A stretch of DNA of 63,004 nt, counting the filler, from Planctomycetota bacterium (GTDB lineage: Bacteria; Planctomycetota; Planctomycetia; JALXBF01), in assembly GCA_026991575.1 (NCBI GenBank). It is 2 parts of 2 records of this genome, joined end to end, with 100 filler letters (N's around TTAATTAATTAA, not from the genome) between each part and the next. Parts side by side here need not be neighbours in the genome. Positions count along the whole stretch, not along the records: positions 31,641 to 63,004 come from JALXBF010000002.1; 1 more part is not named here. The stretch is one strand, 5' to 3'. The notes below the pieces were generated by a model that saw nothing but the letters and a program-made list of their open reading frames with translations, searched no databases and was not told where the DNA came from. Position 1 is the stretch's first letter, and each line of letters starts with the position of its first letter. This document shows, piece by piece, positions 1 through 63,004 of the stretch. Both the position numbers and the translations under genes were made by a program.

Positions 1-97
1 GTCCCGCCCCCCCGCTACCGGTCCACCCGCTCCGCGCACACCTCACCGCCCTGCCGGGCGTGCTTCCGGTACAATCGCCCGATGTGGAGGTACTGCG

Positions 98-487
98 ATG
101 AATCTACCGGCAGGTGGTCAGAGCAGCAACCATCGGACCGTGCACCGCGGCAACGGCTTCCTCGTGGCCCACGTGGAGACAAGCCCCACGGTACCCTGTC
201 CGTGCGGGCAGAGCACTCGGATCATTACCCGACAGGATACGCCGGTCTGCAACGTGCACGTGACGGAGATCCGCGATGCCCGGCGTCACTATCACAAGCA
301 GTGCACGGAGGTGTACTTCGTGCTGGAAGGCGAGGGCATCATGGAGCTGAATGGTGAGCAGGTGCCCGTGAAACCGGGAACGGTGATTCTGATCGAACCG
401 GGCACCCGGCATCGGCTGACTGGCCACGTGCGCACGATCGTCTTTGGCGTACCCGCGTTGGATCCAAGCGACGAGTATTTCGATTGA
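98..487 (+). CDS. Cupin domain protein
   Basis: Cupin motifs HYHKQCTEVYFVLEGEG and PGTVILIEPGTRH. Confidence 0.85.
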   Translation: MNLPAGGQSSNHRTVHRGNGFLVAHVETSPTVPCPCGQSTRIITRQDTPVCNVHVTEIRDARRHYHKQCTEVYFVLEGEGIMELNGEQVPVKPGTVILIEPGTRHRLTGHVRTIVFGVPALDPSDEYFD

Positions 488-521
488 TCGCACCGCTTGA
501 GAAGACATCAGGAGTACGACC

Positions 522-1565
522 ATGAAGCGAACCGGCATTGCCGTCACGCTGTTGTTGTCCGCAGTGCTGCTTGGCTCGGTTTTCGCAACCCTGCTTCCGG
601 TGTTGGCCTCCCTGGCCAGTGGAGCGGACCGGGCTCAGAAGGCCGTGCTCGACCCGGCGCGGGCCGACGCAGACTTCCGGTTCCAGGGTGAGTACGTGGG
701 GGAGGTAACGACCGATGAGGGACAGACGCGGTTTGGTGCCCAGGTGGTCGCATTGGGTCGGGGCAAGTTCTACGGCGTGGGCTATCCGGGGGGGCTACCA
801 GGCGACGGCTGGAACGAATACGAGAAGTACGAGGGCAACGGCGAGCGCCGGGGAGACCGAATCGTGTTCGACACGCCCGAAGGGCAGCGCGCTGATTTGC
901 TGGAGGAAAACGGCAAGGTCATCTTGCGGATCTATGACACCAACGGCGAATTGATCGGGACATTGGACAAAGTGATGCGCAAAAGCCCCACGCTTGGGAA
1001 AAAGCCCCCCGAAGGTGCCATCGTTCTTTTCGACGGCACATCAGCCGATCGCTTCGTTGGTGGCCGCATGACCAGGACAGGCCTGCTGATCCAGGGCTGC
1101 AGGAGCAAGGAACGGTTCGGCAGTGCGAAGATTCATCTGGAGTTCATGACGCCGTACATGCCGCACGCCCGCGGCCAGGCCCGGGGCAATAGTGGCGTCT
1201 ACGTGCAGGGCCGCTACGAAATCCAGATTCTTGATTCTTTTGGCCTAGAGGGACGGATCAACGAGTGCGGCGCGATTTACGGCGTCAAACCACCCCGGAT
1301 CAACATGTGCTTCCCGCCGTTGAGCTGGCAGACCTACGACATCGAATTCCATGCCGCCAAGTACGACGCATCGGGCAAGAAAATCAAGAACGCGCGTATG
1401 ACCGTCTGGCACAACGGCGTGTTGATCCACCGGGATGTCGAGATCCCCGGGCCGACCCGAGCTGCCATCCTGCCGGAAACTCCCGAACCGGGCCCGCTGT
1501 ACCTGCAGGACCACGGGAACCCGGTGCGGTTCCGCAACATCTGGCTCGTGCCGATCGAGGATTAG
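522..1565 (+). CDS. Secreted DUF1080 / 3-keto-disaccharide hydrolase family protein
   Basis: Signal peptide; LFDG, GNSGVY, YEIQILDS, WQTYDI and LQDHGNPVRFRNIW motifs; AGGAG RBS. Confidence 0.9.
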   Translation: MKRTGIAVTLLLSAVLLGSVFATLLPVLASLASGADRAQKAVLDPARADADFRFQGEYVGEVTTDEGQTRFGAQVVALGRGKFYGVGYPGGLPGDGWNEYEKYEGNGERRGDRIVFDTPEGQRADLLEENGKVILRIYDTNGELIGTLDKVMRKSPTLGKKPPEGAIVLFDGTSADRFVGGRMTRTGLLIQGCRSKERFGSAKIHLEFMTPYMPHARGQARGNSGVYVQGRYEIQILDSFGLEGRINECGAIYGVKPPRINMCFPPLSWQTYDIEFHAAKYDASGKKIKNARMTVWHNGVLIHRDVEIPGPTRAAILPETPEPGPLYLQDHGNPVRFRNIWLVPIED

Positions 1566-1568
1566 CCG

Positions 1569-2558
1569 GTGTCAGAACGAGCGTCGCGTGCGGGCAGCTG
1601 TCTGACCGCCCTGCTGATCACGGCCGCTGTGCTGGTCGTGGGCCTGATCATTGTGTGCGCGGCTGCCGGGTGGTTCCTCCGGCGCAGCATCACCGTCACG
1701 GCCGATCCGGCTGAGGTAGGGCAGATTGCACGGACGATTACCCAGGCCAAGTTGCCAGATCGCTTCCGCCCGCTGAGCGCCATGAAAATGGGCATGTTCG
1801 GCACTAGTGTGTCGCTGGCTGCCTACGTGGACGAAGAGGCCATGGAACAGATCGACCCGGCCAGCGCACCGGAGAAGCTCATGGACCAGGCCAACAAGGC
1901 GCCGACCGTGCTGGTGCTGTTCCGGGGTACGCTGCCGACCAAGCGCGGGCGCTTCCGCGCAGAGCTTCGCGAAGAGGCGCTGCCGGGCTATCAATTCAAG
2001 GAAGTACGCTTTAGCGGCACGATGAACGGCCGACGCACGCGGATCACCGTGCGGTGCTATCACAAACTGAGCAGTAACACGGCGACCAACGCCCCCAATG
2101 AGTCGGCCCAAGCCGAGCAGCAAGGTGGCAAGGACGCTGAGCAAGAAGGTAAGCCGGAACGGACGCAGCACGAGGCCGGCAGTACCGACGTAGCTGCCCA
2201 GACGGAATCGAAGGACAAGACGGGTGTCGCGCCGGACTCGAAGCAGCCACTCGGGAAAAGCCAGCACGAACCCCCCGCGGAGAAGGACACGGCGGGCGCG
2301 GCCCGAACAGGCCGCCAGGAGGACACCGGGGCCGCTGCGTCCGGGAATGCCAGCAGCGGCGAAGCACCATCCGCCAAGACTGAACCCGCCGCCCAGCAGG
2401 ACTTGTTGGCCGCGGTGGAAGTGGACCAGGACTGCGACCTGTTCGAGGTCGAAGCGGTCCAGAGGCTGCCCAACGGTGGGATTGCGGTCTTGTTGCGGGA
2501 CCGGCCCGATCGGTTCGACCTGGACCTCATCCGCCGCATCCTGGCGCAGGCCAGGTGA
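1569..2558 (+). CDS. Hypothetical membrane-anchored protein with low-complexity central insert
   Basis: N-terminal TM helix; starts 3 nt after upstream stop. Confidence 0.65.
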   Translation: MSERASRAGSCLTALLITAAVLVVGLIIVCAAAGWFLRRSITVTADPAEVGQIARTITQAKLPDRFRPLSAMKMGMFGTSVSLAAYVDEEAMEQIDPASAPEKLMDQANKAPTVLVLFRGTLPTKRGRFRAELREEALPGYQFKEVRFSGTMNGRRTRITVRCYHKLSSNTATNAPNESAQAEQQGGKDAEQEGKPERTQHEAGSTDVAAQTESKDKTGVAPDSKQPLGKSQHEPPAEKDTAGAARTGRQEDTGAAASGNASSGEAPSAKTEPAAQQDLLAAVEVDQDCDLFEVEAVQRLPNGGIAVLLRDRPDRFDLDLIRRILAQAR

Positions 2559-2934
2559 TTCTCTGCCCTGCTTGCGAGCACGCGCGGCGCAGGCGAACAG
2601 CCGTCTGGCTTGCAATCGTCCGGCGTTGATCCGAGAACACGAACGTAGCCGCTACGCCCCCCCTGAAAGCGGCCAGCGTAATGACCGACACGGCAGTTCC
2701 CGCGGCGCCGCCGAGTGCATGTCGTGCGGTACAGGGGTCGGGATCATGGAGCCCGTGAAATCTGTGAGGGCCGGCACACAGCACCGGTCAGCTCCCAGGC
2801 GTTGCCACACGACTTTGCGACGGCTGGATTCCTGAGCTACGGTTCAGTGGATAGGAGCTGCCCGCCAAGTTGCTACCCTGGCGACTGCGCAACTTCCCCC
2901 AAGACTCACAGCCACCCCTGGCGGGAGGTTCTCG

Positions 2935-4695
2935 ATGCGATCAGCGTGCCTTTCCGTGGGCCAACGTCTCGCCATCTTCTTCGGTCTCATCCTGGTCGGG
3001 TTCGTGATTACCGGAGTGCTCAGCTCGATTGCCGTCAGTCGCTTGACGAAGCAGGTCGCTCGCGTGGACATTGCAGGCAGGCAGCGGATGTTGACGCAGC
3101 GTTTCGCGAAGGAGGTTCTGCTGGCCGCCGCAAGCGGCACGTCGGCATCACGGACGAAGGATTCGGCTCCGTGGCAGCGGACGCGGAAGTTGTTCGAGAC
3201 GACACAGGAAGCGCTGCTCAACGGCGGTCCTGCCTATACGGACCTCGCCATGCAGCATCAGCGCGAGCTAGCTCCCGAACGGAGCGCACGGGCCAGAGCA
3301 CACTTGGAACAGGCCATGGAAAGCTGGCATCGGCTGGTGTCGGCCGCCAGTGCGCTGCTGGAGGCGGCAGCGGCAGGTAGTCCGATCGAGGAGCATGTTG
3401 CTGCGCTAGGCAGTGCTACGGACGAGTGCGTAAAGCATCAGAACAGTGCGGTGGCTGCGATGGCGGTCGGGTCGCGTGCCACTGCTCGCTGGTTGATGCT
3501 GCTTCAGGTCTTCTCCATCGTGGGCGGGTTCATCGTACTGGGCCTCATCATGTGGCACATGCGCCGGCGGCTGTGTCAGCCGCTGAGGGAGGCGGTGGAG
3601 CTTGCTGAGCGGGCAGCTCAGGGTGATCTCACCCATCGCTGTAGGCTGGTGCACAATGATGAAGTCGGGCACCTTGCCGCGGCGCTGAACCGCATGTGCC
3701 AGGAGCTGAGCGCGACGGTCAGCGGCATTCGCGACGGCGCCGAGCAGCTGAAGGGGGCCGTGCAACAGCTCGCTGCCACAGCCGACGGGCTAGCCGACGG
3801 CGCCAGCGAGACGTCGGGACGAGCCAGCTCGGTCGCGTCGGCCGTTGAGGAGATCTCGGCCACCATGAACGACATCAGCCGCTCGGCCGAATCACTGAGC
3901 GAAAATGTCCGGGCCATTGCCGCAGCGATCGAGGAAATCACCGCCGCAATCTCCGAAACATCCGAACACGCCGAGCACAGCTTTCGCGTTGCGGAGAACG
4001 CGTCCAAGCTGGTGGACGAGAGCGTTACGAAGATCGGCGAGCTAAACAAAGCTGCTCAGGAGATCGGCTCCATCGTCAGCACAATCCAGGAGATCGCCGA
4101 GCAGACCAATCTGCTGGCGTTGAATGCGGCCATCGAAGCGGCGCGGGCTGGTGAGGCCGGGCGCGGGTTCGCCGTGGTCGCCACGGAAGTGAAGGACCTG
4201 GCCCAGCAGACGGCTGACGCCACGCTCGATATCGCCCGCCGTGTCGAAGCGATTCAGCAGCAGGTCAACGCCACGTCTCAGTCCATGGACGCCATCGCCG
4301 GGACGGTGCGCAAGGTGTGGGAGTCGTCCAAGTCGATCGCGAGCGTTGTGGATGAGCAGAAGCTGGCCACACGCGAGATCGCCCAGACCGTAACCAGGAC
4401 ATCCGAGACGGCCGAGACCGTTTCCTCGGCCGTGGCAGAGGCGACAGCAGCCATCAACGACATCGCCGAGCACGTAGCCCAGATGGACCAGGGGGCGCGG
4501 AACGTGGAGGCTGCAGCCGAGCAGACCAGAGCCACCGGCCGACAGCTGGCTGGCCTCTCCGAGCATCTTCACCAACTGGTCCGACGGTTCCGGGTCGATA
4601 GCACCGACGATCAATCTCGCTCAGGCGTAGCGGCTCACCATGATGAGGACCATCAGTGGCGGGAACTGGAGGAGTTGGCTGCCGCCACCTCCTGA
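2935..4695 (+). CDS. Methyl-accepting chemotaxis protein with PilJ/NarX-like periplasmic sensor (candidate nitrate/nitrite receptor)
   Basis: TM-sensor-TM-HAMP-MCP layout; [15 protein letters not shown] box; [30 protein letters not shown] signature. Confidence 0.92.
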
Positions 4696-4740
4696 GGTTG
4701 CCCGACCTGCGGTCCTGTCCCGGCCACCTGACAGGCACTG

Positions 4741-4782
4741 CCCCCGCGGAGAGGCTTCCGCCACCCCGCTGCTCCGCGGGGG
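4741..4782. terminator. GC-rich stem-loop between convergent genes
   Basis: CCCCCGCGGAG-N20-CTCCGCGGGGG, 11-bp stem, no clear U tract. Confidence 0.4.
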
Positions 4783-4823
4783 TTCCCTGCAGTTCCAGAA
4801 CGCGTGAAACGTCCCTCACAAAC

Positions 4824-5648
4824 CTATTCGCCGCTGTCCTCCTGTGGCCTTCTCAGCAGGGGGCACTCCAGGCAGCCGCCGGCCTCCTCGGGCTGTTCGA
4901 TCAACTCTGGCTTCGGCTCTTTCCGCTCGTGAGAAACCCCGTACAGGATCCTTTCCAGCGTAACCCACTGGTTGATCGCGTCGGCAAGATCCGCGTAGAA
5001 GCCTTCACCGGCTTTCCTGCGCAGGCCCCGGCAGAAGGCGGGCACCCACCAGGCCAGGTGTTCCCGGAAGAACTTCTCTGCTGCCTCTACGCACACTTCC
5101 GCCTTCTCGCGCGCGCCATCGGCCAGGGCCAGCCGCTGCTTGGCTAGCACGGTTGCCATGAACTCACACATCAGCGTCAGGTGATCGGGCCGCTCACGGG
5201 CCGAGCGTGCCGGTTTCAGACCGAAAGCCCGATAGAAGCCGGCCACATCAGCCATCACTTGCGACCGCTGGAACACGTCCGCTGCTCGGATGTACTCGGT
5301 CTCGCACGGAGGACATTCCCTGGGTAACAGCAGGCCGAAGACTCGGTCGTACTCTTCCTGGAACCGTGTCCGCGGCGTGCGATGCAGCTGGTCGGCAAGC
5401 CGGCCGAGCAGCTCAGCCAACGGCTCCCCCGGTTGCTCGACCGCCTCGGCGGTGACCAGGGCAGCCTGCCGCAACAGCTCACCATCGGCTAGCCGCACGC
5501 CGTCAACCCAGATCGGTTCGTGCGGACCGCGAAGCGCCAGTGCCAGGAAACGGTAGATCGCTTCCCGTGCCAGGCTGACCGCCTCGTCCCATAATGTCTC
5601 CCGCCGCGCCGCGTCACGGTCATGAGTCACGCCGGTCCGTTCATGCAT
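4824..5648 (-). CDS. TorD/DmsD-family molybdoenzyme maturation chaperone
   Basis: CPPCETEY, VAGFYRAFG, ERPDHL and FFREHLAWW motifs; last gene of the molybdoenzyme operon. Confidence 0.88.
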   Translation of the reverse strand: MHERTGVTHDRDAARRETLWDEAVSLAREAIYRFLALALRGPHEPIWVDGVRLADGELLRQAALVTAEAVEQPGEPLAELLGRLADQLHRTPRTRFQEEYDRVFGLLLPRECPPCETEYIRAADVFQRSQVMADVAGFYRAFGLKPARSARERPDHLTLMCEFMATVLAKQRLALADGAREKAEVCVEAAEKFFREHLAWWVPAFCRGLRRKAGEGFYADLADAINQWVTLERILYGVSHERKEPKPELIEQPEEAGGCLECPLLRRPQEDSGE

Positions 5649-5687
5649 GGTTTCCTCTCCCGGTCGCTTGCCACGCGAGCTGCGTGG

Positions 5688-6974
5688 TTAGATGGAGTTC
5701 AAATGCACCTCTTTGGGCCGCTCATATGTCGGTTCCTCAACCGTGATTCGCACCACCTCCTGGCCTTTGCGGTTGTAGCCGATGACCGTGTCGTTGTAGA
5801 TCTCCTGGATTTTCTCCTTGCCGTCGGGCATGCGAACCGGAACCTCGGCCACCTTCGGTCCCTGTTCGATCTTGAACTTGAACAGCATCTGCTGGGTCAC
5901 GCGGAACAGTTGCAGAACCGCCAGCAGCTCGCGGTCGGGGCACATGTACTGCTCGATGGCCGCATCCACACCTGGACCGAACATCTGGATCAGGTAACCG
6001 CGGGGCACCCATCGGGGTGGGATGTAGTACCCATTCGGTTCGGTGCCGAACTGCGGGTACAGCGGCAGTGCAACGCGCCGTTCGCGGATCAGGAAATACA
6101 TCGGGTTTTCCGGGTCCTTGACCCAGTCACCGTTGTCGTCGATCTGCACCATGCCGCTGAGGCGGATCTTGCCCACGCATGCGGCCATGCATCGCGGCTC
6201 AATCGGTGTGCCGTCGGGCGTCAACTCCGGATCGCGCCCCTCGAGCCGCGGGAAGCAGGCGATGCACTTTTCGCTTGTTCTGGTCGTCGGTCGGTACATG
6301 GCCTTCTTGTACGGACACCCCTCAACGCACTTGCGGTAACCCCGGCAGCGGTTCTGGTCGATCAGCACGACGCCATCTTCGGGGCGTTTGTAGATGGCCT
6401 GACGCGGACAGGCTGCCAGGCAGCCGGGGTAGGTGCAGTGGTTGCAGATACGGGCCAGGTAGAAGTACCAGATCTTGTGTTCGGGCAGCTCGGTGGTTAC
6501 GCCGTACTGGCCCTTGGCCCAAGCCGGGGCTGCGGCTGTATCCTCATAGATGTTTGGCGCGGTCCAATCGATGTCGGACGGCAAGTAGCCGAGCACGCGC
6601 TTCTGCTCCGGGCCCATGTACTTCTTCACTGCTTCAAAGATGGTCATCCCCTCGAAACGGCCATAGGGTGCCTTCTCGGAGCGGGCGCGTGTGTTCCAGG
6701 ACTGGCCTCCGGGATTGAGTTCTTCGATCATTTGCAGGAGGCGGACGTCCCAGTAGTGGGGATAGCCGCCGTAGGGTTTGGATTCAACGTTATTCCAGAA
6801 CATGTATTCCTGGCCCTTGCTAAAGGTCCAGGTACTCTTGCAGGCCATCGTACAGGTTTGGCACCCGATGCATCGGTTCGTGTTAAAGACGAACACGAAC
6901 TGCCACTTCGGGTGCTGTTCCTGATAGGGGTAGTCCATCTCACGGCCGAGCTGCCAGTTATAAACCCGCGCCAT
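5688..6974 (-). CDS. nxrB: Nitrite oxidoreductase / nitrate reductase beta (Fe-S) subunit, Nitrospira/anammox type
   Basis: VYNWQLGR N-terminus; CIGCQTCTMAC, CNHCTYPGCLAACP, CRGYRKCVEGCP and KCIAC Fe-S motifs; LPLYPQFGTEPN. Confidence 0.93.
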   Translation of the reverse strand: MARVYNWQLGREMDYPYQEQHPKWQFVFVFNTNRCIGCQTCTMACKSTWTFSKGQEYMFWNNVESKPYGGYPHYWDVRLLQMIEELNPGGQSWNTRARSEKAPYGRFEGMTIFEAVKKYMGPEQKRVLGYLPSDIDWTAPNIYEDTAAAPAWAKGQYGVTTELPEHKIWYFYLARICNHCTYPGCLAACPRQAIYKRPEDGVVLIDQNRCRGYRKCVEGCPYKKAMYRPTTRTSEKCIACFPRLEGRDPELTPDGTPIEPRCMAACVGKIRLSGMVQIDDNGDWVKDPENPMYFLIRERRVALPLYPQFGTEPNGYYIPPRWVPRGYLIQMFGPGVDAAIEQYMCPDRELLAVLQLFRVTQQMLFKFKIEQGPKVAEVPVRMPDGKEKIQEIYNDTVIGYNRKGQEVVRITVEEPTYERPKEVHLNSI

Positions 6975-7010
6975 AGCTATCTCCTCGTTTCGCCCCAGCT
7001 CTTTGTCGCT

Positions 7011-7439
7011 TCAGCTCGTCGGTTCCGGTTCGCTGCTGTCTGGCCGGTTGCCGGTCTGGTGTGCAAACGGATTCCTCAGGCAAACAAGCTCTGGCGTGTT
7101 GGCGCGCTCGCTTTCGCTGTCCTCTTCGGGCGGAGCCACGAAGTGCACGCGGACACGGAACGCCCCGTAGCGTCTCGTGACGTCGTCCGCGATTGCCTCG
7201 ATCATGCTCCAGCCAAGCGAGCGAGCGATTTGGACGAGCCCCGGGTACTCGGGATCGCGGAACAGCCGCAGGAGCTGTTCGCGTTGCCAGCCCATCACGG
7301 CAAACTCTTCCATCACGCAGCGCACCATCTCGACGGGGTCTCCGTCGACCAGAACGCCGTGCAACTCCAGCGGATCCTCCTCGGCCATCGGGCGCGTCCG
7401 CGGATCCACTTTCGGAACCCACCGGGGCTCGTCACTCAT
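7011..7439 (-). CDS. Hypothetical protein between nxrA and nxrB
   Basis: Co-oriented and tightly spaced, GGGAGAG RBS. Confidence 0.75.
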   Translation of the reverse strand: MSDEPRWVPKVDPRTRPMAEEDPLELHGVLVDGDPVEMVRCVMEEFAVMGWQREQLLRLFRDPEYPGLVQIARSLGWSMIEAIADDVTRRYGAFRVRVHFVAPPEEDSESERANTPELVCLRNPFAHQTGNRPDSSEPEPTS

Positions 7440-7455
7440 CGCGTCGCTCTCCCAC

Positions 7456-10400
7456 CTAGCTCAGCTTCACAAACGCACCACGGAGGTAGATCTCCTTGAC
7501 CTCGCTCTGCTCGCCCGGGCTGTAGCCGTGCGTGGCCGGCTCCCAGACGCCCTTGCCACCAAGACCGCCCGGTTCGGCTTTGACGATCCGCACCAGCGTC
7601 TCCTTCGGCACGGTGTTGACCGCGTGGTTATCGACATCGAAGCCGAACACGAAGCCCACCGCACCGGTCTTCTTGTGGAACAGCGTGTCGGTCTGGTGCA
7701 TGGGCGGCATCCAGCCCCGGGTGATGCTCTGGTGCGACCCGTAGCGATAGTTTGCCTGGTAGCCGGTCTCCGGACTTAGCGCCCTGCCGTCCTGTCGGGT
7801 CTCATGAGCTCGCACCGAGCGTTCGGTTGCGATCCAGCCGGTGTGCTTCATGATCGTGAAGTGATAGGGCAAGCCCGGGTTGAACTTGACGCGCACCAGG
7901 CAGCGGAAGGCGCGATGCCGCAGGCTGCCCTCATCCTTGTCCCAGCCGATATAGGGCCGGTCAGCCGGGTTAGCGTCCACCCAGACGTAGTCGCCATCGT
8001 TGAGCCCGAGGTCCTTCGCGGCCTGCGGGTTCATCATGATCTGGCGGTCGGCAACGCCGGGCAGTCGCTTATCGCGGCGGTACGGATCGCCGAAGTTGTC
8101 GCTGTAGATCCAGTGCCAGTCGACGGTGGACCAGGACGAGTGCGTGGTGTGCCGGCTCTTGGGCGTCGAGCAGTAGAACTGGAAGCCCTGTGCCCAGAGC
8201 GGGTTCTTGGTTTTCTTCACCTCGCTCCAGGGCATCTTCACGTTGCGGACCTGCCGATGCACGGCGTCGATGCTGTCCAACGGGATGCCGTAGTCTTTCG
8301 GCCGGATGTACGGGCTGGTGGAGACGATGACGTTGGGCAGGTACGGCGTGGCTTCGACCGGCTCGCGGTGCACGATCAGGTTCTCGCCGTACTCGATCGC
8401 CTCAGGGATGTCGCAGTAGCTATGCAACCGTCCTGAGTCGGTGTAGAAGGGTAGCGAATCGTGGACCTGCTCCCAGAACGGCACCCGCGGATACGTGCGG
8501 TGCAGCAGCATCACGGCGCCAGGCTCGTTGCCGTAGCCACCGTTCAGGATCTTGTCCACCTCGTAGGGACCGTCCTTGCCGCGGGTCGTGATGCAGTTCT
8601 CGAGCACACGCTGGATGTAGACGACGGATTTCTTCTCGTAGATAAACTTCCAGTAGTCCCTGAACCGCTTATCACCGGTGATTTCCGCCAGCTTGGCGGC
8701 TACGCCGGCAAACACCTCCGCGTCGTCCTTCGTGTCATACAGCGGCTCGATACCGCCTTTCCAGATCTGCAGGAACGGATTCGAACACGACACGACGCAT
8801 TCGTAGTCAGTGAACTCAACCCAGGAGTTCACCGGCAGGACCACATCGGCATACTCGGCCGATGCCGTCCATTCGATCTGCTGGTCAACGATCATGTCGA
8901 CCTTGGGCAAGACGTTGACGATGATGTTATAGATCCACTTCGCCTGGTTGAGGAAGTTGGCATTGTTGTACCAGAGCGCCTTGGTCGGCGTGGGCATGTG
9001 CGTATTGCCCGTAAAGACCTTGCGACCCTCAGGCGTATCGATCGCCAGAATCGTCTCGCCGTTGGCCCAGTACGAGGGATCCTCAACATCCGCGCACGCA
9101 CGCGTGTTCGCCTTCGTCAATCGGGCCTTCTCGTCGAGCACCGGATTGAACGGATCCTCCTTCGCGTAGGTGCCCGCACCTGGGCCGGTCCAGGCCGATC
9201 CCTGGAACAGACCGCCCTTGTAGTTACCCGCCCAGGTGTACACACCAGCCCCGTGGCGTCCGATCTGCCCGAGCAGGATCATCGGTAGGTACGTGGCCCG
9301 ATTATGCAGCGTCGCGTGGAAGTAGTGGTTGATTCCTTCCCCGATGTGGATTGCAGCCGGCAGCCCCGCCTGGGTCACCTCCCAGAGGTCCTTCGCCAAC
9401 TGTTCCACTTTGTCCGCCGGTGCGCCGGAGATCTCTTCGACCGTCTTCAGGTCGTAGTCTTTCAGGTGACGTTTGTACATTTCGAAGATCGGCATCACCT
9501 CGATTTCCTTGCCGTCGACGGTCTTTACCTTGAAGGTTCCCTCCAGCACCGGGTCAACTTTCATGTTCTCACCGACCTCGTCGCGCGAGATCGGCACCGG
9601 CTGGTTCGTCTTGCTGTCCCAGACGACAAAATCGCCGATCTTCTGCCGCTGCTCGTCCGTCAGGTGGTAGATCTTGTAGGATGGCCCATTGGAGAGGTCC
9701 TTCAGCTTGTAGTCCTTGATGATGTCCTGAGGGCGGAGCCGCTTGAGCGTGTCCGTACGCACCAGTAGCGGGAAGTCGGTGAACTTCTTCACGAAGTCAG
9801 CGTTGTACCAGCCATTGTCCATGAGGATCTTGGTGATCCCGAGGAACACGGCAATGTCAGACAGGCCGGGGCGAACGGAGATCCAAGTGTTGGCTTTCGT
9901 CGACGGAGCGTTATACTCGGGCGCGATACACCAGACCTTCCCGCCCCGTTCGATCACTTCGACGAGCCAGTGCGATTCGGGCATCTTGTTTTCGATTAAG
10001 TTCTTGCCCACCTGGATGACAAGCTTGGAGAACCGCAGATCGTTGAAATCCATGTCGGACGTCTGCAGCCCGTGGACGAACGGATGGCCGGGAGCCTGGT
10101 CGCCCCGCCAGGTGTATTCGTTCCAGTCGCGGGCACCACGTGCCTGCTCGGGGGGGACGCCGCGGACGTGGTGGTCAAGTAGGCCGAGCATGTTGGAGAA
10201 CCGGTAGATGCCGAACTTGCCCACGAGCCCGTGGGCGGGCAGGTTGGAACCGATCTTGATCGTGCGTACACCGGCCCCCTCGACCTTCTCGATCATCAGC
10301 GGGTCGTAGCCGTCTTTCTGCAGCCGTCGCTTGCCCTCTTCGCCGCTATACGTGCGAGCGATCGCTTCCAGCGCACGCGCGACGTAGTCGAACGCCTCAT

Positions 10401-10923
10401 CCCACGTCACACGGACGAAGCTATCATTGCCACGATCATCGAACTTGTACTTCTTGCGCAGTTCGGGATTGTCCGACAGCGACGGGAAGCCGTCGTCAGC
10501 CCACTGCTTCCAGCCCTTGCGCAGGACCGGGCCTTTGAGCCGGTACGGTCCGTACACACGACGTTGCATCGTGTAGCCTTTCGGGCACCCGCGCGGGTTC
10601 CACGCAGGACTGGCGCTGTTGCCGTACAGGTCCTTGTAACGCTGATGGTCGTAGTTCTGCTCGGACCGCAGGAAGATCCCGTTCCGCACGAACGCCTTCA
10701 GGCGGCACATGTGCGTGTCGTTCGGGGCACACACCCAGGTGAACGTCGCATCGTAGCGGTACTGGTCGCGGTAGATCTGCTCCCAGTCCCGGTTTGGGTA
10801 CGTGCCGAGCGGGTTGTCGACGCTGATCGGTTCGAACCCGTACAGCTTCGGGATTGCCAATGCCACGGAACCGGCACCGGCCAGCTTGAGGAAGTCGCGT
10901 CGATTGACCCGTCGAAAATCCAT
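7456..10923 (-). CDS. nxrA: Nitrite oxidoreductase / periplasmic nitrate reductase alpha subunit (DMSO reductase type II), Tat-exported
   Basis: Tat signal NRRDFLK; FS0 motif CAPNDTHMC...WNPRGC (C-x3-D-x3-C); WRGDQ Mo-ligand Asp region; TPKSRH; 1155 aa. Confidence 0.93.
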   Translation of the reverse strand: MDFRRVNRRDFLKLAGAGSVALAIPKLYGFEPISVDNPLGTYPNRDWEQIYRDQYRYDATFTWVCAPNDTHMCRLKAFVRNGIFLRSEQNYDHQRYKDLYGNSASPAWNPRGCPKGYTMQRRVYGPYRLKGPVLRKGWKQWADDGFPSLSDNPELRKKYKFDDRGNDSFVRVTWDEAFDYVARALEAIARTYSGEEGKRRLQKDGYDPLMIEKVEGAGVRTIKIGSNLPAHGLVGKFGIYRFSNMLGLLDHHVRGVPPEQARGARDWNEYTWRGDQAPGHPFVHGLQTSDMDFNDLRFSKLVIQVGKNLIENKMPESHWLVEVIERGGKVWCIAPEYNAPSTKANTWISVRPGLSDIAVFLGITKILMDNGWYNADFVKKFTDFPLLVRTDTLKRLRPQDIIKDYKLKDLSNGPSYKIYHLTDEQRQKIGDFVVWDSKTNQPVPISRDEVGENMKVDPVLEGTFKVKTVDGKEIEVMPIFEMYKRHLKDYDLKTVEEISGAPADKVEQLAKDLWEVTQAGLPAAIHIGEGINHYFHATLHNRATYLPMILLGQIGRHGAGVYTWAGNYKGGLFQGSAWTGPGAGTYAKEDPFNPVLDEKARLTKANTRACADVEDPSYWANGETILAIDTPEGRKVFTGNTHMPTPTKALWYNNANFLNQAKWIYNIIVNVLPKVDMIVDQQIEWTASAEYADVVLPVNSWVEFTDYECVVSCSNPFLQIWKGGIEPLYDTKDDAEVFAGVAAKLAEITGDKRFRDYWKFIYEKKSVVYIQRVLENCITTRGKDGPYEVDKILNGGYGNEPGAVMLLHRTYPRVPFWEQVHDSLPFYTDSGRLHSYCDIPEAIEYGENLIVHREPVEATPYLPNVIVSTSPYIRPKDYGIPLDSIDAVHRQVRNVKMPWSEVKKTKNPLWAQGFQFYCSTPKSRHTTHSSWSTVDWHWIYSDNFGDPYRRDKRLPGVADRQIMMNPQAAKDLGLNDGDYVWVDANPADRPYIGWDKDEGSLRHRAFRCLVRVKFNPGLPYHFTIMKHTGWIATERSVRAHETRQDGRALSPETGYQANYRYGSHQSITRGWMPPMHQTDTLFHKKTGAVGFVFGFDVDNHAVNTVPKETLVRIVKAEPGGLGGKGVWEPATHGYSPGEQSEVKEIYLRGAFVKLS

Positions 10924-11010
10924 CGTTGCCTCTCCTATTCGTGCTTGCTCGCTACCCGTTAGCAGTGGGGATTGTCGCGGTGGCTCTGCGGACCGGTCGT
11001 TGGTTCGCCG

Positions 11011-12801
11011 TCAGGGCTGCAATTCCAGCTCCTGCCAGATGGAGACAAGCTTCTGACCGTCACGATCGCGTGCGGCACCGTCCCAGATGGCGAACGCTAC
11101 GGAGAGCTGCTCGCCGGGCTCGAGCGTCAGCGGATCGCCTTCGCTGCCCTGCAACGCACGCTTCAGCACCACTGTCCACTTGCCGTTCGACCAGCTCGCC
11201 GTGGCGTAAACGCCCTGGGCCACCTTCGGCACAAAGGTCAGCGAACCGAACCGTTCGGCCACAGCAGCCTCAGCGGCAACACCACGCTCTGGATCGGCAG
11301 CCAGGGCTCCGGCAGCCTGAGCCGTGACGAAGGTGGGATCCTGAACGGTGCGACCATCAACTTTCTTGGCGAACGGATAAATGTCCGCGTAGCCCAGCGG
11401 ATACAGCTTCTCGACGTCGACAAACCCTTTCATGTCCTCCTGCCAGCTGGCATGCCAGGCCCAGACCACGACCTGCTCTCCCTGCCAGCCCATTCCCAGG
11501 AACGGCTCCTCCTTACCCTTGAAAAACTGAATCGCCACCTTGTCATCGAACTCGTCCAGCCGACCGGCGGAACGGTTCGCGGTGGGATCGGTCCACTGCA
11601 GCCGAATCGCCAACGTCTTGCCGTCGTGAATCGCCTGGACATGCAGGTCCGGTTCGACGAAATCACGCCACCACAGCGGGCTAACGACCACGCGCACCGG
11701 CTTAGCCGCAGCCCAGAGGTCCTCGGGGATATCGCCGGCCAGATCGGCATCGACCCTGACCGCCACGATATGGTTGCGGCGATGCACGACGCGCTGCTCG
11801 ACCCCCTCGGGCACCAGCGACCGGACGTAATGCACGATAGCCCAGATCTCTTCGTCGGAGAGCTGCGGATAGGCCGGCATCGGGCTCCCGGGCATCCCGG
11901 CCCGCAGGCGGACGAAGAGCGTCGCTGGATCACCCGAGCCTTTGAAGTAGCCTTTCGTAAAGTCCCTGGGACGCGTGGGCGTGCCGTCCGTGTTGAACTG
12001 CTCCTGCACCCCGTCCCCCTTGCCCGTCTCGCCGTGGCAGGAAGCGCAGTTCTTCATGTACAGTTCCTTGCCCCGAGCGAGCGATTCGGGCGTCGGTTCG
12101 GGCACAGGCTCAGGCTTAGGAATCACCTCCCCCGGTTCTGTCCGGCGTTTGAGGTCTTCCTCCAGCGTTGCCTCGTCGATCTCTTCACCGGCTGCCTTGT
12201 ACTGCTCGATCAACTGTGCCCGGATAGCGTCCCGCACGATCTTCCGCACGTACGCGACCAGGGCTTTCTTGTCCTCGTCCGACAAGGCCGGGAACGGGAA
12301 CATTGCCGACCCCGGCATGCCCCGCTCCAGGACACCGAGCAGGTCTTCATCCGTGGGCACTGCGTTTTTCGTGCTCACCAGCCGGAACAGACCGGTGTGA
12401 AAGTTCCGCGGCTTGGGCCACACGTAATCGGCGGCCGGTCCGTTGCCATCCCCGGTTTCACCGTGGCATCCCGCGCAGTGACGCTGGAAGAGCTGCTCGC
12501 CCCGCGCCAGCAACTGCTCGTCGACAACGGGCGCGGCGGGTTGAGCCTGCTGGTCGGGAGCGGGCTGCTGAGGCTCAGCCTGAGCCCCCTGATCCGCCGG
12601 CGGCGTTTCGTGTTGCGGAGCAGCTTCGGATGGCGGGGCCTTCTCCGTCTCGGCCGGTTTGGCCGGCTGCTCGCTTTCGCCACCCCCGCAGCCGGCCAGC
12701 AAGAAGCAGCCCATGGCGATCACTACGGTGGTACCGACAAGGTGCAGCAGCCAGCGTGACGCGACGAGACGCTCGCGCACTCTCCGGTCGCCCTTGCTCA
12801 T
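11011..12801 (-). CDS. Diheme cytochrome c fused to ethylbenzene-dehydrogenase-gamma/DOMON-like heme b domain (candidate NXR gamma subunit), probable lipoprotein
   Basis: CAGCH and CASCH; LLAGC lipobox; C-terminal DKVAIQF, MG, AWHA and AFAIWDG motifs; start placed at MSKG after GGAAGGG. Confidence 0.8.
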   Translation of the reverse strand: MSKGDRRVRERLVASRWLLHLVGTTVVIAMGCFLLAGCGGGESEQPAKPAETEKAPPSEAAPQHETPPADQGAQAEPQQPAPDQQAQPAAPVVDEQLLARGEQLFQRHCAGCHGETGDGNGPAADYVWPKPRNFHTGLFRLVSTKNAVPTDEDLLGVLERGMPGSAMFPFPALSDEDKKALVAYVRKIVRDAIRAQLIEQYKAAGEEIDEATLEEDLKRRTEPGEVIPKPEPVPEPTPESLARGKELYMKNCASCHGETGKGDGVQEQFNTDGTPTRPRDFTKGYFKGSGDPATLFVRLRAGMPGSPMPAYPQLSDEEIWAIVHYVRSLVPEGVEQRVVHRRNHIVAVRVDADLAGDIPEDLWAAAKPVRVVVSPLWWRDFVEPDLHVQAIHDGKTLAIRLQWTDPTANRSAGRLDEFDDKVAIQFFKGKEEPFLGMGWQGEQVVVWAWHASWQEDMKGFVDVEKLYPLGYADIYPFAKKVDGRTVQDPTFVTAQAAGALAADPERGVAAEAAVAERFGSLTFVPKVAQGVYATASWSNGKWTVVLKRALQGSEGDPLTLEPGEQLSVAFAIWDGAARDRDGQKLVSIWQELELQP

Positions 12802-13128
12802 CGTTGTTCCCTTCCCGTCTGAAGCTTTGCGTGTTGCGCCGTTGGGGGATGCATCATCCATCGTCGGGCCCGTTGCCAACGCCAGCCGGTGGCCACTGGC
12901 CCACGCCGTCAAGTGACACGCAAAAAGTGCGCCGCGGGGTACACCTTTTCGCTTCCGGCCCCAAACGCCCGAGCCGACCGTGTCCTGACGGTCGGAGCGG
13001 GCGAGGCGGTGGTGCGGACTTTCTCAGAGTTGCGACCGGCAGCGCGCACCTTGTGCTCAACCGCGCGCTATGGCGTAGCCGGCACACTGGAAGACCGGCG
13101 GTTATAATCGGCTCGATAACCGTTAAGC

Positions 13129-14739
13129 ATGCCCAGCAGAGAACTCACACCCTTGGAGCCAGCACCCGCCATGATCCGATGCAGATATGCTTATGCATGG
13201 TTATTGGTCTGTTTGCAGTCCGCTGCCGTGCCCGGGCCGGCTCAAGAGGTCGAGGTGGCCCGACTGCCGGAGGCGGTTGCCGAGCTGATTGCTCAACCCC
13301 GGTACCGATCCGCTCACTGGGGAATCCTGGCGGTAGACCTGGAGACGGGCCGGCCACTTGCCCAGCTTAACCCCGAGAAGCTTTTCGGACCAGCATCCGT
13401 AACGAAGCTTTACAGTGTGGCGGCCGCCTGGCTAACGTTCGGGCCGGAGCATCGGTTCCGCACGGTGGTCTACAGTACGGGCACGATCGACGAAGACGGA
13501 ACGCTTGCCGGGAATCTGATCCTGTATCCCCAGGGGGACCTGACGTTGGGCGGTCGCACGCTACCGGATGGCTCCATCGCGTACACGAACTCGGATCACA
13601 TCTATGCCGGCGGGACGAGTCGCACGGAGCTGACCGACGTAGATCCGCTGCAGGGCCTGCGCCGGCTTGCGCAGCAGCTCAGGGAACGCGGGCTGAGGAG
13701 GCTGGATGGGGACGTGGTTGTCGACGATCGTTACTTCGCGCCTGCTGAGAGCACGGGCAGTGGGCCGCGGCAGGTGACTCCGGTGATGATCAACGACAAC
13801 CTGATCGATCTGATCATTGAACCGGGTCCGGTAGGCAAGCCGGCACGGGTGCGCTGGCGGCCTGAGCTGGCCGGGTTCGTGGTTGACAACCAGGTAGTCA
13901 CCTTGAGCGATCGTCGCGCGACCCGAGTGCGGCTCATTGTGGAAGGCCCGTACCGGGTGCGGCTGCTTGGGACGATTGCCGCTGGCCAGAAACCGATCGT
14001 GCACGTCTACGAGGTTCCGTCACCGAACGATTTTGCTCGGGCGCTGTTCATTCAGGTGCTGCGCGAAGCGGGCATCCGCGTACCGGCCTCGCCGCTGGCG
14101 CGGAATCGCCGTTCGCTGTTGCCCCCCGAGGCGACGCGCGATCGGCTTGAGCCTCTGGCGGAGCTTATCGGCCCACCGTTTGTTGAGGAGGCCAGGCTGA
14201 TCCTGAAAGTCAGTCACAACCTACATGCCAGCGCGCTGCCGCTGTTGCTAGCCGTCAGGCATGGGGCGCGGTCACTGACCGATGGACTCTTGCTTCAGGG
14301 TGAAGTGCTTCGGAAGCTGGGCGTCCCTGTGGATCAGATCAGTCTCGGTAGTGGCGCCGGCGGATCGCGTGCCGACTGCGTCACACCGGCCGCAACGGTT
14401 GCGCTCCTGGAGCGGATGTACCGTCGCGACGATTACGAACAGTTCAAGCGTTGTCTGCCTGTGCTGGGCGTTGACGGCACGCTGCACGATGTCATCGAGC
14501 CGGACCATCCGGCCGTGGGACACGTCTTCGCCAAGACAGGTACGTACTACGTCCGGGACGGGCTCAACGGCCGAAGCTTTCTGACGGCCAAAGCGTTGGC
14601 CGGCTACGTGGAGACGCGCACCGGTAGGACGGTGGCGTTTGCCGTGTTCGTGAATCGGGTGCGGCTGGCTGCGGTGGCCATCGACCAGGTATCGCGCGAT
14701 CTAGCCCGGATCGCGGCAGCATTCTATGAGATGTACTGA
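13129..14739 (+). CDS. dacB: D-alanyl-D-alanine carboxypeptidase/endopeptidase (PBP4, peptidase S13)
   Basis: PASVTK (SxxK), SHN and KTGT motifs; GVDGTL. Confidence 0.9.
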   Translation: MPSRELTPLEPAPAMIRCRYAYAWLLVCLQSAAVPGPAQEVEVARLPEAVAELIAQPRYRSAHWGILAVDLETGRPLAQLNPEKLFGPASVTKLYSVAAAWLTFGPEHRFRTVVYSTGTIDEDGTLAGNLILYPQGDLTLGGRTLPDGSIAYTNSDHIYAGGTSRTELTDVDPLQGLRRLAQQLRERGLRRLDGDVVVDDRYFAPAESTGSGPRQVTPVMINDNLIDLIIEPGPVGKPARVRWRPELAGFVVDNQVVTLSDRRATRVRLIVEGPYRVRLLGTIAAGQKPIVHVYEVPSPNDFARALFIQVLREAGIRVPASPLARNRRSLLPPEATRDRLEPLAELIGPPFVEEARLILKVSHNLHASALPLLLAVRHGARSLTDGLLLQGEVLRKLGVPVDQISLGSGAGGSRADCVTPAATVALLERMYRRDDYEQFKRCLPVLGVDGTLHDVIEPDHPAVGHVFAKTGTYYVRDGLNGRSFLTAKALAGYVETRTGRTVAFAVFVNRVRLAAVAIDQVSRDLARIAAAFYEMY

Positions 14740-14928
14740 GCTGGGCACGGCCCGTGGCACCGGCAGGACCGGCATGGGCGGTGCTGTCACACCGCGGCGA
14801 ACATGAGGGGAGAGCGGAGCAGCGGTCCACCGTAACGTACGCTTCAGCGGTGAGCTCTTTGTGCGCATCTGCAGGGGATGAAGGAATCGATGCGCACGGG
14901 TGGCGCAAGCGATCGGAGCGGTGGACCG

Positions 14929-15999
14929 ATGTCTACGAGTGACGTACTGGCTGACCTATCACCGGGAAAGCGGCGTGCGCTGGCGCTGCTGCTGTTGCTG
15001 CCGCGCGACAAGCAGCAAGAGGTGCTGAGCCGCTTGGAACAGCAGGATCGTGATGCCTGTCAGGATCTGCTCCGGCATGCCGCGCAGCTGAACGTGCCGG
15101 ACCTGATTGAGCTGGCTATCGATGAGCTAGATCGGCTCTTGCTGCGCAGGGATGGCACGCCGCAGGAGGCGGCCGAGCCGGCTAGCCAGCAGGTGCAGCG
15201 GCAGGCCGGAGGCGACGACGAGGTGCAGCCTCAGGACACACCGACCGACGGCAGTCAGGAAAGCACCGAGGAGGCCGAAGACTCTTCTGCAGCGGAAACG
15301 CGCGCGTCGCTTGGCGAGTTGCTCGAGGAGCTCAACAACATTGAGGCAGGGCGCCTGGCAGCCGTGCTCGGCAAGGAGCGCCCGAAACTGGTCTCGGCAG
15401 CACTGTACTACTTGCCCGAAGAGAAGGCAGCGCGGGTGCTGGCATTGTTACCTCCGGAGACGGCCAAGGAAGCGTTCGTCGGGTTGGCCGAGGCCTCCAA
15501 GCTACCGTCCAAGTTCGTGACTGCCGTGCTCATGCGCGTGCTGGCCGCGGTGCGCCAATCGGAAGAAACCGCAACGGTCCAGCCTACGGAAGGCCCGGGC
15601 GACGATCGACAGCGCCTGGTTGCACTGGCCCGGTCGCTGCCCTCAGAGAAGCGGACTCAGTTCCTGGCGACGTTGAAGGAAAAAGATCCGGAGCTGGCCG
15701 AGTACATCCGCAAGAACATCTACACGATCAATGATCTGTTGCGCATGGCGGACAGCTGCGTGCAGAAGATCCTCTCTGAGGTCGAACTTCGGACCGTCGC
15801 GCTGGCCATCAAGAATGCGCCGCCCGAGTTGAAGACCAAGATTGCTTCAAACCTCAGTAAGCGGGTGCGTGAGTCGCTGTTTGAGGAGATGGAGATGCTG
15901 GGCACGGTGCCGCCGTCCAAGGTGGCAGAGGCGCAACAGGAAATCCTCAACGTCGTCCTCCAGCTCGACGAAAAGGGTGAGCTGGTCATGGAAACGTAG
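14929..15999 (+). CDS. fliG: FliG-like flagellar motor switch protein (middle and C-terminal domains)
   Basis: ERP (EHP-like) motif; DPELAEYIRKNIYT; NLSKR...EEMEMLG...VAEAQQEI; start uncertain (14878 alternative). Confidence 0.75.
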   Translation: MSTSDVLADLSPGKRRALALLLLLPRDKQQEVLSRLEQQDRDACQDLLRHAAQLNVPDLIELAIDELDRLLLRRDGTPQEAAEPASQQVQRQAGGDDEVQPQDTPTDGSQESTEEAEDSSAAETRASLGELLEELNNIEAGRLAAVLGKERPKLVSAALYYLPEEKAARVLALLPPETAKEAFVGLAEASKLPSKFVTAVLMRVLAAVRQSEETATVQPTEGPGDDRQRLVALARSLPSEKRTQFLATLKEKDPELAEYIRKNIYTINDLLRMADSCVQKILSEVELRTVALAIKNAPPELKTKIASNLSKRVRESLFEEMEMLGTVPPSKVAEAQQEILNVVLQLDEKGELVMET

Positions 16000-16046
16000 G
16001 CTGGCCAAGCCAGCGCTGGCGCAGCCGTGTGGCCAGCGTAGCTTGG

Positions 16047-16151
16047 GGCAGGAATCGAGCCCAGCACCGGGCCGGCTCGGCGGCGAAATCCACAGTGCTC
16101 TTGTTGACTTTCGGCAGGAATCGAGCCTGGTACCGGGCCAGCCGGACGCCG
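16047..16151 (+). repeat. Two imperfect ~39-bp direct repeats 66 bp apart
   Basis: GGCAGGAATCGAGCC-N4-ACCGGGCC at 16047 and 16113. Confidence 0.7.
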
Positions 16152-16420
16152 CGTGTGACACTCGTTTTCCGTTTCGAGCCGGCGACACTTCGACACAGAC
16201 ACCCTACCCCGCAAAATCGCAGCAACCGCTGGACACGCGGTGGCCCCACCTCCGGCGGCGAGAACGCGTTTGCGTATCCGACCGTAGCTGCGTAGGATAG
16301 GGGTACGCACGTCAGGCCGCTGTCCAGAGGAAGGGAACAAGGGCAACACGCCATCGGCTGGCCCCGGACCCTGCACGTGCTTCCCGTTGGCTAAACCCTC
16401 GTTGGCCGGGCGCTCTAGGT

Positions 16421-16726
16421 ATGCTGAGAATCGAAGTAGTGCCAAGGGCCGGTCGGGACGCGTACGAACTGCTACGCGAGCACATCGCGCAGCGGGCGCT
16501 GACCTGGGTCTGGAAAGACACGGCTCAGCGGCTGCTACAACACATCCGTAAACCTGCCGGCCACATCTTGCTGACGCCGGAACCGGACCGGCTGATTGCC
16601 GAGGTGGTCAGCGACGCGCTGGAGGATCGTGTCTTTCTTGCCGAACGGTTCGTGGGCCGGCTGCTCGCCTGGCTCGCAACCGATCTGGAGTCGATCCACC
16701 TCCACCTCAACGTCCCACTCAAGTAG
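16421..16726 (+). CDS. Hypothetical protein
   Basis: 101-aa ORF with protein-like composition. Confidence 0.55.
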   Translation: MLRIEVVPRAGRDAYELLREHIAQRALTWVWKDTAQRLLQHIRKPAGHILLTPEPDRLIAEVVSDALEDRVFLAERFVGRLLAWLATDLESIHLHLNVPLK

Positions 16727-16881
16727 CTGTTCTATTGGTCAGTGATCTGCACGCCACCAGGCGCCAGCAGCCCATGCGACAGGCTGCCCGGAAAGAAACA
16801 AGGAGAGCGTCGGTGGCCGTATGCGCCGATCCGACGCTCTCCGACAGGCCTCAAAGGCCGGGCGCATGTGTTCTGGTTACG

Positions 16882-17769
16882 TCAGGAGCCAGCGGCACCC
16901 GCGCGCAGCCGGCCAGCGGCCACGTCCAGCTCCTCTGCGCGACAGGCAATCGTCTCGGCCTGGCGTAGCGTATCGGCCACTCCCTCAGCAATTGTGGCAA
17001 TGTTGTCCGCAATCTCGCGACTTCCCTGCACCGCTTCTGCCACGCTCTTGCTGATCTCCGCGGTCGACGCCTTCTGCTCTTCCACCGCGGCTGCGATCGT
17101 GTTGGACAACTCTGAAATCCGCTCAATGATCGATGCAATCCGTCGAATCCCTTCGATTGTCCGGTTCGACGCCTCCCGAATCAACTGAATCTTCCGACCG
17201 ATGCGCTCGGTCGCCTGAGCCGTCTCCTTAGCCAGCTCCTTCACCTCGTTGGCCACCACGGCGAAGCCCTTGCCGTACTCGCCTGCGCGTGCCGCCTCGA
17301 TGGTGGCGTTGAGCGCAAGCAGGTTGGTCTGCTGAGCCACTGCCGTGATCAGTCGGATCACTTCGCCGACTTCGTCGTTGGCGCCGCTGAGCTCATCGAC
17401 GGTGCCAAGGACCTGCTTGGACACATCCACCGCCTCATCCGAGACGCGCGCCGTTTCCGCAGCGGTGCTGGCAATCTCCTGGACCGTCGCGTTCATCTGC
17501 TCCAGCGCGGCCGCGACCGTTTCCATGTTGCGGGTCACCTGTTCGGCGCCCGCCGAGACGGCGCTGGCCTGCTCGCTGGTCTGGCGTGCCCGTGAGCTCA
17601 GCGACTCACCGATGCCCGCCAGCTCGGTCGCCGCAAGCGCGACACGGGCAATCTGGTTGGCCGAATCGTCATCAGAGCCAGGTAGTGCAGGGCCCTGATC
17701 GGGCAGCGCACTGCTGCCCGGATACGGAATTCGGGTCGCATCGGATTCTGCCAGGGGTGTCACAGCCAT
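16882..17769 (-). CDS. Soluble methyl-accepting chemotaxis protein (signalling domain only)
   Basis: [30 protein letters not shown]; no TM segment. Confidence 0.9.
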
Positions 17770-18251
17770 ACACTTCCCTCCGGTTTTGTCCGCTGATCAC
17801 GGAGTCCATCGGCGCTGCCCCTCGGCACCGCCCCCAGCATCGGGCGCAGTGCACGGCGGGATCCGCGCGACCCACAGAGTCCTCGTTCCGGGCCGTGCGG
17901 TGCCCTGGGACAGACGCCTCGCTTGGCGCTAGCCAACGCGGCAGCGGGAGATGAGCGTACCGGAAAGGACGGACGGAAGGACACAGTCAACTTTCCAGCA
18001 GTCACCCACGCCACCGACACGCTCCGCTGTCACGGCTAGACAAGCCATACGACCCGACCAGCCCACCAACACGGGCACGGCCATGTCGTCATTGGCTGGC
18101 CTCACTGGTATCATACATCACAAGCCGAGCGCATGCAAATCACTTGTGTTCGATCCCCCCGCGATCCTCGTCCCGTACCCCGAACCGTTCGCGCGGTCTG
18201 CGAGTCGGCCCCAACCGCACGCCAGAGGCGGGCTCTCCGGGACTGCCCCTT

Positions 18252-19097
18252 TCATGAGCCGACCACCGCCGGCCTTCGGGAAACGGCCTTGGGCCGGTAG
18301 CAGCAGCTTCGGGGGATGCCGAGCGGCTCGAAGCTGTCGTCCAGATGCAGCGTCGTCTCGGCGCTGCCAAGGAACAGATACCCGTCCGGTCTGAGGACCG
18401 TGCGCATCCGGCTGAGAATCCGTTGCTTGGTGGGCGCGTCGAAGTAGATCAGCACGTTCCTCAGGAAGACGATGTCCATTGGGGGCAGCGGCGGCCATGG
18501 CCCCACGAGGTTCAGCACGCGGAACTCGACCATCTCCCGCACCCGGCGGTCCAGCCGCCAGCGGTTCCCTTCCTTGGAAAAGTACTTCACCAGCAGTGGA
18601 GCCGGCAGGCCACGGTTGACCTCCAGCTGGCTGTACAGTCCTTCACGGGCAACGGCCAGCGCGGCGGTGGAAATATCGGTGGCCAGAATCTTGAGGTTCC
18701 ACTGGAGCAGCTGGGGAAAGTGCTCGCGAATCAGCATCGCGATGCTGTAGGGTTCCTGGCCGGTGGATGCTGCTGCACACCAGATGTTCAGGCGCCTTTC
18801 GGCGGCCCGCTTCCGCAACAACTCGGGCAACACCACGGTCCGCAGCACCTCAAACGGCCGGGCATCACGGAAGAATAGCGTCTCATTGGTGGTCAGGGCC
18901 TCGACGATACGATCGGCGATCTCGCGGCAGCCAGCGTTCATCTTCCGCAAGAGATCGGCGACGGTCGTGACCCCGAACTCGCGTAGCACCGGCCGCAATC
19001 GGGTCTCGACCAGGTACCGCTTGTCGTCGCCGAGTGCGATGCCGGCGCGCTGGCGTACGAGTTGGCGGACAGCATTGAAGTCAGAGCCTGTTAGCAT
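18252..19097 (-). CDS. cheR: Chemotaxis methyltransferase
   Basis: TTNETLFFRD, WCAAASTGQEPYS, RNVLIYF. Confidence 0.95.
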   Translation of the reverse strand: MLTGSDFNAVRQLVRQRAGIALGDDKRYLVETRLRPVLREFGVTTVADLLRKMNAGCREIADRIVEALTTNETLFFRDARPFEVLRTVVLPELLRKRAAERRLNIWCAAASTGQEPYSIAMLIREHFPQLLQWNLKILATDISTAALAVAREGLYSQLEVNRGLPAPLLVKYFSKEGNRWRLDRRVREMVEFRVLNLVGPWPPLPPMDIVFLRNVLIYFDAPTKQRILSRMRTVLRPDGYLFLGSAETTLHLDDSFEPLGIPRSCCYRPKAVSRRPAVVGS

Positions 19098-19212
19098 TTG
19101 CTTCTCCTACCTGGAACGCTGCGTGCCATTGTCCAGTCTCGTCAAGGCGAGCTGACCATGGCCACGCCCAGTCCTCCTGGCAATACGTTCTCTATCACGA
19201 TTGCGACATGGT

Positions 19213-20319
19213 TTACGGCCTGGACCGGGCAAACCGGCAGGCTGCACCGGTAATCGACCTCCGGTGCTGAACCGTGCGGATGATCTGCCCAGCGATTTCG
19301 TTCAGTGGAAGCACGTAGTCGGCCAGGCCGGCGCGGGCCACGGCTCCGGGCATTCCCCAGACAACGCTGGTTGCTTCGTCCTGCGCGATCACCGTTCCGC
19401 CCGCCGCCTTGATCCGCTCACAGCCGCGCTGGCCGTCGTGCCCCATGCCGGTCAAGACAACCGCCAGGAGCTGACCGCCGTATACTTCCGCCGCCGATTC
19501 AAACAGCACGTCCGCGGCTGGGCGGCAGAAGTTCACGGGCGGTTCCTGGTTTAAGCGCACCACCGTGTCGGTCCGCTCGCGACGCACCACCATGTGGTAG
19601 TCTCCGGGGGCGATCCAGACCGTGCCCGGTCGGACGCTGTCCCCGTCACGGGCCTCCCGCACCTGCAGGGGCGAGCGGGCATCCAGACGCTCGGCAAGCA
19701 GTCGGGTGAACACCGGGGGCATATGCTGGACGATGAAAATCGGTACCGGGAAATCGCGCGGCAACCGCGGGATCACTTCTGCCAGCGCATTCGGGCCTCC
19801 GGTGGAAACGCCGATCACGACCGCTTCGATTGGGCCTCCGCTGAGCCGGCCGCGGCGCTCCGCGGACGGCAACCGCCGACGCAACGCGGGCTGAGCCGGG
19901 TGGCGGCGGCACAGTGCCTTGATCTTCGGGATCAACTCCGCGCGGATCCGCTGCCTCGCTTCGCCAAAGCTGCCCGTGTTCGACGGCTTGGTGACGTAGT
20001 CCGAGGCACCCAGGGCGAGTGCATCGAGGGTCACAGCGGCGCCGCGCTCGGTGAGTGTGCTGAACATGATCACCGGCACATGCCGACCGCGCTTGCGCAT
20101 CTCGCGCAGGGTAGCCAGTCCGTCCATGACCGGCATTTCCACGTCGAGCACGACGACGTCCGGCCGCACACTGTCCAGCTTGGCCAGGGCGACGTGCCCG
20201 TTCGCGGCCGTGGCGACCACTTCCAGCTCAGGATCCTCCTCCAGCATCACCGTAAGCATGCGCCGGATGACGACAGCGTCGTCAACGATCATTACCTTGA
20301 TCTTCGGGGTGGCAATCAC
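19213..20319 (-). CDS. cheB: Chemotaxis response regulator methylesterase
   Basis: REC domain plus GVSTGG, VQHM and GMGHDG. Confidence 0.95.
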   Translation of the reverse strand: MIATPKIKVMIVDDAVVIRRMLTVMLEEDPELEVVATAANGHVALAKLDSVRPDVVVLDVEMPVMDGLATLREMRKRGRHVPVIMFSTLTERGAAVTLDALALGASDYVTKPSNTGSFGEARQRIRAELIPKIKALCRRHPAQPALRRRLPSAERRGRLSGGPIEAVVIGVSTGGPNALAEVIPRLPRDFPVPIFIVQHMPPVFTRLLAERLDARSPLQVREARDGDSVRPGTVWIAPGDYHMVVRRERTDTVVRLNQEPPVNFCRPAADVLFESAAEVYGGQLLAVVLTGMGHDGQRGCERIKAAGGTVIAQDEATSVVWGMPGAVARAGLADYVLPLNEIAGQIIRTVQHRRSITGAACRFARSRP

Positions 20320-20690
20320 TGTTGCTCCTCCAGCACAAGGGCGAGCTTGCTTTGGATCACATCCTCGGTGTACGGTTTCATGACGTATTCGTCCGCGCCC
20401 GCTTCGAGCGCTTCGGCTACCGTTTCCGGCTTGTTATCGCTCGTGACCATGACGATCACTACGTCGCGTAGGCCGAGCTGTTGCCGGACCCGTCGCACCA
20501 GTTCCAGGCCGTCCATCCGGGGCATGTGCCGGTCGACAAACAGAAAGTCGGGCTCAGGCATGCACTCCAATAGTTCCAGAGCCACGTCACCGTCTTCTGC
20601 TTCAGCGACCTGAAAGCCCAGGCCGCGCAGGATCCGCGTCAAGTACGCCCGGGCAACCCGCGAGTCGTCAACAACCATTGCCACGCGCAT
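20316..20690 (-). CDS. cheY: Single-domain response regulator
   Basis: VVDD, D-x-x-MP, VTS and KP motifs; inside che cluster. Confidence 0.88.
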   Translation of the reverse strand: MRVAMVVDDSRVARAYLTRILRGLGFQVAEAEDGDVALELLECMPEPDFLFVDRHMPRMDGLELVRRVRQQLGLRDVVIVMVTSDNKPETVAEALEAGADEYVMKPYTEDVIQSKLALVLEEQQ

Positions 20691-21060
20691 CGGTTACCTC
20701 AACCGTTCGGTGTGCTGTTCATAGGCAGGTGCGCTGGCCGACGCGAGGCTCCGCTCCGCGTCCGGGTAGCGCACACGAAACATCCCCTTCCTCCACCCGG
20801 CAATCCTGCCTGCACCCTACCCCTGCTCCTCCTCCGACAGCCCGTACGGCCAATCGTCCCGCCTCCAGCAGCTTCAATTCCGTGACCAGCTTGCGGGCGC
20901 CGCTCGGCCCACGGGCCCTGCAGCTTCCTGCCCCAACGCGACCTTATCCTCTCCTTTCCCTGCTGCCGTTGGACGCCTGGCTCCCCTCGCATCCTGCGGC
21001 TGGCCGTTGAACCGGTAATCGGTCACCGTAAACTTCCGCCTGCGTGCCGCCGAGGCGGGC

Positions 21061-22266
21061 CTAGCTTGCCGCTCGAATGATGCGTGACAACTGTGCGGAC
21101 AGTTCCGACAGTTCCGCCACGGCAGCTTGCACCCGCTCGGCTGCTTGACTGGACAGCTCTGCTGCCTCGGCAATGGCGGCCACCTTCCGTGCCATCTCTG
21201 TGCTTCCCCGGGCCGCTTCCGACACATTGCGGCTCACCTCCTGAATAGCCGCCGACTGTTCCTGGACCGCGCCGGCAATCGCGTTGGCTCGGTCGCTCAG
21301 CCCATCGATGACATTTGCGATGGTCCCAATTGTCCCTGCTGCTTCTTCTACGGCCCGCTGGATCCCTTCTATCTTTGCGCTGATGTCGTCGGTTGCTTGA
21401 GTTGTTTCCTTCGCCAGCTCCTTCACTTCGTTGGCAACTACGGCGAATCCCTTACCGGCCTCGCCAGCGCGAGCTGCTTCGATTGTGGCATTCAAAGCAA
21501 GCAGATTCGTCTGCTGTGCTATTGAAGTCACAAGTTTGACGATGTTACTTATCTGTGCGCTCGACTCACCGAGTCCGGTAACCACCTTCTTTGCACGCAG
21601 TGCCAGTGACGCGGCTTCCGATGCCGTCTTCGCAGACTCGGCAGCATTGTCTGCGATCTCCTTGATGCATGCGCTCATCTCCTCTACGGCTGTAGCCACA
21701 GCCTCCACGCTCTGGCTCACCTCCTCTGCGGATCCCTTAACCGACAGCGTTTGAGCGGCGAGCTCCTCGGCGCCTTTCGCCATCGTGTCGCTGGCGTCGG
21801 TTAGTACTTCGGTTGCCTTCTCCACGCGATCCTGCGCTTCCCTGATCCGCGTCATCACGGGCCGCGGAGCACCGCCAACACCGTCACCGTCAGGATCGTG
21901 GCGCCAGCAGACCACGAAGCCTTCCTCGCCGTCACTGGTGCGATACGGCAGCACCGATCCGGTTACCGGCACGCCCAGCAGGGTGGCACGGAAGAAGCCG
22001 GCAGCGGGAATCCGACCTCCTGAGATCCAGTCGAGGCGGGCCCCGGGTTCCAACCGCAACGGATCGTCGGGGCTGCCTGCATGTGTCGCAAAGTCACGGG
22101 CGGCCTGGTTGAGCTCCTTAATTCGTCCCTCGCGATCGACCGACACTGCTGCCAGGGGCAGCGAGCGCACGAGACTGCTTGCACAGGTCGCATGGCTGAA
22201 TGCGAGGCACTCATCGGTGTGGCCGTGCTGTTGTGCGACATACGAAGACCGTGTCCAAGGCAGCAT
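21061..22266 (-). CDS. Cytoplasmic MCP with N-terminal PAS-like region
   Basis: [14 protein letters not shown]-like segment; [26 protein letters not shown]. Confidence 0.88.
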
Positions 22267-22374
22267 GGTGACCTCCGTAAGACCAGATCAACGAGAAACG
22301 GTCGCAAACGCACCAGTCACGCGCTATGGCCACCACCGTGCGCCGTCCAGCCGTCTGCAGGAACGTGAACCGTT

Positions 22375-22815
22375 CTATGCGGCCGCGGACACAGCGGTTG
22401 CTCGCTCGATGTCGAGCACCAGCAACAAGCGCCCCTCGAACTTATAGACGCCGCGGATCAGCTCGCGAGCAATCCCCTGCAACGTGTCGGGCGGGCTGTC
22501 GAACTGGTCGGGATCCACCTCAACCACATCTCCAATGTCGTCCACCAGCAGGCTGACTGGTCCATCGGCCGTGCGCACGATCACGTTCATCGGCTTGTGG
22601 TCATCGGTTCGGTCTGGTAGTCCCAACTGGCGGCGCAGATCGATCGCTACCACGATTTGGCCGCGGAGATTGATCAGGCCGCGAACGACCTCCGGTGCCA
22701 GCGGCACACGAGTCATCTCCTGATAGCGCACGATCTCCTGGACCTTCTCGACCTCAACGCCGAAGAAGAAGTTGTCGATGTAGAACGTGCAGTACGTGTG
22801 CAAGCTCATGGCCAC
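22375..22815 (-). CDS. cheW: Chemotaxis coupling protein
   Basis: VQEI, TRVP, GLINLRGQI, LLVD motifs. Confidence 0.95.
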   Translation of the reverse strand: MAMSLHTYCTFYIDNFFFGVEVEKVQEIVRYQEMTRVPLAPEVVRGLINLRGQIVVAIDLRRQLGLPDRTDDHKPMNVIVRTADGPVSLLVDDIGDVVEVDPDQFDSPPDTLQGIARELIRGVYKFEGRLLLVLDIERATAVSAAA

Positions 22816-22852
22816 CTCCCGGTGTCTCCCTGAATCTACTGACTGTCCGCGC

Positions 22853-25135
22853 CTATGCGGCTACGGTCGTATCGGCCACTGCCTCAACCGAATCAAGCAG
22901 CCGCTCGACGTCGATCAGGTCCGTGACCCGGCCGCTGATGATCGTGGAACCGGCCACGAACGGGTGCGTACCCACCCGTTCCATGTGCGGCCGCCATTCG
23001 ACGATGTCCAGGATCCGATCCACCACAAGCCCCACGCTCTTGTTCTCCACGCGGCAGACGACCGCGTGCAGCTTGGCGGGATCGTCGCCGGAGGGCATGG
23101 CGTTCAGCAGCGAGGCAAGGCGGACCAGCGGTAGCAGGTGGCCACGGTACTGCACGACCTCGTAGCCGTTGGCCTGTTCGATGGAATCGGCCGGAATTTC
23201 TTCCAGGCGTGCCACGAACTCCAGTGGGATCGCTGCGCAACGGCCTTCGCCGGCGGCGACGGTCAGCATCATCACCGTGTTCTCTTCGCTGTGTTGCACC
23301 TTCTCTTCCAGCTCGGCCAGCGCGCGGTCCTGATCGCCGACGAGTCCGACGCGTTTGGCAATGCCGAAGACATCCAGGATCAAGGCAACCCGGCCATCGC
23401 CCATGATCGTGGCTCCGGCGAACATGGACAGCCCTTTGAGCCGCTTGCCGAGCGGTTTGACCACGATTTCCTGCGTGTCTACGATCTCGTCCACCACCAG
23501 GCCGAAGCGGCGGTTCTCCGCGTGCAGCACGACGATGTTCAGCGACTCGGCCTCTTCGTTGGTCGTCAGGCCCAATTCCTCATTGAGGTAGACCAGCGGC
23601 AGCAACTGACCGCGGAGCCGATACACGGGGGCTTCGTGCACCCACTCAATGCCCTCCTTCGCCTCATTGCCTTCCAGCCGCACCAGCTCCAGCAAGCTGA
23701 CCTGGGGGATCGCCATCCGTTCACCGCCGCTCTTGACGATCAGGGCCGGAATGATCGCCAACGTCAACGGCAACTTGATGCGAAACGTGGTCCCCTGACC
23801 GGGATGGCTCTGGATATCCACGCTCCCGCCGATCTTCTCGATGTTGTTTCGGACCACGTCCATGCCCACGCCGCGTCCGGAGACGTTCGTCACCTTTTCG
23901 GCCGTGGAGAAGCCGGGCAGGAAGATCAGCTTCATGGCTTGCCGCGGCGTCATCTGCTCAGCCTCCTCCGGCGTGATCAATCCCTTGCGTACCGCTTTCT
24001 CCTTGACCTTTTCCACATCGATGCCACGGCCATCGTCGGAGATTTCGATGATCACCTGGCCGCCCTCGTGGAAGGCCCGCAGCGTCAGATTTCCCTCGGG
24101 GGGCTTGCCCTTAGCCACCCGTTCCTCGGGCGGCTCAATGCCGTGGTCGACAGCGTTGCGGATCATGTGCGTGAGCGGGTCCTTGATCGATTCGATCACG
24201 CTCTTGTCCAACTCAACATCCTTGCCTTCCATCTCTAGCTTCACCTGGCGGCCGCACTGCCGGGCCAGATCGCGCACGACGCGGGGAAGCTTGCTCCAGA
24301 TCGTTCCGATCGGCTGCATACGCGTCTTCATGACGCTTTCCTGCAGCTCGGTGGTCACGAGGCTGAGCCGCTGGCTGGCATTCAAGAAAGCCGCATCGGT
24401 CTGCGTTGCGGAGAACTGCAGAATCTGGTTCCGGGCCAGCACCAGCTCGCCGACCAGGTTCATCAGCTTATCCAGCAGGTTAACATCGACACGGATCGTG
24501 CTCTCCTTAACGTGCCCCCCCCCACCGCTGCGATTGGCTGACGCAGAAGCGGCTGCGCTTTGAGTCGGAGCTTCGGCCGGACCGCGCTTCGTGGCCGGCT
24601 CCTGCTGGCCCATCGCGCTTTCCTCCGCCGCGGTGCCGGGGCTGCCATGGTCCGTGGCGGGCTGCTCGACCGGCTCAGACCGCTCCGTGTCGGTTTCGGC
24701 CGAGTCCGTCGCGCTGGACTCAGCCGCGGTCTGTTCCGCATCCGATCCTGCAGCTGCCTGGATTTCCTCGATGCGACGGACGAGCTCAGAGTAGTCCTTA
24801 TCGCCATCTGACCCGGTGGCCTCGATCGCGGCAAGCATGTCGCGCACGGCATCCACCATGGCCAGTAGCACATCGTTGATTTCCGGCGTCAGGCGCAGCT
24901 CGCCGTCACGCAGCTTCACCAGCAGGTTCTCACCGGCGTGCGTAACGGCCTGCAGCCGGTCGAATCCAAAGAAGCCGGCACTGCCCTTGATCGTGTGGAT
25001 CGTGCGAAAGATACTCGCCAGCCGATCGCGGTTCTCCGGATCGCTTTCCAGTGCAACCAGGTCCTGGTCCAGTTGGTCCAGGTTCTCGTAGCTCTCGACC
25101 AGAAACTCTTTCAGGATGTCGTCGAACTCGCCCAT
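22853..25135 (-). CDS. cheA: Chemotaxis histidine kinase with two CheW-like domains
   Basis: Hpt FRTIHTIKG; IRVDV; RNAVDHG; DDGRG; PGFST; SGRGVGMDVV. Confidence 0.96.
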   Translation of the reverse strand: MGEFDDILKEFLVESYENLDQLDQDLVALESDPENRDRLASIFRTIHTIKGSAGFFGFDRLQAVTHAGENLLVKLRDGELRLTPEINDVLLAMVDAVRDMLAAIEATGSDGDKDYSELVRRIEEIQAAAGSDAEQTAAESSATDSAETDTERSEPVEQPATDHGSPGTAAEESAMGQQEPATKRGPAEAPTQSAAASASANRSGGGGHVKESTIRVDVNLLDKLMNLVGELVLARNQILQFSATQTDAAFLNASQRLSLVTTELQESVMKTRMQPIGTIWSKLPRVVRDLARQCGRQVKLEMEGKDVELDKSVIESIKDPLTHMIRNAVDHGIEPPEERVAKGKPPEGNLTLRAFHEGGQVIIEISDDGRGIDVEKVKEKAVRKGLITPEEAEQMTPRQAMKLIFLPGFSTAEKVTNVSGRGVGMDVVRNNIEKIGGSVDIQSHPGQGTTFRIKLPLTLAIIPALIVKSGGERMAIPQVSLLELVRLEGNEAKEGIEWVHEAPVYRLRGQLLPLVYLNEELGLTTNEEAESLNIVVLHAENRRFGLVVDEIVDTQEIVVKPLGKRLKGLSMFAGATIMGDGRVALILDVFGIAKRVGLVGDQDRALAELEEKVQHSEENTVMMLTVAAGEGRCAAIPLEFVARLEEIPADSIEQANGYEVVQYRGHLLPLVRLASLLNAMPSGDDPAKLHAVVCRVENKSVGLVVDRILDIVEWRPHMERVGTHPFVAGSTIISGRVTDLIDVERLLDSVEAVADTTVAA

Positions 25136-25169
25136 CGCACCTCTCCCTCAGAAGAGCCTCGCGGCATCT

Positions 25170-25685
25170 CTAGTGACCGGGCATACGGTGGCTTGCCCCG
25201 TCCGAGCCGTAGGCAACCCGGAACCAGAAATTGCCTAGCGGTGAGTCGTAGGCGATGCGGGCCACGCCGTTACCGTGATCAGGAAACACACGCAGACCGG
25301 CGCCCCGTGCGACTGTGGGCAGGGACATCTGAGCGGGCATGCCCTGACGCTCAAGCTGGGCGACGACCTCGCCAGCCAGAATGTTCACCAGCTCGCCCGC
25401 GATGTCTGCCATGTCCTCGCTATCGAACGGCACCTCCATGCCGCCCATGAACTGAGCGGCCATCCGCTCGGCGGTGGGCTGGGGCAGCATCCAACAAAGA
25501 GACCATTTCTCGTCACCCACAAAGGAGATGATCCCGGCCACATAGGGCACGTCCATGTCGATCTCCTCGGCGGGACGTTCCTCAGGACGCGCACCGTACA
25601 TCGCCTCGAATGTCTTGCCCACGGCCGCCTGGACCGCCGTGGTAATCTCCTGCGGGATCGTCGCATTCACTACATCCGCGCTCAT
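25170..25685 (-). CDS. cheX: CheX-family phosphatase
   Basis: DIAGELVNILAG (E-x2-N), SLPTV; start at MSAD after GGAGG. Confidence 0.85.
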   Translation of the reverse strand: MSADVVNATIPQEITTAVQAAVGKTFEAMYGARPEERPAEEIDMDVPYVAGIISFVGDEKWSLCWMLPQPTAERMAAQFMGGMEVPFDSEDMADIAGELVNILAGEVVAQLERQGMPAQMSLPTVARGAGLRVFPDHGNGVARIAYDSPLGNFWFRVAYGSDGASHRMPGH

Positions 25686-25722
25686 TTCACCCTCCACGTA
25701 CTGAGTGCGGTGGGAAGCAGCA

Positions 25723-26202
25723 TTAGCCGAACAGACGGCCGAAGAACCCGCCACCGGACTTCGCGCCCGCGGGCTTACGGGCACCGCCCGCATCGGCCAA
25801 CTGCTGAGCCCGAGCGACTGGCTTCTGCAGCTTGGCACGCAGGTCGTCTACCGTGAACGGCTTCGCAATGTACGCATCCGCACCCGCTTCATCGAGTGCC
25901 TCCTGCATCTTGCCCATCGTCTTCTCGCTGGTAACCATCACGAGCGGGATCCGCTCAAAGCCGTTCTCCTTCTCGTACCGCCGGATCTCACGGACCAGGT
26001 CCACGCCGGTCATGTTCGGCATGTTCCAATCGATGAATGCAATCTCGAACGCCTCCGTCTTGAACTTCTCAAACGCTTCCGCACCGTCGGCCGCTTCGGT
26101 GAACTCGAAGTCAGCCAGTTCGGCCTGCGTCAGCGAACGCATCACCATCTTGCGCATCACGCCGGAATCGTCTACAACCAGAGCTCTCACTTTCGCCGCC
26201 AT
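25723..26202 (-). CDS. cheY: Response regulator, first gene of che cluster
   Basis: VVDD, IDWNMP, VTS, KPF. Confidence 0.9.
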   Translation of the reverse strand: MAAKVRALVVDDSGVMRKMVMRSLTQAELADFEFTEAADGAEAFEKFKTEAFEIAFIDWNMPNMTGVDLVREIRRYEKENGFERIPLVMVTSEKTMGKMQEALDEAGADAYIAKPFTVDDLRAKLQKPVARAQQLADAGGARKPAGAKSGGGFFGRLFG

Positions 26203-26784
26203 GACACTACTCCTGTCACTGGCACACGCTGCTTGCGAATCACCGGAACTTCCGCCTCGCGCCTAACGACGCGCAGACGATCAACCGCAGAACCGCCCCG
26301 AAAACACCCCATTACAAGGACAAGCATCCGACGTAGGTAGGCAGGCAGGTAGGCGGGTAAGCAGCTAGGACGGAACCTACCGTTGAGCAGGTAACTAACC
26401 GGCTCCTTGGCGATCCATCCAAACGTAGGACACAGATCTGGACAGGGCCAACGGGACGCTCGTCACACCACGCACCGCGAACCGAACAGCCCATATCACG
26501 CGCGCAGCCGGTCGTGTCGCCGCAGCTGACATCGAACCCCAGCATTCATCCGGCGGAACAATGTCGGCAGATATCTCTGCCCCGACACACCGGGGCCAAT
26601 CGTCGCGATCGGGCCCGATTCCACCAGTCCGACCGTTCTCGTCCTGACGCGCGGATGTCCGGGCGCGAAGTGCGCACGGCTCGAACCCACGATAGATTCG
26701 CGCGCAGTCGGTGGAGCATCGGGACGACATCCTCCCCCGGGGCCGCCTGCGTGTGACGCGCGGACTGTGCTACTGTGCTAAGGT

Positions 26785-29700
26785 ATGGACCAGGTGTCCC
26801 CAGGAGCCGATGCGATGAACCGAGCAGTCCATCTGCTGTCGACCTGCTCCCTGTGCCTGCTGATTGCGTGGGCCATCCGCCCAGTACTGGGTCAGATCTA
26901 TCCCAGCGACCCGGATGCGGTCCGACTGCGTCAGCGTGGTCCGCAGTGGCGCAGGCGACCGCCTGCTCCGGAGATCAAACTCGAAGAGACCGACTTGCCC
27001 CGTGGGCAACTGACTACCGTTCTGATCCGCTTCGGCCTGAAGGACACGGCCCCTGTCGATTGGTCGGGAGAGCTTCGCAGCAGGGGCGCACACGTAGTAC
27101 GCGTCCGCCCGTGGCGGTTCGCGCCGGGGATGACTGTCCGCGGGACGACGTGGCAATGCAGTACCTGGTGGGGACCGCCGCCTCAGAACCGTGTGTTTGA
27201 CCAACACCTGCCCGGGAATCCCTGGCCATTCATCCGGCCCGGTATTCTGGTCGACCTGGACGACATCCAGCCCGACGCCGAGCTGGCTGTGTTTACGAAG
27301 TCCTATGGCGCCCGGATCAAGTTGCGCGATATCCTGCGTAAAGGCCGTGTGACGGTACTGCGTGGACGGTTCGGCTTCGAGCTGGCTGTCTTCGGAACGC
27401 CGGGCGGCGTGGGCACGTTGAACGGTACCCTCGGCCCGGAATGCTGGCATGACTGGCCTTCCGTGCTGGCGCCGGCTGCCGACGGTGAGCCAGCCTGGCT
27501 CGCATTCCAGACCTACGTGCGCGGCAAAGGCGACCACCTGGTTGTCCGGCAGAGCGACGGTGGCTCGTGGGGAGCGCCGCGCGTGCTCAAGGCTCCGTCG
27601 AACGACCTCTATCGTACAGCCCTCGGCCGCGACGCGCAGGGGACCATTTGGTTGGTCATTTCGGCTCAGGTCAACGGGAACTGGGATCTGTATGGCTACC
27701 GGTATCAGCAGGGCGACTGGCACGGCCCACAGCGACTGACACAGCACCCTCATCCGGACATGCACCATCTGTTGGTAACGGACAGCGATGGCCAACTCTG
27801 GCTCGTCTGGCAAGGTTTCCGCGACGGTCAGAGCGACATCCTGGCCCGGTGCTGGGACGGCCAGTCCTGGTCGCCGGAGGTGACCATCAGCACATCGGCC
27901 CGCAACGACTGGGAGCCGCACGCGGCGGCCTACCCGGGCGGCGGCATCGCCGTGGTGTGGGACAGTTACGAGTTTGGCAACTACGACGTATTCGCCCGCA
28001 TCGTGCGCCGCGAGAAGGGCGAAATCAGCCAGAGCCGGGTGTACCAGGTCACCAGTGGGTCGTGGCGCGAAGCTCGGGCAACGGTGGCCTGCGACGGTGC
28101 CGGCCGACTGTGGATTGCCTTTGACAAAGGAACCAAACACTGGGGCAAGGACACGGGCTTCTGGTTGGAGCTGAAGCGGCTGCCTCAGGGCGGGCGGCTC
28201 TATGAACACCGCTGGATCGAAATGCGGGTGCTGAACCCGCGCACCGGGGAGATCACCCAACCCCCTGGCTATCGGCCTGCCGAAGCGCTCAATGCCAACC
28301 TGCTGGAATCGGCCGAAAGGCCACTGCTCGTACGGGACAGCCGCGGCAACCTGTGGCTGTTCTACCGCCGCTACACGTGCACGGATCGGAGCCGCCGGGG
28401 GGTGGCGTGGCGCTTCGTCTGGGAACTGCGCGCCCGGCGATACAACCCGGCTTCGGGCACGTGGCATCCGGAGATGCTGTTCGCTGATTCCGCAGGACGA
28501 TTGGACGCGCTCGTGTCGGTGTCACCTTCAGCCCGACACCTGTGGGCCGCGTGGACAACCGATCACCGCACAATCCTCGGCGCTCGGCCAGATGCGATGA
28601 GCGTCTTCACCGGAATGATTCCGCTGGACCACGCCAATCCGCGGGGTAGCCTGCGGTCCGTCCGCGGCAAGCCAGCTCCTTTTCTGGCTCCCGAGCCGGA
28701 CCCGGTCCATGCGAACGAGCCTGTGGACCTGGAGCGGATTCGTTCCTATCGGATCCGTGTTGGTGATCTCAACCTGCGCATCCTGCGCGGCGACATGCAC
28801 CGCCACACGGAAAACTCACAGGACGGTGGCAACGAAGGATCCCTGATCGACGTGTACCGCTACGCTCTGGATGCGGCCGCCCTGGACTTCTTGCTGGTCA
28901 CCGACCACAACGACGGGTTCAAGCACTACCAGTGGTGGATTCGGGAAAAGTCCAACGACCTGTTCCACGTCCCTCCGACGTTCGTGACGCTCTACGGTTA
29001 TGAGCGGAGCGTGTCGTACCCAAACGGACACCGCAACGTGTTCTTACTCAAACGCGGCGTCGAACCACTGATGATCTCGCCCGAGGAATTCCCGCGGCGT
29101 GGCCGGCCGCCCCGCAATTCTGGCGCCATCCTGTACCCGTACCTGCGGAAAAACCAGGGCATCTGCTTCAGCCACACCAGTGCCACCGGCATGGGGACGA
29201 ACTGGCGGGACAATGATCCAGAGGTGGAACCGCTGGTTGAGATCTTCCAGGGCGACCGCACGAACTACGAGATGATCGGGGCTCCGTGGGCGGCCGATCC
29301 AGAGGATCAAACCACCCATGAGGGGGGCTTTCGGCCGCTGGGCTTCGTCGTCCATGCGCTGGCGAAGGGGTACAAGCTTGGCTTTCAGGCATCCAGCGAC
29401 CATCTCAGCACACATCTGAGCTACTCCTGCATCTTGGCGCCGGAGAACTCACGCGAAGCCCTGTTTGCTGCCATGAAGCAGCGGCACAGCTACGCGGCGA
29501 CGGACAACATCATCGTGGACGTGCGAGCGGACGGGACTGATCGGCCTGCCCTGATGGGTGACATCGTACCTGTGCAGGACAAACCTAGACTGCGGATCTA
29601 CGTCAGGGGCACGCGGCCCGTACGCACGCTGACCATTGTGCGCAATGGAGAGATCGTCTTCTCGTGCACGCCGGATCGCCGAACCGTGGCCCTCACGTAC

Positions 29701-29814
29701 ACGGACGACACACCACCCGACAGCGCCGAAGTCTACTACTACATCCGCGTGCAGCAGGAAGACGAGCGACTGGCGTGGAGCTCGCCCATCTGGTTCACCC
29801 GCAGTGACCAGTAG
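26785..29814 (+). CDS. Large secreted protein: beta-propeller-like repeats plus PHP-type (DUF3604/CehA-like) metallohydrolase
   Basis: Signal peptide; GDMHRHT, VTDH, GHRN, VEIFQ and GFQASSDH motifs. Confidence 0.75.
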   Translation: MDQVSPGADAMNRAVHLLSTCSLCLLIAWAIRPVLGQIYPSDPDAVRLRQRGPQWRRRPPAPEIKLEETDLPRGQLTTVLIRFGLKDTAPVDWSGELRSRGAHVVRVRPWRFAPGMTVRGTTWQCSTWWGPPPQNRVFDQHLPGNPWPFIRPGILVDLDDIQPDAELAVFTKSYGARIKLRDILRKGRVTVLRGRFGFELAVFGTPGGVGTLNGTLGPECWHDWPSVLAPAADGEPAWLAFQTYVRGKGDHLVVRQSDGGSWGAPRVLKAPSNDLYRTALGRDAQGTIWLVISAQVNGNWDLYGYRYQQGDWHGPQRLTQHPHPDMHHLLVTDSDGQLWLVWQGFRDGQSDILARCWDGQSWSPEVTISTSARNDWEPHAAAYPGGGIAVVWDSYEFGNYDVFARIVRREKGEISQSRVYQVTSGSWREARATVACDGAGRLWIAFDKGTKHWGKDTGFWLELKRLPQGGRLYEHRWIEMRVLNPRTGEITQPPGYRPAEALNANLLESAERPLLVRDSRGNLWLFYRRYTCTDRSRRGVAWRFVWELRARRYNPASGTWHPEMLFADSAGRLDALVSVSPSARHLWAAWTTDHRTILGARPDAMSVFTGMIPLDHANPRGSLRSVRGKPAPFLAPEPDPVHANEPVDLERIRSYRIRVGDLNLRILRGDMHRHTENSQDGGNEGSLIDVYRYALDAAALDFLLVTDHNDGFKHYQWWIREKSNDLFHVPPTFVTLYGYERSVSYPNGHRNVFLLKRGVEPLMISPEEFPRRGRPPRNSGAILYPYLRKNQGICFSHTSATGMGTNWRDNDPEVEPLVEIFQGDRTNYEMIGAPWAADPEDQTTHEGGFRPLGFVVHALAKGYKLGFQASSDHLSTHLSYSCILAPENSREALFAAMKQRHSYAATDNIIVDVRADGTDRPALMGDIVPVQDKPRLRIYVRGTRPVRTLTIVRNGEIVFSCTPDRRTVALTYTDDTPPDSAEVYYYIRVQQEDERLAWSSPIWFTRSDQ

Positions 29815-30009
29815 GGAGCGACCAGTGGAGGCGAGCGCCTCCACGCTGCACGTTGGCCACGCCACCTTGCTGCCAGATCAGTACGTCCGATCGTCTCGAT
29901 CGTCCGTTCTCCCCCCGCCGCCGCAGAGGAAAGGAACCGAAGACGATCGAAACGCACGACGTTTTCGGAAGCAGTTCATGCAAACGATGCGAGCCACCGG
30001 TTGCCGCTG

Positions 30010-30918
30010 CTACGAACCACGTGCCGTGTGTGGGTACTTGGCCATCAGACGCAGCGTGTCGTCAATCTCAGCCGGCTCGTCGAAGCCGATCGTCATCGCA
30101 TCGAGCACGCCGATTGATTGGGCAAACCGCATGCACTCTTCCCTGCGATCGATCAGTGCGCCTTCTCCAAAGATCTTCATGCCGATGACGACTTTGCCGT
30201 TGGCCTTCGCGGTGCGGAGCACCCGGAGCACGTCCTCCGGCGTCCCGTCCATCTTCACGCTGTAGGGATTGATCCGCGCCAGGATAACGTCGACCCACGG
30301 TGACCGTGCAGCCGTTTCCATTGCTCCGAAGTCGTGGCAGGAGACGCCCACGGCTCTGATCTTCCCCTGGTCCTTCAAACGTTCAAGGGTTTCCATGTAC
30401 GGCACCAGTTCCTGGTCCCAGGTGGCAGTGGTCACACAGTGCAGCAGGCAGATGTCCAGGCGGTCCGTGTTCAGTTCGTGCAGGAACCGCTCGACGGTCG
30501 CCCGGGCAATCCGGCCGCGGTAGAGCTCCGCACGGCCATCCACCGGCCCATCGTAGCGCCACCAAAGCTTGGTCAGGAGCGTTACTTTGTCACGTGGGAT
30601 CGACCGAAGCGCCTCTCGACAATAGATGTGCGTGCCGTATAGGTCGGCCATGTCGAACAGCGTGATGCCGCGCTCGTAGGCGTGGATGAAGAGGCGGACG
30701 AGTTTCTCAAAGCCCAGCCTGCTCTGGTCCGACTGCCTGCGGCCGCCGTGAGTGCCGGTTCCGAAAGCGAGCCGCGAACAGCGGATCCGGGTCTTGCCCA
30801 GTTCGACGGTCGGTGGAGCCGGTGGGACTTCTGCCGCTTCGATCGGGCGGAACGATCGGGCAGTTGCGGCTACGGCGGCACTGGCGGCGAGGAATGAGCG
30901 GCGCGTGAGTCGGTTCAC
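30010..30918 (-). CDS. Aldo/keto reductase with Tat-like leader
   Basis: TRRSFL; DMADLYG, LLTK, DICLLH, GKIRAVGVS; GTG start after GGGAGGA. Confidence 0.88.
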   Translation of the reverse strand: MNRLTRRSFLAASAAVAATARSFRPIEAAEVPPAPPTVELGKTRIRCSRLAFGTGTHGGRRQSDQSRLGFEKLVRLFIHAYERGITLFDMADLYGTHIYCREALRSIPRDKVTLLTKLWWRYDGPVDGRAELYRGRIARATVERFLHELNTDRLDICLLHCVTTATWDQELVPYMETLERLKDQGKIRAVGVSCHDFGAMETAARSPWVDVILARINPYSVKMDGTPEDVLRVLRTAKANGKVVIGMKIFGEGALIDRREECMRFAQSIGVLDAMTIGFDEPAEIDDTLRLMAKYPHTARGS

Positions 30919-31089
30919 GGTCTTGTCCTCCCAGCAGTTGGGCGGTTCCTGCATCCTACACGGTTCGCAGCCACCACACCACCTGCTATCTTAACGCCTG
31001 TGCGCTCGTTGCCGCTGTGGTCCGTGCTTCTCGGAGCAAGCCAACTCCTTGCTAAGACCCAATCCGGGACCCGTGTGCCTGACCTCGGT

Positions 31090-31540
31090 TCACAGATCGT
31101 TGCGAAGTTTCATCTGCAGGCGGTCTATGACCAGACGCCCTGCATCGAGTGCGTCCCTTAACAGCTGCCTGACCTCGTTCCTGGTCCACCTGCGAAAACG
31201 TTCTTGCTCAATGGCACGGACGACGTGCGTGGCAATCTTCCCCAGCCGGTTGTAGTCCAAGTTACACACGTCAACATGTTGCACTGCGGGATCAACAAGC
31301 GGCGTACGGCCGGGCGTATTGGCGAGCACCAGTCCATCGCGCCGTAAGTCCTCTTCCGGCAACCAGACGACGTCAGCCTTGTCTAGCCGCTCGAACCCTG
31401 CAGCCAGGGCCAGCACAGCCTCGCGCAAACCCTCGTGCTGGTCGCCCGTGTACCGCCAAAACGAAAGACTGTTGTTCATAGTCCTGAGGTCGACCGTCAC
31501 CGCGTCGGCGGGGATTTCCCCCGGGGCTAAGCCATTTGTC
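31090..31540 (-). CDS. Hypothetical protein, 5' end truncated by contig end
   Basis: Frame open into the N run (EIPADAVTVDLRTMNNSLSFW). Confidence 0.6.
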
Positions 31541-31640
31541 NNNNNNNNNNNNNNNNNNNNNNNNNNNNNNNNNNNNNNNNNNNNTTAATTAATTAANNNN
31601 NNNNNNNNNNNNNNNNNNNNNNNNNNNNNNNNNNNNNNNN
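31541..31640. other. Artificial contig linker
   Basis: 44 N + TTAATTAATTAA (stops in all six frames) + 44 N. Confidence 0.97.
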
Positions 31641-31652
31641 CTGGGAGGCCAT

Positions 31653-31778
31653 CCGGGACGTGTCCAGTCCGGTGACGTCCCGGATGGCCTCCCAGAGTGC
31701 GGCGCGCTCGGGATCGCGGGGCTTGCGCGCGCGCTTGGGTGGCTGCTCCGGCTCGGGCTCCGGGGAGCACTCGCGGGA
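31653..31778 (+). repeat. 126-bp direct repeat identical to 62879-63004 (circular overlap)
   Basis: CCGGGACGTGTCCAGTCC...GAGCACTCGCGGGA at both contig ends. Confidence 0.96.
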
Positions 31779-32411
31779 CTGCTCGGAGGGGTCTGGCTCT
31801 GGAGAGGACGCATCAGCGTCCGTCGATGTGTCTGGTGGTCCGAATGCTTGCCAGATCAGGTCGTCGTCCTGAGCTTCGCCCGCGTCAGCGGGCGGCGGAG
31901 CCGTCTGCGCCTCCGGCGCAGCCGGAGAAATAACCGTTAGGTTATTTCTCTTTTCTTCTTCTCTTCTCTCTTCTATTGTCCCGGATTTGTCCCACTTCTT
32001 GTCCCGGTTTTGTCCCGCCGACGTCCCGGACGTGTCCCGCGTCTGTCCCGACTTTGTCCCAGCTTTTGTCCCGATTTTGTCCCGCTGTTTCCGCTTCCGA
32101 TCGCGCTCTTTCTTGGTGTCAGATATGTACTTACGGAAGTTGGGTACCGCGAAGTGGTCTTCTCCCTCTTGGATCAGCCAACCAACATCCAGCGCAGCGA
32201 GCAGTGCCCGTTTTGGAATGCATATGGCACTCGCCAACTGGTCCAGCACCAGTCCGCGACTAACTCCGTCAGTTGTGTGCGCATCGAACCAAATCCAAAG
32301 CTTGACCATACACCCGAGTGCCCACTCCTTCGACTTCCGACACTGTGTAGCAATCCGCACAATCTCCGGCTTGTTTGGGGTCACGTGGTCCACCTTGATC
32401 CAGTCACCCAT
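31653..32411 (-). CDS. Phage replication initiator, N-terminal part (continues at 62878-62594; about 347 aa joined)
   Basis: MGDWIKV N-terminus, ERDRKRKQR, internal iterons and EERREEEKR, typical of phage replisome organisers; GGAGG RBS. Confidence 0.8.
31925..32084. repeat. Putative replication origin: 11-bp hairpin, pyrimidine tract and ten GTCCC iterons
   Basis: GAGAAATAACC-GTTA-GGTTATTTCTC; GTCCC at 31978, 31989, 32001, 32012, 32023, 32034, 32045, 32056, 32068, 32079. Confidence 0.75.
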
Positions 32412-32453
32412 CTGACTGCCCTCCGTTTGTGAGCTAGGTTCTGATAGGGGGAC

Positions 32454-32482
32454 TTGGCATTTCTTTTCCGGGTAGCTACCAT
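32454..32482 (+). promoter_or_regulatory. Possible sigma70 promoter for integrase
   Basis: TTGGCA-N17-TACCAT. Confidence 0.45.
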
Positions 32483-32603
32483 GAGTTCGAAGTCACGAGA
32501 GAGCGGACTCGGTGGGCCGGGTGATCGCGGCACCCGGCGCCGGGTCCATGGCGGGCGTCACTCCGCCCGAGGCCAGCCCAAAGGCAGGCGGAGGAGCACG
32601 CGC

Positions 32604-33536
32604 ATGGGCCGCAACCGAGTCCGCAACACTCACCGTCAGCCTCCTTGTTCCGAACGCCCCTGGACCGTCCGAGAGGTGGTCCAGGCGTACCTGATCAACC
32701 GCGCCCGCGACGTCGAACGCGGGCTTCTCGCGCCACGCACCCTACGCGACTACCGCTGGGTGCTCGAGCACTTCTGCGACGCGTTTGGCTCTTGGCACAT
32801 CGACGCACTCAAGCCAGCACACGTCGTGCAATGGATCGACTCCCACGCCGGGTGGAAGAGCAATGCCCGCGTCGGGGGCGTTATCCGGGCCGTTAAGGCC
32901 TGCTTCAGCTGGTGGTCTAGGCTCTACGGAGAGCCACATCCCCTTTCCGGACTTCGTGCCCCGACGGCAGATCCTCGGAGACCTCTCCGTCCAGACGAGT
33001 TCGACGCGATCATGGACGTGTGCCGGTGTCCCTACACCAAGGGGGCTCTGCTGTTTATGTGGCTCACAGGGTGCCGACCGAAAGAACTCTGCGACATGCG
33101 TCGGTCGGACCTCGACGAGGTTGGTGGCGTCTATCTCGTCTGCCTCAGACAGCACAAGACGCGGCGACGAACCAAGAAGCTCAGAGTGATCGTCCTTGGT
33201 CAGAAGACCAAGGCCGTCGTTGACCGAGTGCTGGCTCTCGAGCCAAGAGCTCGTACCCACATCTTCTGTGGCCCTTCTGGTCGCCCGTGGAAGCGGGACA
33301 ACCTCAGTCGGAGGTTCGCACACCTCCGTCTTCTGGCAGGTGTTCCCCCAGACGTGACCCTGTACAGCATCCGACACGCTGCCGCGCTGCGTGCCTATAG
33401 GGCCGGGGTAGACGGGCAGGCCCTTGCCGACTACCTCGGAACCTCGCCACTGGTTCTGGACCGGTACTACCTGTCCCAGTCCCGTGAGATCATCATCCGC
33501 CTTGCCGCAGTGGCGGAGGTTCTGGAAGCCGACTAG
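32604..33536 (+). CDS. int: Tyrosine integrase
   Basis: TGCRPKE (Arg), HKT (Lys), YSIRH, LG and YY; SAM-like N-terminal region; GGAGGAG RBS before ATG 32604. Confidence 0.92.
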   Translation: MGRNRVRNTHRQPPCSERPWTVREVVQAYLINRARDVERGLLAPRTLRDYRWVLEHFCDAFGSWHIDALKPAHVVQWIDSHAGWKSNARVGGVIRAVKACFSWWSRLYGEPHPLSGLRAPTADPRRPLRPDEFDAIMDVCRCPYTKGALLFMWLTGCRPKELCDMRRSDLDEVGGVYLVCLRQHKTRRRTKKLRVIVLGQKTKAVVDRVLALEPRARTHIFCGPSGRPWKRDNLSRRFAHLRLLAGVPPDVTLYSIRHAAALRAYRAGVDGQALADYLGTSPLVLDRYYLSQSREIIIRLAAVAEVLEAD

Positions 33537-33570
33537 GCCGCGTCCGTCGCACTCCGAGTTCTCCGCATTC

Positions 33571-33630
33571 GCCGGATTCAAAATCCGGTGGGGTTCACCC
33601 CCCGTGCGGGTTCGACTCCCGCCTTCGGCA
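33571..33630 (+). other. 3' part of tRNA-Leu(CAA); putative attP core
   Basis: Anticodon arm CCGGA-TTCAAAA-TCCGG, long variable arm, T arm GCGGG-TTCGACT-CCCGC, 3' acceptor strand CTTCGGC-A; no 5' GCCGAAG or D arm; 34 nt after int stop. Confidence 0.85.
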
Positions 33631-33692
33631 TTGGAAAAAGGGGCGGCGCCGGAGCGGACCCGGCGCCGCAAGGAAGAAGGAGGGCAAAGCTG

Positions 33693-34130
33693 ATGGCGAC
33701 ATTGGTTCTTCCAGACATGCGCTGTGACGAGGCTGGGTTCTACCACTGCGGAGGCTGGCACGAGGGACGGCATAACATCCGGTTCTTCGTGCCTGGACAA
33801 CTTATTCCGCAGTGTCCGGATTGCCAGAAGACGCGGTCCAGGTTCAGGACGTGGCGGAACGTCTGGTACCTGATGCGCCCGCTCAACTGGCTCCAAGCGA
33901 TCGTAGACGCGCGGCCCTGGCTCGATCCAGCCATCCGTTGGCCGCACGCCAGACGCGTCGCTGCAGGGCATGCTGCCGGCGAAGCTGGCGTGCTGATCTG
34001 CCCGGGCTGTCGGCAGTTGCACGGGACGGAAGGGTCGCAGCCTCTGTACCAGTGCGGCTGCGGCGGAACCGTGTGGTTGTTCATCTGGCCGGAGTCCCAG
34101 TTCGACCCGGCCATGAACCTGCTGGTGTAG
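33693..34130 (+). CDS. Hypothetical Cys-rich (zinc-ribbon) protein
   Basis: CPDC, CPGC and CGCG; AGGAGG RBS. Confidence 0.7.
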   Translation: MATLVLPDMRCDEAGFYHCGGWHEGRHNIRFFVPGQLIPQCPDCQKTRSRFRTWRNVWYLMRPLNWLQAIVDARPWLDPAIRWPHARRVAAGHAAGEAGVLICPGCRQLHGTEGSQPLYQCGCGGTVWLFIWPESQFDPAMNLLV

Positions 34131-34206
34131 CCGACTCGGTACAGGCTGAGTCAGGGTCATAGCTCGGCTCTCGCATTGGTGGCTCGCGAGCCATTTTAGC
34201 AGAAGC

Positions 34207-34237
34207 CCTTGACTGTGTCAAGGACAGGTGCTACAAT
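34207..34237 (+). promoter_or_regulatory. Sigma70 promoter with palindromic operator over the -35
   Basis: TTGACT-N17-TACAAT with extended -10 TG; CCTTGAC-TGT-GTCAAGG palindrome at 34207-34223. Confidence 0.75.
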
Positions 34238-34277
34238 GCCACGACGTAAGAACGCGGCGACTGATGGGCTAATACCC

Positions 34278-34505
34278 ATGGAGACAGGGCAGGACATCAA
34301 GCAGCTGCTCGATGACATCGGGTGGGACGCGGTCCGGCTCGCGTACGAACTGCGTGTGAGCTACCACACAGTTCAGGGCTGGATCAGCGGAAGACGGCGC
34401 ATCCCAGAACCGATGAAGATCCTGCTGCGCGCGATACGGTGGAACTGGGATCATCTGGGCGTCAAGGGCCTCAATCTCCCCAAAGAGGTGGTTGGCTCAA
34501 AGTAG
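34278..34505 (+). CDS. XRE/Cro-like helix-turn-helix regulator
   Basis: LAYELRVSYHTVQGWISGRRRIP; start uncertain because ATG 34236 overlaps the -10 box. Confidence 0.8.
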   Translation: METGQDIKQLLDDIGWDAVRLAYELRVSYHTVQGWISGRRRIPEPMKILLRAIRWNWDHLGVKGLNLPKEVVGSK

Positions 34506-34514
34506 GTCAGCCGA

Positions 34515-34541
34515 GCCCCGATTGGATCGGGGGTTTTTTTT
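34515..34541 (+). terminator. Rho-independent terminator
   Basis: CCCCGAT-TGG-ATCGGGG followed by T8. Confidence 0.85.
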
Positions 34542-34563
34542 GCCCCGGGATTTGACGTAGTAC

Positions 34564-34592
34564 TTGACATAGCAAATTACAACTGCTAGAAT
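34564..34592 (+). promoter_or_regulatory. Strong sigma70 promoter for early genes
   Basis: TTGACA-N17-TAGAAT with extended -10 TG; TAGCA-N9-TGCTA inverted repeat across the spacer. Confidence 0.8.
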
Positions 34593-34679
34593 CGGACACA
34601 GACGAAGCGTGGGCCCCGGCTTGGTGCTGCCGGGCGGTCCGGCGGGGCCGGGGCCAACCGATCAAAGGGAGGCTCAGCG

Positions 34680-34934
34680 ATGCGGAAGCGAGGCAGGCCA
34701 TACCTGGTCAGTGCCAGCGGCGTCCGGCCGCGGCGGTTTCGCGACATCGGGGCCGCGACCCGCTACGCCAAGGAGCTGGCCACAGAACGCGGCGAGAGCT
34801 CGATCGCATTCGTGGCCTACATCGGCGGGTGGCCCAGAGAGTGGACCATGTACACGTTCCGCCGCGATGACGACGGCACGATCCACGTGGCGGCGAGTGC
34901 GGTGCGCAACCAAACGGTGGAGGAAGGCCGATGA
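34680..34934 (+). CDS. Hypothetical phage early protein
   Basis: GGAGG RBS; ATGA overlap with next gene. Confidence 0.7.
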   Translation: MRKRGRPYLVSASGVRPRRFRDIGAATRYAKELATERGESSIAFVAYIGGWPREWTMYTFRRDDDGTIHVAASAVRNQTVEEGR

Positions 34935-35140
34935 GCGCCGAGATCGAAGCTAAGCAGATCGCCAAGTGGAAGAAGGCAATCGCGGCGCACGTCGACGAGA
35001 AGGCGCTGCGAGCGTGGTTCCAGCGCATCCGCACGGCCAAGACCGAACGCGAAGCGTTCTGCGCCTTCGTGCATGGCATGGTCTACCTGACCTACCCGGC
35101 CTACTGGGAGATGGCCGTCAAGCCCACGATGCAGAACTAG
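34931..35140 (+). CDS. Hypothetical phage protein
   Basis: Translationally coupled; GGAGG RBS. Confidence 0.7.
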   Translation: MSAEIEAKQIAKWKKAIAAHVDEKALRAWFQRIRTAKTEREAFCAFVHGMVYLTYPAYWEMAVKPTMQN

Positions 35141-35150
35141 GAGACGCCCC

Positions 35151-35399
35151 ATGCGAGTGACCAACCGCAACTGGCTCCGCTGGAGCTTCGAGCTACGCAT
35201 CCCGGCCGACGAGCTGGTCCGGCTGTGGATGCTGTACCGCGAGTACCACGACCGCCCGGTTCGGGTAGCGGATTTCCTCGCTGACCAGCGGCGTACTGTC
35301 CGCATCATGCAGGCAATCACCGGAGCAGCCAACCGGCTGCGGGAGGTGGAACATGTCGAACTCCAACACGCTATCCAACACGCTGCCAGCACCGCCTGA
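35151..35399 (+). CDS. Hypothetical phage protein
   Basis: AGGAG RBS; operon spacing. Confidence 0.65.
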   Translation: MRVTNRNWLRWSFELRIPADELVRLWMLYREYHDRPVRVADFLADQRRTVRIMQAITGAANRLREVEHVELQHAIQHAASTA

Positions 35400-36288
35400 A
35401 CGCCAAGAAGCTCTGCCGAATCGCATCCCCAGCGCGCCGGCACAGGACGCCGCAGTGGTGCAGGCCGACGTGTACGGCACGCTCCCAGCCAAGGCCAAGA
35501 AGCAGGCCGCGCTGGAGATCGCCTCAGAGCTCCGAGACATCGTCGAACGCTGCGACCTGGCTGTGGACATCCAGGGCCGGAAGTACGTCCGGTGCGAAGG
35601 GTGGCAAACCCTGGGTGCGTTCTTTGGTCTGGTCGCAAGGGAGACGGAGCATAAGCCCATCCAGGTGCGAGACACCACGGGCTGGGAAGTTCGGGTCGAC
35701 GTGTACCGGTGGAGTGATGGGGCCTGGGTGACCGGCGCTTGGGGACTATGCACCCGCGACGAAGTGGTGCGCAAGCGGGACGGCACGATCGTGCGGCCAT
35801 GGGAAAACGCGCCGGAGTACGCCGTGCGAAGCATGGCCAGCACACGCGCTGCGGCGAAGGCGTTCCGGACCGCACTGGCCTGGGTGATGACCTTGGCAAA
35901 GTTCGCGCCTACCCCAGCCGAGGAGATGGACGGTGTGGTCGACGTGGCGGCAACCGCCACTCCAAGACGCCCTAGCCAGCCCGTACAGAAGCAGAACGCC
36001 CAGCAGCGTCGGCGTCCAACTGCGCAGAAGCCGCAGCCACAGCAAGAGCAGAAGCTGACGCCGGACCAGCGAAAGCTGGCCGACATGATCGTGCAGAAGA
36101 TCCGGGCCGCGTACCCGGAGATCAAGAGCAGCGAAGAGTTCCGCGAGAAGTGCCGGTTGCTGCTGCACGCACTCACCGAGATCGACCGTCCCGAAAACGT
36201 CCCGGACGACCTGGCCCGCGAGACCGAACAGAAGATCCGCGACTGGGCTCCGGACATCGTGCGAATGACCGTGGACGTGCCGTTCTAG
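35353..36288 (+). CDS. Putative ssDNA-annealing/recombination protein
   Basis: IQGRKYVRCEGW...SMASTRAAAKA...TPAEEM core, low-complexity linker, DVPF C-terminus; early-region position. Confidence 0.55.
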   Translation: MSNSNTLSNTLPAPPERQEALPNRIPSAPAQDAAVVQADVYGTLPAKAKKQAALEIASELRDIVERCDLAVDIQGRKYVRCEGWQTLGAFFGLVARETEHKPIQVRDTTGWEVRVDVYRWSDGAWVTGAWGLCTRDEVVRKRDGTIVRPWENAPEYAVRSMASTRAAAKAFRTALAWVMTLAKFAPTPAEEMDGVVDVAATATPRRPSQPVQKQNAQQRRRPTAQKPQPQQEQKLTPDQRKLADMIVQKIRAAYPEIKSSEEFREKCRLLLHALTEIDRPENVPDDLARETEQKIRDWAPDIVRMTVDVPF

Positions 36289-36300
36289 CGGAGGTGTGCC

Positions 36301-36831
36301 ATGACTGAAGCACTGCGTGAACTAACCGACCCGATCACCGGTGAAATCGTCGATCCGTCTGACGTCGACCAGCTGGCCGAGGCCATTCAGCGGTGCTCAG
36401 CCGAACTCGATCGCCTGCACAAGTGGCACTGGCTGCTGCGGCAGAAGATCGCCGAGCACGCTCCGGACAGCGACACCAAGACCCGACGCGTCCGTGGTCG
36501 CCGGTACAGGCTGGTGCTGACCTTCCCGGATCCTTCGTGGGACCAGTCCGTGTTGAAGGAAGCCTGGAACGCCTACCCGAAGTACCGCGATCAGTTGCTG
36601 GCGATCGATCGGCTACGCGTGAAGAAGCGGGAACTCCGCAAGGTCCGCAATGAGTCCGGGCCGCCGGACTGGACGATGTTCCGAGACATGGTGCTCAAGG
36701 CTGAGCGGCCAGCGACCAGTCCCCCGAGTGTGAAGATCGAGCAGGAGCTGGAGGAGCCAACGAACCGGCCCGAGGAGCCAGGACACGCTGCAACCGAAGT
36801 CACCGTCAAGGACGTCTGGGGCGTCGAGTAG
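36301..36831 (+). CDS. Hypothetical phage protein (coiled-coil)
   Basis: GGAGGT RBS; DPITGEIV motif. Confidence 0.7.
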   Translation: MTEALRELTDPITGEIVDPSDVDQLAEAIQRCSAELDRLHKWHWLLRQKIAEHAPDSDTKTRRVRGRRYRLVLTFPDPSWDQSVLKEAWNAYPKYRDQLLAIDRLRVKKRELRKVRNESGPPDWTMFRDMVLKAERPATSPPSVKIEQELEEPTNRPEEPGHAATEVTVKDVWGVE

Positions 36832-36855
36832 GCCTGCAGGACGTACGCGCTGGGG

Positions 36856-36889
36856 ACCCGCCGTCTCCACACGGGGCGGCGGGTTTTTT
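36856..36889 (+). terminator. Rho-independent terminator
   Basis: ACCCGCCGTCTC-N5-GGGGCGGCGGGT followed by T tract. Confidence 0.8.
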
Positions 36890-36948
36890 CGAAGCATTCC
36901 GAGATGAGAGTACACTGGAGGCAGGAAGCAAATAGGAGGTCACGCACC

Positions 36949-37482
36949 ATGAACGGATCACTCCAAACCAGCAACTGGCTGTTCCCAGAACCACTCCAGC
37001 TGACTGCCGACAACGGGACGAAGATCGTCGTCCAACCCTGGGCAGAACGGCCCCAGGCTACGCAGCAAGGAGTGTCGGAACGTCAGAAGCAGTTCTTCCG
37101 TCTATACAAAACCTCCGAGGGCGAGCTGTCCGAACACGAACTGCTCCTGCGGCTGGCCGGTGGGCATGACCGCATCCGCCGTGTCATCGACGATCTGATG
37201 GCGATGATCGACCAGTCCGACCGTGGCATGGTCGACTACGCCCACAGCCACGAAGCTCTCCGCGGGCTGGGCCACGGTGAGTGGGCTATCTTCGTGGCGA
37301 GACTCTGGATGCAGCAGATGCGTGGTCTGGAGCTGACCTGGAACTACGCCACGCGACGGTGGTGCCTGAGACGCGGGCCTACGTACGAACATTTCCGGCC
37401 CAAGAGGATCGTCGTGCCGCTTGACCCGGAACGGTGGAACAGCCTCGCAGAAGTGGTAGCCTTGTCGCTAATCCTAGCATAG
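36949..37482 (+). CDS. Hypothetical protein
   Basis: AGGAGGT RBS before ATG 36949. Confidence 0.7.
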   Translation: MNGSLQTSNWLFPEPLQLTADNGTKIVVQPWAERPQATQQGVSERQKQFFRLYKTSEGELSEHELLLRLAGGHDRIRRVIDDLMAMIDQSDRGMVDYAHSHEALRGLGHGEWAIFVARLWMQQMRGLELTWNYATRRWCLRRGPTYEHFRPKRIVVPLDPERWNSLAEVVALSLILA

Positions 37483-37493
37483 GAGGACCGCAT

Positions 37494-37787
37494 ATGGCCA
37501 GCGATTCTATTAGTCAGCCGTGGCCAGAGAACACTCCCGTCACACGGGAAGCATTCGTCGACACCGTTGAGAACTTGAAAGCACGGTTTCAACAGACGTA
37601 CGGAAGGAAACCGCAGAGCCTCGATCTGCCGCGACATATAGCCGACGCCATGCTCGGGTGGGACCGGAACGAATGGGGTGGTGACGTAGCAGGCGACCTA
37701 TTCTACCACGGGCTGAGCAAGTTTCCTGAGAAACTGCTGGAGCTCAACGTTAACGTAGTGGACGGCAACGAGCTCCGTGTCTACTGA
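37494..37787 (+). CDS. Hypothetical protein
   Basis: AGGAGG RBS before ATG 37494. Confidence 0.7.
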   Translation: MASDSISQPWPENTPVTREAFVDTVENLKARFQQTYGRKPQSLDLPRHIADAMLGWDRNEWGGDVAGDLFYHGLSKFPEKLLELNVNVVDGNELRVY

Positions 37788-38353
37788 CACGGACTCATAC
37801 AGGCGCACCTGCAACCCGGCGTCCAAACGAACCAGCGGCATAGCGACGGGCACCAGAAGTACCAGCGGCCGCAGTTCTTCACCCAGCAGTGACCGAGGTG
37901 CCAGGCGAACGGTCCTGCACAGTACTCCCGATATGACACCGTTTCCCTTGTAGTCTTGGCTGCGACGGGTGCTGGGATAGACGGCGCGTTCCGCGCAGTC
38001 CCCGGCGGTCCCACTTCATACACCGGGATCGCTTTGACAGCGTGGTCGAGTGTTATGCTGCAGACCTTCGCCTGTATGGACGCGTCCCGTGATCGCACGA
38101 GAAAGTCAATGCGTTTCGTGTTCGATGGTACCCGAAGCACGAACAGCCCGTGTCGGTCCGTCTCCGTGGCATAGAGCACCCGCATGAAATCGCGCGATCG
38201 AATCTCCACGATGATTCCAGAAAGCGGTTGCTTGGATCTGACGTCGACGATCTTGCCGATCACGTACCTGTGTGCCGAACCACCGTCGCTACTCCCCTCC
38301 AGTGCCGTGGCGATCGTAAGTAGAGCACACGCGGCAATGAGGGTTGACCTCAT
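37781..38353 (-). CDS. Secreted protein with carboxypeptidase-regulatory-like beta sandwich and Cys/Trp-rich tail
   Basis: Signal peptide; IGKIVD...PLSG...TDRHGLF pattern; CWVKNCGRWYFWCPSLCRW. Confidence 0.6.
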   Translation of the reverse strand: MRSTLIAACALLTIATALEGSSDGGSAHRYVIGKIVDVRSKQPLSGIIVEIRSRDFMRVLYATETDRHGLFVLRVPSNTKRIDFLVRSRDASIQAKVCSITLDHAVKAIPVYEVGPPGTARNAPSIPAPVAAKTTRETVSYREYCAGPFAWHLGHCWVKNCGRWYFWCPSLCRWFVWTPGCRCACMSPCQ

Positions 38354-39156
38354 AGCCCCCTCACCCCTATCAGCGTAAAACGCTTTGGGTCTGCCATGAG
38401 CGCGTGGTACATAGCTTCGTCCGATGTGTCTTTCGGACGGACCCTGACGATGAAGGTGAGCCTACCCGTTTGGGCCTCCTTGGACAGTATCACTGCGGTC
38501 TCTGTTGCTCCGGAGATCTCCCCACTGGAGAACACGCCCTTGGTGATGTACTCGCCACGGTGCTTGACGTAGATCAGACCGAATAGGAGTTCGTCAGCAT
38601 AGCCAGGGTGGGCCTTGGCGAACACTATCAGCGGAGGACGGTACGGCTTCTCTCCAATGTCCAGGGAGAACGCAAACTCGACCCACGGAAGGCCAGTCGC
38701 GTTTCCTCGTATCCTTTTCGCGTACTCTACTTCGACATCGATCAGACGCCCCTCCAAGTGAGGCATTCGGAACAGGTCCTGTGCCGGGGTCGATCCTAAG
38801 CGCCAGACGTACGCGACACCGCCGATCGACAGAAGGAGCCCTACGAACACCAGCACGCGCTGGAACCCACTGAAATGCCACTTGGTGGTCTGCCCGCCGC
38901 CAGAGAATCGCGGCACCAGCAGTGCAAACCCGAACCAGACAGCGTACATCAGATACAGTCCCAGGCCAAGCCACGAAGACAAGTCAGGGGCGCCTACGCC
39001 ATACGCAATCCGCTGCACCGCGGTGTCAGTAGCGAGCATGAATCCTCCAACGGTCGACAGCTCGAGCACGTAGTAGCTAACCCTGGGCTGGCCGTCGTGG
39101 ATGGCATACGCTCGGTGCAGCCACTCTGCTACTTTCTGCCGACACTCGCACGACAT
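38350..39156 (-). CDS. Membrane protein (about 3 TM helices plus soluble beta domain), accessory gene
   Basis: Hydrophobic helices; ATGA overlap with downstream gene. Confidence 0.65.
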   Translation of the reverse strand: MSCECRQKVAEWLHRAYAIHDGQPRVSYYVLELSTVGGFMLATDTAVQRIAYGVGAPDLSSWLGLGLYLMYAVWFGFALLVPRFSGGGQTTKWHFSGFQRVLVFVGLLLSIGGVAYVWRLGSTPAQDLFRMPHLEGRLIDVEVEYAKRIRGNATGLPWVEFAFSLDIGEKPYRPPLIVFAKAHPGYADELLFGLIYVKHRGEYITKGVFSSGEISGATETAVILSKEAQTGRLTFIVRVRPKDTSDEAMYHALMADPKRFTLIGVRGL

Positions 39157-39373
39157 CGCTCCACCTCGGAGGCTGGCCCGCGCGGTCGGCAAACCGCATC
39201 TAGCCTACCACACATCGCGTTGCGGCGTGCCGGGCGGCGGTCCACCATGTGCGGACTGTAGCGGATGTGCCGATCGTGTCAAGTCCGGGAGGATTCGGGA
39301 TTCGTTGGGCCTGACCGCAGCCCACCGTGCGCGGAGCGACGTGCTACGATATCGGTCAGTCCGGAGGGTGGCC

Positions 39374-39826
39374 ATGGTTCGAGTCACGGTGAAGTGTCCG
39401 TCGTGCGGCGCGCAGCTGTCCGTGCCAGACCGCGCTACGCGGTTCCTGTGCCCATCCTGCCGGGGCGGAGTCAGGATAGACCAAGACGGAACGGCGCATC
39501 CTGTACCTGTAGGGGAAGTCAAGAACGCCCGAAAAAACACCGTAGTCAACGTCTACAAAGATGACAGTCAGATGGCGGCGTGGGAGGTACTGCTCATCAC
39601 CGGATGGTTCATTGCCATCGTTGGGTCGTTTATGTCCGTCGTCCTGGGGCTCGCGGCCGTGGATGCGGACGCCAAGGAGACGCAGTCCACAGATCACGTT
39701 ATGTACTTCGGGTATGCTCTGGCATTCCCGCTCGCTGGCCTGGTCAACCACGTGTTTTGCCGTCTCTGCCAGCACGTCCAGGAGATCCGCGACGAGATCA
39801 AGAAGATCTCCATGAGGGATAGGTAG
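39374..39826 (+). CDS. Zinc-ribbon membrane protein
   Basis: CPSC...CPSC followed by two TM helices; GGAGG RBS. Confidence 0.75.
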   Translation: MVRVTVKCPSCGAQLSVPDRATRFLCPSCRGGVRIDQDGTAHPVPVGEVKNARKNTVVNVYKDDSQMAAWEVLLITGWFIAIVGSFMSVVLGLAAVDADAKETQSTDHVMYFGYALAFPLAGLVNHVFCRLCQHVQEIRDEIKKISMRDR

Positions 39827-41269
39827 CTAGCTGGCAACCCCGTCACAGCCAGGCTCTGGCGAGTGCCGCCACAGTGTGATCGCAGCATCCAGGTGCTCAT
39901 AATCCAGCGGCAAGACACGCCACGGCCACGATGCGGCTATACGCGCCACGGTCCTGAGTCGCTCCTGTGCCAGCTTGACCGGCTCCCCACGCCTGGCGTA
40001 GCTGGCCACGACGTCGGCACCACGCCGGCGTAACCACAGCAACACTGGCTGGTACGGCCACAGCAACGGCAACCAGCGACGCCACGTCTCGCAGAAGCGC
40101 GGATCCTTAAGCACCCACGGCTTCGGGAGGGAGCGCAGAAAGCGCTCTGCAGCCCCAGGGTCCCACCGCCCACTTCGCGCGGCTATGTTCAGCTGCCGCA
40201 GCTCTTCACCCTCCCTCCACGGGTCCGATGGCTCGGGCAGGTGCCATCCCAGCGCGTGGAGCATCGCGGCCACAACGCTGCTGCCCGTGTGACCGGCCGT
40301 GAGGAGCACGATGCATGGCAATTCCATCAGCGGCCACAGCGGCCGGGGCTCAGTCCCATACTCGACTTGCTCACGTGGCAAATAGGGCGCCACGCCGAGC
40401 TTGCGCTGAACGTAGGCCAACGACTCACCGCGGCCACGCTGCTCGCCGTACCCGGGGACGCGCAAGCGGTGGTGCACAACGATGCTGTCTGGTGTGTACG
40501 CGCAGCGTACCCCTGCCCGACGCAGCCTCACAGAGTGGTCCACGTGCTCTCCGACAATCTTGATCCTATCATCCCACGGCACACGGAGAAGCACGTCCTT
40601 CCGTGCCAGGAACCAGTTCAGGCCTACGTGCGTCTCCTGCCAACGAGTCCCCTGGCACGTGACTCGGTATCGTGGGTGCGGTGCGGAGATCCACAGTCTC
40701 CCGGCCTGTTCCCGCAGATAGCCGAGCCAACAGGTGACTCCGCGTTCACTACGACACGCCCCATACACAATCTCTGCGCCGCTCTCGCGCATGACGTCCC
40801 ACATGGCCGCGATGTCGGTCTCCTTCGTGACGACCATGTCGTCGTCCAATAGGCAGACGAGCTGCGTCTGGGCAGCTCGGACTGCCTCATTGCGACATCT
40901 GGACAACCCACAGTCGCGTGGCAACCACAGGATCCGGACGTTGGGCAGCCGCTCTAGGGCTGCGAGCTCGGGCGGAATGGGATCGGGGCGCTGACCGTAG
41001 GTCTGCTCGGCTACAACCACTTTGTCCTGCGGATACCACCACAGAATACTTTCGACGCACCGTTTGACCGCGACGTGTCGGATGTAGGTAACAACGAGCC
41101 AGGTGACTGGCGGTCGATCGGGCCCACCTTCGCACTGACGGACGCCCGGTAGCCGCATTGGTGCGCAGTGGCCGCCGAGCAAGCACCGCCAGACCGGCAC
41201 CGTCTGACCGTGCCGCGTCCTGCCTTGGGCCACCACGTCTCCACGGAACGCGCACTCAGCGTTCGACAA
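39827..41269 (-). CDS. Glycosyltransferase family 2 - sulfotransferase-like fusion
   Basis: GT2: VVTYIR, GLSRCRN, LLDDD, EHVD; sulfotransferase-like: GHTGSSVVAAML, WVLKDPR, LRR...VVASY; TTG start after GGAGG. Confidence 0.8.
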   Translation of the reverse strand: MSNAECAFRGDVVAQGRTRHGQTVPVWRCLLGGHCAPMRLPGVRQCEGGPDRPPVTWLVVTYIRHVAVKRCVESILWWYPQDKVVVAEQTYGQRPDPIPPELAALERLPNVRILWLPRDCGLSRCRNEAVRAAQTQLVCLLDDDMVVTKETDIAAMWDVMRESGAEIVYGACRSERGVTCWLGYLREQAGRLWISAPHPRYRVTCQGTRWQETHVGLNWFLARKDVLLRVPWDDRIKIVGEHVDHSVRLRRAGVRCAYTPDSIVVHHRLRVPGYGEQRGRGESLAYVQRKLGVAPYLPREQVEYGTEPRPLWPLMELPCIVLLTAGHTGSSVVAAMLHALGWHLPEPSDPWREGEELRQLNIAARSGRWDPGAAERFLRSLPKPWVLKDPRFCETWRRWLPLLWPYQPVLLWLRRRGADVVASYARRGEPVKLAQERLRTVARIAASWPWRVLPLDYEHLDAAITLWRHSPEPGCDGVAS

Positions 41270-42335
41270 GATAGACCTCCGCTCCTCCAGCGTCCAGCCA
41301 ACGCTCTTTGGGCCAGCGAACTCTTTGGTCCAGCCACGTCGTGGCGCTGGCAGCGTCTGCAGCAACGCCCGGCGGATCTGGGTAGTGGTCAGGCGCAGGA
41401 CACACGGGTCGGAGCACCACGGCGTGCCAGTACCAGTCGTTGGCTGCTACTTGGGACACCGGGTCGGTCACTTCGTAGGTGCCGCTACCTGTGTACTGCA
41501 CCGAGCCTGCTTCTGCACCCTGGGCAATCTGCTGAACTGCAGCCTGCAAGGCGTCCAGAACGCCTGAGCCGCTTACCCAGCCCCATAAGTACCACACCGT
41601 ATCCGGGGGGGCATCGTTCTGACTCTCCAGCCACACCTCATTGGTCATCTGGCACTCTGGCTCCCCTCCGCCACTGCCACCGCCGCCACCTCCCCCTCCG
41701 TAAGGGTCGTAGTACGGGTCGCCCGTTCCGCCACCTCCTCCGCCACCACCTCCGGTGTTCGTCTCCACGATGTCGTAAGCAGTTTCCTGCCACCCTTTGG
41801 TGCCGTGGAAGTTCAGTGTCAGCTCAATGGACGAGACCCCCAGGGACGCGATTGTCCGTCCTGCCCCAATCTGCATCACGCTGAGCGGTGCCCACCATTG
41901 GATGTACCCACTAAGCACAGCTGTACCCTGTTCGCCCGGACACGGCACCGTTCCTGTCGGCCACGTGCCATAGATGACGGACCGACGCCCCGTGCTGGCC
42001 ATGCTGCCTCGGTAGGCGGTGGGGCTGTGACACACATCCTGCGCAGCAGGGTCCAGGTAGCCGTCCCGATAGTTAGCCCACCAGTAGGAGAGTTCCCTGT
42101 CAGAGGGCGGAGACGTGTAGGTGTATTGAGCCTGGCCGGAGGAGGCAACCCAGCGTCCCCATCCAATCGATATCTCTGGCGGCACATTACGACCACGCGG
42201 CCTCGGGGGGTGGATTTCCGTGAAGACCGCTTCGTACCACCACTCTGAGCGTTCGGCGGCGCGACGAAGCTCCCGGTGCACGCGCCGCGCCAGACGCTCT
42301 AATCGACGGATGCGCCTCTCGTGTCGCACACTCAT
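41256..42335 (-). CDS. Putative tail tip/fibre protein with poly-Gly linker
   Basis: Position after hub protein; N-terminal coiled coil; G9-TGDPYYDPY-G8. Confidence 0.55.
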   Translation of the reverse strand: MSVRHERRIRRLERLARRVHRELRRAAERSEWWYEAVFTEIHPPRPRGRNVPPEISIGWGRWVASSGQAQYTYTSPPSDRELSYWWANYRDGYLDPAAQDVCHSPTAYRGSMASTGRRSVIYGTWPTGTVPCPGEQGTAVLSGYIQWWAPLSVMQIGAGRTIASLGVSSIELTLNFHGTKGWQETAYDIVETNTGGGGGGGGGTGDPYYDPYGGGGGGGGSGGGEPECQMTNEVWLESQNDAPPDTVWYLWGWVSGSGVLDALQAAVQQIAQGAEAGSVQYTGSGTYEVTDPVSQVAANDWYWHAVVLRPVCPAPDHYPDPPGVAADAASATTWLDQRVRWPKERWLDAGGAEVYLVER

Positions 42336-42481
42336 CTGCCGGGGCGCCAGTAGACCTGCGTCGCCTGCGCCTCCACAGCTTGCTCTTGCTTCTCGCGGAT
42401 CCGCCGCATGAGGCGAATGAGTTCCAGGTACAACCGTTCGAGCCGCCGAATGCGACGTTCATGGTCGCGCTTGTCTGCCAT
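42332..42481 (-). CDS. 49-aa coiled-coil protein (absent from the ORF track)
   Basis: MADKRDHERRIRRLERLYLELIRLMRRIREKQEQAVEAQATQVYWRPGR; GGAGG RBS; ATGA overlap with next gene. Confidence 0.75.
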   Translation of the reverse strand: MADKRDHERRIRRLERLYLELIRLMRRIREKQEQAVEAQATQVYWRPGR

Positions 42482-44864
42482 CACGCACCTCCGACATCTC
42501 AACCATCAAGCGGTTCACCGCTTCAGTCGGCGGACCGCCTGGCTCACGGATGGTAGCGAGGTCCATCAACAGTCGGTTCACCGACTCCACACTCGGACCA
42601 AAGAGCCGCACACCGGTGCGCATCACGGTGTGCTCGCGGATACTGAGGACACGCACCCAGGACAGTGTGCGCAGCCATGCCATCCAGTCGCCCAAGCCAT
42701 TCCAGGCGCGCGTGTCCGTAGATGCGTGGATCGTGGTGGCCTCCAGGGGGCCATCACCCCATTCGTACTCCACAGCCTGAACCGGTACCGCTGCGGTCTC
42801 CAGCCCCGTTGTCTTTCCGGGAGCTGCTATGTTGAGCAGTGCTGGACCGGAGAACCAGTACCAAGTGGCCATCGGCAAGGAAATCTGCCGGTGGAGATCC
42901 CACCTGCTCTTGGCCATCAGCTCGGCTGCATCGTCCATCACAGGCTTGAGCGTCCGCCCGACGTAGTCCTCGACGAACACCTGGTAGACACGACGCACAC
43001 CATGTTGGGCACCGCTTCCGCCGTACACCTGGAAGTCGGCGACCTTCGACAGACTATGCCCCGGCGAAAACGTCACGGTGTCTGACGAGTTGCCTGTGAC
43101 GGTTGCCTGATGAAGGTTGCCGTCGTCGTCCCAGAGATCGATCGGAGCCCCAGTCCACTCGCCAGGAGTCCACCCGGCGTCGTAGATGGTCACGGAGCTG
43201 CCACTATAGGCGTCTGGCGGCCCCCCCGGTGGGTAGGCGGACACCATCGGCACACCGTAGGCCGGCGCAACCAAGATAACGTCGTCTGGTTCTTGGGCCG
43301 CGCCGCGCGTTATCAGCGACAAATCGTCGGAACTGAGTCCTACCACCGGGTACGCCGCGTAGACACTTCCGTCTTGCGAGTCGATGTAGGCTGGCACCGG
43401 GAAGTAGCCATGCAATCCGTTGGGATTCCGGTGGGCAACGATTAGGACTGGACGTCTGGTCCTGCCGTACAGCAGGGCCCCGATGCCGGCGCCAGCTGGT
43501 AACTCCAGGGGTTCTTCCGCCAGGTTTGCCAGGCGTCGGTTCTTCGGATCAGCCGGCACAAAGCGGCGCCACACGTATTGCATTGGGCTCCGCCCACCAG
43601 GCCACACCTCGTAGCGGTCGACCTGGGCTAGCCCATGGGGCCAGGCCCACGAAATCGTGTTGGCTGAGTTGCCCGCGACCCGGCGGACAACCGCCGTAGG
43701 ACCGTTCTGCTCGTCGATCAGACGTACCACTCCGTCCTTCCATTGGTCTGTAACCCAGTTCTTGTTGTTGTCACTCAAGCTCGTCTGGCTGACCGACGTC
43801 GGCTTGCCCGAGTCGCCATAACGGCCGTCTCTGACCCAGTATCGGTCCACCCTAGCCAGCGAATGGGACGGCGAGAACCAGATGGTGTCCGTTGTGTTGC
43901 TGCTCACGCTGCGCGTCTGTGTTCGGTTATTCGTGTCGTCATATAAGACGATCGAGCCTCCCGCCCACTGGCCCGTATTCCATTGCTTGGAAGTATCGGT
44001 GATGCTGCTACCGGAGTAGCTGGTCGGCACGCCGCGATCGTCCAGCCCGGCGGCGTAGCTAGCGTCCCAGGTCCATGCGGCCTCCAATGCTTCGTCCCAG
44101 CCTTTCAGTAGCGTGCCGTCCGAGAGGCGCAACATGACCGTTTCCTGTTTCGGCCGTCCCACCACGCGAGCAGCAGTCCACACGCCCTCTGTCGTTTCGC
44201 GGACGATGTCTTCAAGGACCGCATCCTGCGCCAGCGTGATGGTCAAACCCCCGCTCATTTGATCCACACGGGCAAATTGCCAGCCCCCCATGGGGTCGTA
44301 CCACCAGAAGACCCCGTCTTGGTCAGAGACCAAGTCTTCGATCGCAGCCACCAGGTCGGTTTCCTGGAAGACGACATTGAGCGGCACCCAGTTCAGTGCG
44401 CCGGTGCCACTCGCTGCACTGGACAGCCCAAGCCGTTGGAGCTCTCCCTGGTGGCTCTCCAGTAACTTGTCAATGATCTGGCCCGCGGTCAGGTTTGCCC
44501 AGGACGGGTCGTAGTCGTCGTCCCGTTCCGGCACGTTGCACACGATAAGCGGGATTCGCCGCTCCGGGTGCACCACGGTAATGTCCCGGGCTCGCGCCAG
44601 CGGGCCAGTGGCTACGTATTCGATCCGCTCCTCTCCAGGCGACCCGACCAAATCACGCCCGGTGATCCAGCCAAGAAAGATGAGGGTACCGCCCCGATAG
44701 AGCTCTACCTTCGCACTGTGGTCGATCGTGGGATCAAAGTGAGTTCGGGCCTGCGTGAACCGTAGCTCGCGCGGGTCGCCGCGGAACGATACCCTCAGCG
44801 AGCGCAGCTCAATGCGCTGCTCGGCCATGTTGATAGATGCGCCATCGATCCGGAGATCGTACAT
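42459..44864 (-). CDS. Tail hub/host-specificity protein with three ~70-aa beta repeats
   Basis: Follows tape measure; LIFLGWI hub-like N-terminus; repeated W-x3-W-x-G...N-S/T-x2-T pattern. Confidence 0.65.
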   Translation of the reverse strand: MYDLRIDGASINMAEQRIELRSLRVSFRGDPRELRFTQARTHFDPTIDHSAKVELYRGGTLIFLGWITGRDLVGSPGEERIEYVATGPLARARDITVVHPERRIPLIVCNVPERDDDYDPSWANLTAGQIIDKLLESHQGELQRLGLSSAASGTGALNWVPLNVVFQETDLVAAIEDLVSDQDGVFWWYDPMGGWQFARVDQMSGGLTITLAQDAVLEDIVRETTEGVWTAARVVGRPKQETVMLRLSDGTLLKGWDEALEAAWTWDASYAAGLDDRGVPTSYSGSSITDTSKQWNTGQWAGGSIVLYDDTNNRTQTRSVSSNTTDTIWFSPSHSLARVDRYWVRDGRYGDSGKPTSVSQTSLSDNNKNWVTDQWKDGVVRLIDEQNGPTAVVRRVAGNSANTISWAWPHGLAQVDRYEVWPGGRSPMQYVWRRFVPADPKNRRLANLAEEPLELPAGAGIGALLYGRTRRPVLIVAHRNPNGLHGYFPVPAYIDSQDGSVYAAYPVVGLSSDDLSLITRGAAQEPDDVILVAPAYGVPMVSAYPPGGPPDAYSGSSVTIYDAGWTPGEWTGAPIDLWDDDGNLHQATVTGNSSDTVTFSPGHSLSKVADFQVYGGSGAQHGVRRVYQVFVEDYVGRTLKPVMDDAAELMAKSRWDLHRQISLPMATWYWFSGPALLNIAAPGKTTGLETAAVPVQAVEYEWGDGPLEATTIHASTDTRAWNGLGDWMAWLRTLSWVRVLSIREHTVMRTGVRLFGPSVESVNRLLMDLATIREPGGPPTEAVNRLMVEMSEVRDGRQARP

Positions 44865-44865
44865 C

Positions 44866-46947
44866 TCACCTCATCCGTCCACGTCGGGGAGCCGGGATCT
44901 CCGGCAAAGCCAGTGATCCGATCCGTCGGGCCAGGTCGAACGCTAGCTGAGACAGGTTGGTCAGAGTACGGGCTTGGCGTTCTAGGTGCGCAAGCAACGT
45001 GCGGTTCGTTTGCCGCTGTTGCTGTTCGAGCTGCTGGGCCGCGTCCGCCGCTCGCTGGGCGGCCTGGGGAACCTGTGCCATGGCGTCAACACCGGCGCCC
45101 ACCGGCATGCGCCCCTGGAGCACGTCGGCGCGTAGCCCACGCATCCGCTGCCGGAAGGCGGATACCCGGCGGCAGATTGCTCGGCGCTCTTCCAGCGTCA
45201 GACCAGCCAGCTGGGCCGGGTCGATGCGTCCGGTCTGGACCAGCTCCCGTAGTCGCAGCGGATCGAGCTCGATCCCCCGCTCGCGTCCGAACTCGACGAT
45301 CTCGCGGATCAATGCTTCCTCTGCCTGTCCGCGTGCCTGGAGCATGCGGTTCTCGAGCTCGATGCCGAGTTCTTCACGGGCTCTCGCGAGCGCCTCACGC
45401 GGAGACAGGCCCCCGAGCCGGCGCAGCCGGGCAGCCCGGCGACGCACGAGTTGCTGGAACGTGAGGCCGGCGCCGGCGAGCCCGGCTGGTTGTTCCGCTG
45501 CAGCAGGTGGCGCGGCAGGTCGACCTACGCCGGGGGGTACCGCAGGAGGTCTGCCGCGCCCGGCCGGAGCGACCGGTCGTGCCGCGGCCGCTTCATCGCG
45601 GAGCACCTGCTGGAGACGCGCCTGGGCTTCCTGCACCTCTGCAAGCTTCTCTGCACTATCGCGCAGGCGGCGCATCGCTTCATCCGCGTCGACTCCCGAT
45701 TTCGTGAGCTGCGCACGGATCACATGCTCCGCTTCCTCAAGTGCCTGCCCACCCTTGCGCAAGGCGCGCGCGTAGTAGGCGGCCCAGCGGTTGACCTCCT
45801 GCTGTAGTCTCTGTTCTCGTTCCTTTTGCTGCCGCTCTTGTTCCTGTCGTTTCCGTTCCTCTTGCCACCTGCGCGTTTCTTCGGCCAGCTTGCGGATACG
45901 CGCCTGGTTCGCGATCCGTTCCGCTTCCAGGCCGCGCTCGATCAGTTGCTCCTCCTCAGCACGCAGTTGCCGGAGCCGATCTTCCAGCTGTCTGGTATGT
46001 TCGGTTCCCTCACGCAGCCGCCTGAGCTCGTCTTCTACACGGCCCAGCTCGCGAGCTACGCCGGGACCGGCTTCGGGAGCCAACCGGAGCGTACGTCGCA
46101 GTACTTCTCTCCTCCGTTCCAACTCCTCGATGCGGGCCTCTCGTTCCTCTGCTGTCGCGGGCAGGCCAAACTCTTCTAGTTTCGCCCGCAACTCACGCTC
46201 GAGCACTGCGCGCTCTGCTTCGATCGCACGCAGACGCTCGCGGATCGATCGTCGGATGGATTCCACTCGTTCTGGTTCGGTGTGCAATGCCTCCAGCTCT
46301 TCAGCCTGGCGTAGTTCCTCGACGGCCTTGCGCGTTTCTTCCTTGATGGTCTTACCGAGCCGCTTCCACATCTGCTCGACGCTTTCCGTTTCCCCCTTTA
46401 GCTTCTGCAGTGCCGACACCAGCATGGGTACCATGGTGATCGCGACGGCACTGATGGCACCCGTCAGAGGCCCCCCGAGAGTCATGGCCAGCATCGCGAA
46501 GTTGTTCGCGCTGGCACGTAGCGCCGCGTTCAGGCCCATGCCGGGCTGACTAAGGACCGCCACGAAGTCCTGGATCGCGAAAGACAGCTGCCCGAACACC
46601 GCCTGATTGCGCATCAGAGCCTGCGCTAGCTTTCCACCCTCTCGCGTGGCGAGCTGTGATACCTGCTGGAAGGTCTCACCGGCTTCCTGCAGCCTCAGTC
46701 GCATGCCGATGATGTTGCGGGCCGCCTCGGGAGGGATGTCGAGTCGGAGGTTGCGCGCGTCCTGAATGAGCTTGACGAGGGCAGCGTCCGCTTCTTCGAT
46801 CTCCTTCTCGAATCGCTGGTCCATCGTCAGACCGGCGGCAGCGGCGCGGTTAGCCAGCTCCTCCACACGCTGGGAAGCGCGCTGGAGGTCCCGCTCCCAC
46901 TGCTCGGTCTTCGCGCGCAGTTCGATCTCGAGGCGGCGCTCTGCCAT
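44866..46947 (-). CDS. Tape measure protein
   Basis: LEIELRAKT N-terminus, GQLSFAIQDF, hydrophobic segment, long coiled coil; follows tail tube. Confidence 0.85.
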   Translation of the reverse strand: MAERRLEIELRAKTEQWERDLQRASQRVEELANRAAAAGLTMDQRFEKEIEEADAALVKLIQDARNLRLDIPPEAARNIIGMRLRLQEAGETFQQVSQLATREGGKLAQALMRNQAVFGQLSFAIQDFVAVLSQPGMGLNAALRASANNFAMLAMTLGGPLTGAISAVAITMVPMLVSALQKLKGETESVEQMWKRLGKTIKEETRKAVEELRQAEELEALHTEPERVESIRRSIRERLRAIEAERAVLERELRAKLEEFGLPATAEEREARIEELERRREVLRRTLRLAPEAGPGVARELGRVEDELRRLREGTEHTRQLEDRLRQLRAEEEQLIERGLEAERIANQARIRKLAEETRRWQEERKRQEQERQQKEREQRLQQEVNRWAAYYARALRKGGQALEEAEHVIRAQLTKSGVDADEAMRRLRDSAEKLAEVQEAQARLQQVLRDEAAAARPVAPAGRGRPPAVPPGVGRPAAPPAAAEQPAGLAGAGLTFQQLVRRRAARLRRLGGLSPREALARAREELGIELENRMLQARGQAEEALIREIVEFGRERGIELDPLRLRELVQTGRIDPAQLAGLTLEERRAICRRVSAFRQRMRGLRADVLQGRMPVGAGVDAMAQVPQAAQRAADAAQQLEQQQRQTNRTLLAHLERQARTLTNLSQLAFDLARRIGSLALPEIPAPRRGRMR

Positions 46948-46955
46948 CAGGTCCC

Positions 46956-47825
46956 CTAGGTCACGACCAGGTCGTCGCCGGTGCTGTCCGGGTCGAGCTG
47001 GGCCAGGAAGGTCACGTCAGCGGTGAGCACGCCCGCCAGCGGCCGACGTACCTGGAAGTTCTGCACGTCGCAGCGGGCTTTCATGTCGAGTGAGAGGGTA
47101 TTCGCACCGCGGGCGAAGTCCAGCTTCAGCGACGCCAGCCCCCCAGACTCGAACTTGTCCAATAGGCCCGTGTCCTCGAACACCAGCGTTAAATCGCAAG
47201 TCACCTGGCGGGCCGTCCACATCAGCCACTGCAGGTCCGGCCCGACACCAATGCCTTCGTCCAGCGTATTCGCCACCCGTAGGTTGAAGGAACGCACCCG
47301 TGCGTTCGCAGAGCCCTCCACCGTGTAGGTCCCCTCCAGAAAGAGGTACGGGTCCTCTTCGGTGTAAGTCCCCTCCGACCAATCCGTCGTGGTGCTGAGC
47401 TGCTTGCCAACGAGCTCAAGCTCCAGCTCCAAGGGCTGGTTCTCGGCAGCGGCCGCGAGCGTTAGATTGCTCACCTTCAGTCCATTCAGCTCGACCGCGC
47501 GGACGCCGTCGCGGAACCGGGCCGAATAGCTATCCAGGTCGTAGTTTGTGAGCTTAGTGCCCCAATCGATCAACTCTTTGGCCGTACCCGGAAAGGCCCA
47601 CGTTCGTAGCGTGGCCTGAGCACGTTTCACACCGAGTACCGTCCGCCATGGTCGGCCATGGCCGATATTCGTCATCAGCAGTGTTCGGTTCGGTGTGTAG
47701 GAGTAAGCAAACCAGTCATCACCACGTCCGATGATGGTCTTCGGCGTGGTCCACCCCGGTGACGTGCCCCACGTTGTTTCCTTGGCAAGCTCCAGCCAGC
47801 TCTGGTGTCCCGCGACAATCGGCAT
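46956..47825 (-). CDS. Major tail tube protein
   Basis: AKETTWGT N-terminal motif; beta-rich 289 aa; position. Confidence 0.8.
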   Translation of the reverse strand: MPIVAGHQSWLELAKETTWGTSPGWTTPKTIIGRGDDWFAYSYTPNRTLLMTNIGHGRPWRTVLGVKRAQATLRTWAFPGTAKELIDWGTKLTNYDLDSYSARFRDGVRAVELNGLKVSNLTLAAAAENQPLELELELVGKQLSTTTDWSEGTYTEEDPYLFLEGTYTVEGSANARVRSFNLRVANTLDEGIGVGPDLQWLMWTARQVTCDLTLVFEDTGLLDKFESGGLASLKLDFARGANTLSLDMKARCDVQNFQVRRPLAGVLTADVTFLAQLDPDSTGDDLVVT

Positions 47826-47827
47826 GG

Positions 47828-48301
47828 CTAGGTCTCCGGTATGCTGATGACCACGTCCAGCAGAACGCTACCGACCAGGTAGCGCTCGGCAGGGCGCCCC
47901 CGCAGCTCCGGCGCCGGGCCACGTCGCACGGCCCACTCCCGCGCGCCGGCGCTCTGCAGCGTCTGGTAGTTGGATCGCTTCAGGAACACGGCCCGGACCA
48001 CATGCATCAGCCCGAGCAGATCAGCCACGTGCCAGCCCGGCGAATAGACGTCGATACGGATTGACAGCGTCTCGCCATACTCGCGCTGCGATAGCCATTC
48101 GCTCGGAGCGTCCTCTAGCGCCACCCGGTACGCCGGCAGCTGGGCCTCCGGGATCGGGTCTTCCGGCTCGTCGTACTCGCCTTCCCACGCGTAGGCGCGC
48201 TTGAAGGCGGTCGACACCTGGGCATCGTTCTTCAGCAGGTCGAGCACTGCCTTCAGCAGCGTCCACTCCGGCGAGCTCAGGTTGTTACGGCGTTGTGCCA
48301 C
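47828..48301 (-). CDS. Putative tail terminator protein
   Basis: Position before tail tube; LPAYRV...IRIDVYS pattern. Confidence 0.6.
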   Translation of the reverse strand: MAQRRNNLSSPEWTLLKAVLDLLKNDAQVSTAFKRAYAWEGEYDEPEDPIPEAQLPAYRVALEDAPSEWLSQREYGETLSIRIDVYSPGWHVADLLGLMHVVRAVFLKRSNYQTLQSAGAREWAVRRGPAPELRGRPAERYLVGSVLLDVVISIPET

Positions 48302-48959
48302 GGGCGAATCCCCGCACGCGCAGCTGAGCCTCTATCTGTCGCTGCGCGATCTCGATGACTTCGGCGATGTCCGACTCGTCGAGGCCGAAGAACTCACGCT
48401 TGGGTAGCCCCGGGTGTCTGACGCGGCGTGCAAAGATGCCCTGCGGCTCACCAGCCACCACGGGCACCGCACTCAGCCGCTTGCGGCCACGCGGACGACG
48501 CATCCGTCCACCCGCCACGATCGGGATCCGCAGCACAGTTGCCTGGCACTCGCCCCCGCCGGGGAGGATCGTGTAGGGTTGCGTCCCGCTGTTGTGATAG
48601 CTTGCGATCCTCTCGGCTCCCGGGTCGCTGAAGAACACACGACCGCTCTGTGCCGACCACGCGTACGTGAGTGCCTTGAGCATGCGGCCCGTGTCCTCCA
48701 GGATGTGGCCCGGGCCACGTACGCGCGCCGGCAGTCGCCTCTGGCCACACTTCGGCTTCGGCCGCGCGCTGCGGATCGTCGATTCCTTGAGCGGCGTGAA
48801 CGGACGACCGTTGACGTCCACCCCACGCTTGCGTGTGCGCTCCAGGATCCGGGTGCGCACTCGACGGGCCGCGTCCCGGTGGAACGTGGTCTTGTCCAGT
48901 ACCGCCAGCTGCCGGATTGTGCGGCTCAGACCCTGAGCCCCCCTGATCACTAGGGGCAT
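48285..48959 (-). CDS. Phage virion morphogenesis / tail completion protein
   Basis: GRPFTPLKEST, ILEDTGRM, YHNSG, LPKREFFGL. Confidence 0.8.
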   Translation of the reverse strand: MPLVIRGAQGLSRTIRQLAVLDKTTFHRDAARRVRTRILERTRKRGVDVNGRPFTPLKESTIRSARPKPKCGQRRLPARVRGPGHILEDTGRMLKALTYAWSAQSGRVFFSDPGAERIASYHNSGTQPYTILPGGGECQATVLRIPIVAGGRMRRPRGRKRLSAVPVVAGEPQGIFARRVRHPGLPKREFFGLDESDIAEVIEIAQRQIEAQLRVRGFARGTTP

Positions 48960-49159
48960 CACTTCTTCCTCCGCCGCCGGCGCAGCCGCATCAGTGTCAG
49001 GGCCAGCCGCGCCCGGGCGCCGACCTTGTCTTTCCGCTTGGCGGCCCGCCGGATCAGCGACACCGGGATCTTGCGCCCCTCGGGGATACCCAGATCCCGG
49101 TGCAGCTGACCGGGGCGTTTGATCGCCCGCTGAATCCACCGCGCGCGTCGCTTAGCCAC
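48959..49159 (-). CDS. Small highly basic phage protein
   Basis: WIQRAIKRPGQLHRDLGI...KIP...RARLALTL; coupled to neighbours. Confidence 0.75.
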   Translation of the reverse strand: MAKRRARWIQRAIKRPGQLHRDLGIPEGRKIPVSLIRRAAKRKDKVGARARLALTLMRLRRRRRKK

Positions 49160-49161
49160 GT

Positions 49162-49902
49162 TTACGCCCTCGTAATCCGACTGCTGCGGCAACTGACGAC
49201 CAGGTCCGCGTATCCGTCGTGGTTCGTGTCGATGCGGGCAGTCAGGTTCCGGACCGCTTCGCGTGACTGCCTCAAGAACTGCTCCGCCAGCGTGTCGAAC
49301 CGATCGCCCGCTTCGGTGATCTGTGCCTGGCAGATCAGGCTGAGCGCGTAGTAGACCGACGCGCGACGCACCGCCGGGTCAACCAAGAGCCCGCCACGTT
49401 CCAGGTACTCCTCGACCGCGGCGTAGCTGTCACCGGAGCGGGCCAGGATCTGCTCGTCCAGCCAGCGACGGGCCGCCAGCAGGATCTTGCTCAGGTCCTG
49501 CTGCCCGTAGCCCGTCAGCAGCATCGACTGCGCCCACGGCACCACGTCGTAGATGTCCTGCTCGGTGATGTAGGCGTCCGTGGGCAACCGGACGGCTGGC
49601 ACGTCGATGTAGAACGTCTGCCGGTCGACCTCCCCGCTGGTCTGGGTCACCTCGACGGCCGCTTCGTACTGGATACCCAGCTCGGGGGGGCGGAAGACGT
49701 ACTCGTAGACGCCGGTAGACTTACGCGGCACGGCTGTGCCGGCGGGCACCACCGTGGCGCCGGTGTCGGTCCGCCGGATACCCCAGGTGCTGGAGGAGTC
49801 GCGCAGCACCACGGACGTGGCGTCCGCCAGCACGCCGTCCACGTAGTTGTGCACGACGATCTTCCGCTTGCCGCGGTCGACCGTTACCCGCCACTCAGCC
49901 AT
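49162..49902 (-). CDS. Head-tail adaptor with N-terminal Ig-like domain
   Basis: Follows capsid gene; beta-rich N half (TGVYEYVF), then YITEQDI...AARRWLD helical adaptor. Confidence 0.6.
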   Translation of the reverse strand: MAEWRVTVDRGKRKIVVHNYVDGVLADATSVVLRDSSSTWGIRRTDTGATVVPAGTAVPRKSTGVYEYVFRPPELGIQYEAAVEVTQTSGEVDRQTFYIDVPAVRLPTDAYITEQDIYDVVPWAQSMLLTGYGQQDLSKILLAARRWLDEQILARSGDSYAAVEEYLERGGLLVDPAVRRASVYYALSLICQAQITEAGDRFDTLAEQFLRQSREAVRNLTARIDTNHDGYADLVVSCRSSRITRA

Positions 49903-49906
49903 CGGG

Positions 49907-50809
49907 CTACGTCGTCGTCGTATGGATCTTCACGCCCAGTGCATCCTGGGCCACCTTGACACCCCACAGGCTCTCGATCGTCACCCGGACGCCGCCGCGC
50001 CGCGAGTCGTAGCTGGTCGTGGCACGGATGGCGAAGTTGCCCCGCGAAACGGTGACACTCTTGGCACCAAGCCCATCGGGTGCATCTGGCAGGCGACGGC
50101 TCAACAAGATGATGGCATTGCGGTGGAATAGCAGGTTTGCGAAGGCATTACTGCCACCGACCGTCTCCGTCGGAACGAAACTCGATCGGAAGAAGTTCAG
50201 ACCGTAGCGTCGGTTGATGAGCCCTTCCTTGAGGGCCACGCCACCGTCGTCCACGGTGTGGGCCTGCATCAGGTTCCAAAGCTGCAGCAACTCTGCCTCT
50301 TGGTTCGGGTGGAGAACCACATGGACATTGCGATCCATGGGGCCCTTGTTCGTGATGTACGTCTTGCGGGCCTCCAGAATGAGGGACTCAGTGATGTTCG
50401 TTGTCGCGTCCCCCACAGCGTTGGTGAACGACGTGAACAGGTCCGCGAGACTGGACTCGATCTGCTGGGCAATAGCCTGGGCGGCCGGTTGGATGAACAG
50501 CTCTTCCAGGCTGTCCAGGCTCTTGGCACGCTCCGCGTCCTCGAACACGTAGCTCACGTAGTAGTGCTGGTCCAGCAGGACCGCCACGTCCGTGAGCTGA
50601 GCGTCCGTGTCGGTGTAGTCCGTTCCTACGGTCTTCGCGGCAGCGGTCGGCACGGTGGGTACGCGAGTGTGCACCGTATCGCCGTATTGAGCCACCGCAT
50701 CGTCGAAGTCACGGTTGACCAGGGCGCCCAGAACCAGTTCGTCGCCCAAGAAATCGAGTGTGCGCCCGGCCCACATTTCCGGAATGGCAGCGTCGATCAC
50801 GTTTGGCAT
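49907..50809 (-). CDS. Major capsid protein (HK97 fold, P22-coat-like)
   Basis: IPEMWA, LVNRDFD, GDTVH, G-x-I-x2-YGLNFF, FHRNAI, LWGVK. Confidence 0.9.
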   Translation of the reverse strand: MPNVIDAAIPEMWAGRTLDFLGDELVLGALVNRDFDDAVAQYGDTVHTRVPTVPTAAAKTVGTDYTDTDAQLTDVAVLLDQHYYVSYVFEDAERAKSLDSLEELFIQPAAQAIAQQIESSLADLFTSFTNAVGDATTNITESLILEARKTYITNKGPMDRNVHVVLHPNQEAELLQLWNLMQAHTVDDGGVALKEGLINRRYGLNFFRSSFVPTETVGGSNAFANLLFHRNAIILLSRRLPDAPDGLGAKSVTVSRGNFAIRATTSYDSRRGGVRVTIESLWGVKVAQDALGVKIHTTTT

Positions 50810-50856
50810 AGCACGTACCCCAAGCGCAGAAGGAGTGCGTTGCTACGCCCGCAGGT

Positions 50857-50897
50857 AGATGGGACGGCCAGCTCGAGATGGGACGGCCTGACGGCCT
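50857..50897 (-). repeat. 13-bp direct repeats in the capsid leader
   Basis: AGATGGGACGGCC (+ strand) at 50857 and 50876, partial GACGGCC at 50890. Confidence 0.7.
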
Positions 50898-50955
50898 CGG
50901 CCGCGACTGCGGCGACGCTGGCCTCGCGCTCCCCCCCGAGGAGAGCCTCTGCAGG

Positions 50956-51540
50956 CTACTCGTCCTTAATGCGGCCCTCCGCGATCGCCCGCCGAATGTC
51001 GCGCTCCAGCTCTTGGTCCCGCTCCTTCGGCGGCCGCGAGAAGAACTCGCGGAGGAAAGACCGCGTGTAGATCTGCTTTGTCGGCCCTTCGGTGGGCCTC
51101 CGCGGCTCCGGCCCCTGGCCGTTGGAGCCCGCGAACAGGTACGGCTTCTTCTCACGCAGCTCGCTCAGTGCCGACTTCAACTCGTCGTCACTCTCAGGGA
51201 GCTCGTCGAACTTCTCCGCGACGTATCGGACGATGTCGTCGACAGCCCCCTGGTGCGGTTTGAATTCCGCCGCGAGCTGCTCGATCCGGCGGCGCCGCTC
51301 GATGGCCTGGAGCTGTGACTTCAGCTCGTCACGCTCCCGGGCCGTCTCCTCCAGCTGCTTGCGGAGTTGCTCCAGCTCCTGCGGGTCGGTCTTCGACGAC
51401 TCAGCCTTGAGCTTTTCCAGCTCTTCGGCGACGCTGACGAGCTCTTCTTCGAGCTCCTTCTTTTGCTTCTTGAGCCGCCGGATGACCGCTTCGCGTTCCC
51501 GCAGCTGGTTTCTCAGCTCCGCTACCAGCTCCTCGCTCAT
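50956..51540 (-). CDS. Capsid scaffolding protein
   Basis: Long coiled coil, KPYLF motif, directly upstream of capsid gene. Confidence 0.85.
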   Translation of the reverse strand: MSEELVAELRNQLREREAVIRRLKKQKKELEEELVSVAEELEKLKAESSKTDPQELEQLRKQLEETARERDELKSQLQAIERRRRIEQLAAEFKPHQGAVDDIVRYVAEKFDELPESDDELKSALSELREKKPYLFAGSNGQGPEPRRPTEGPTKQIYTRSFLREFFSRPPKERDQELERDIRRAIAEGRIKDE

Positions 51541-51760
51541 CGAGCGTCTCCAACCGGACAGGCACCGCTTCCGCTGCGTCGCCGAACTGTGCTCTCACCA
51601 AACGTCGTGCTTCGGCGACAGCCCACTCGCCCGACGTGGCCTCCACGCTGTAGCAGTAGACATTGGGCTCTTCGTCGGGCTTGCGGACGCGGTGCAACCA
51701 CGCCAGGGTCTGCCCCGGCCCACACCGTACCCTCATCCAGACTCTATACCGATGGGTCAT
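51401..51760 (-). CDS. Hypothetical protein (3' end overlaps scaffold gene)
   Basis: ATGA-coupled to upstream gene; last ~45 codons overlap the scaffold gene. Confidence 0.5.
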   Translation of the reverse strand: MTHRYRVWMRVRCGPGQTLAWLHRVRKPDEEPNVYCYSVEATSGEWAVAEARRLVRAQFGDAAEAVPVRLETLDERGAGSGAEKPAAGTRSGHPAAQEAKEGARRRARQRRRRAGKAQG

Positions 51761-52131
51761 CGCTGTCGACGCGCAGAAGTGGCTGCTTGTTCGCGTTCCC
51801 GCTGCCGACGGAGGTAGTCCTCGGCCCAGGACACGACCAGCTCGACGATGTCCTTGCGGTCGGTGAGATTGCTGTGAACATCGTTCTTTGTGATTCCTAC
51901 CGTCGGTACCCCAGGTGAGTGAGCCGCTGGTGCCGCGGACACGATGCCCAATTCCCTCAGAATGGGCTTAGGGATAGAAGCAACTAACTTCGTCCCGGAG
52001 CGAAGTATGATGACCACGTACGGTTCAAGTTCGTCCTCTACGGCATACCAGTCGACGATGGGATCTTCCATGCTGGCTTCCTTGATGCGGTAGAACCTAA
52101 TCCCGTCTTTTTCGGCTACCACCTGGCTCAT
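51757..52131 (-). CDS. Hypothetical protein, candidate immunity protein
   Basis: ATGA-coupled to the MuF-effector gene; shares its AT-richer codon usage. Confidence 0.65.
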   Translation of the reverse strand: MSQVVAEKDGIRFYRIKEASMEDPIVDWYAVEDELEPYVVIILRSGTKLVASIPKPILRELGIVSAAPAAHSPGVPTVGITKNDVHSNLTDRKDIVELVVSWAEDYLRRQREREQAATSARRQR

Positions 52132-54860
52132 GGTTCGACACCTCGTTCCCTCAGCATTGTAACGACCGATCGCACCGTCTGGCCGGTCGTGACAGTGCCA
52201 GCGTACGTGCCGGCAACGCCATGCAGAAGCACGACAAGTTCGTTTTCATGTGGTGACAAGAAGCTCGAGAACTCGTTGTCCTCCCTGCCAACCCAGTACA
52301 CCATCCACACTCTGTTGAGTGGCACACGGTACAGGACAGCGTGATTGCCTCCAGGAGTGACTGCGTGCCGGATTGACGCAGACTCGTAGACAGCGTGCTT
52401 GGCAAGCAGGATACGATAACCGACTTCCAGAATCGTACCCTCCCCTGCAACAGGAGTGCCCTCCGGGCGCCGGATATCTGTGGCATTGCTCACAAGCATT
52501 TGAGGATCAGACCACGTTCTCACCACTAGCAGCGATCCACGTGACTTGACGCTGGAAGGCACTCGCTTGACGTTCAGGTTCCGTAGCGTCCACGCATGCT
52601 GTGCTGATATAGCTTCCTGAACAACTTCGTCGGGGACGTCAGCGGCGCTGGCAAGAAGCGCAACTGCACCCCCAGCGGCGTCCACTTGGTCGAGTACGAC
52701 CCTGGACTGTCCAGACCAGAAAAACGACTCTCGTTCATTCCCCAAGAAGGTCCTGAGAATGTCCCGAGCGGCTACGGTGTTCGGATGATCGGCGGTTATG
52801 CCATGGCCGGTACTCACCAATATCGGAACCTTGTACGCACGTGGGTGAATGCCGGCAAAGAACCGCTTGTACTCGTCAAACATCTCTTCGTGGTAGCTCT
52901 TCCCGCTGGGCGTCCGCGCCTTGCCGTCCGGCCCGATCTTCAGGCGCCTCGGTTGCCGCACCGCCGTGGCCCGCATGTAGTGCTTGCTGACGCTATCGAC
53001 GTAGGACTCCGTCCAGTTCAGCGAATCCCGCTCGAAGTCCCGGATCACGCGCACCGTGTCCGCCATGTTCCGTGCCCGGGCACGTAGCTTGGCCTTGAGA
53101 TCGGCCGGGAGCGGCAAACGCGTGAGCTTTCGTGGGTTGACCCGGCGTGCCAGCTTCGGGATTTCCCACACGCTGATCTGCCCGAAGACGCTGGCCGCCT
53201 GCGGGTTCGTGTTCTGATCCCGCAGTGTCCACAGTTCCATCACCTGCTCACCGAACTGGTCCCCCTTGGGTGCCCCCTGGGCCCGGTATCGCAGCGCGCC
53301 ACCTGCATCGATCCGATACACCTCGATCTTGCGGCGGCCCTTGCGGCCCGGCCCCACACGCACCAGGATGTTGTCGCGGGCCAGACCGATCACGTCCCAG
53401 TTCGCAAGCCACGCATCCACCGCGAACCCCTTGCGGATCTCGCGTAGCACGCGCTTTTGCTCGCCCTTCGAGAGCTGGTTCCAAATACCAGCCAGGGTAT
53501 CCACACGGCCACCCGGTTCGGGCTCGATGTACACCGAGAGTTTGACCGCCGAGCCGTCGGGCTGTGTGTACAGCCTGCTCGGTGGGACGCGGATGCCCAT
53601 GGCACGGTAGACCTCTTCGGCGTAGTACTCCTCGCGGACGTGGTCCCCACCCCTTTTGAGCACGTACTTTCGGCCCCACTGGTCCTCGACCAGCTGCGGG
53701 GACGTAGAGCCGGGTAGGGTCCGCAAGACGCGCAGGTTCGTCGGGTCATCGGGGAACTCCGGTGCGCCGGCTGGAGCGGGCGGCCGGGGCGGTGGTCCGG
53801 ATGGCGGGGGCAGCGCGAGTGCACGACGTGGCCCGGGCAGCGCCAGCGGCGGTCCGGCCACGCGATACCGCGGCCCACCGCCGGGGGATGCGGGCTGCAG
53901 GCTGACCAGCGGCTGGCCGGTGCGTGTGGCCCACCGGTTCAGTAGCTGCTCCAGCCACGCCACATCGCGGAGGTGCTTCTTGTAGATGTCGCCCTCCGCA
54001 GGCACCGGGTAGAACAGCCCGCGCTCCCCGTAGTGCAGTCTGCCCTTTTGCCAGTCCGGGTGGATGAGCTCCCAGTACTCCGGCGTGAAGATGCGACCGA
54101 TGAAGTCGCGGCTACCGTATCCCGGCTGCCCCCCCTTGCGGGGATTCGGCCCGGCAAACGCCGGGTGGATCAACCCGGGCGGATTGGCGCGTGTGATGTC
54201 CTCGACGTTGTGCTCGTCGACGATGCCGATGTGCAGGTAGAGCTTTGCCCTCACCTGCTTGCCGAATTCGGTGAGAGCCTGTGCGAAGAACTGGCCGATG
54301 GCCTCGGCGTACATGCGGGCCACGCGCTTCTCGCCGCGGATGGCCACCAGCTCGTCTTGCACTGCGGTGACCAGCTCTCCGAGCGATCTGGCCCGGTGCA
54401 GCGCGTCGGTGATGCGGGACGTGATGCGGTCAATGTGCCACGATTCGATATCCCGCACCACCCGGTCCAGCCACTGGCGGGCCGCTTGCGGAATGCTGAC
54501 CGGGGCACCGCCCCAGAAGCGGTCCGAGTAGTCACGCAGGTGGTCGAGTGCGATCTGCTCCGCAGAGCGGCGCATGAAGGGAATGACCTGCCGGACGACC
54601 ACGTCGCCCGCGGCTGTGAGCAGCCGGCGCACATCGGACTCCGCAAACCGGATTGCCCGGCGGGTAGCGGGGCTGTCGACTACGCGTTCGTCGTCGTCCA
54701 AGTCGACCTGGTAGCGCGAGACGAACTGATCGATGAGCTTTCGGATGCGGTTGTGGGCCGATTCGTAGACGGGCAGGATGGCAGCACGGACGTCCGAGAG
54801 CAGCTCAAGCTTCAGGCGCCCCTGGTCGGCGAACTGCAGGACGTCTCGCAGTTTGGCCAC
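52128..54860 (-). CDS. MuF-like minor head protein fused to a kinase-like domain and an ADP-ribosyltransferase-like domain
   Basis: Lies between portal and scaffold; LHYGERGLFYP (degenerate MuF HxxCRC); GSTSP...YVLK...EEY, DAWLANWDVIG...DNI, RIDAGG; C-terminal R...ESAS...ENE. Confidence 0.72.
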   Translation of the reverse strand: MAKLRDVLQFADQGRLKLELLSDVRAAILPVYESAHNRIRKLIDQFVSRYQVDLDDDERVVDSPATRRAIRFAESDVRRLLTAAGDVVVRQVIPFMRRSAEQIALDHLRDYSDRFWGGAPVSIPQAARQWLDRVVRDIESWHIDRITSRITDALHRARSLGELVTAVQDELVAIRGEKRVARMYAEAIGQFFAQALTEFGKQVRAKLYLHIGIVDEHNVEDITRANPPGLIHPAFAGPNPRKGGQPGYGSRDFIGRIFTPEYWELIHPDWQKGRLHYGERGLFYPVPAEGDIYKKHLRDVAWLEQLLNRWATRTGQPLVSLQPASPGGGPRYRVAGPPLALPGPRRALALPPPSGPPPRPPAPAGAPEFPDDPTNLRVLRTLPGSTSPQLVEDQWGRKYVLKRGGDHVREEYYAEEVYRAMGIRVPPSRLYTQPDGSAVKLSVYIEPEPGGRVDTLAGIWNQLSKGEQKRVLREIRKGFAVDAWLANWDVIGLARDNILVRVGPGRKGRRKIEVYRIDAGGALRYRAQGAPKGDQFGEQVMELWTLRDQNTNPQAASVFGQISVWEIPKLARRVNPRKLTRLPLPADLKAKLRARARNMADTVRVIRDFERDSLNWTESYVDSVSKHYMRATAVRQPRRLKIGPDGKARTPSGKSYHEEMFDEYKRFFAGIHPRAYKVPILVSTGHGITADHPNTVAARDILRTFLGNERESFFWSGQSRVVLDQVDAAGGAVALLASAADVPDEVVQEAISAQHAWTLRNLNVKRVPSSVKSRGSLLVVRTWSDPQMLVSNATDIRRPEGTPVAGEGTILEVGYRILLAKHAVYESASIRHAVTPGGNHAVLYRVPLNRVWMVYWVGREDNEFSSFLSPHENELVVLLHGVAGTYAGTVTTGQTVRSVVTMLRERGVEP

Positions 54861-54866
54861 TCTTCA

Positions 54867-56174
54867 TCACTCCGTCCCACCCAGCGGAGCCAGCTCAATG
54901 CGGTCTTGGCGGATCTCGGCCAGCCGTTCGCGTGCTTCGTCCTCCGTCACACCAGGGTGCAGCTCCATGTACACGTCCACGGGGCTGGTCAGACCGCGGT
55001 CCAGCTCCCACGTCTTGCGCTGCACCCACTCCGAGTCCTGGACGGGTAGCTGCGGGTCGAGCCACTGCAGTCGGATAGACATGTCGTCCGGGCGCTGCGG
55101 TGCCGGGAGGTTCTCGTGTGCTTCGAGCAGCACCGCGATCACCCAGGCCAGACGGCGTTCGTAGGCCTCGAAGAGCCGCCCCCTCAGTCGCCGCTCCATG
55201 ATGAGCGGCAGCTGCTCGGCGACGATCGATACGCCGCTTCGGGCGGCTGTCTGCTCCAGCCGGTAGACCGACAGCGGCACTCCGTGGCTGGCCAGCGTCT
55301 GGTTGAGCAGCCAGTCGACGTACCGCATGACCTGCTCGGTGGCCACGGACGGTGACAGCACGCTGATCTCGCCCGCTTCGTCCAGTTCGACAATCCGGCC
55401 CGGGCCGATCTCGACGGCGCCGGCGATCCCCTTCGCCACCCACTGCCCGTAGTGCTGGATGCTCAGCGCGTAGGCGTGGTCCGTGAGCAGCTGGTTGATG
55501 TGCCAGTTGAGCGGGCAGAGCGACGGACCCAGTCCGGGCGTCCAGAACGACGTGTGCGGGACAGTGTTGTGTGCGGCGACGAACGGGAGCGTGCGGTAGG
55601 GTACCTCGGTCTGCGAGACCAGCTCCCAGCGGTCCTGTCCGCGGCGGTACTCACGGATCGTGCCGTCCGCGTACTCCGGGCTCGACCAGATCTGCACCGT
55701 GTCGCGGTCAAGGATCGCCAGGTACTGCGGCTCCTCCGGCTGGCCGGGCACCGGCCACACCTCCACGACGTCGGCAGAGAGCAGCGTCAGGCGAATGCGG
55801 CCGTCCCGATACGACACCCCCAGGAGCGCTGCTCCATGCAGCCGCGTGTATCGATCCCACGCCACGAACGTGGGCCCACGCAGCCGTTGGTAGACCTCGG
55901 TGAGCCGCTCCGCCAGCCGTGTGTCTACGTCGGTCCATTCACGCAGCGGCTGTTCCCAGTACAGTCCGCTGAGCAGGTCGATGACGGGACGGGTGACGTT
56001 GAGCGTGACCTTCGGCTGACGGTCCCACTCATCCTTGGTCGTGCCCTCCCGGGGCCGGAGGAACTCGAGCAGAGCTCCCTCATACGTGCGACGGAACGCG
56101 ATCGCGTCGCGCATCCGCTCGGTCGGGTGCGCCCCAGCTGCGATCCACGCCCCGATCTCCGTCCAGTCGGCCAT
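54867..56174 (-). CDS. Portal protein (SPP1 gp6-like)
   Basis: YEG, LNVTRPVID, LPFV, SGVSI; 435 aa; follows terminase. Confidence 0.85.
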   Translation of the reverse strand: MADWTEIGAWIAAGAHPTERMRDAIAFRRTYEGALLEFLRPREGTTKDEWDRQPKVTLNVTRPVIDLLSGLYWEQPLREWTDVDTRLAERLTEVYQRLRGPTFVAWDRYTRLHGAALLGVSYRDGRIRLTLLSADVVEVWPVPGQPEEPQYLAILDRDTVQIWSSPEYADGTIREYRRGQDRWELVSQTEVPYRTLPFVAAHNTVPHTSFWTPGLGPSLCPLNWHINQLLTDHAYALSIQHYGQWVAKGIAGAVEIGPGRIVELDEAGEISVLSPSVATEQVMRYVDWLLNQTLASHGVPLSVYRLEQTAARSGVSIVAEQLPLIMERRLRGRLFEAYERRLAWVIAVLLEAHENLPAPQRPDDMSIRLQWLDPQLPVQDSEWVQRKTWELDRGLTSPVDVYMELHPGVTEDEARERLAEIRQDRIELAPLGGTE

Positions 56175-56183
56175 TCGTTACCC

Positions 56184-56849
56184 CTACACGATGCGATGTG
56201 GCCAGCGGTCCTCCCGGATCGGACCGCTGTAGCGCACTCGGCCGCTGCGCCGCCCGACGGCGAGCCATGCGGCGATGGATGCGGCCAGCACCAGGTCGTC
56301 GTGCTCGCCGTCTCGTGCAGCGTATGACTCGCGTGCCCCCCGAGTCGACGCGCGAAACGCGCGCATCTCACGGATCAGGACCTCGGCATGCTGGACGCCG
56401 CGCGCCAGTCGGATGGTGCCGCGCTGGAGGCCCGCGACCAGCGCGCCGATCAGGTCCTTCTTGGGCACGTTCCATCCGTGGGCGGTCCGTCGGGCCATCT
56501 CCCCGGCAGTGATGGTGATGGCGCACATGTTGACCCACGGCCAGAGGTGCCGGCGCTCCAGAAGCATGTCGACCACCGGACGACCGACGCCGGTGGCGTC
56601 GATGCCGAGCCGAATGCCCCCCATCATTTCGGCGCGGCGCAGCAGTGCGACGACATCTGCGACGATCTGCGTGTACGGTGTCTGCAACTCCCAGCGGCGC
56701 AGATAGCGGATGGCCCAGATCCTGCGGCCCCGGTCGTCCCGGTAGGTGCGCTGCATCAGGCACAGCGCGGTGTAGTCGGCAGCCTGGCCAAGGTCCAGCC
56801 CACCGACCCAGCAGTCGTCAGACCGGCTCCCACGCAGATACTTTCTCAT
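56184..56849 (-). CDS. Terminase large subunit, nuclease (RNase H-like) domain
   Basis: GLDLGQAADYTAL, IDATGVG, HDDLVLA. Confidence 0.9.
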   Translation of the reverse strand: MRKYLRGSRSDDCWVGGLDLGQAADYTALCLMQRTYRDDRGRRIWAIRYLRRWELQTPYTQIVADVVALLRRAEMMGGIRLGIDATGVGRPVVDMLLERRHLWPWVNMCAITITAGEMARRTAHGWNVPKKDLIGALVAGLQRGTIRLARGVQHAEVLIREMRAFRASTRGARESYAARDGEHDDLVLAASIAAWLAVGRRSGRVRYSGPIREDRWPHRIV

Positions 56850-57543
56850 CGGTGAACGCTGCCAGCATCTCGTCGGTGAACACTGCGCCTTCCAGATCCA
56901 GGAACTCGCACAGGTACTCCTGTGCGAACCACCGCTCGCCCATTTCCAGGCGCTCCTCTGCGAGGAATTTCGTGTCCATCCGGGGGCAGTCGTCGGCGGT
57001 CACGCGGATGCGCTGCCAGTGGTTGCCCCCCTCTGCCCATGCTCGGTAGAACCAGCCGCGCTTCCCGCGGGGGGTACTGATGGCGATCAATCGGCCCCCG
57101 GATACTGCGAGCATGGGACGGACGCTGTAGTACGTCTCGTCTGGCACCGCGGCAGCCTCATCGACGACGATCAGGTCCACGGCCGAGAACCCCCGGATCG
57201 TCTGCTCGCTGCCGGGCAGAGCGATGATGCGGCTCCCACCTGGCAATTCCATCCGCAGCACACTTTCGGCATCCGTGTCCACCGGGCGCCCTGCCGCGGC
57301 GTAGAAAGCCCGCACCTTCCGCATCAGCTCGGTACTCTGGCGCAGCGATGGCGCCACGAGCAACACCGTGGCACCGTCACGACGAAGAGCGGTGGACAGT
57401 GCCAGGGCTGCGGTAGCGGTGCTCTTGCCCGCCTGGCGGCAGGACAGCACCAGCACACGGTGGTGTGGTGTCTGTGCCAGCTCGGCCTGCCACGGGTCGG
57501 GCTCCATCCCGGCCGCGGCAAACAGGGCGCACGGGTCTAGCAT
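56818..57543 (-). CDS. Terminase large subunit, ATPase domain
   Basis: PDPWQ, RQAGKS (Walker A), IVVDEA (Walker B), ISTP, FAQEYLCEF; TGATG coupling to terS. Confidence 0.92.
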   Translation of the reverse strand: MLDPCALFAAAGMEPDPWQAELAQTPHHRVLVLSCRQAGKSTATAALALSTALRRDGATVLLVAPSLRQSTELMRKVRAFYAAAGRPVDTDAESVLRMELPGGSRIIALPGSEQTIRGFSAVDLIVVDEAAAVPDETYYSVRPMLAVSGGRLIAISTPRGKRGWFYRAWAEGGNHWQRIRVTADDCPRMDTKFLAEERLEMGERWFAQEYLCEFLDLEGAVFTDEMLAAFTDEKVSAWEPV

Positions 57544-58079
57544 CACGGCAAGTGTCCATGCTGCCGCAGCACGGTCAGCACTGCCTGGCGTGCCTCGGGG
57601 TAGGGTTCCAGTGCTGCTGCGATTTGTCTGGCGATGTGTAACCATTCCGGCTGGGTGTGGTCGCGGTACATCCTGTAGACCAACTCCAACACTTGGCGTG
57701 CTTCCCTGATGGCAATGCACATGTGGCCCGGCTGAGTGGCCGACTCAGCCAGTTGCAGGGCCTGCATCGCCTTCTGGTACAGCATCTCCAGCTCGGCGAC
57801 GATCCCGGCCAGGTTCCGACGCTCCTGCTCTGCGGCCGCCACGAGCATCCTTTGCCCCATGTGGCGGTCCCGGTGCCTGCGGAGCGTGGTTTCGCTGACG
57901 CCGTGAGCCCGGGCGGTTGCCCTGATGCTCTGCCCTTGTGCGATGGCGTGTTCGATGGCAGTCCTGTGCGGGTGAGTGCAGACCCGACAGCGTGGTTCTC
58001 TCGGCGGTGAGTTGCTTGGCGAGGCGGAGGACGACCGCTTCGATTTCCTGCTCCGCCTGCCTGATCGCTTCGTGCCCAT
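57543..58079 (-). CDS. Putative terminase small subunit
   Basis: CRVC-HP plus HTH (SIRATARAHGVSETTLRRH); directly upstream of terL. Confidence 0.7.
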   Translation of the reverse strand: MGTKRSGRRSRKSKRSSSASPSNSPPREPRCRVCTHPHRTAIEHAIAQGQSIRATARAHGVSETTLRRHRDRHMGQRMLVAAAEQERRNLAGIVAELEMLYQKAMQALQLAESATQPGHMCIAIREARQVLELVYRMYRDHTQPEWLHIARQIAAALEPYPEARQAVLTVLRQHGHLP

Positions 58080-58093
58080 CCAGGTCCAGCATC

Positions 58094-58459
58094 TCAGCCA
58101 CGGTTTTCAGGTGCGCCTTGATGAGCGCGCACGCTATGCTGCATGCCCTCTGTGGATCCACGGCGGTACCACCAGTTCTGCCGCTTTTCTATAGGCAGGC
58201 ATTGATGCACTCGCAGATCGTCAAGCACCCAGTAGCCGCAATACCGGCACTGCACTGGGTAACCATCCCCTCTCCTGCGTCTGGCGTCGATCAACAGTCT
58301 GTAGGCTTCACGGAGTCTCTCGAGCGACTCGCCTGCCTCCGCCAGCCACCGTCTGACCGTCGACGGCGACAGTCCCAGTGAGACGGCCGCGTCCCGCACG
58401 GTGGCGCCGGCCGCGAGCAGGTACACCACGTCCGGCAGGTAGTCACTCCGTTTTGCCAT
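58094..58459 (-). CDS. HTH protein with zinc ribbon
   Basis: TVRDAAVSLGLSPSTVRRW; CRYC...HQC. Confidence 0.65.
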   Translation of the reverse strand: MAKRSDYLPDVVYLLAAGATVRDAAVSLGLSPSTVRRWLAEAGESLERLREAYRLLIDARRRRGDGYPVQCRYCGYWVLDDLRVHQCLPIEKRQNWWYRRGSTEGMQHSVRAHQGAPENRG

Positions 58460-58676
58460 TGTTACCGAAGGCGTTGATGGCACCCAACTCGTGGGCCACC
58501 AGCCGGTTCACTTCACGGAGCTCACGCAGGGCCTCTGTGTTTTCCCGCATGTGCTCCTCCAGACGTGCCACCAACTTCTCCCAGCGATGTGACACGTACC
58601 ACATGAACCAGACCGCCACTGCCGCTGGGAAGCCGATGCTGCCCACCAGTTGTCCGATCGCCGTCAAGGTCTCCAT
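58443..58676 (-). CDS. Holin-like single-TM protein (YvrJ/BhlA-like)
   Basis: IGFPAAVAVWFMW then coiled coil ENTEAL; AAAGGAG RBS. Confidence 0.65.
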   Translation of the reverse strand: METLTAIGQLVGSIGFPAAVAVWFMWYVSHRWEKLVARLEEHMRENTEALRELREVNRLVAHELGAINAFGNNGKTE

Positions 58677-59098
58677 GGGGTGGCTAGCTCCTCTTTCACC
58701 AGCTCCTGCGCGATGTCGGTGCCGTCCAGCTGCACATCTGCAAGCACGCGACCGAAAGAGTCTCGGCCATGGACTGCCAGACGCACGCGTTGCCACTTCA
58801 GCTTGCGACGCAACCACTGAGTGGCTGCTTCTGCTCGGGCCCTCTCTGCCGGATCATCCGCATCCAGCTCAGGCGCATCCACACCTCGAATGCGGATGTG
58901 CTGGTTGCGAAGCGTCACGTCCAGCGGCAACTCGATCTGGGCTACGAACGTGTCACCGTCGATGACCCGCGTAACGACGGCAGTGACGCAGCCAGGATCT
59001 TCGCGCTGCATCGGCTGCAGCTCGATGGCGGCGACAATGACTGCCGCCGTCAACCAGGCCGCGCAGTGATGTGCGAACAGCTTAGCGGCCATCCTCAC
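58664..59098 (-). CDS. Thermonuclease (staphylococcal nuclease-like) with hydrophobic leader
   Basis: VTRVIDGDT, IRIRGVDAPE, DSFGRVLA. Confidence 0.92.
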   Translation of the reverse strand: MRMAAKLFAHHCAAWLTAAVIVAAIELQPMQREDPGCVTAVVTRVIDGDTFVAQIELPLDVTLRNQHIRIRGVDAPELDADDPAERARAEAATQWLRRKLKWQRVRLAVHGRDSFGRVLADVQLDGTDIAQELVKEELATPWRP

Positions 59099-59558
59099 GC
59101 ACCTCGTAGCGAATGGCTCCGTCTTGGTCGACCCACCACCGGACCTTCAACCGCAGCGGCTCGGAAGAAACGGGCAGCTCCCCCTCGCCAGCGGGCACTG
59201 TCCGAGGGGGAGCCTTTCCGGCCCGTCGGGCTGCTTCCCAAAAGGACCAGCCCAGCGCCATGGCACCAGTCAGCAGAGCACAGGCGGCAATGACCCATGG
59301 CCATGGCGATGTCTTCTGCACGTACGTGATGTTGTCGGCGATCGTCAGCTGGCGGTCGCCCACATCTGATGCGCTCCCCTGCGGGAGCAGCCCGCTTTTG
59401 GCCAGTCTGTGCCGCACGGCCTGCTCCTCGATCTCCGCCGCGGCCGCGATGTTGTCCAGGCCGACGGCCTTCAGCATTGTGTCGATCTTGGACTCTTTAG
59501 CCAGGTGCTGATCCCTGGCCTCCGCCAAGGAGCTTGAGCCGTTGTCGCATGAGCGCAT
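59082..59558 (-). CDS. Hypothetical single-TM protein
   Basis: PWVIAACALLTGAMALGW helix; start uncertain. Confidence 0.6.
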   Translation of the reverse strand: MRSCDNGSSSLAEARDQHLAKESKIDTMLKAVGLDNIAAAAEIEEQAVRHRLAKSGLLPQGSASDVGDRQLTIADNITYVQKTSPWPWVIAACALLTGAMALGWSFWEAARRAGKAPPRTVPAGEGELPVSSEPLRLKVRWWVDQDGAIRYEVREDGR

Positions 59559-59760
59559 TGAGAAAGTCCATGCTCGAAGCGTAGGCCGGTGAGCGGAGCA
59601 ATTGCTCCGACGGTCCGGTTACAACCACCTTCGGGTCCGACACAATCCGGTCACCGTCCATGAACGCGATCTTGGATTCCTCGACTTCCAACAGCCCCAG
59701 GGCCTGGAAGACGATCTCCGCGATCTCTTCGGCCGACAGCACTATGCGGACCTCTGCCAC
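59497..59760 (-). CDS. Hypothetical protein
   Basis: Operon spacing, protein-like composition. Confidence 0.55.
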   Translation of the reverse strand: MAEVRIVLSAEEIAEIVFQALGLLEVEESKIAFMDGDRIVSDPKVVVTGPSEQLLRSPAYASSMDFLNALMRQRLKLLGGGQGSAPG

Positions 59761-59766
59761 GGGTCA

Positions 59767-60000
59767 TTACCCCTGCGGCCCACGGACTACGGTCGGCACG
59801 CCACCGGCGCCGCCAGGCAACTGGGCCCTGGCCTGGCCTCCGCCGCTTTCGCTGATGATGCGGTGCGTCAGACCTTCTCGGTAGCCCATCTTGCCCTCGA
59901 TCAATGCGAAGCGGAGCGCCTCCAGGGCAAATGCATGGCCCTGAGCCATACCCACGATGACGGCTTCCATCGCTTCCGCAGCACGTTCACTTGCTGCCAT
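59767..60000 (-). CDS. Hypothetical protein
   Basis: GGAGGT RBS. Confidence 0.6.
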   Translation of the reverse strand: MAASERAAEAMEAVIVGMAQGHAFALEALRFALIEGKMGYREGLTHRIISESGGGQARAQLPGGAGGVPTVVRGPQG

Positions 60001-60262
60001 TGGATCGACCTCCGCTTAGGTACGGTTTGACGTTGATTCGCACTTCACCCTTCAGACCGCGACGTAACCGCTCCCACGACTGCTGCATGGCAGCGATCTG
60101 ACGCTTGAGCTGCTCGATCTCGCGACGCAGCTCGTCGACTTCGCTCTGCTGCGGCCGGTCGGCACTCGCAGCGGCGCCCGGGCGCGGTGCCACGGGCCTC
60201 CACCGCGGCTGCTGCGGCCGCTGCTGTACCACGCCGTCACGCGGCGTCTGAGTCGGCAGCCG
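59987..60262 (-). CDS. Coiled-coil ORF in frame with the upstream protease after a single TGA
   Basis: Frame open from 60262 to 59987; no RBS before GTG 60232. Confidence 0.5.
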   Translation of the reverse strand, partial: RLPTQTPRDGVVQQRPQQPRWRPVAPRPGAAASADRPQQSEVDELRREIEQLKRQIAAMQQSWERLRRGLKGEVRINVKPYLSGGRSNGSK

Positions 60263-60814
60263 TCACGTTGGTGGACCGGCCGGGGCAGCGGCGCTGAGCC
60301 CACCACTGACGCCCCACACTACGCCGGCCACGCTCCCGCCGGGTAGTACGACCGCTGCGCCGCTGTCCCCTTGCCGGACCCTCCCCACGACCCAAAACAG
60401 CTGCTTGCACGTGCGGACGATGCGACGTCCCGTGTAGCGCGCGGGCACTTCGGGCTGTCCGACCCGGTAGAGCACGGCGATGTCAGCACACTGCCCCGGT
60501 AGCGGCCGGACGAAGCGCACGGCAGGCACGCTGTGGGGGGGCACGTGGAGGTACGCCACGTCGGTGGAGCCGTCGGAGTGACAGGTGGACGCGTTCACGG
60601 AGCAGTGGCTGTGGCGCACGACGATGGACGTGCCCCCCCGGACAACGTGCGCTGCGGTCAGCACATGCACGGGGTCGACGATGTAGCCGGTGCCGATCTG
60701 GAGGATGTTCCCGCGACGTGCTTCGACCACGACGATCCGCTGCGGGTCCGGGGCTGCGGACCCGAACCGGGCCAGACTGAGCAGGATGGCGATGGATGCT
60801 ACGATGCGGCCCAC
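60263..60814 (-). CDS. Secreted trypsin-like serine protease
   Basis: Signal peptide; LTAAHV, DVAYL and GDSGA catalytic triad motifs. Confidence 0.88.
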   Translation of the reverse strand: MGRIVASIAILLSLARFGSAAPDPQRIVVVEARRGNILQIGTGYIVDPVHVLTAAHVVRGGTSIVVRHSHCSVNASTCHSDGSTDVAYLHVPPHSVPAVRFVRPLPGQCADIAVLYRVGQPEVPARYTGRRIVRTCKQLFWVVGRVRQGDSGAAVVLPGGSVAGVVWGVSGGLSAAAPAGPPT

Positions 60815-61377
60815 GCGATGGCCCTCCGCGTTGCTGCGCGGCGCAAGTAGTGCACGGCGTTGTGACGCGAGAAAACGGCCACGTTCCGGTGCGCCGCTCT
60901 CAGATTTCCGTCACGGAAGATGGGACAGCTAATCAGGTCGATCCAGCTCCACACGTTGACCCAACGCTCGATCGTGCTTGGCCTGGCAATCGGTGGCAGT
61001 GACAACGGTACGAGCTCACGCTCCGCGTAGACCAAAGGGCTACCCAGTGTTACCAGTCGGTGGTTGCCCTTGGCGAAGTACTTGAGCGCCTTGTACGCGA
61101 TGATCGAGCCGAGTGAGTGAGCTACGATCAGCGCAGGACCGCGGGTATCGGCGATCTTTGCGAGCTCTTCGGGTGTCGCGTCGCCGATGATGTGCCCGAC
61201 GTCCTCCAACCATGCTCGAACGCGTTCCCACCATCTACGCGGGCGCACGGAAGCGTCCCATGTGTACGGCAGCAGCCGGACGTTCCCCCCTACGGCGGCT
61301 CGCAGGTACCTGAGCCACGGTACCCACCAGCCGAACTGCCGCACTGAGCCCATTCCGTGCACCAGCACCACGTGCAT
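60799..61377 (-). CDS. Alpha/beta hydrolase (lipase/esterase-like)
   Basis: VLVHGMG, AHSLG, LVTLGSP, D-L-I and C-terminal His. Confidence 0.88.
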   Translation of the reverse strand: MHVVLVHGMGSVRQFGWWVPWLRYLRAAVGGNVRLLPYTWDASVRPRRWWERVRAWLEDVGHIIGDATPEELAKIADTRGPALIVAHSLGSIIAYKALKYFAKGNHRLVTLGSPLVYAERELVPLSLPPIARPSTIERWVNVWSWIDLISCPIFRDGNLRAAHRNVAVFSRHNAVHYLRRAATRRAIAWAAS

Positions 61378-61446
61378 GACTTGGTCTCCGAACTCACCTA
61401 ATCGCTACCGCGCGTTCGGCCGAAAGTCGACGCGCAAAATGCGTCA

Positions 61447-61746
61447 CTATGCGCCGCTTGGGACGGGCTCCGGCTGGGGCGGTTCGTACTCGATGACCTC
61501 GCCCTCTCGGTAGTGCGGGTGGTGGGAGACCACGATCACACCGCCACCGAGCTTCGGGTCGTAGAAGCAGATCACAGCCCCGGCAGAGCCGTGCAGCTTG
61601 TGCAGCATCATGCCGTAGCGCCAGGTGGGCGCCCGGCCGCCGACGATCACAATGCTGCCCGGTGGCACGTGCGGCACCTCCGGTAGCGGCTCGTCGGGCG
61701 TGATGGGTCGGTCGACGCCGATGTCGACGTAGACGATCTCAGCCAT
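61447..61746 (-). CDS. csx3: Csx3/Crn3-family cyclic oligoadenylate ring nuclease-like protein
   Basis: VIVGGRAPTWRY, HKLH, YDPKLGGGVIVVSH and EGEVI match the Csx3 pattern (GRxPxW, HxxH, YDPRLG, VxSH); 99 aa; GGAGG RBS. Confidence 0.85.
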   Translation of the reverse strand: MAEIVYVDIGVDRPITPDEPLPEVPHVPPGSIVIVGGRAPTWRYGMMLHKLHGSAGAVICFYDPKLGGGVIVVSHHPHYREGEVIEYEPPQPEPVPSGA

Positions 61747-62050
61747 GTTGGTCCTCCGATCTTGCCAGGGTTTCGAACGTAGTGAGTCTCATGACGACAA
61801 CAGGTTCGCACCGGTCTGCCCAGAGCACCAGTGCGTCCACGCCATCCAGCCAACGACGAATGGTCTGCCAGCCGCTGGAACGCGCCTTCAGCTCGATCCG
61901 TATCGGCGGACGCTCCACCACCACATCGCAGCGTGCCTCGCCTGCGGACCCACTGAGCGGCACACGTCGTGCGGGTATGCCCGCGGCGCGCAGCCGCCGG
62001 ACGAGCTCGCGTTCGCGTCGCACGCCTTTTGCTCGTTCACGCCTGCCCAT
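61739..62050 (-). CDS. Holliday junction resolvase (Hjc-like PD-(D/E)xK)
   Basis: KGVRRERE, RVPLSG, D...IELK. Confidence 0.85.
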   Translation of the reverse strand: MGRRERAKGVRRERELVRRLRAAGIPARRVPLSGSAGEARCDVVVERPPIRIELKARSSGWQTIRRWLDGVDALVLWADRCEPVVVMRLTTFETLARSEDQHG

Positions 62051-62607
62051 CAGAACGGCACCTCCTCTGCCTGTCTGCGGCTCGCGCTGATCGGCTCCGC
62101 TTCGCCCTGCAGGCACATCCAGTGGCCGTGCTCGGACAGCTGGAGCTCGAGCAGCGTGCCACGGGGGTCACGGGCGGCTGCCATGTCCCGCCACTCGCGC
62201 AGCAGTTCGACGGTCGGCTGCATGTCGCGCATGTGGCACCACCAGTGGAAGCGGCAGTACCACGGTCCCTGCCCGGACGTGGAAGCGGTGTGCACGCCCG
62301 GCATCGTGCACCGTCCCCAGGAGCAGCGCTCGTAGTCCACGCGGCGGGTGTTCTCGCCGCGGGCCGCAGCGCGATCACGCGCGATCTGTGCTACTGCCAC
62401 CGCGTGGTCCGATGCCGACCGCGGTCTCAACTCGGGACGCCGGTATAGATCGTCACTGGCCGCGGTGGCATCCGCGATGGAGACGTCCGCAAGGATGCGG
62501 GCAATGGCGTCCCGCACCTCGTCGCCGCCACGCTGCACGTAGGCCGCGAACGCCGGAAAGAGTTTCCCGTGGCGGGTAATCCAGAGTTGCACCTCAGCTG
62601 GCGTCAT
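62050..62607 (-). CDS. Hypothetical replication-module protein (possible helicase loader)
   Basis: Directly downstream of initiator; Cys/His cluster; EEVPF C-terminus. Confidence 0.55.
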   Translation of the reverse strand: MTPAEVQLWITRHGKLFPAFAAYVQRGGDEVRDAIARILADVSIADATAASDDLYRRPELRPRSASDHAVAVAQIARDRAAARGENTRRVDYERCSWGRCTMPGVHTASTSGQGPWYCRFHWWCHMRDMQPTVELLREWRDMAAARDPRGTLLELQLSEHGHWMCLQGEAEPISASRRQAEEVPF

Positions 62608-63004
62608 CGCTACCCTCCCGCTTGCGCACCCACTCAGCGAGCTGCTTGTCCAGGTCCTCGTAGACCTGCGCGTAGTAGTCCTTCGGCTTCCCGTTCACCC
62701 TGACCGGCTGTCGCCTGACCAGGTCGATGTGCTTGGCTATGGCCTCTGGGGTGAGGCTTGCTGTCCAACCGAGCTCCTGGAGCACCTCGGCAAGCCGCCG
62801 CACTTCGGCGGCCGTGTACGGCGGGTCAGCCTCGCGGAGCTCGCGGATCGCCTTCTGGATGCGCTTGCAGCTGCGCGGCCGGGACGTGTCCAGTCCGGTG
62901 ACGTCCCGGATGGCCTCCCAGAGTGCGGCGCGCTCGGGATCGCGGGGCTTGCGCGCGCGCTTGGGTGGCTGCTCCGGCTCGGGCTCCGGGGAGCACTCGC
63001 GGGA
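62594..63004 (-). CDS. Phage replication initiator, C-terminal part
   Basis: Reads ...VTGLDTSRPRSCKRIQKAIRELREADPPYTAAEVRRLAE..., in frame with 31653-32411 through the overlap. Confidence 0.8.
   Translation of the reverse strand, partial: SRECSPEPEPEQPPKRARKPRDPERAALWEAIRDVTGLDTSRPRSCKRIQKAIRELREADPPYTAAEVRRLAEVLQELGWTASLTPEAIAKHIDLVRRQPVRVNGKPKDYYAQVYEDLDKQLAEWVRKREGSDDAS

Follow-up and report, generated by a model that had tools for sequence, protein, structure and literature searches.

A candidate Csx3/Crn3-type ring nuclease gene in a temperate phage genome binned with a planctomycete

Viral ring nucleases are a main route by which phages defeat cyclic-oligoadenylate signalling; to date, AcrIII-1, AcrIII-2, Csx16, Csx20 and Csx15 have been reported from viruses. 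A stand-alone gene resembling csx3 (crn3) on a phage-like contig raises the question of whether its product belongs to the Csx3 family, where it came from, and whether it would serve the phage against type III CRISPR immunity. The window, that is, the whole stretch of DNA analysed here (63,004 nt), consists of two contigs joined by N letters, C1 (positions 1-31540) and C2 (31641-63004; 31,364 b), of a genome bin of 4.96 Mb in 191 contigs. The gene lies on C2.

The csx3-like gene occupies positions 61447..61746 on the minus strand and encodes 99 amino acids. The first-pass annotation had described such an ORF carrying GRAPTW, HKLH, YDPKLG and VVSH, and all four motifs are present in the translation. 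The composition by codon position is coding-like, with a GC3 of 0.87 against a GC2 of 0.44. The strong ribosome-binding site claimed for the gene can be read from the sequence as a Shine-Dalgarno GGAGGA at 61752..61757 (minus strand), 5 nt 5' of the ATG and within the end of the resolvase gene. The overlap with the latter is equally plain, since the csx3 ATG is at 61746-61744 and the resolvase stop at 61741-61739, so that 8 nt are shared. The upstream gene (61739..62116, minus strand) encodes an Hjc/RusA-like Holliday-junction resolvase (PF01870 Hjc, 23.6 bits; phrog_244 RusA-like resolvase, E 6.5e-12). The next gene downstream (60799..61377, minus strand) is alpha/beta-hydrolase-like, with an Abhydrolase_6 match of 23.3 bits that is below the cut-off. 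A scan of positions 60700-63004 found no promoter-like or terminator-like site, which, as a weak test, fits co-transcription of csx3 with the operon.

Profile and fold searches, both named beforehand as checks, returned Csx3. The PF09620 (Cas_csx3) match has 66.7 bits (E 1.7e-18, cut-off 21), covers positions 4-78 of the 78 in the profile and, as a sequence match, is far beyond chance. The NCBIfam equivalog TIGR02579 gives 53.9 bits against a cut-off of 55.4, so narrowly below it that the call of functional equivalence made by that model is not automatic for the phage copy. Five distinct chain sequences of Archaeoglobus fulgidus Csx3 (AF1864, AfCsx3) match with E values of 2e-10 to 4e-9. An AlphaFold2 model made with a 60-row alignment has a mean pLDDT of 94.2. 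At E<=0.001 Foldseek matches it to 13 structures, every one a chain of AfCsx3 (TM 0.70, rmsd about 2.0 Å, about 30% identity), the best of them being 6VJG, 3WZI and 6YUD with a probability of 1.00. The next hit after these chains is a cA4-binding Cat1 protein at E 0.14. The earlier statement that AcrIII-1 has an unrelated fold agrees with these searches: the phage protein has no DUF1874 match, its Pfam hit being Cas_csx3 only and its fold hits at E<=0.001 all being Csx3. By profile, modelled fold and catalytic residues, the 99-residue ORF is a real member of the Csx3/Crn3 family.

The residues were compared by counting along the AF1864 alignment, with the offset checked against ten residues named in the available text of PMC7371418, from which the roles of H57, H60, D69 and H80 in AfCsx3 are also taken. 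The alignment indicates that the catalytic His and Asp residues are kept in the phage protein. H57, H60 and D69 correspond to H49, H52 and D63, and H80 corresponds to H76, or to H75 if the gap shifts by one, so the His face (the H57, H60 and H80 equivalents) is complete. I22, G45 and R46 are likewise kept, as I15, G37 and R38. Three positions are changed: S44 is G36, I49 is T41 and R71 is K65. The last of these is on the Asp face, where D63 is present as the D69 equivalent, and it is the replacement of the Arg of the DPR motif by Lys that had already been pointed out. Arg71 is called absolutely conserved in Csx3 in the available text of PMC7371418, where the R71A mutant is described as highly reduced. 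Among the homologues collected here, Arg is found in 61 of 65 cas-linked copies and Lys in the other four; at this frequency Lys is evidently tolerated in cas-linked copies. Lys also occurs in three of 11 viral rows, which represent two distinct sequences, and in 9 of the 76 representatives that match the motif pattern (82 of 158 representatives fall outside the pattern).

The phage protein is predicted to form a homodimer, with a score of 0.73 against 0.00 for the best control, a contact agreement of at least 97% and a partner pLDDT of at least 83. Among proteins of known structure, 20 of 30 same-chain pairs and one of 23 single chains reached the mark for this score; the AfCsx3 dimer is already solved, so the pass may reflect likeness only. 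The predicted interface is formed by the helix that carries H49 and H52.

On the evidence of family, fold, residues, phage context and host type III loci, the gene probably, with an appreciable margin of doubt, encodes a cA4 ring nuclease of the Csx3 type with which the phage would counter type III CRISPR signalling. It would be transcribed with the early replication and recombination operon and be translationally coupled to the resolvase. In the dimer, the helix 41-52 would place H49 and H52 at the twofold axis, and two dimers would stack head to tail around the cA4 made by the Cas10 of the host. A Mn-dependent site would then be formed from the His face (H49, H52 and H75 or H76) of one dimer and the Asp face (D63, with K65 for Arg71) of the next, and this site would cut cA4 to linear A2. 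With cA4 lost, the CARF-type effectors would receive no signal, and type III immunity would be blunted in infection or after prophage induction. In the available text of PMC8284326, the protection given by Crn3 in vivo is partial only.

The phage context is given by the 33 ORFs called on C2, all of which were searched against PHROGs and 32 against Pfam; the N-terminal piece of the ORF at the contig junction was also scanned. A tyrosine integrase is encoded at 32454..33536 on the plus strand (phrog_1, E 1.9e-39; PF00589, 61.2 bits). The structural and packaging module (44866..57720, minus strand; PHROGs, Pfam) comprises the tape measure, tail tube, neck, major head, scaffold, portal and TerL genes, and its major head protein is P22-like. 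Other genes matched in PHROGs or Pfam encode an HTH regulator, a staphylococcal-type nuclease and a trypsin-like protease. Judged by its integrase, TerL, portal, capsid and tail genes, C2 is a tailed temperate phage genome. The first-pass annotation had noted neither a cas gene nor a CRISPR array on it, and both statements hold: besides Csx3 no cas family was found among the 33 ORFs by PHROGs and Pfam, and a repeat scan found arrays only on four other contigs of the bin, C47, C96, C182 and C187.

The further claim, that C2 is a 31-kb circle, is supported. An ORF cut by the contig ends has its N-terminal part at 31641..32411 and its C-terminal part at 62594..63004, both on the minus strand; joined across the contig ends, these pieces of 771 and 411 nt form one reading frame of 394 codons with a single stop, at its end. 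The homologue of this ORF on another contig of the bin, C9, matches replication-initiation PHROGs. In addition, a contig of run X1 extends 1,821 nt past position 63004. Against this, no terminal overlap of C2 was found, nor any overlap with other contig ends. The in-frame junction ORF and the X1 contig thus support a circle without proving it, and C2 is likely a circular genome or a circularly permuted assembly.

A putative attP core of 64 nt lies at 33570..33633 on the plus strand, starting 34 nt after the integrase stop. By blastn, ARAGORN and visual comparison it is 98.4% identical to the 3' part of the tRNA-Leu(CAA) gene on contig C118, and the flanks differ from those on C118 on both sides. 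A match of this length with differing flanks is the classic attP/attB arrangement and ties the temperate phage to the host lineage. ARAGORN found no tRNA gene in the window, the attP being a tRNA fragment only, and the attB site on C118 is unoccupied in the assembly. C2 is putatively linked to this host by binning and by the attP.

The integrase and the attP matching the host tRNA-Leu also give room for a role in lysogeny with the same biochemistry, in which the prophage would damp type III autoimmunity or dormancy arising from prophage transcripts and so stabilize lysogeny or benefit the host, instead of countering defence during lytic growth. On a phage-like element of Pyramidobacter, compared below, crn3 lies two genes downstream of a Cro-like HTH gene that is itself divergent from a LexA-family repressor gene, an arrangement in keeping with such a role. 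The csx3 gene of C2, however, lies in the replication and recombination operon, coupled to the resolvase, a position that suggests expression during lytic growth, and the scan for a promoter-like site of its own, though a weak test, was blank. We regard the lysogenic role as unlikely.

The bin contains a second tailed phage, on contig C9 (30,245 b), with an HK97-type head, protease, portal, TerL and tape measure; its structural module differs from that of C2. Nine proteins of the two phages are homologous, with 39-61% identity. Those of the early region are the junction ORF, the next ORF, the resolvase, the hydrolase, the protease, two small ORFs and the nuclease (42-61%), and a 311-residue ORF at 35353-36288 of C2 is 39% identical to its C9 homologue. 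The hydrolases of C2 and C9 share 60.7% identity. On C9 only 69 nt lie between the end of the resolvase gene and the start of the hydrolase gene, with no csx3 there, which makes csx3 an accessory insert at the same resolvase-hydrolase junction. On this comparison csx3 is a presence/absence cassette set exactly at a gene boundary. A Csx3 search of the whole bin found only the C2 copy and one further copy on contig C74.

At E<=0.001, a search of 1.84 billion representatives gives 260 representative clusters with relatives of the phage protein. In contigs from one genome per species, 133 stretches encode relatives, and the best 80 of these 133, mostly from Planctomycetota and Methanothrix, were kept. 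The neighbourhoods within 4 kb of a homologue comprise 708 ORFs at 86 loci in 353 clusters, and Pfam was run on 135 cluster representatives and singletons and on 84 further ORFs. Genes of the cas families are found within 4 kb at no fewer than 64 of the 80 genomic loci, or 65 if the RT-Cas1 of L066 is counted; since the scan covered only a minority of the singletons and many contigs are short, this figure is a lower bound. The usual order in the cas-linked loci is Cmr3-RAMP-Cmr5-RAMP-Can2/Card1 (or Csx1)-Csx3, and the common neighbours Can2/Card1 and Csx1 are cA4 effectors. This association, present in at least 65 of 80 genomic homologues, is absent for the C2 copy.

It is also absent from the Csx3 loci of IMG/VR, none of which (0 of 6) has cas genes, and phage genes are present at all six. 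By PHROGs, L021 has portal, TerL, TerS, capsid and tail genes; L022, on the same contig as L054, has TerL; L023 has a primase-helicase; L024 has a recombinase, clamp loader, SbcCD, resolvase and helicase; and L025, of which L026 is a near-copy outside the scan, has holin, endolysin, helicase, ParB and integrase. Three genomic loci are of similar character. L032 lies in a Methanothrix provirus with tail fibre, baseplate and integrase genes, and two loci are viral-like, L041 with TerS and a replication initiator and L091 with VRR-NUC, a DnaC-like loader and a replication initiator. From this gene content, about nine relatives appear to reside in phages or proviruses. None of the C2 proteins besides Csx3 matches the 86 related loci, so there is no synteny with the other Csx3-bearing elements. 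Single-protein searches of viral and metagenome contigs returned no relative; an alignment query did find relatives. A tblastn search of 50,697 deposited phage genomes with the phage Csx3 gave no match at E<=1e-3, a search with a single sequence that a distant Csx3 could escape.

The origin of the gene is harder to read, since the protein is short (97 aligned columns) and the trees are poorly resolved. In a quick tree the viral copies are scattered on long end branches; the median length is 0.70 in the nine viral rows and 0.20 in the 65 cas-linked ones (p 0.0006, one-sided Mann-Whitney test), so viral Csx3 copies appear to evolve faster than cas-linked ones. The end branch of the phage csx3 is 0.99-1.13 across trees, and long-branch effects are likely in the Csx3 tree. 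A careful tree, made by maximum likelihood from 72 rows and rooted with an outgroup, has a branch with support 97/98 that encloses all 36 cas-linked rows and five viral rows, with the C2 copy outside it. There the C2 copy groups with the podovirus-like L021 of IMG/VR, P0005 and P0007 (support 92/81), and L083, L041, L074 and L025, none of them cas-linked, are near it. Holding the C2 copy with L021, L083, L025/L026, L041 and L074, a group named after the tree had been seen, improves the likelihood by 39 lnL over the quick free search (p-AU 0.90). Forcing it into the cas-linked clade costs only 2.7 lnL (p-AU 0.47), and in identity the C2 copy is closer to the cas-linked L027 (61%) than to L021 (55%).

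The first-pass annotation proposed that the phage had captured a host off-switch. The host's own Csx3, as donor, was rejected: it is the C74 copy, a domain fused to a P-loop ATPase (471 residues) that has 31% identity to the phage Csx3 over 59 residues and lacks the HxxH. A recent capture from a planctomycete cas locus, which is how the quick tree would be read, was also set aside, since the virus-borne grouping gains the 39 lnL and the careful tree has the C2 copy outside the cas-linked clade; the reverse placement is not rejected either (p-AU 0.47). What is left of the proposal is thus a cas-linked placement that the likelihood test does not reject, with the best maximum-likelihood tree placing the gene outside that clade and the C74 domain failing as donor. 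A host-to-virus capture does seem to have taken place elsewhere: the provirus copy L032 and a cas-linked copy in the same Methanothrix MAG, L077, share 81% identity, the two group with L093 in the careful tree (support 98/74), and L032 looks like such an event.

A different history would have the C2 gene belong to a virus-borne Csx3 lineage, with Gly at the S44 position, that passes between phages of unrelated kinds and serves them as an enzyme specialized against type III CRISPR, its active site retuned. The C2 copy and some members of this putative lineage would further be marked by Thr at I49, Lys at R71 or a GGG insertion. Since it lies below the large cas-linked clade in the outgroup-rooted tree, the off-switch of Planctomycetota and Methanothrix may even derive from viruses; a viral origin of a cellular ring nuclease has reportedly been proposed for Crn2/AcrIII-1. 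We give this history a low probability.

The phage protein could be a cA4 sponge or a slow-turnover filament former that binds cA4 between stacked dimers, cuts it poorly because of K65, G36 and T41, and protects by sequestering the signal. Three ligand-contact positions do differ in the phage copy, and the viral copies appear to evolve faster. For AfCsx3, the available text of PMC7371418 gives the R71A mutant as highly reduced and describes filaments formed by the inactive H60A mutant in the presence of cA4. All of the catalytic His and Asp residues are kept, however, Lys is also found in the four cas-linked copies, which are expected to be working off-switches, and a Lys could still contact a phosphate. 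Sequestration is in our judgement rather improbable, and catalysis by the predicted ring nuclease is the preferred reading.

The long end branch would also be expected of a neutral, decaying hitch-hiker, and in a bin assembled in 191 contigs C2 could be mis-binned, its true host then being without type III signalling. We consider either of these highly improbable, for the ORF is intact, with a strong ribosome-binding site and high GC3, and the tRNA gene matched by the attP belongs to this very bin. A variant with about 94% identity spans csx3 in contigs of run X2, from another study (record 13, with 19 differing letters in 338 nt), and protein P0001 is 98% identical to the phage Csx3, neither of which speaks for decay or artefact.

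A cA4 ring nuclease would be of use to the phage in a host that has type III immunity, and the host bin has three type III effector loci. C183 encodes a Cmr2 of 891 residues with Cmr3, Cmr5 and RAMPs, C32 a Cas10-like protein of 549 residues with five RAMPs, and C27 a Cas10-like protein of 552 residues with fused RAMPs of 801, 602 and 804 residues. A search for cas10 in the host bin, suggested along with the first-pass annotation, thus yielded three Cas10 proteins, and the cyclase motif GGDD is kept in all three. Adaptation modules number three in the bin, including an RT-Cas1-Cas2 module, and there are four CRISPR arrays with a common 37-nt repeat on the contigs named above. The gene is therefore found in the combination by which an anti-CRISPR is recognized, a mobile element (phage genes, attP) and a host with the system to be targeted (three type III loci with GGDD), the host being assigned by binning and attP.

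The search for CARF effectors, suggested at the same time, gave a mixed result. Pfam searches of the neighbourhoods found no canonical CARF effector beside the type III loci of the host. Two weak candidates appear genome-wide: a C162 protein of 499 residues has co-linear, sub-threshold matches to CARF_Card1 (22.4 bits) and Card1_endonuc (22.6 bits), and a C27 protein of 535 residues matches Csx1_HEPN with 25.1 bits against a cut-off of 23. The Card1 and Csx1 proteins of the related loci have no tblastn match in the bin; PF09651 and SAVED searches of the host were also without a match, with the controls silent too, so that these blanks say little.

With no clear cA4 effector adjoining the type III loci of the host, another substrate has to be weighed, either the 3' end of RNA, in a deadenylation reaction, or a cyclic nucleotide signal other than cA4. 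The earliest description of AfCsx3, as cited in the available text of PMC7371418, was of a Mn-dependent deadenylase. The same text, however, places cA4 in a site formed by residues that are conserved here, and the closest relatives adjoin the cA4 effectors Can2/Card1 and Csx1; a different substrate is quite unlikely.

Evidence of CRISPR pressure on the phage comes from outside the bin. The 46 spacers of the host bin have no match to C2 beyond chance (at most 15 nt). Run X4 belongs to the study that also includes the probable source run, but comes from a different sample; one of its contigs, 96 nt long, contains 36 nt that match positions 58713..58748 with no mismatch, between two copies of one 30-mer. 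By eye, this 30-mer matches the 37-nt repeat of the host bin at 25 of 30 positions. The contig is read as repeat-spacer-repeat, which would mean that a related host had acquired immunity to this phage. Since the host also has Cas3, and so a type I system too, the spacer cannot be assigned to type III.

Taken with its phage context, csx3 on C2 is a credible candidate anti-CRISPR gene, of a family not yet reported in phages in the literature available to us. If the assignment is true, a phage-borne Crn3 adds to the viral ring nucleases a metal-dependent enzyme that works as a tetramer, a different catalytic design. The material also offers a natural test bed of unusual completeness: besides the phage genome there are a sister phage (C9) whose corresponding junction has no csx3, the three type III loci of the host bin, an attP/attB pair and an environmental spacer against the phage. 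The change of Arg71 to Lys and the faster viral evolution suggest hypotheses on how an off-switch may be retuned into a weapon.

In the available full-text literature on ring nucleases and anti-CRISPRs, no printed report of a phage-encoded Crn3 was found. The accessible part of PMC12409355 describes an HMM survey, with Crn3 among the profiles, that covered 28,114 phage genomes and lists AcrIII-1 in 36 genomes, Csx20 in four and Csx16 in two, with no Crn3 among them; the available parts of PMC12830947, PMC13148439 and bioRxiv 10.64898/2026.10.26.761840 have no mention of a viral Crn3. The nearest counterpart is the crn3 gene of the "plasmid" NZ_CP133039.1 of Pyramidobacter sp. YE332, whose product is 48% identical to the phage Csx3. 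It is also stand-alone, without cas genes, and the 18-kb element is phage-like, with holin, integrase, LexA-like repressor and DNA polymerase genes. The element differs from C2, its host belongs to another phylum, Synergistota, and its crn3 is auto-annotated as a "CRISPR-associated ring nuclease". To judge by the available sources, the C2 gene belongs to a known enzyme family, in a context unreported in print and with a distinct residue signature.

Other cellular ring-nuclease families are known from viral genomes. In the available texts, Csx16 and Csx20 are found in phages (PMC12409355), Csx15 in IMG/VR prophages (bioRxiv 10.64898/2026.10.26.761840), and AcrIII-2 is a viral SAVED ring nuclease (PMC12751052); all of these are protein families different from Csx3. 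AcrIII-1/Crn2 (DUF1874), the viral ring nuclease that has been characterised, is alike in its proposed role, that of a viral cA4 degrader that blunts type III signalling, whereas its fold is unrelated and the enzyme is metal-independent, according to the accessible part of PMC12409355. The cas-linked Csx3 proteins of the type III-B loci of Planctomycetota and Methanothrix (L027 and L077, for example) resemble the phage protein in length and motifs, with up to 61% identity, but carry Glu at the position of phage G36, and at the R71 position most of them (61 of 65) have Arg. In comparison with A. fulgidus Csx3 (AF1864; 3WZG, 3WZH, 3WZI, 6VJG and 6YUD), the fold, the predicted dimer and the catalytic residues are alike, while the phage copy has Lys for R71, Gly for S44, Thr for I49 and two short insertions, and stands apart from any cas neighbours.

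The csx3 (crn3) gene of the C2 phage has a second tailed-phage genome beside it in the same host bin against which its presence can be set. This genome, contig C9 (30,245 b; L127 and L128), encodes an HK97-type head, portal, TerL and tape measure proteins, and it has an early module in common with C2, in which the proteins are 42-61% identical. The csx3 gene, however, is present in C2 and absent from C9. A trypsin-like protease gene two genes downstream of csx3 in the C2 early operon (60263-60814, minus strand) is kept in C9, at 60% identity, and its product has a hydrophobic N-terminus resembling a signal peptide. Since a single head-tail adaptor gene is interrupted at both ends of the contig, C9 may also be circular.

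In contigs from a sequencing run of another study (run X2), a variant of the csx3 region is about 94% identical and retains csx3. Relative to window 61758-61949, it has a 190-nt skip within the resolvase gene, and further upstream a 352-nt stretch is replaced relative to window 62364-62717. Within the host bin, contig C122 (26506-26728) is 92% identical to 225 nt upstream of the scaffold gene of C2 (window 51523-51747). A tRNA-Arg(TCT) gene lies some 440 nt away from this match, which may be what is left of a related prophage. Positions 1-31540, the first half of the window, belong to another contig of the bin, C1; here the analysis covered spacers and tRNA genes, and no tRNA gene was found.

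Other phage-like elements also carry csx3. In a Methanothrix sp. MAG, a provirus-like region on one contig (L032) encodes a tail fibre, baseplate J, an integrase and a Csx3 sharing 81% identity with the cas-linked Csx3 on another contig of the same MAG (L077). The provirus copy seems to be a clear example of a gene captured from the host. The 18-kb linear record L113 (NZ_CP133039.1, Pyramidobacter sp. YE332), deposited as a plasmid, resembles a phage: it has genes for a holin, Rha, an integrase, a LexA-type repressor and a DNA polymerase. Its crn3 is located two genes downstream from the gene for a Cro-like HTH regulator, and that regulator gene is divergent from the repressor gene.

The host bin has a Csx3 domain of its own, fused to a P-loop ATPase in a 471-aa protein on contig C74 (L110:1485-2900, plus strand). 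Because the HxxH histidines are absent from this domain and no cas genes adjoin the gene, the fusion may be a sensor rather than a nuclease. A type III locus is located on contig C27 (L109:6575-15366), with no effector identified adjoining it. It encodes a 552-aa Cas10-like protein, which retains GGDD, together with three large fused RAMP proteins (801, 602 and 804 aa), an architecture reminiscent of the fused-Cas7 subtypes.
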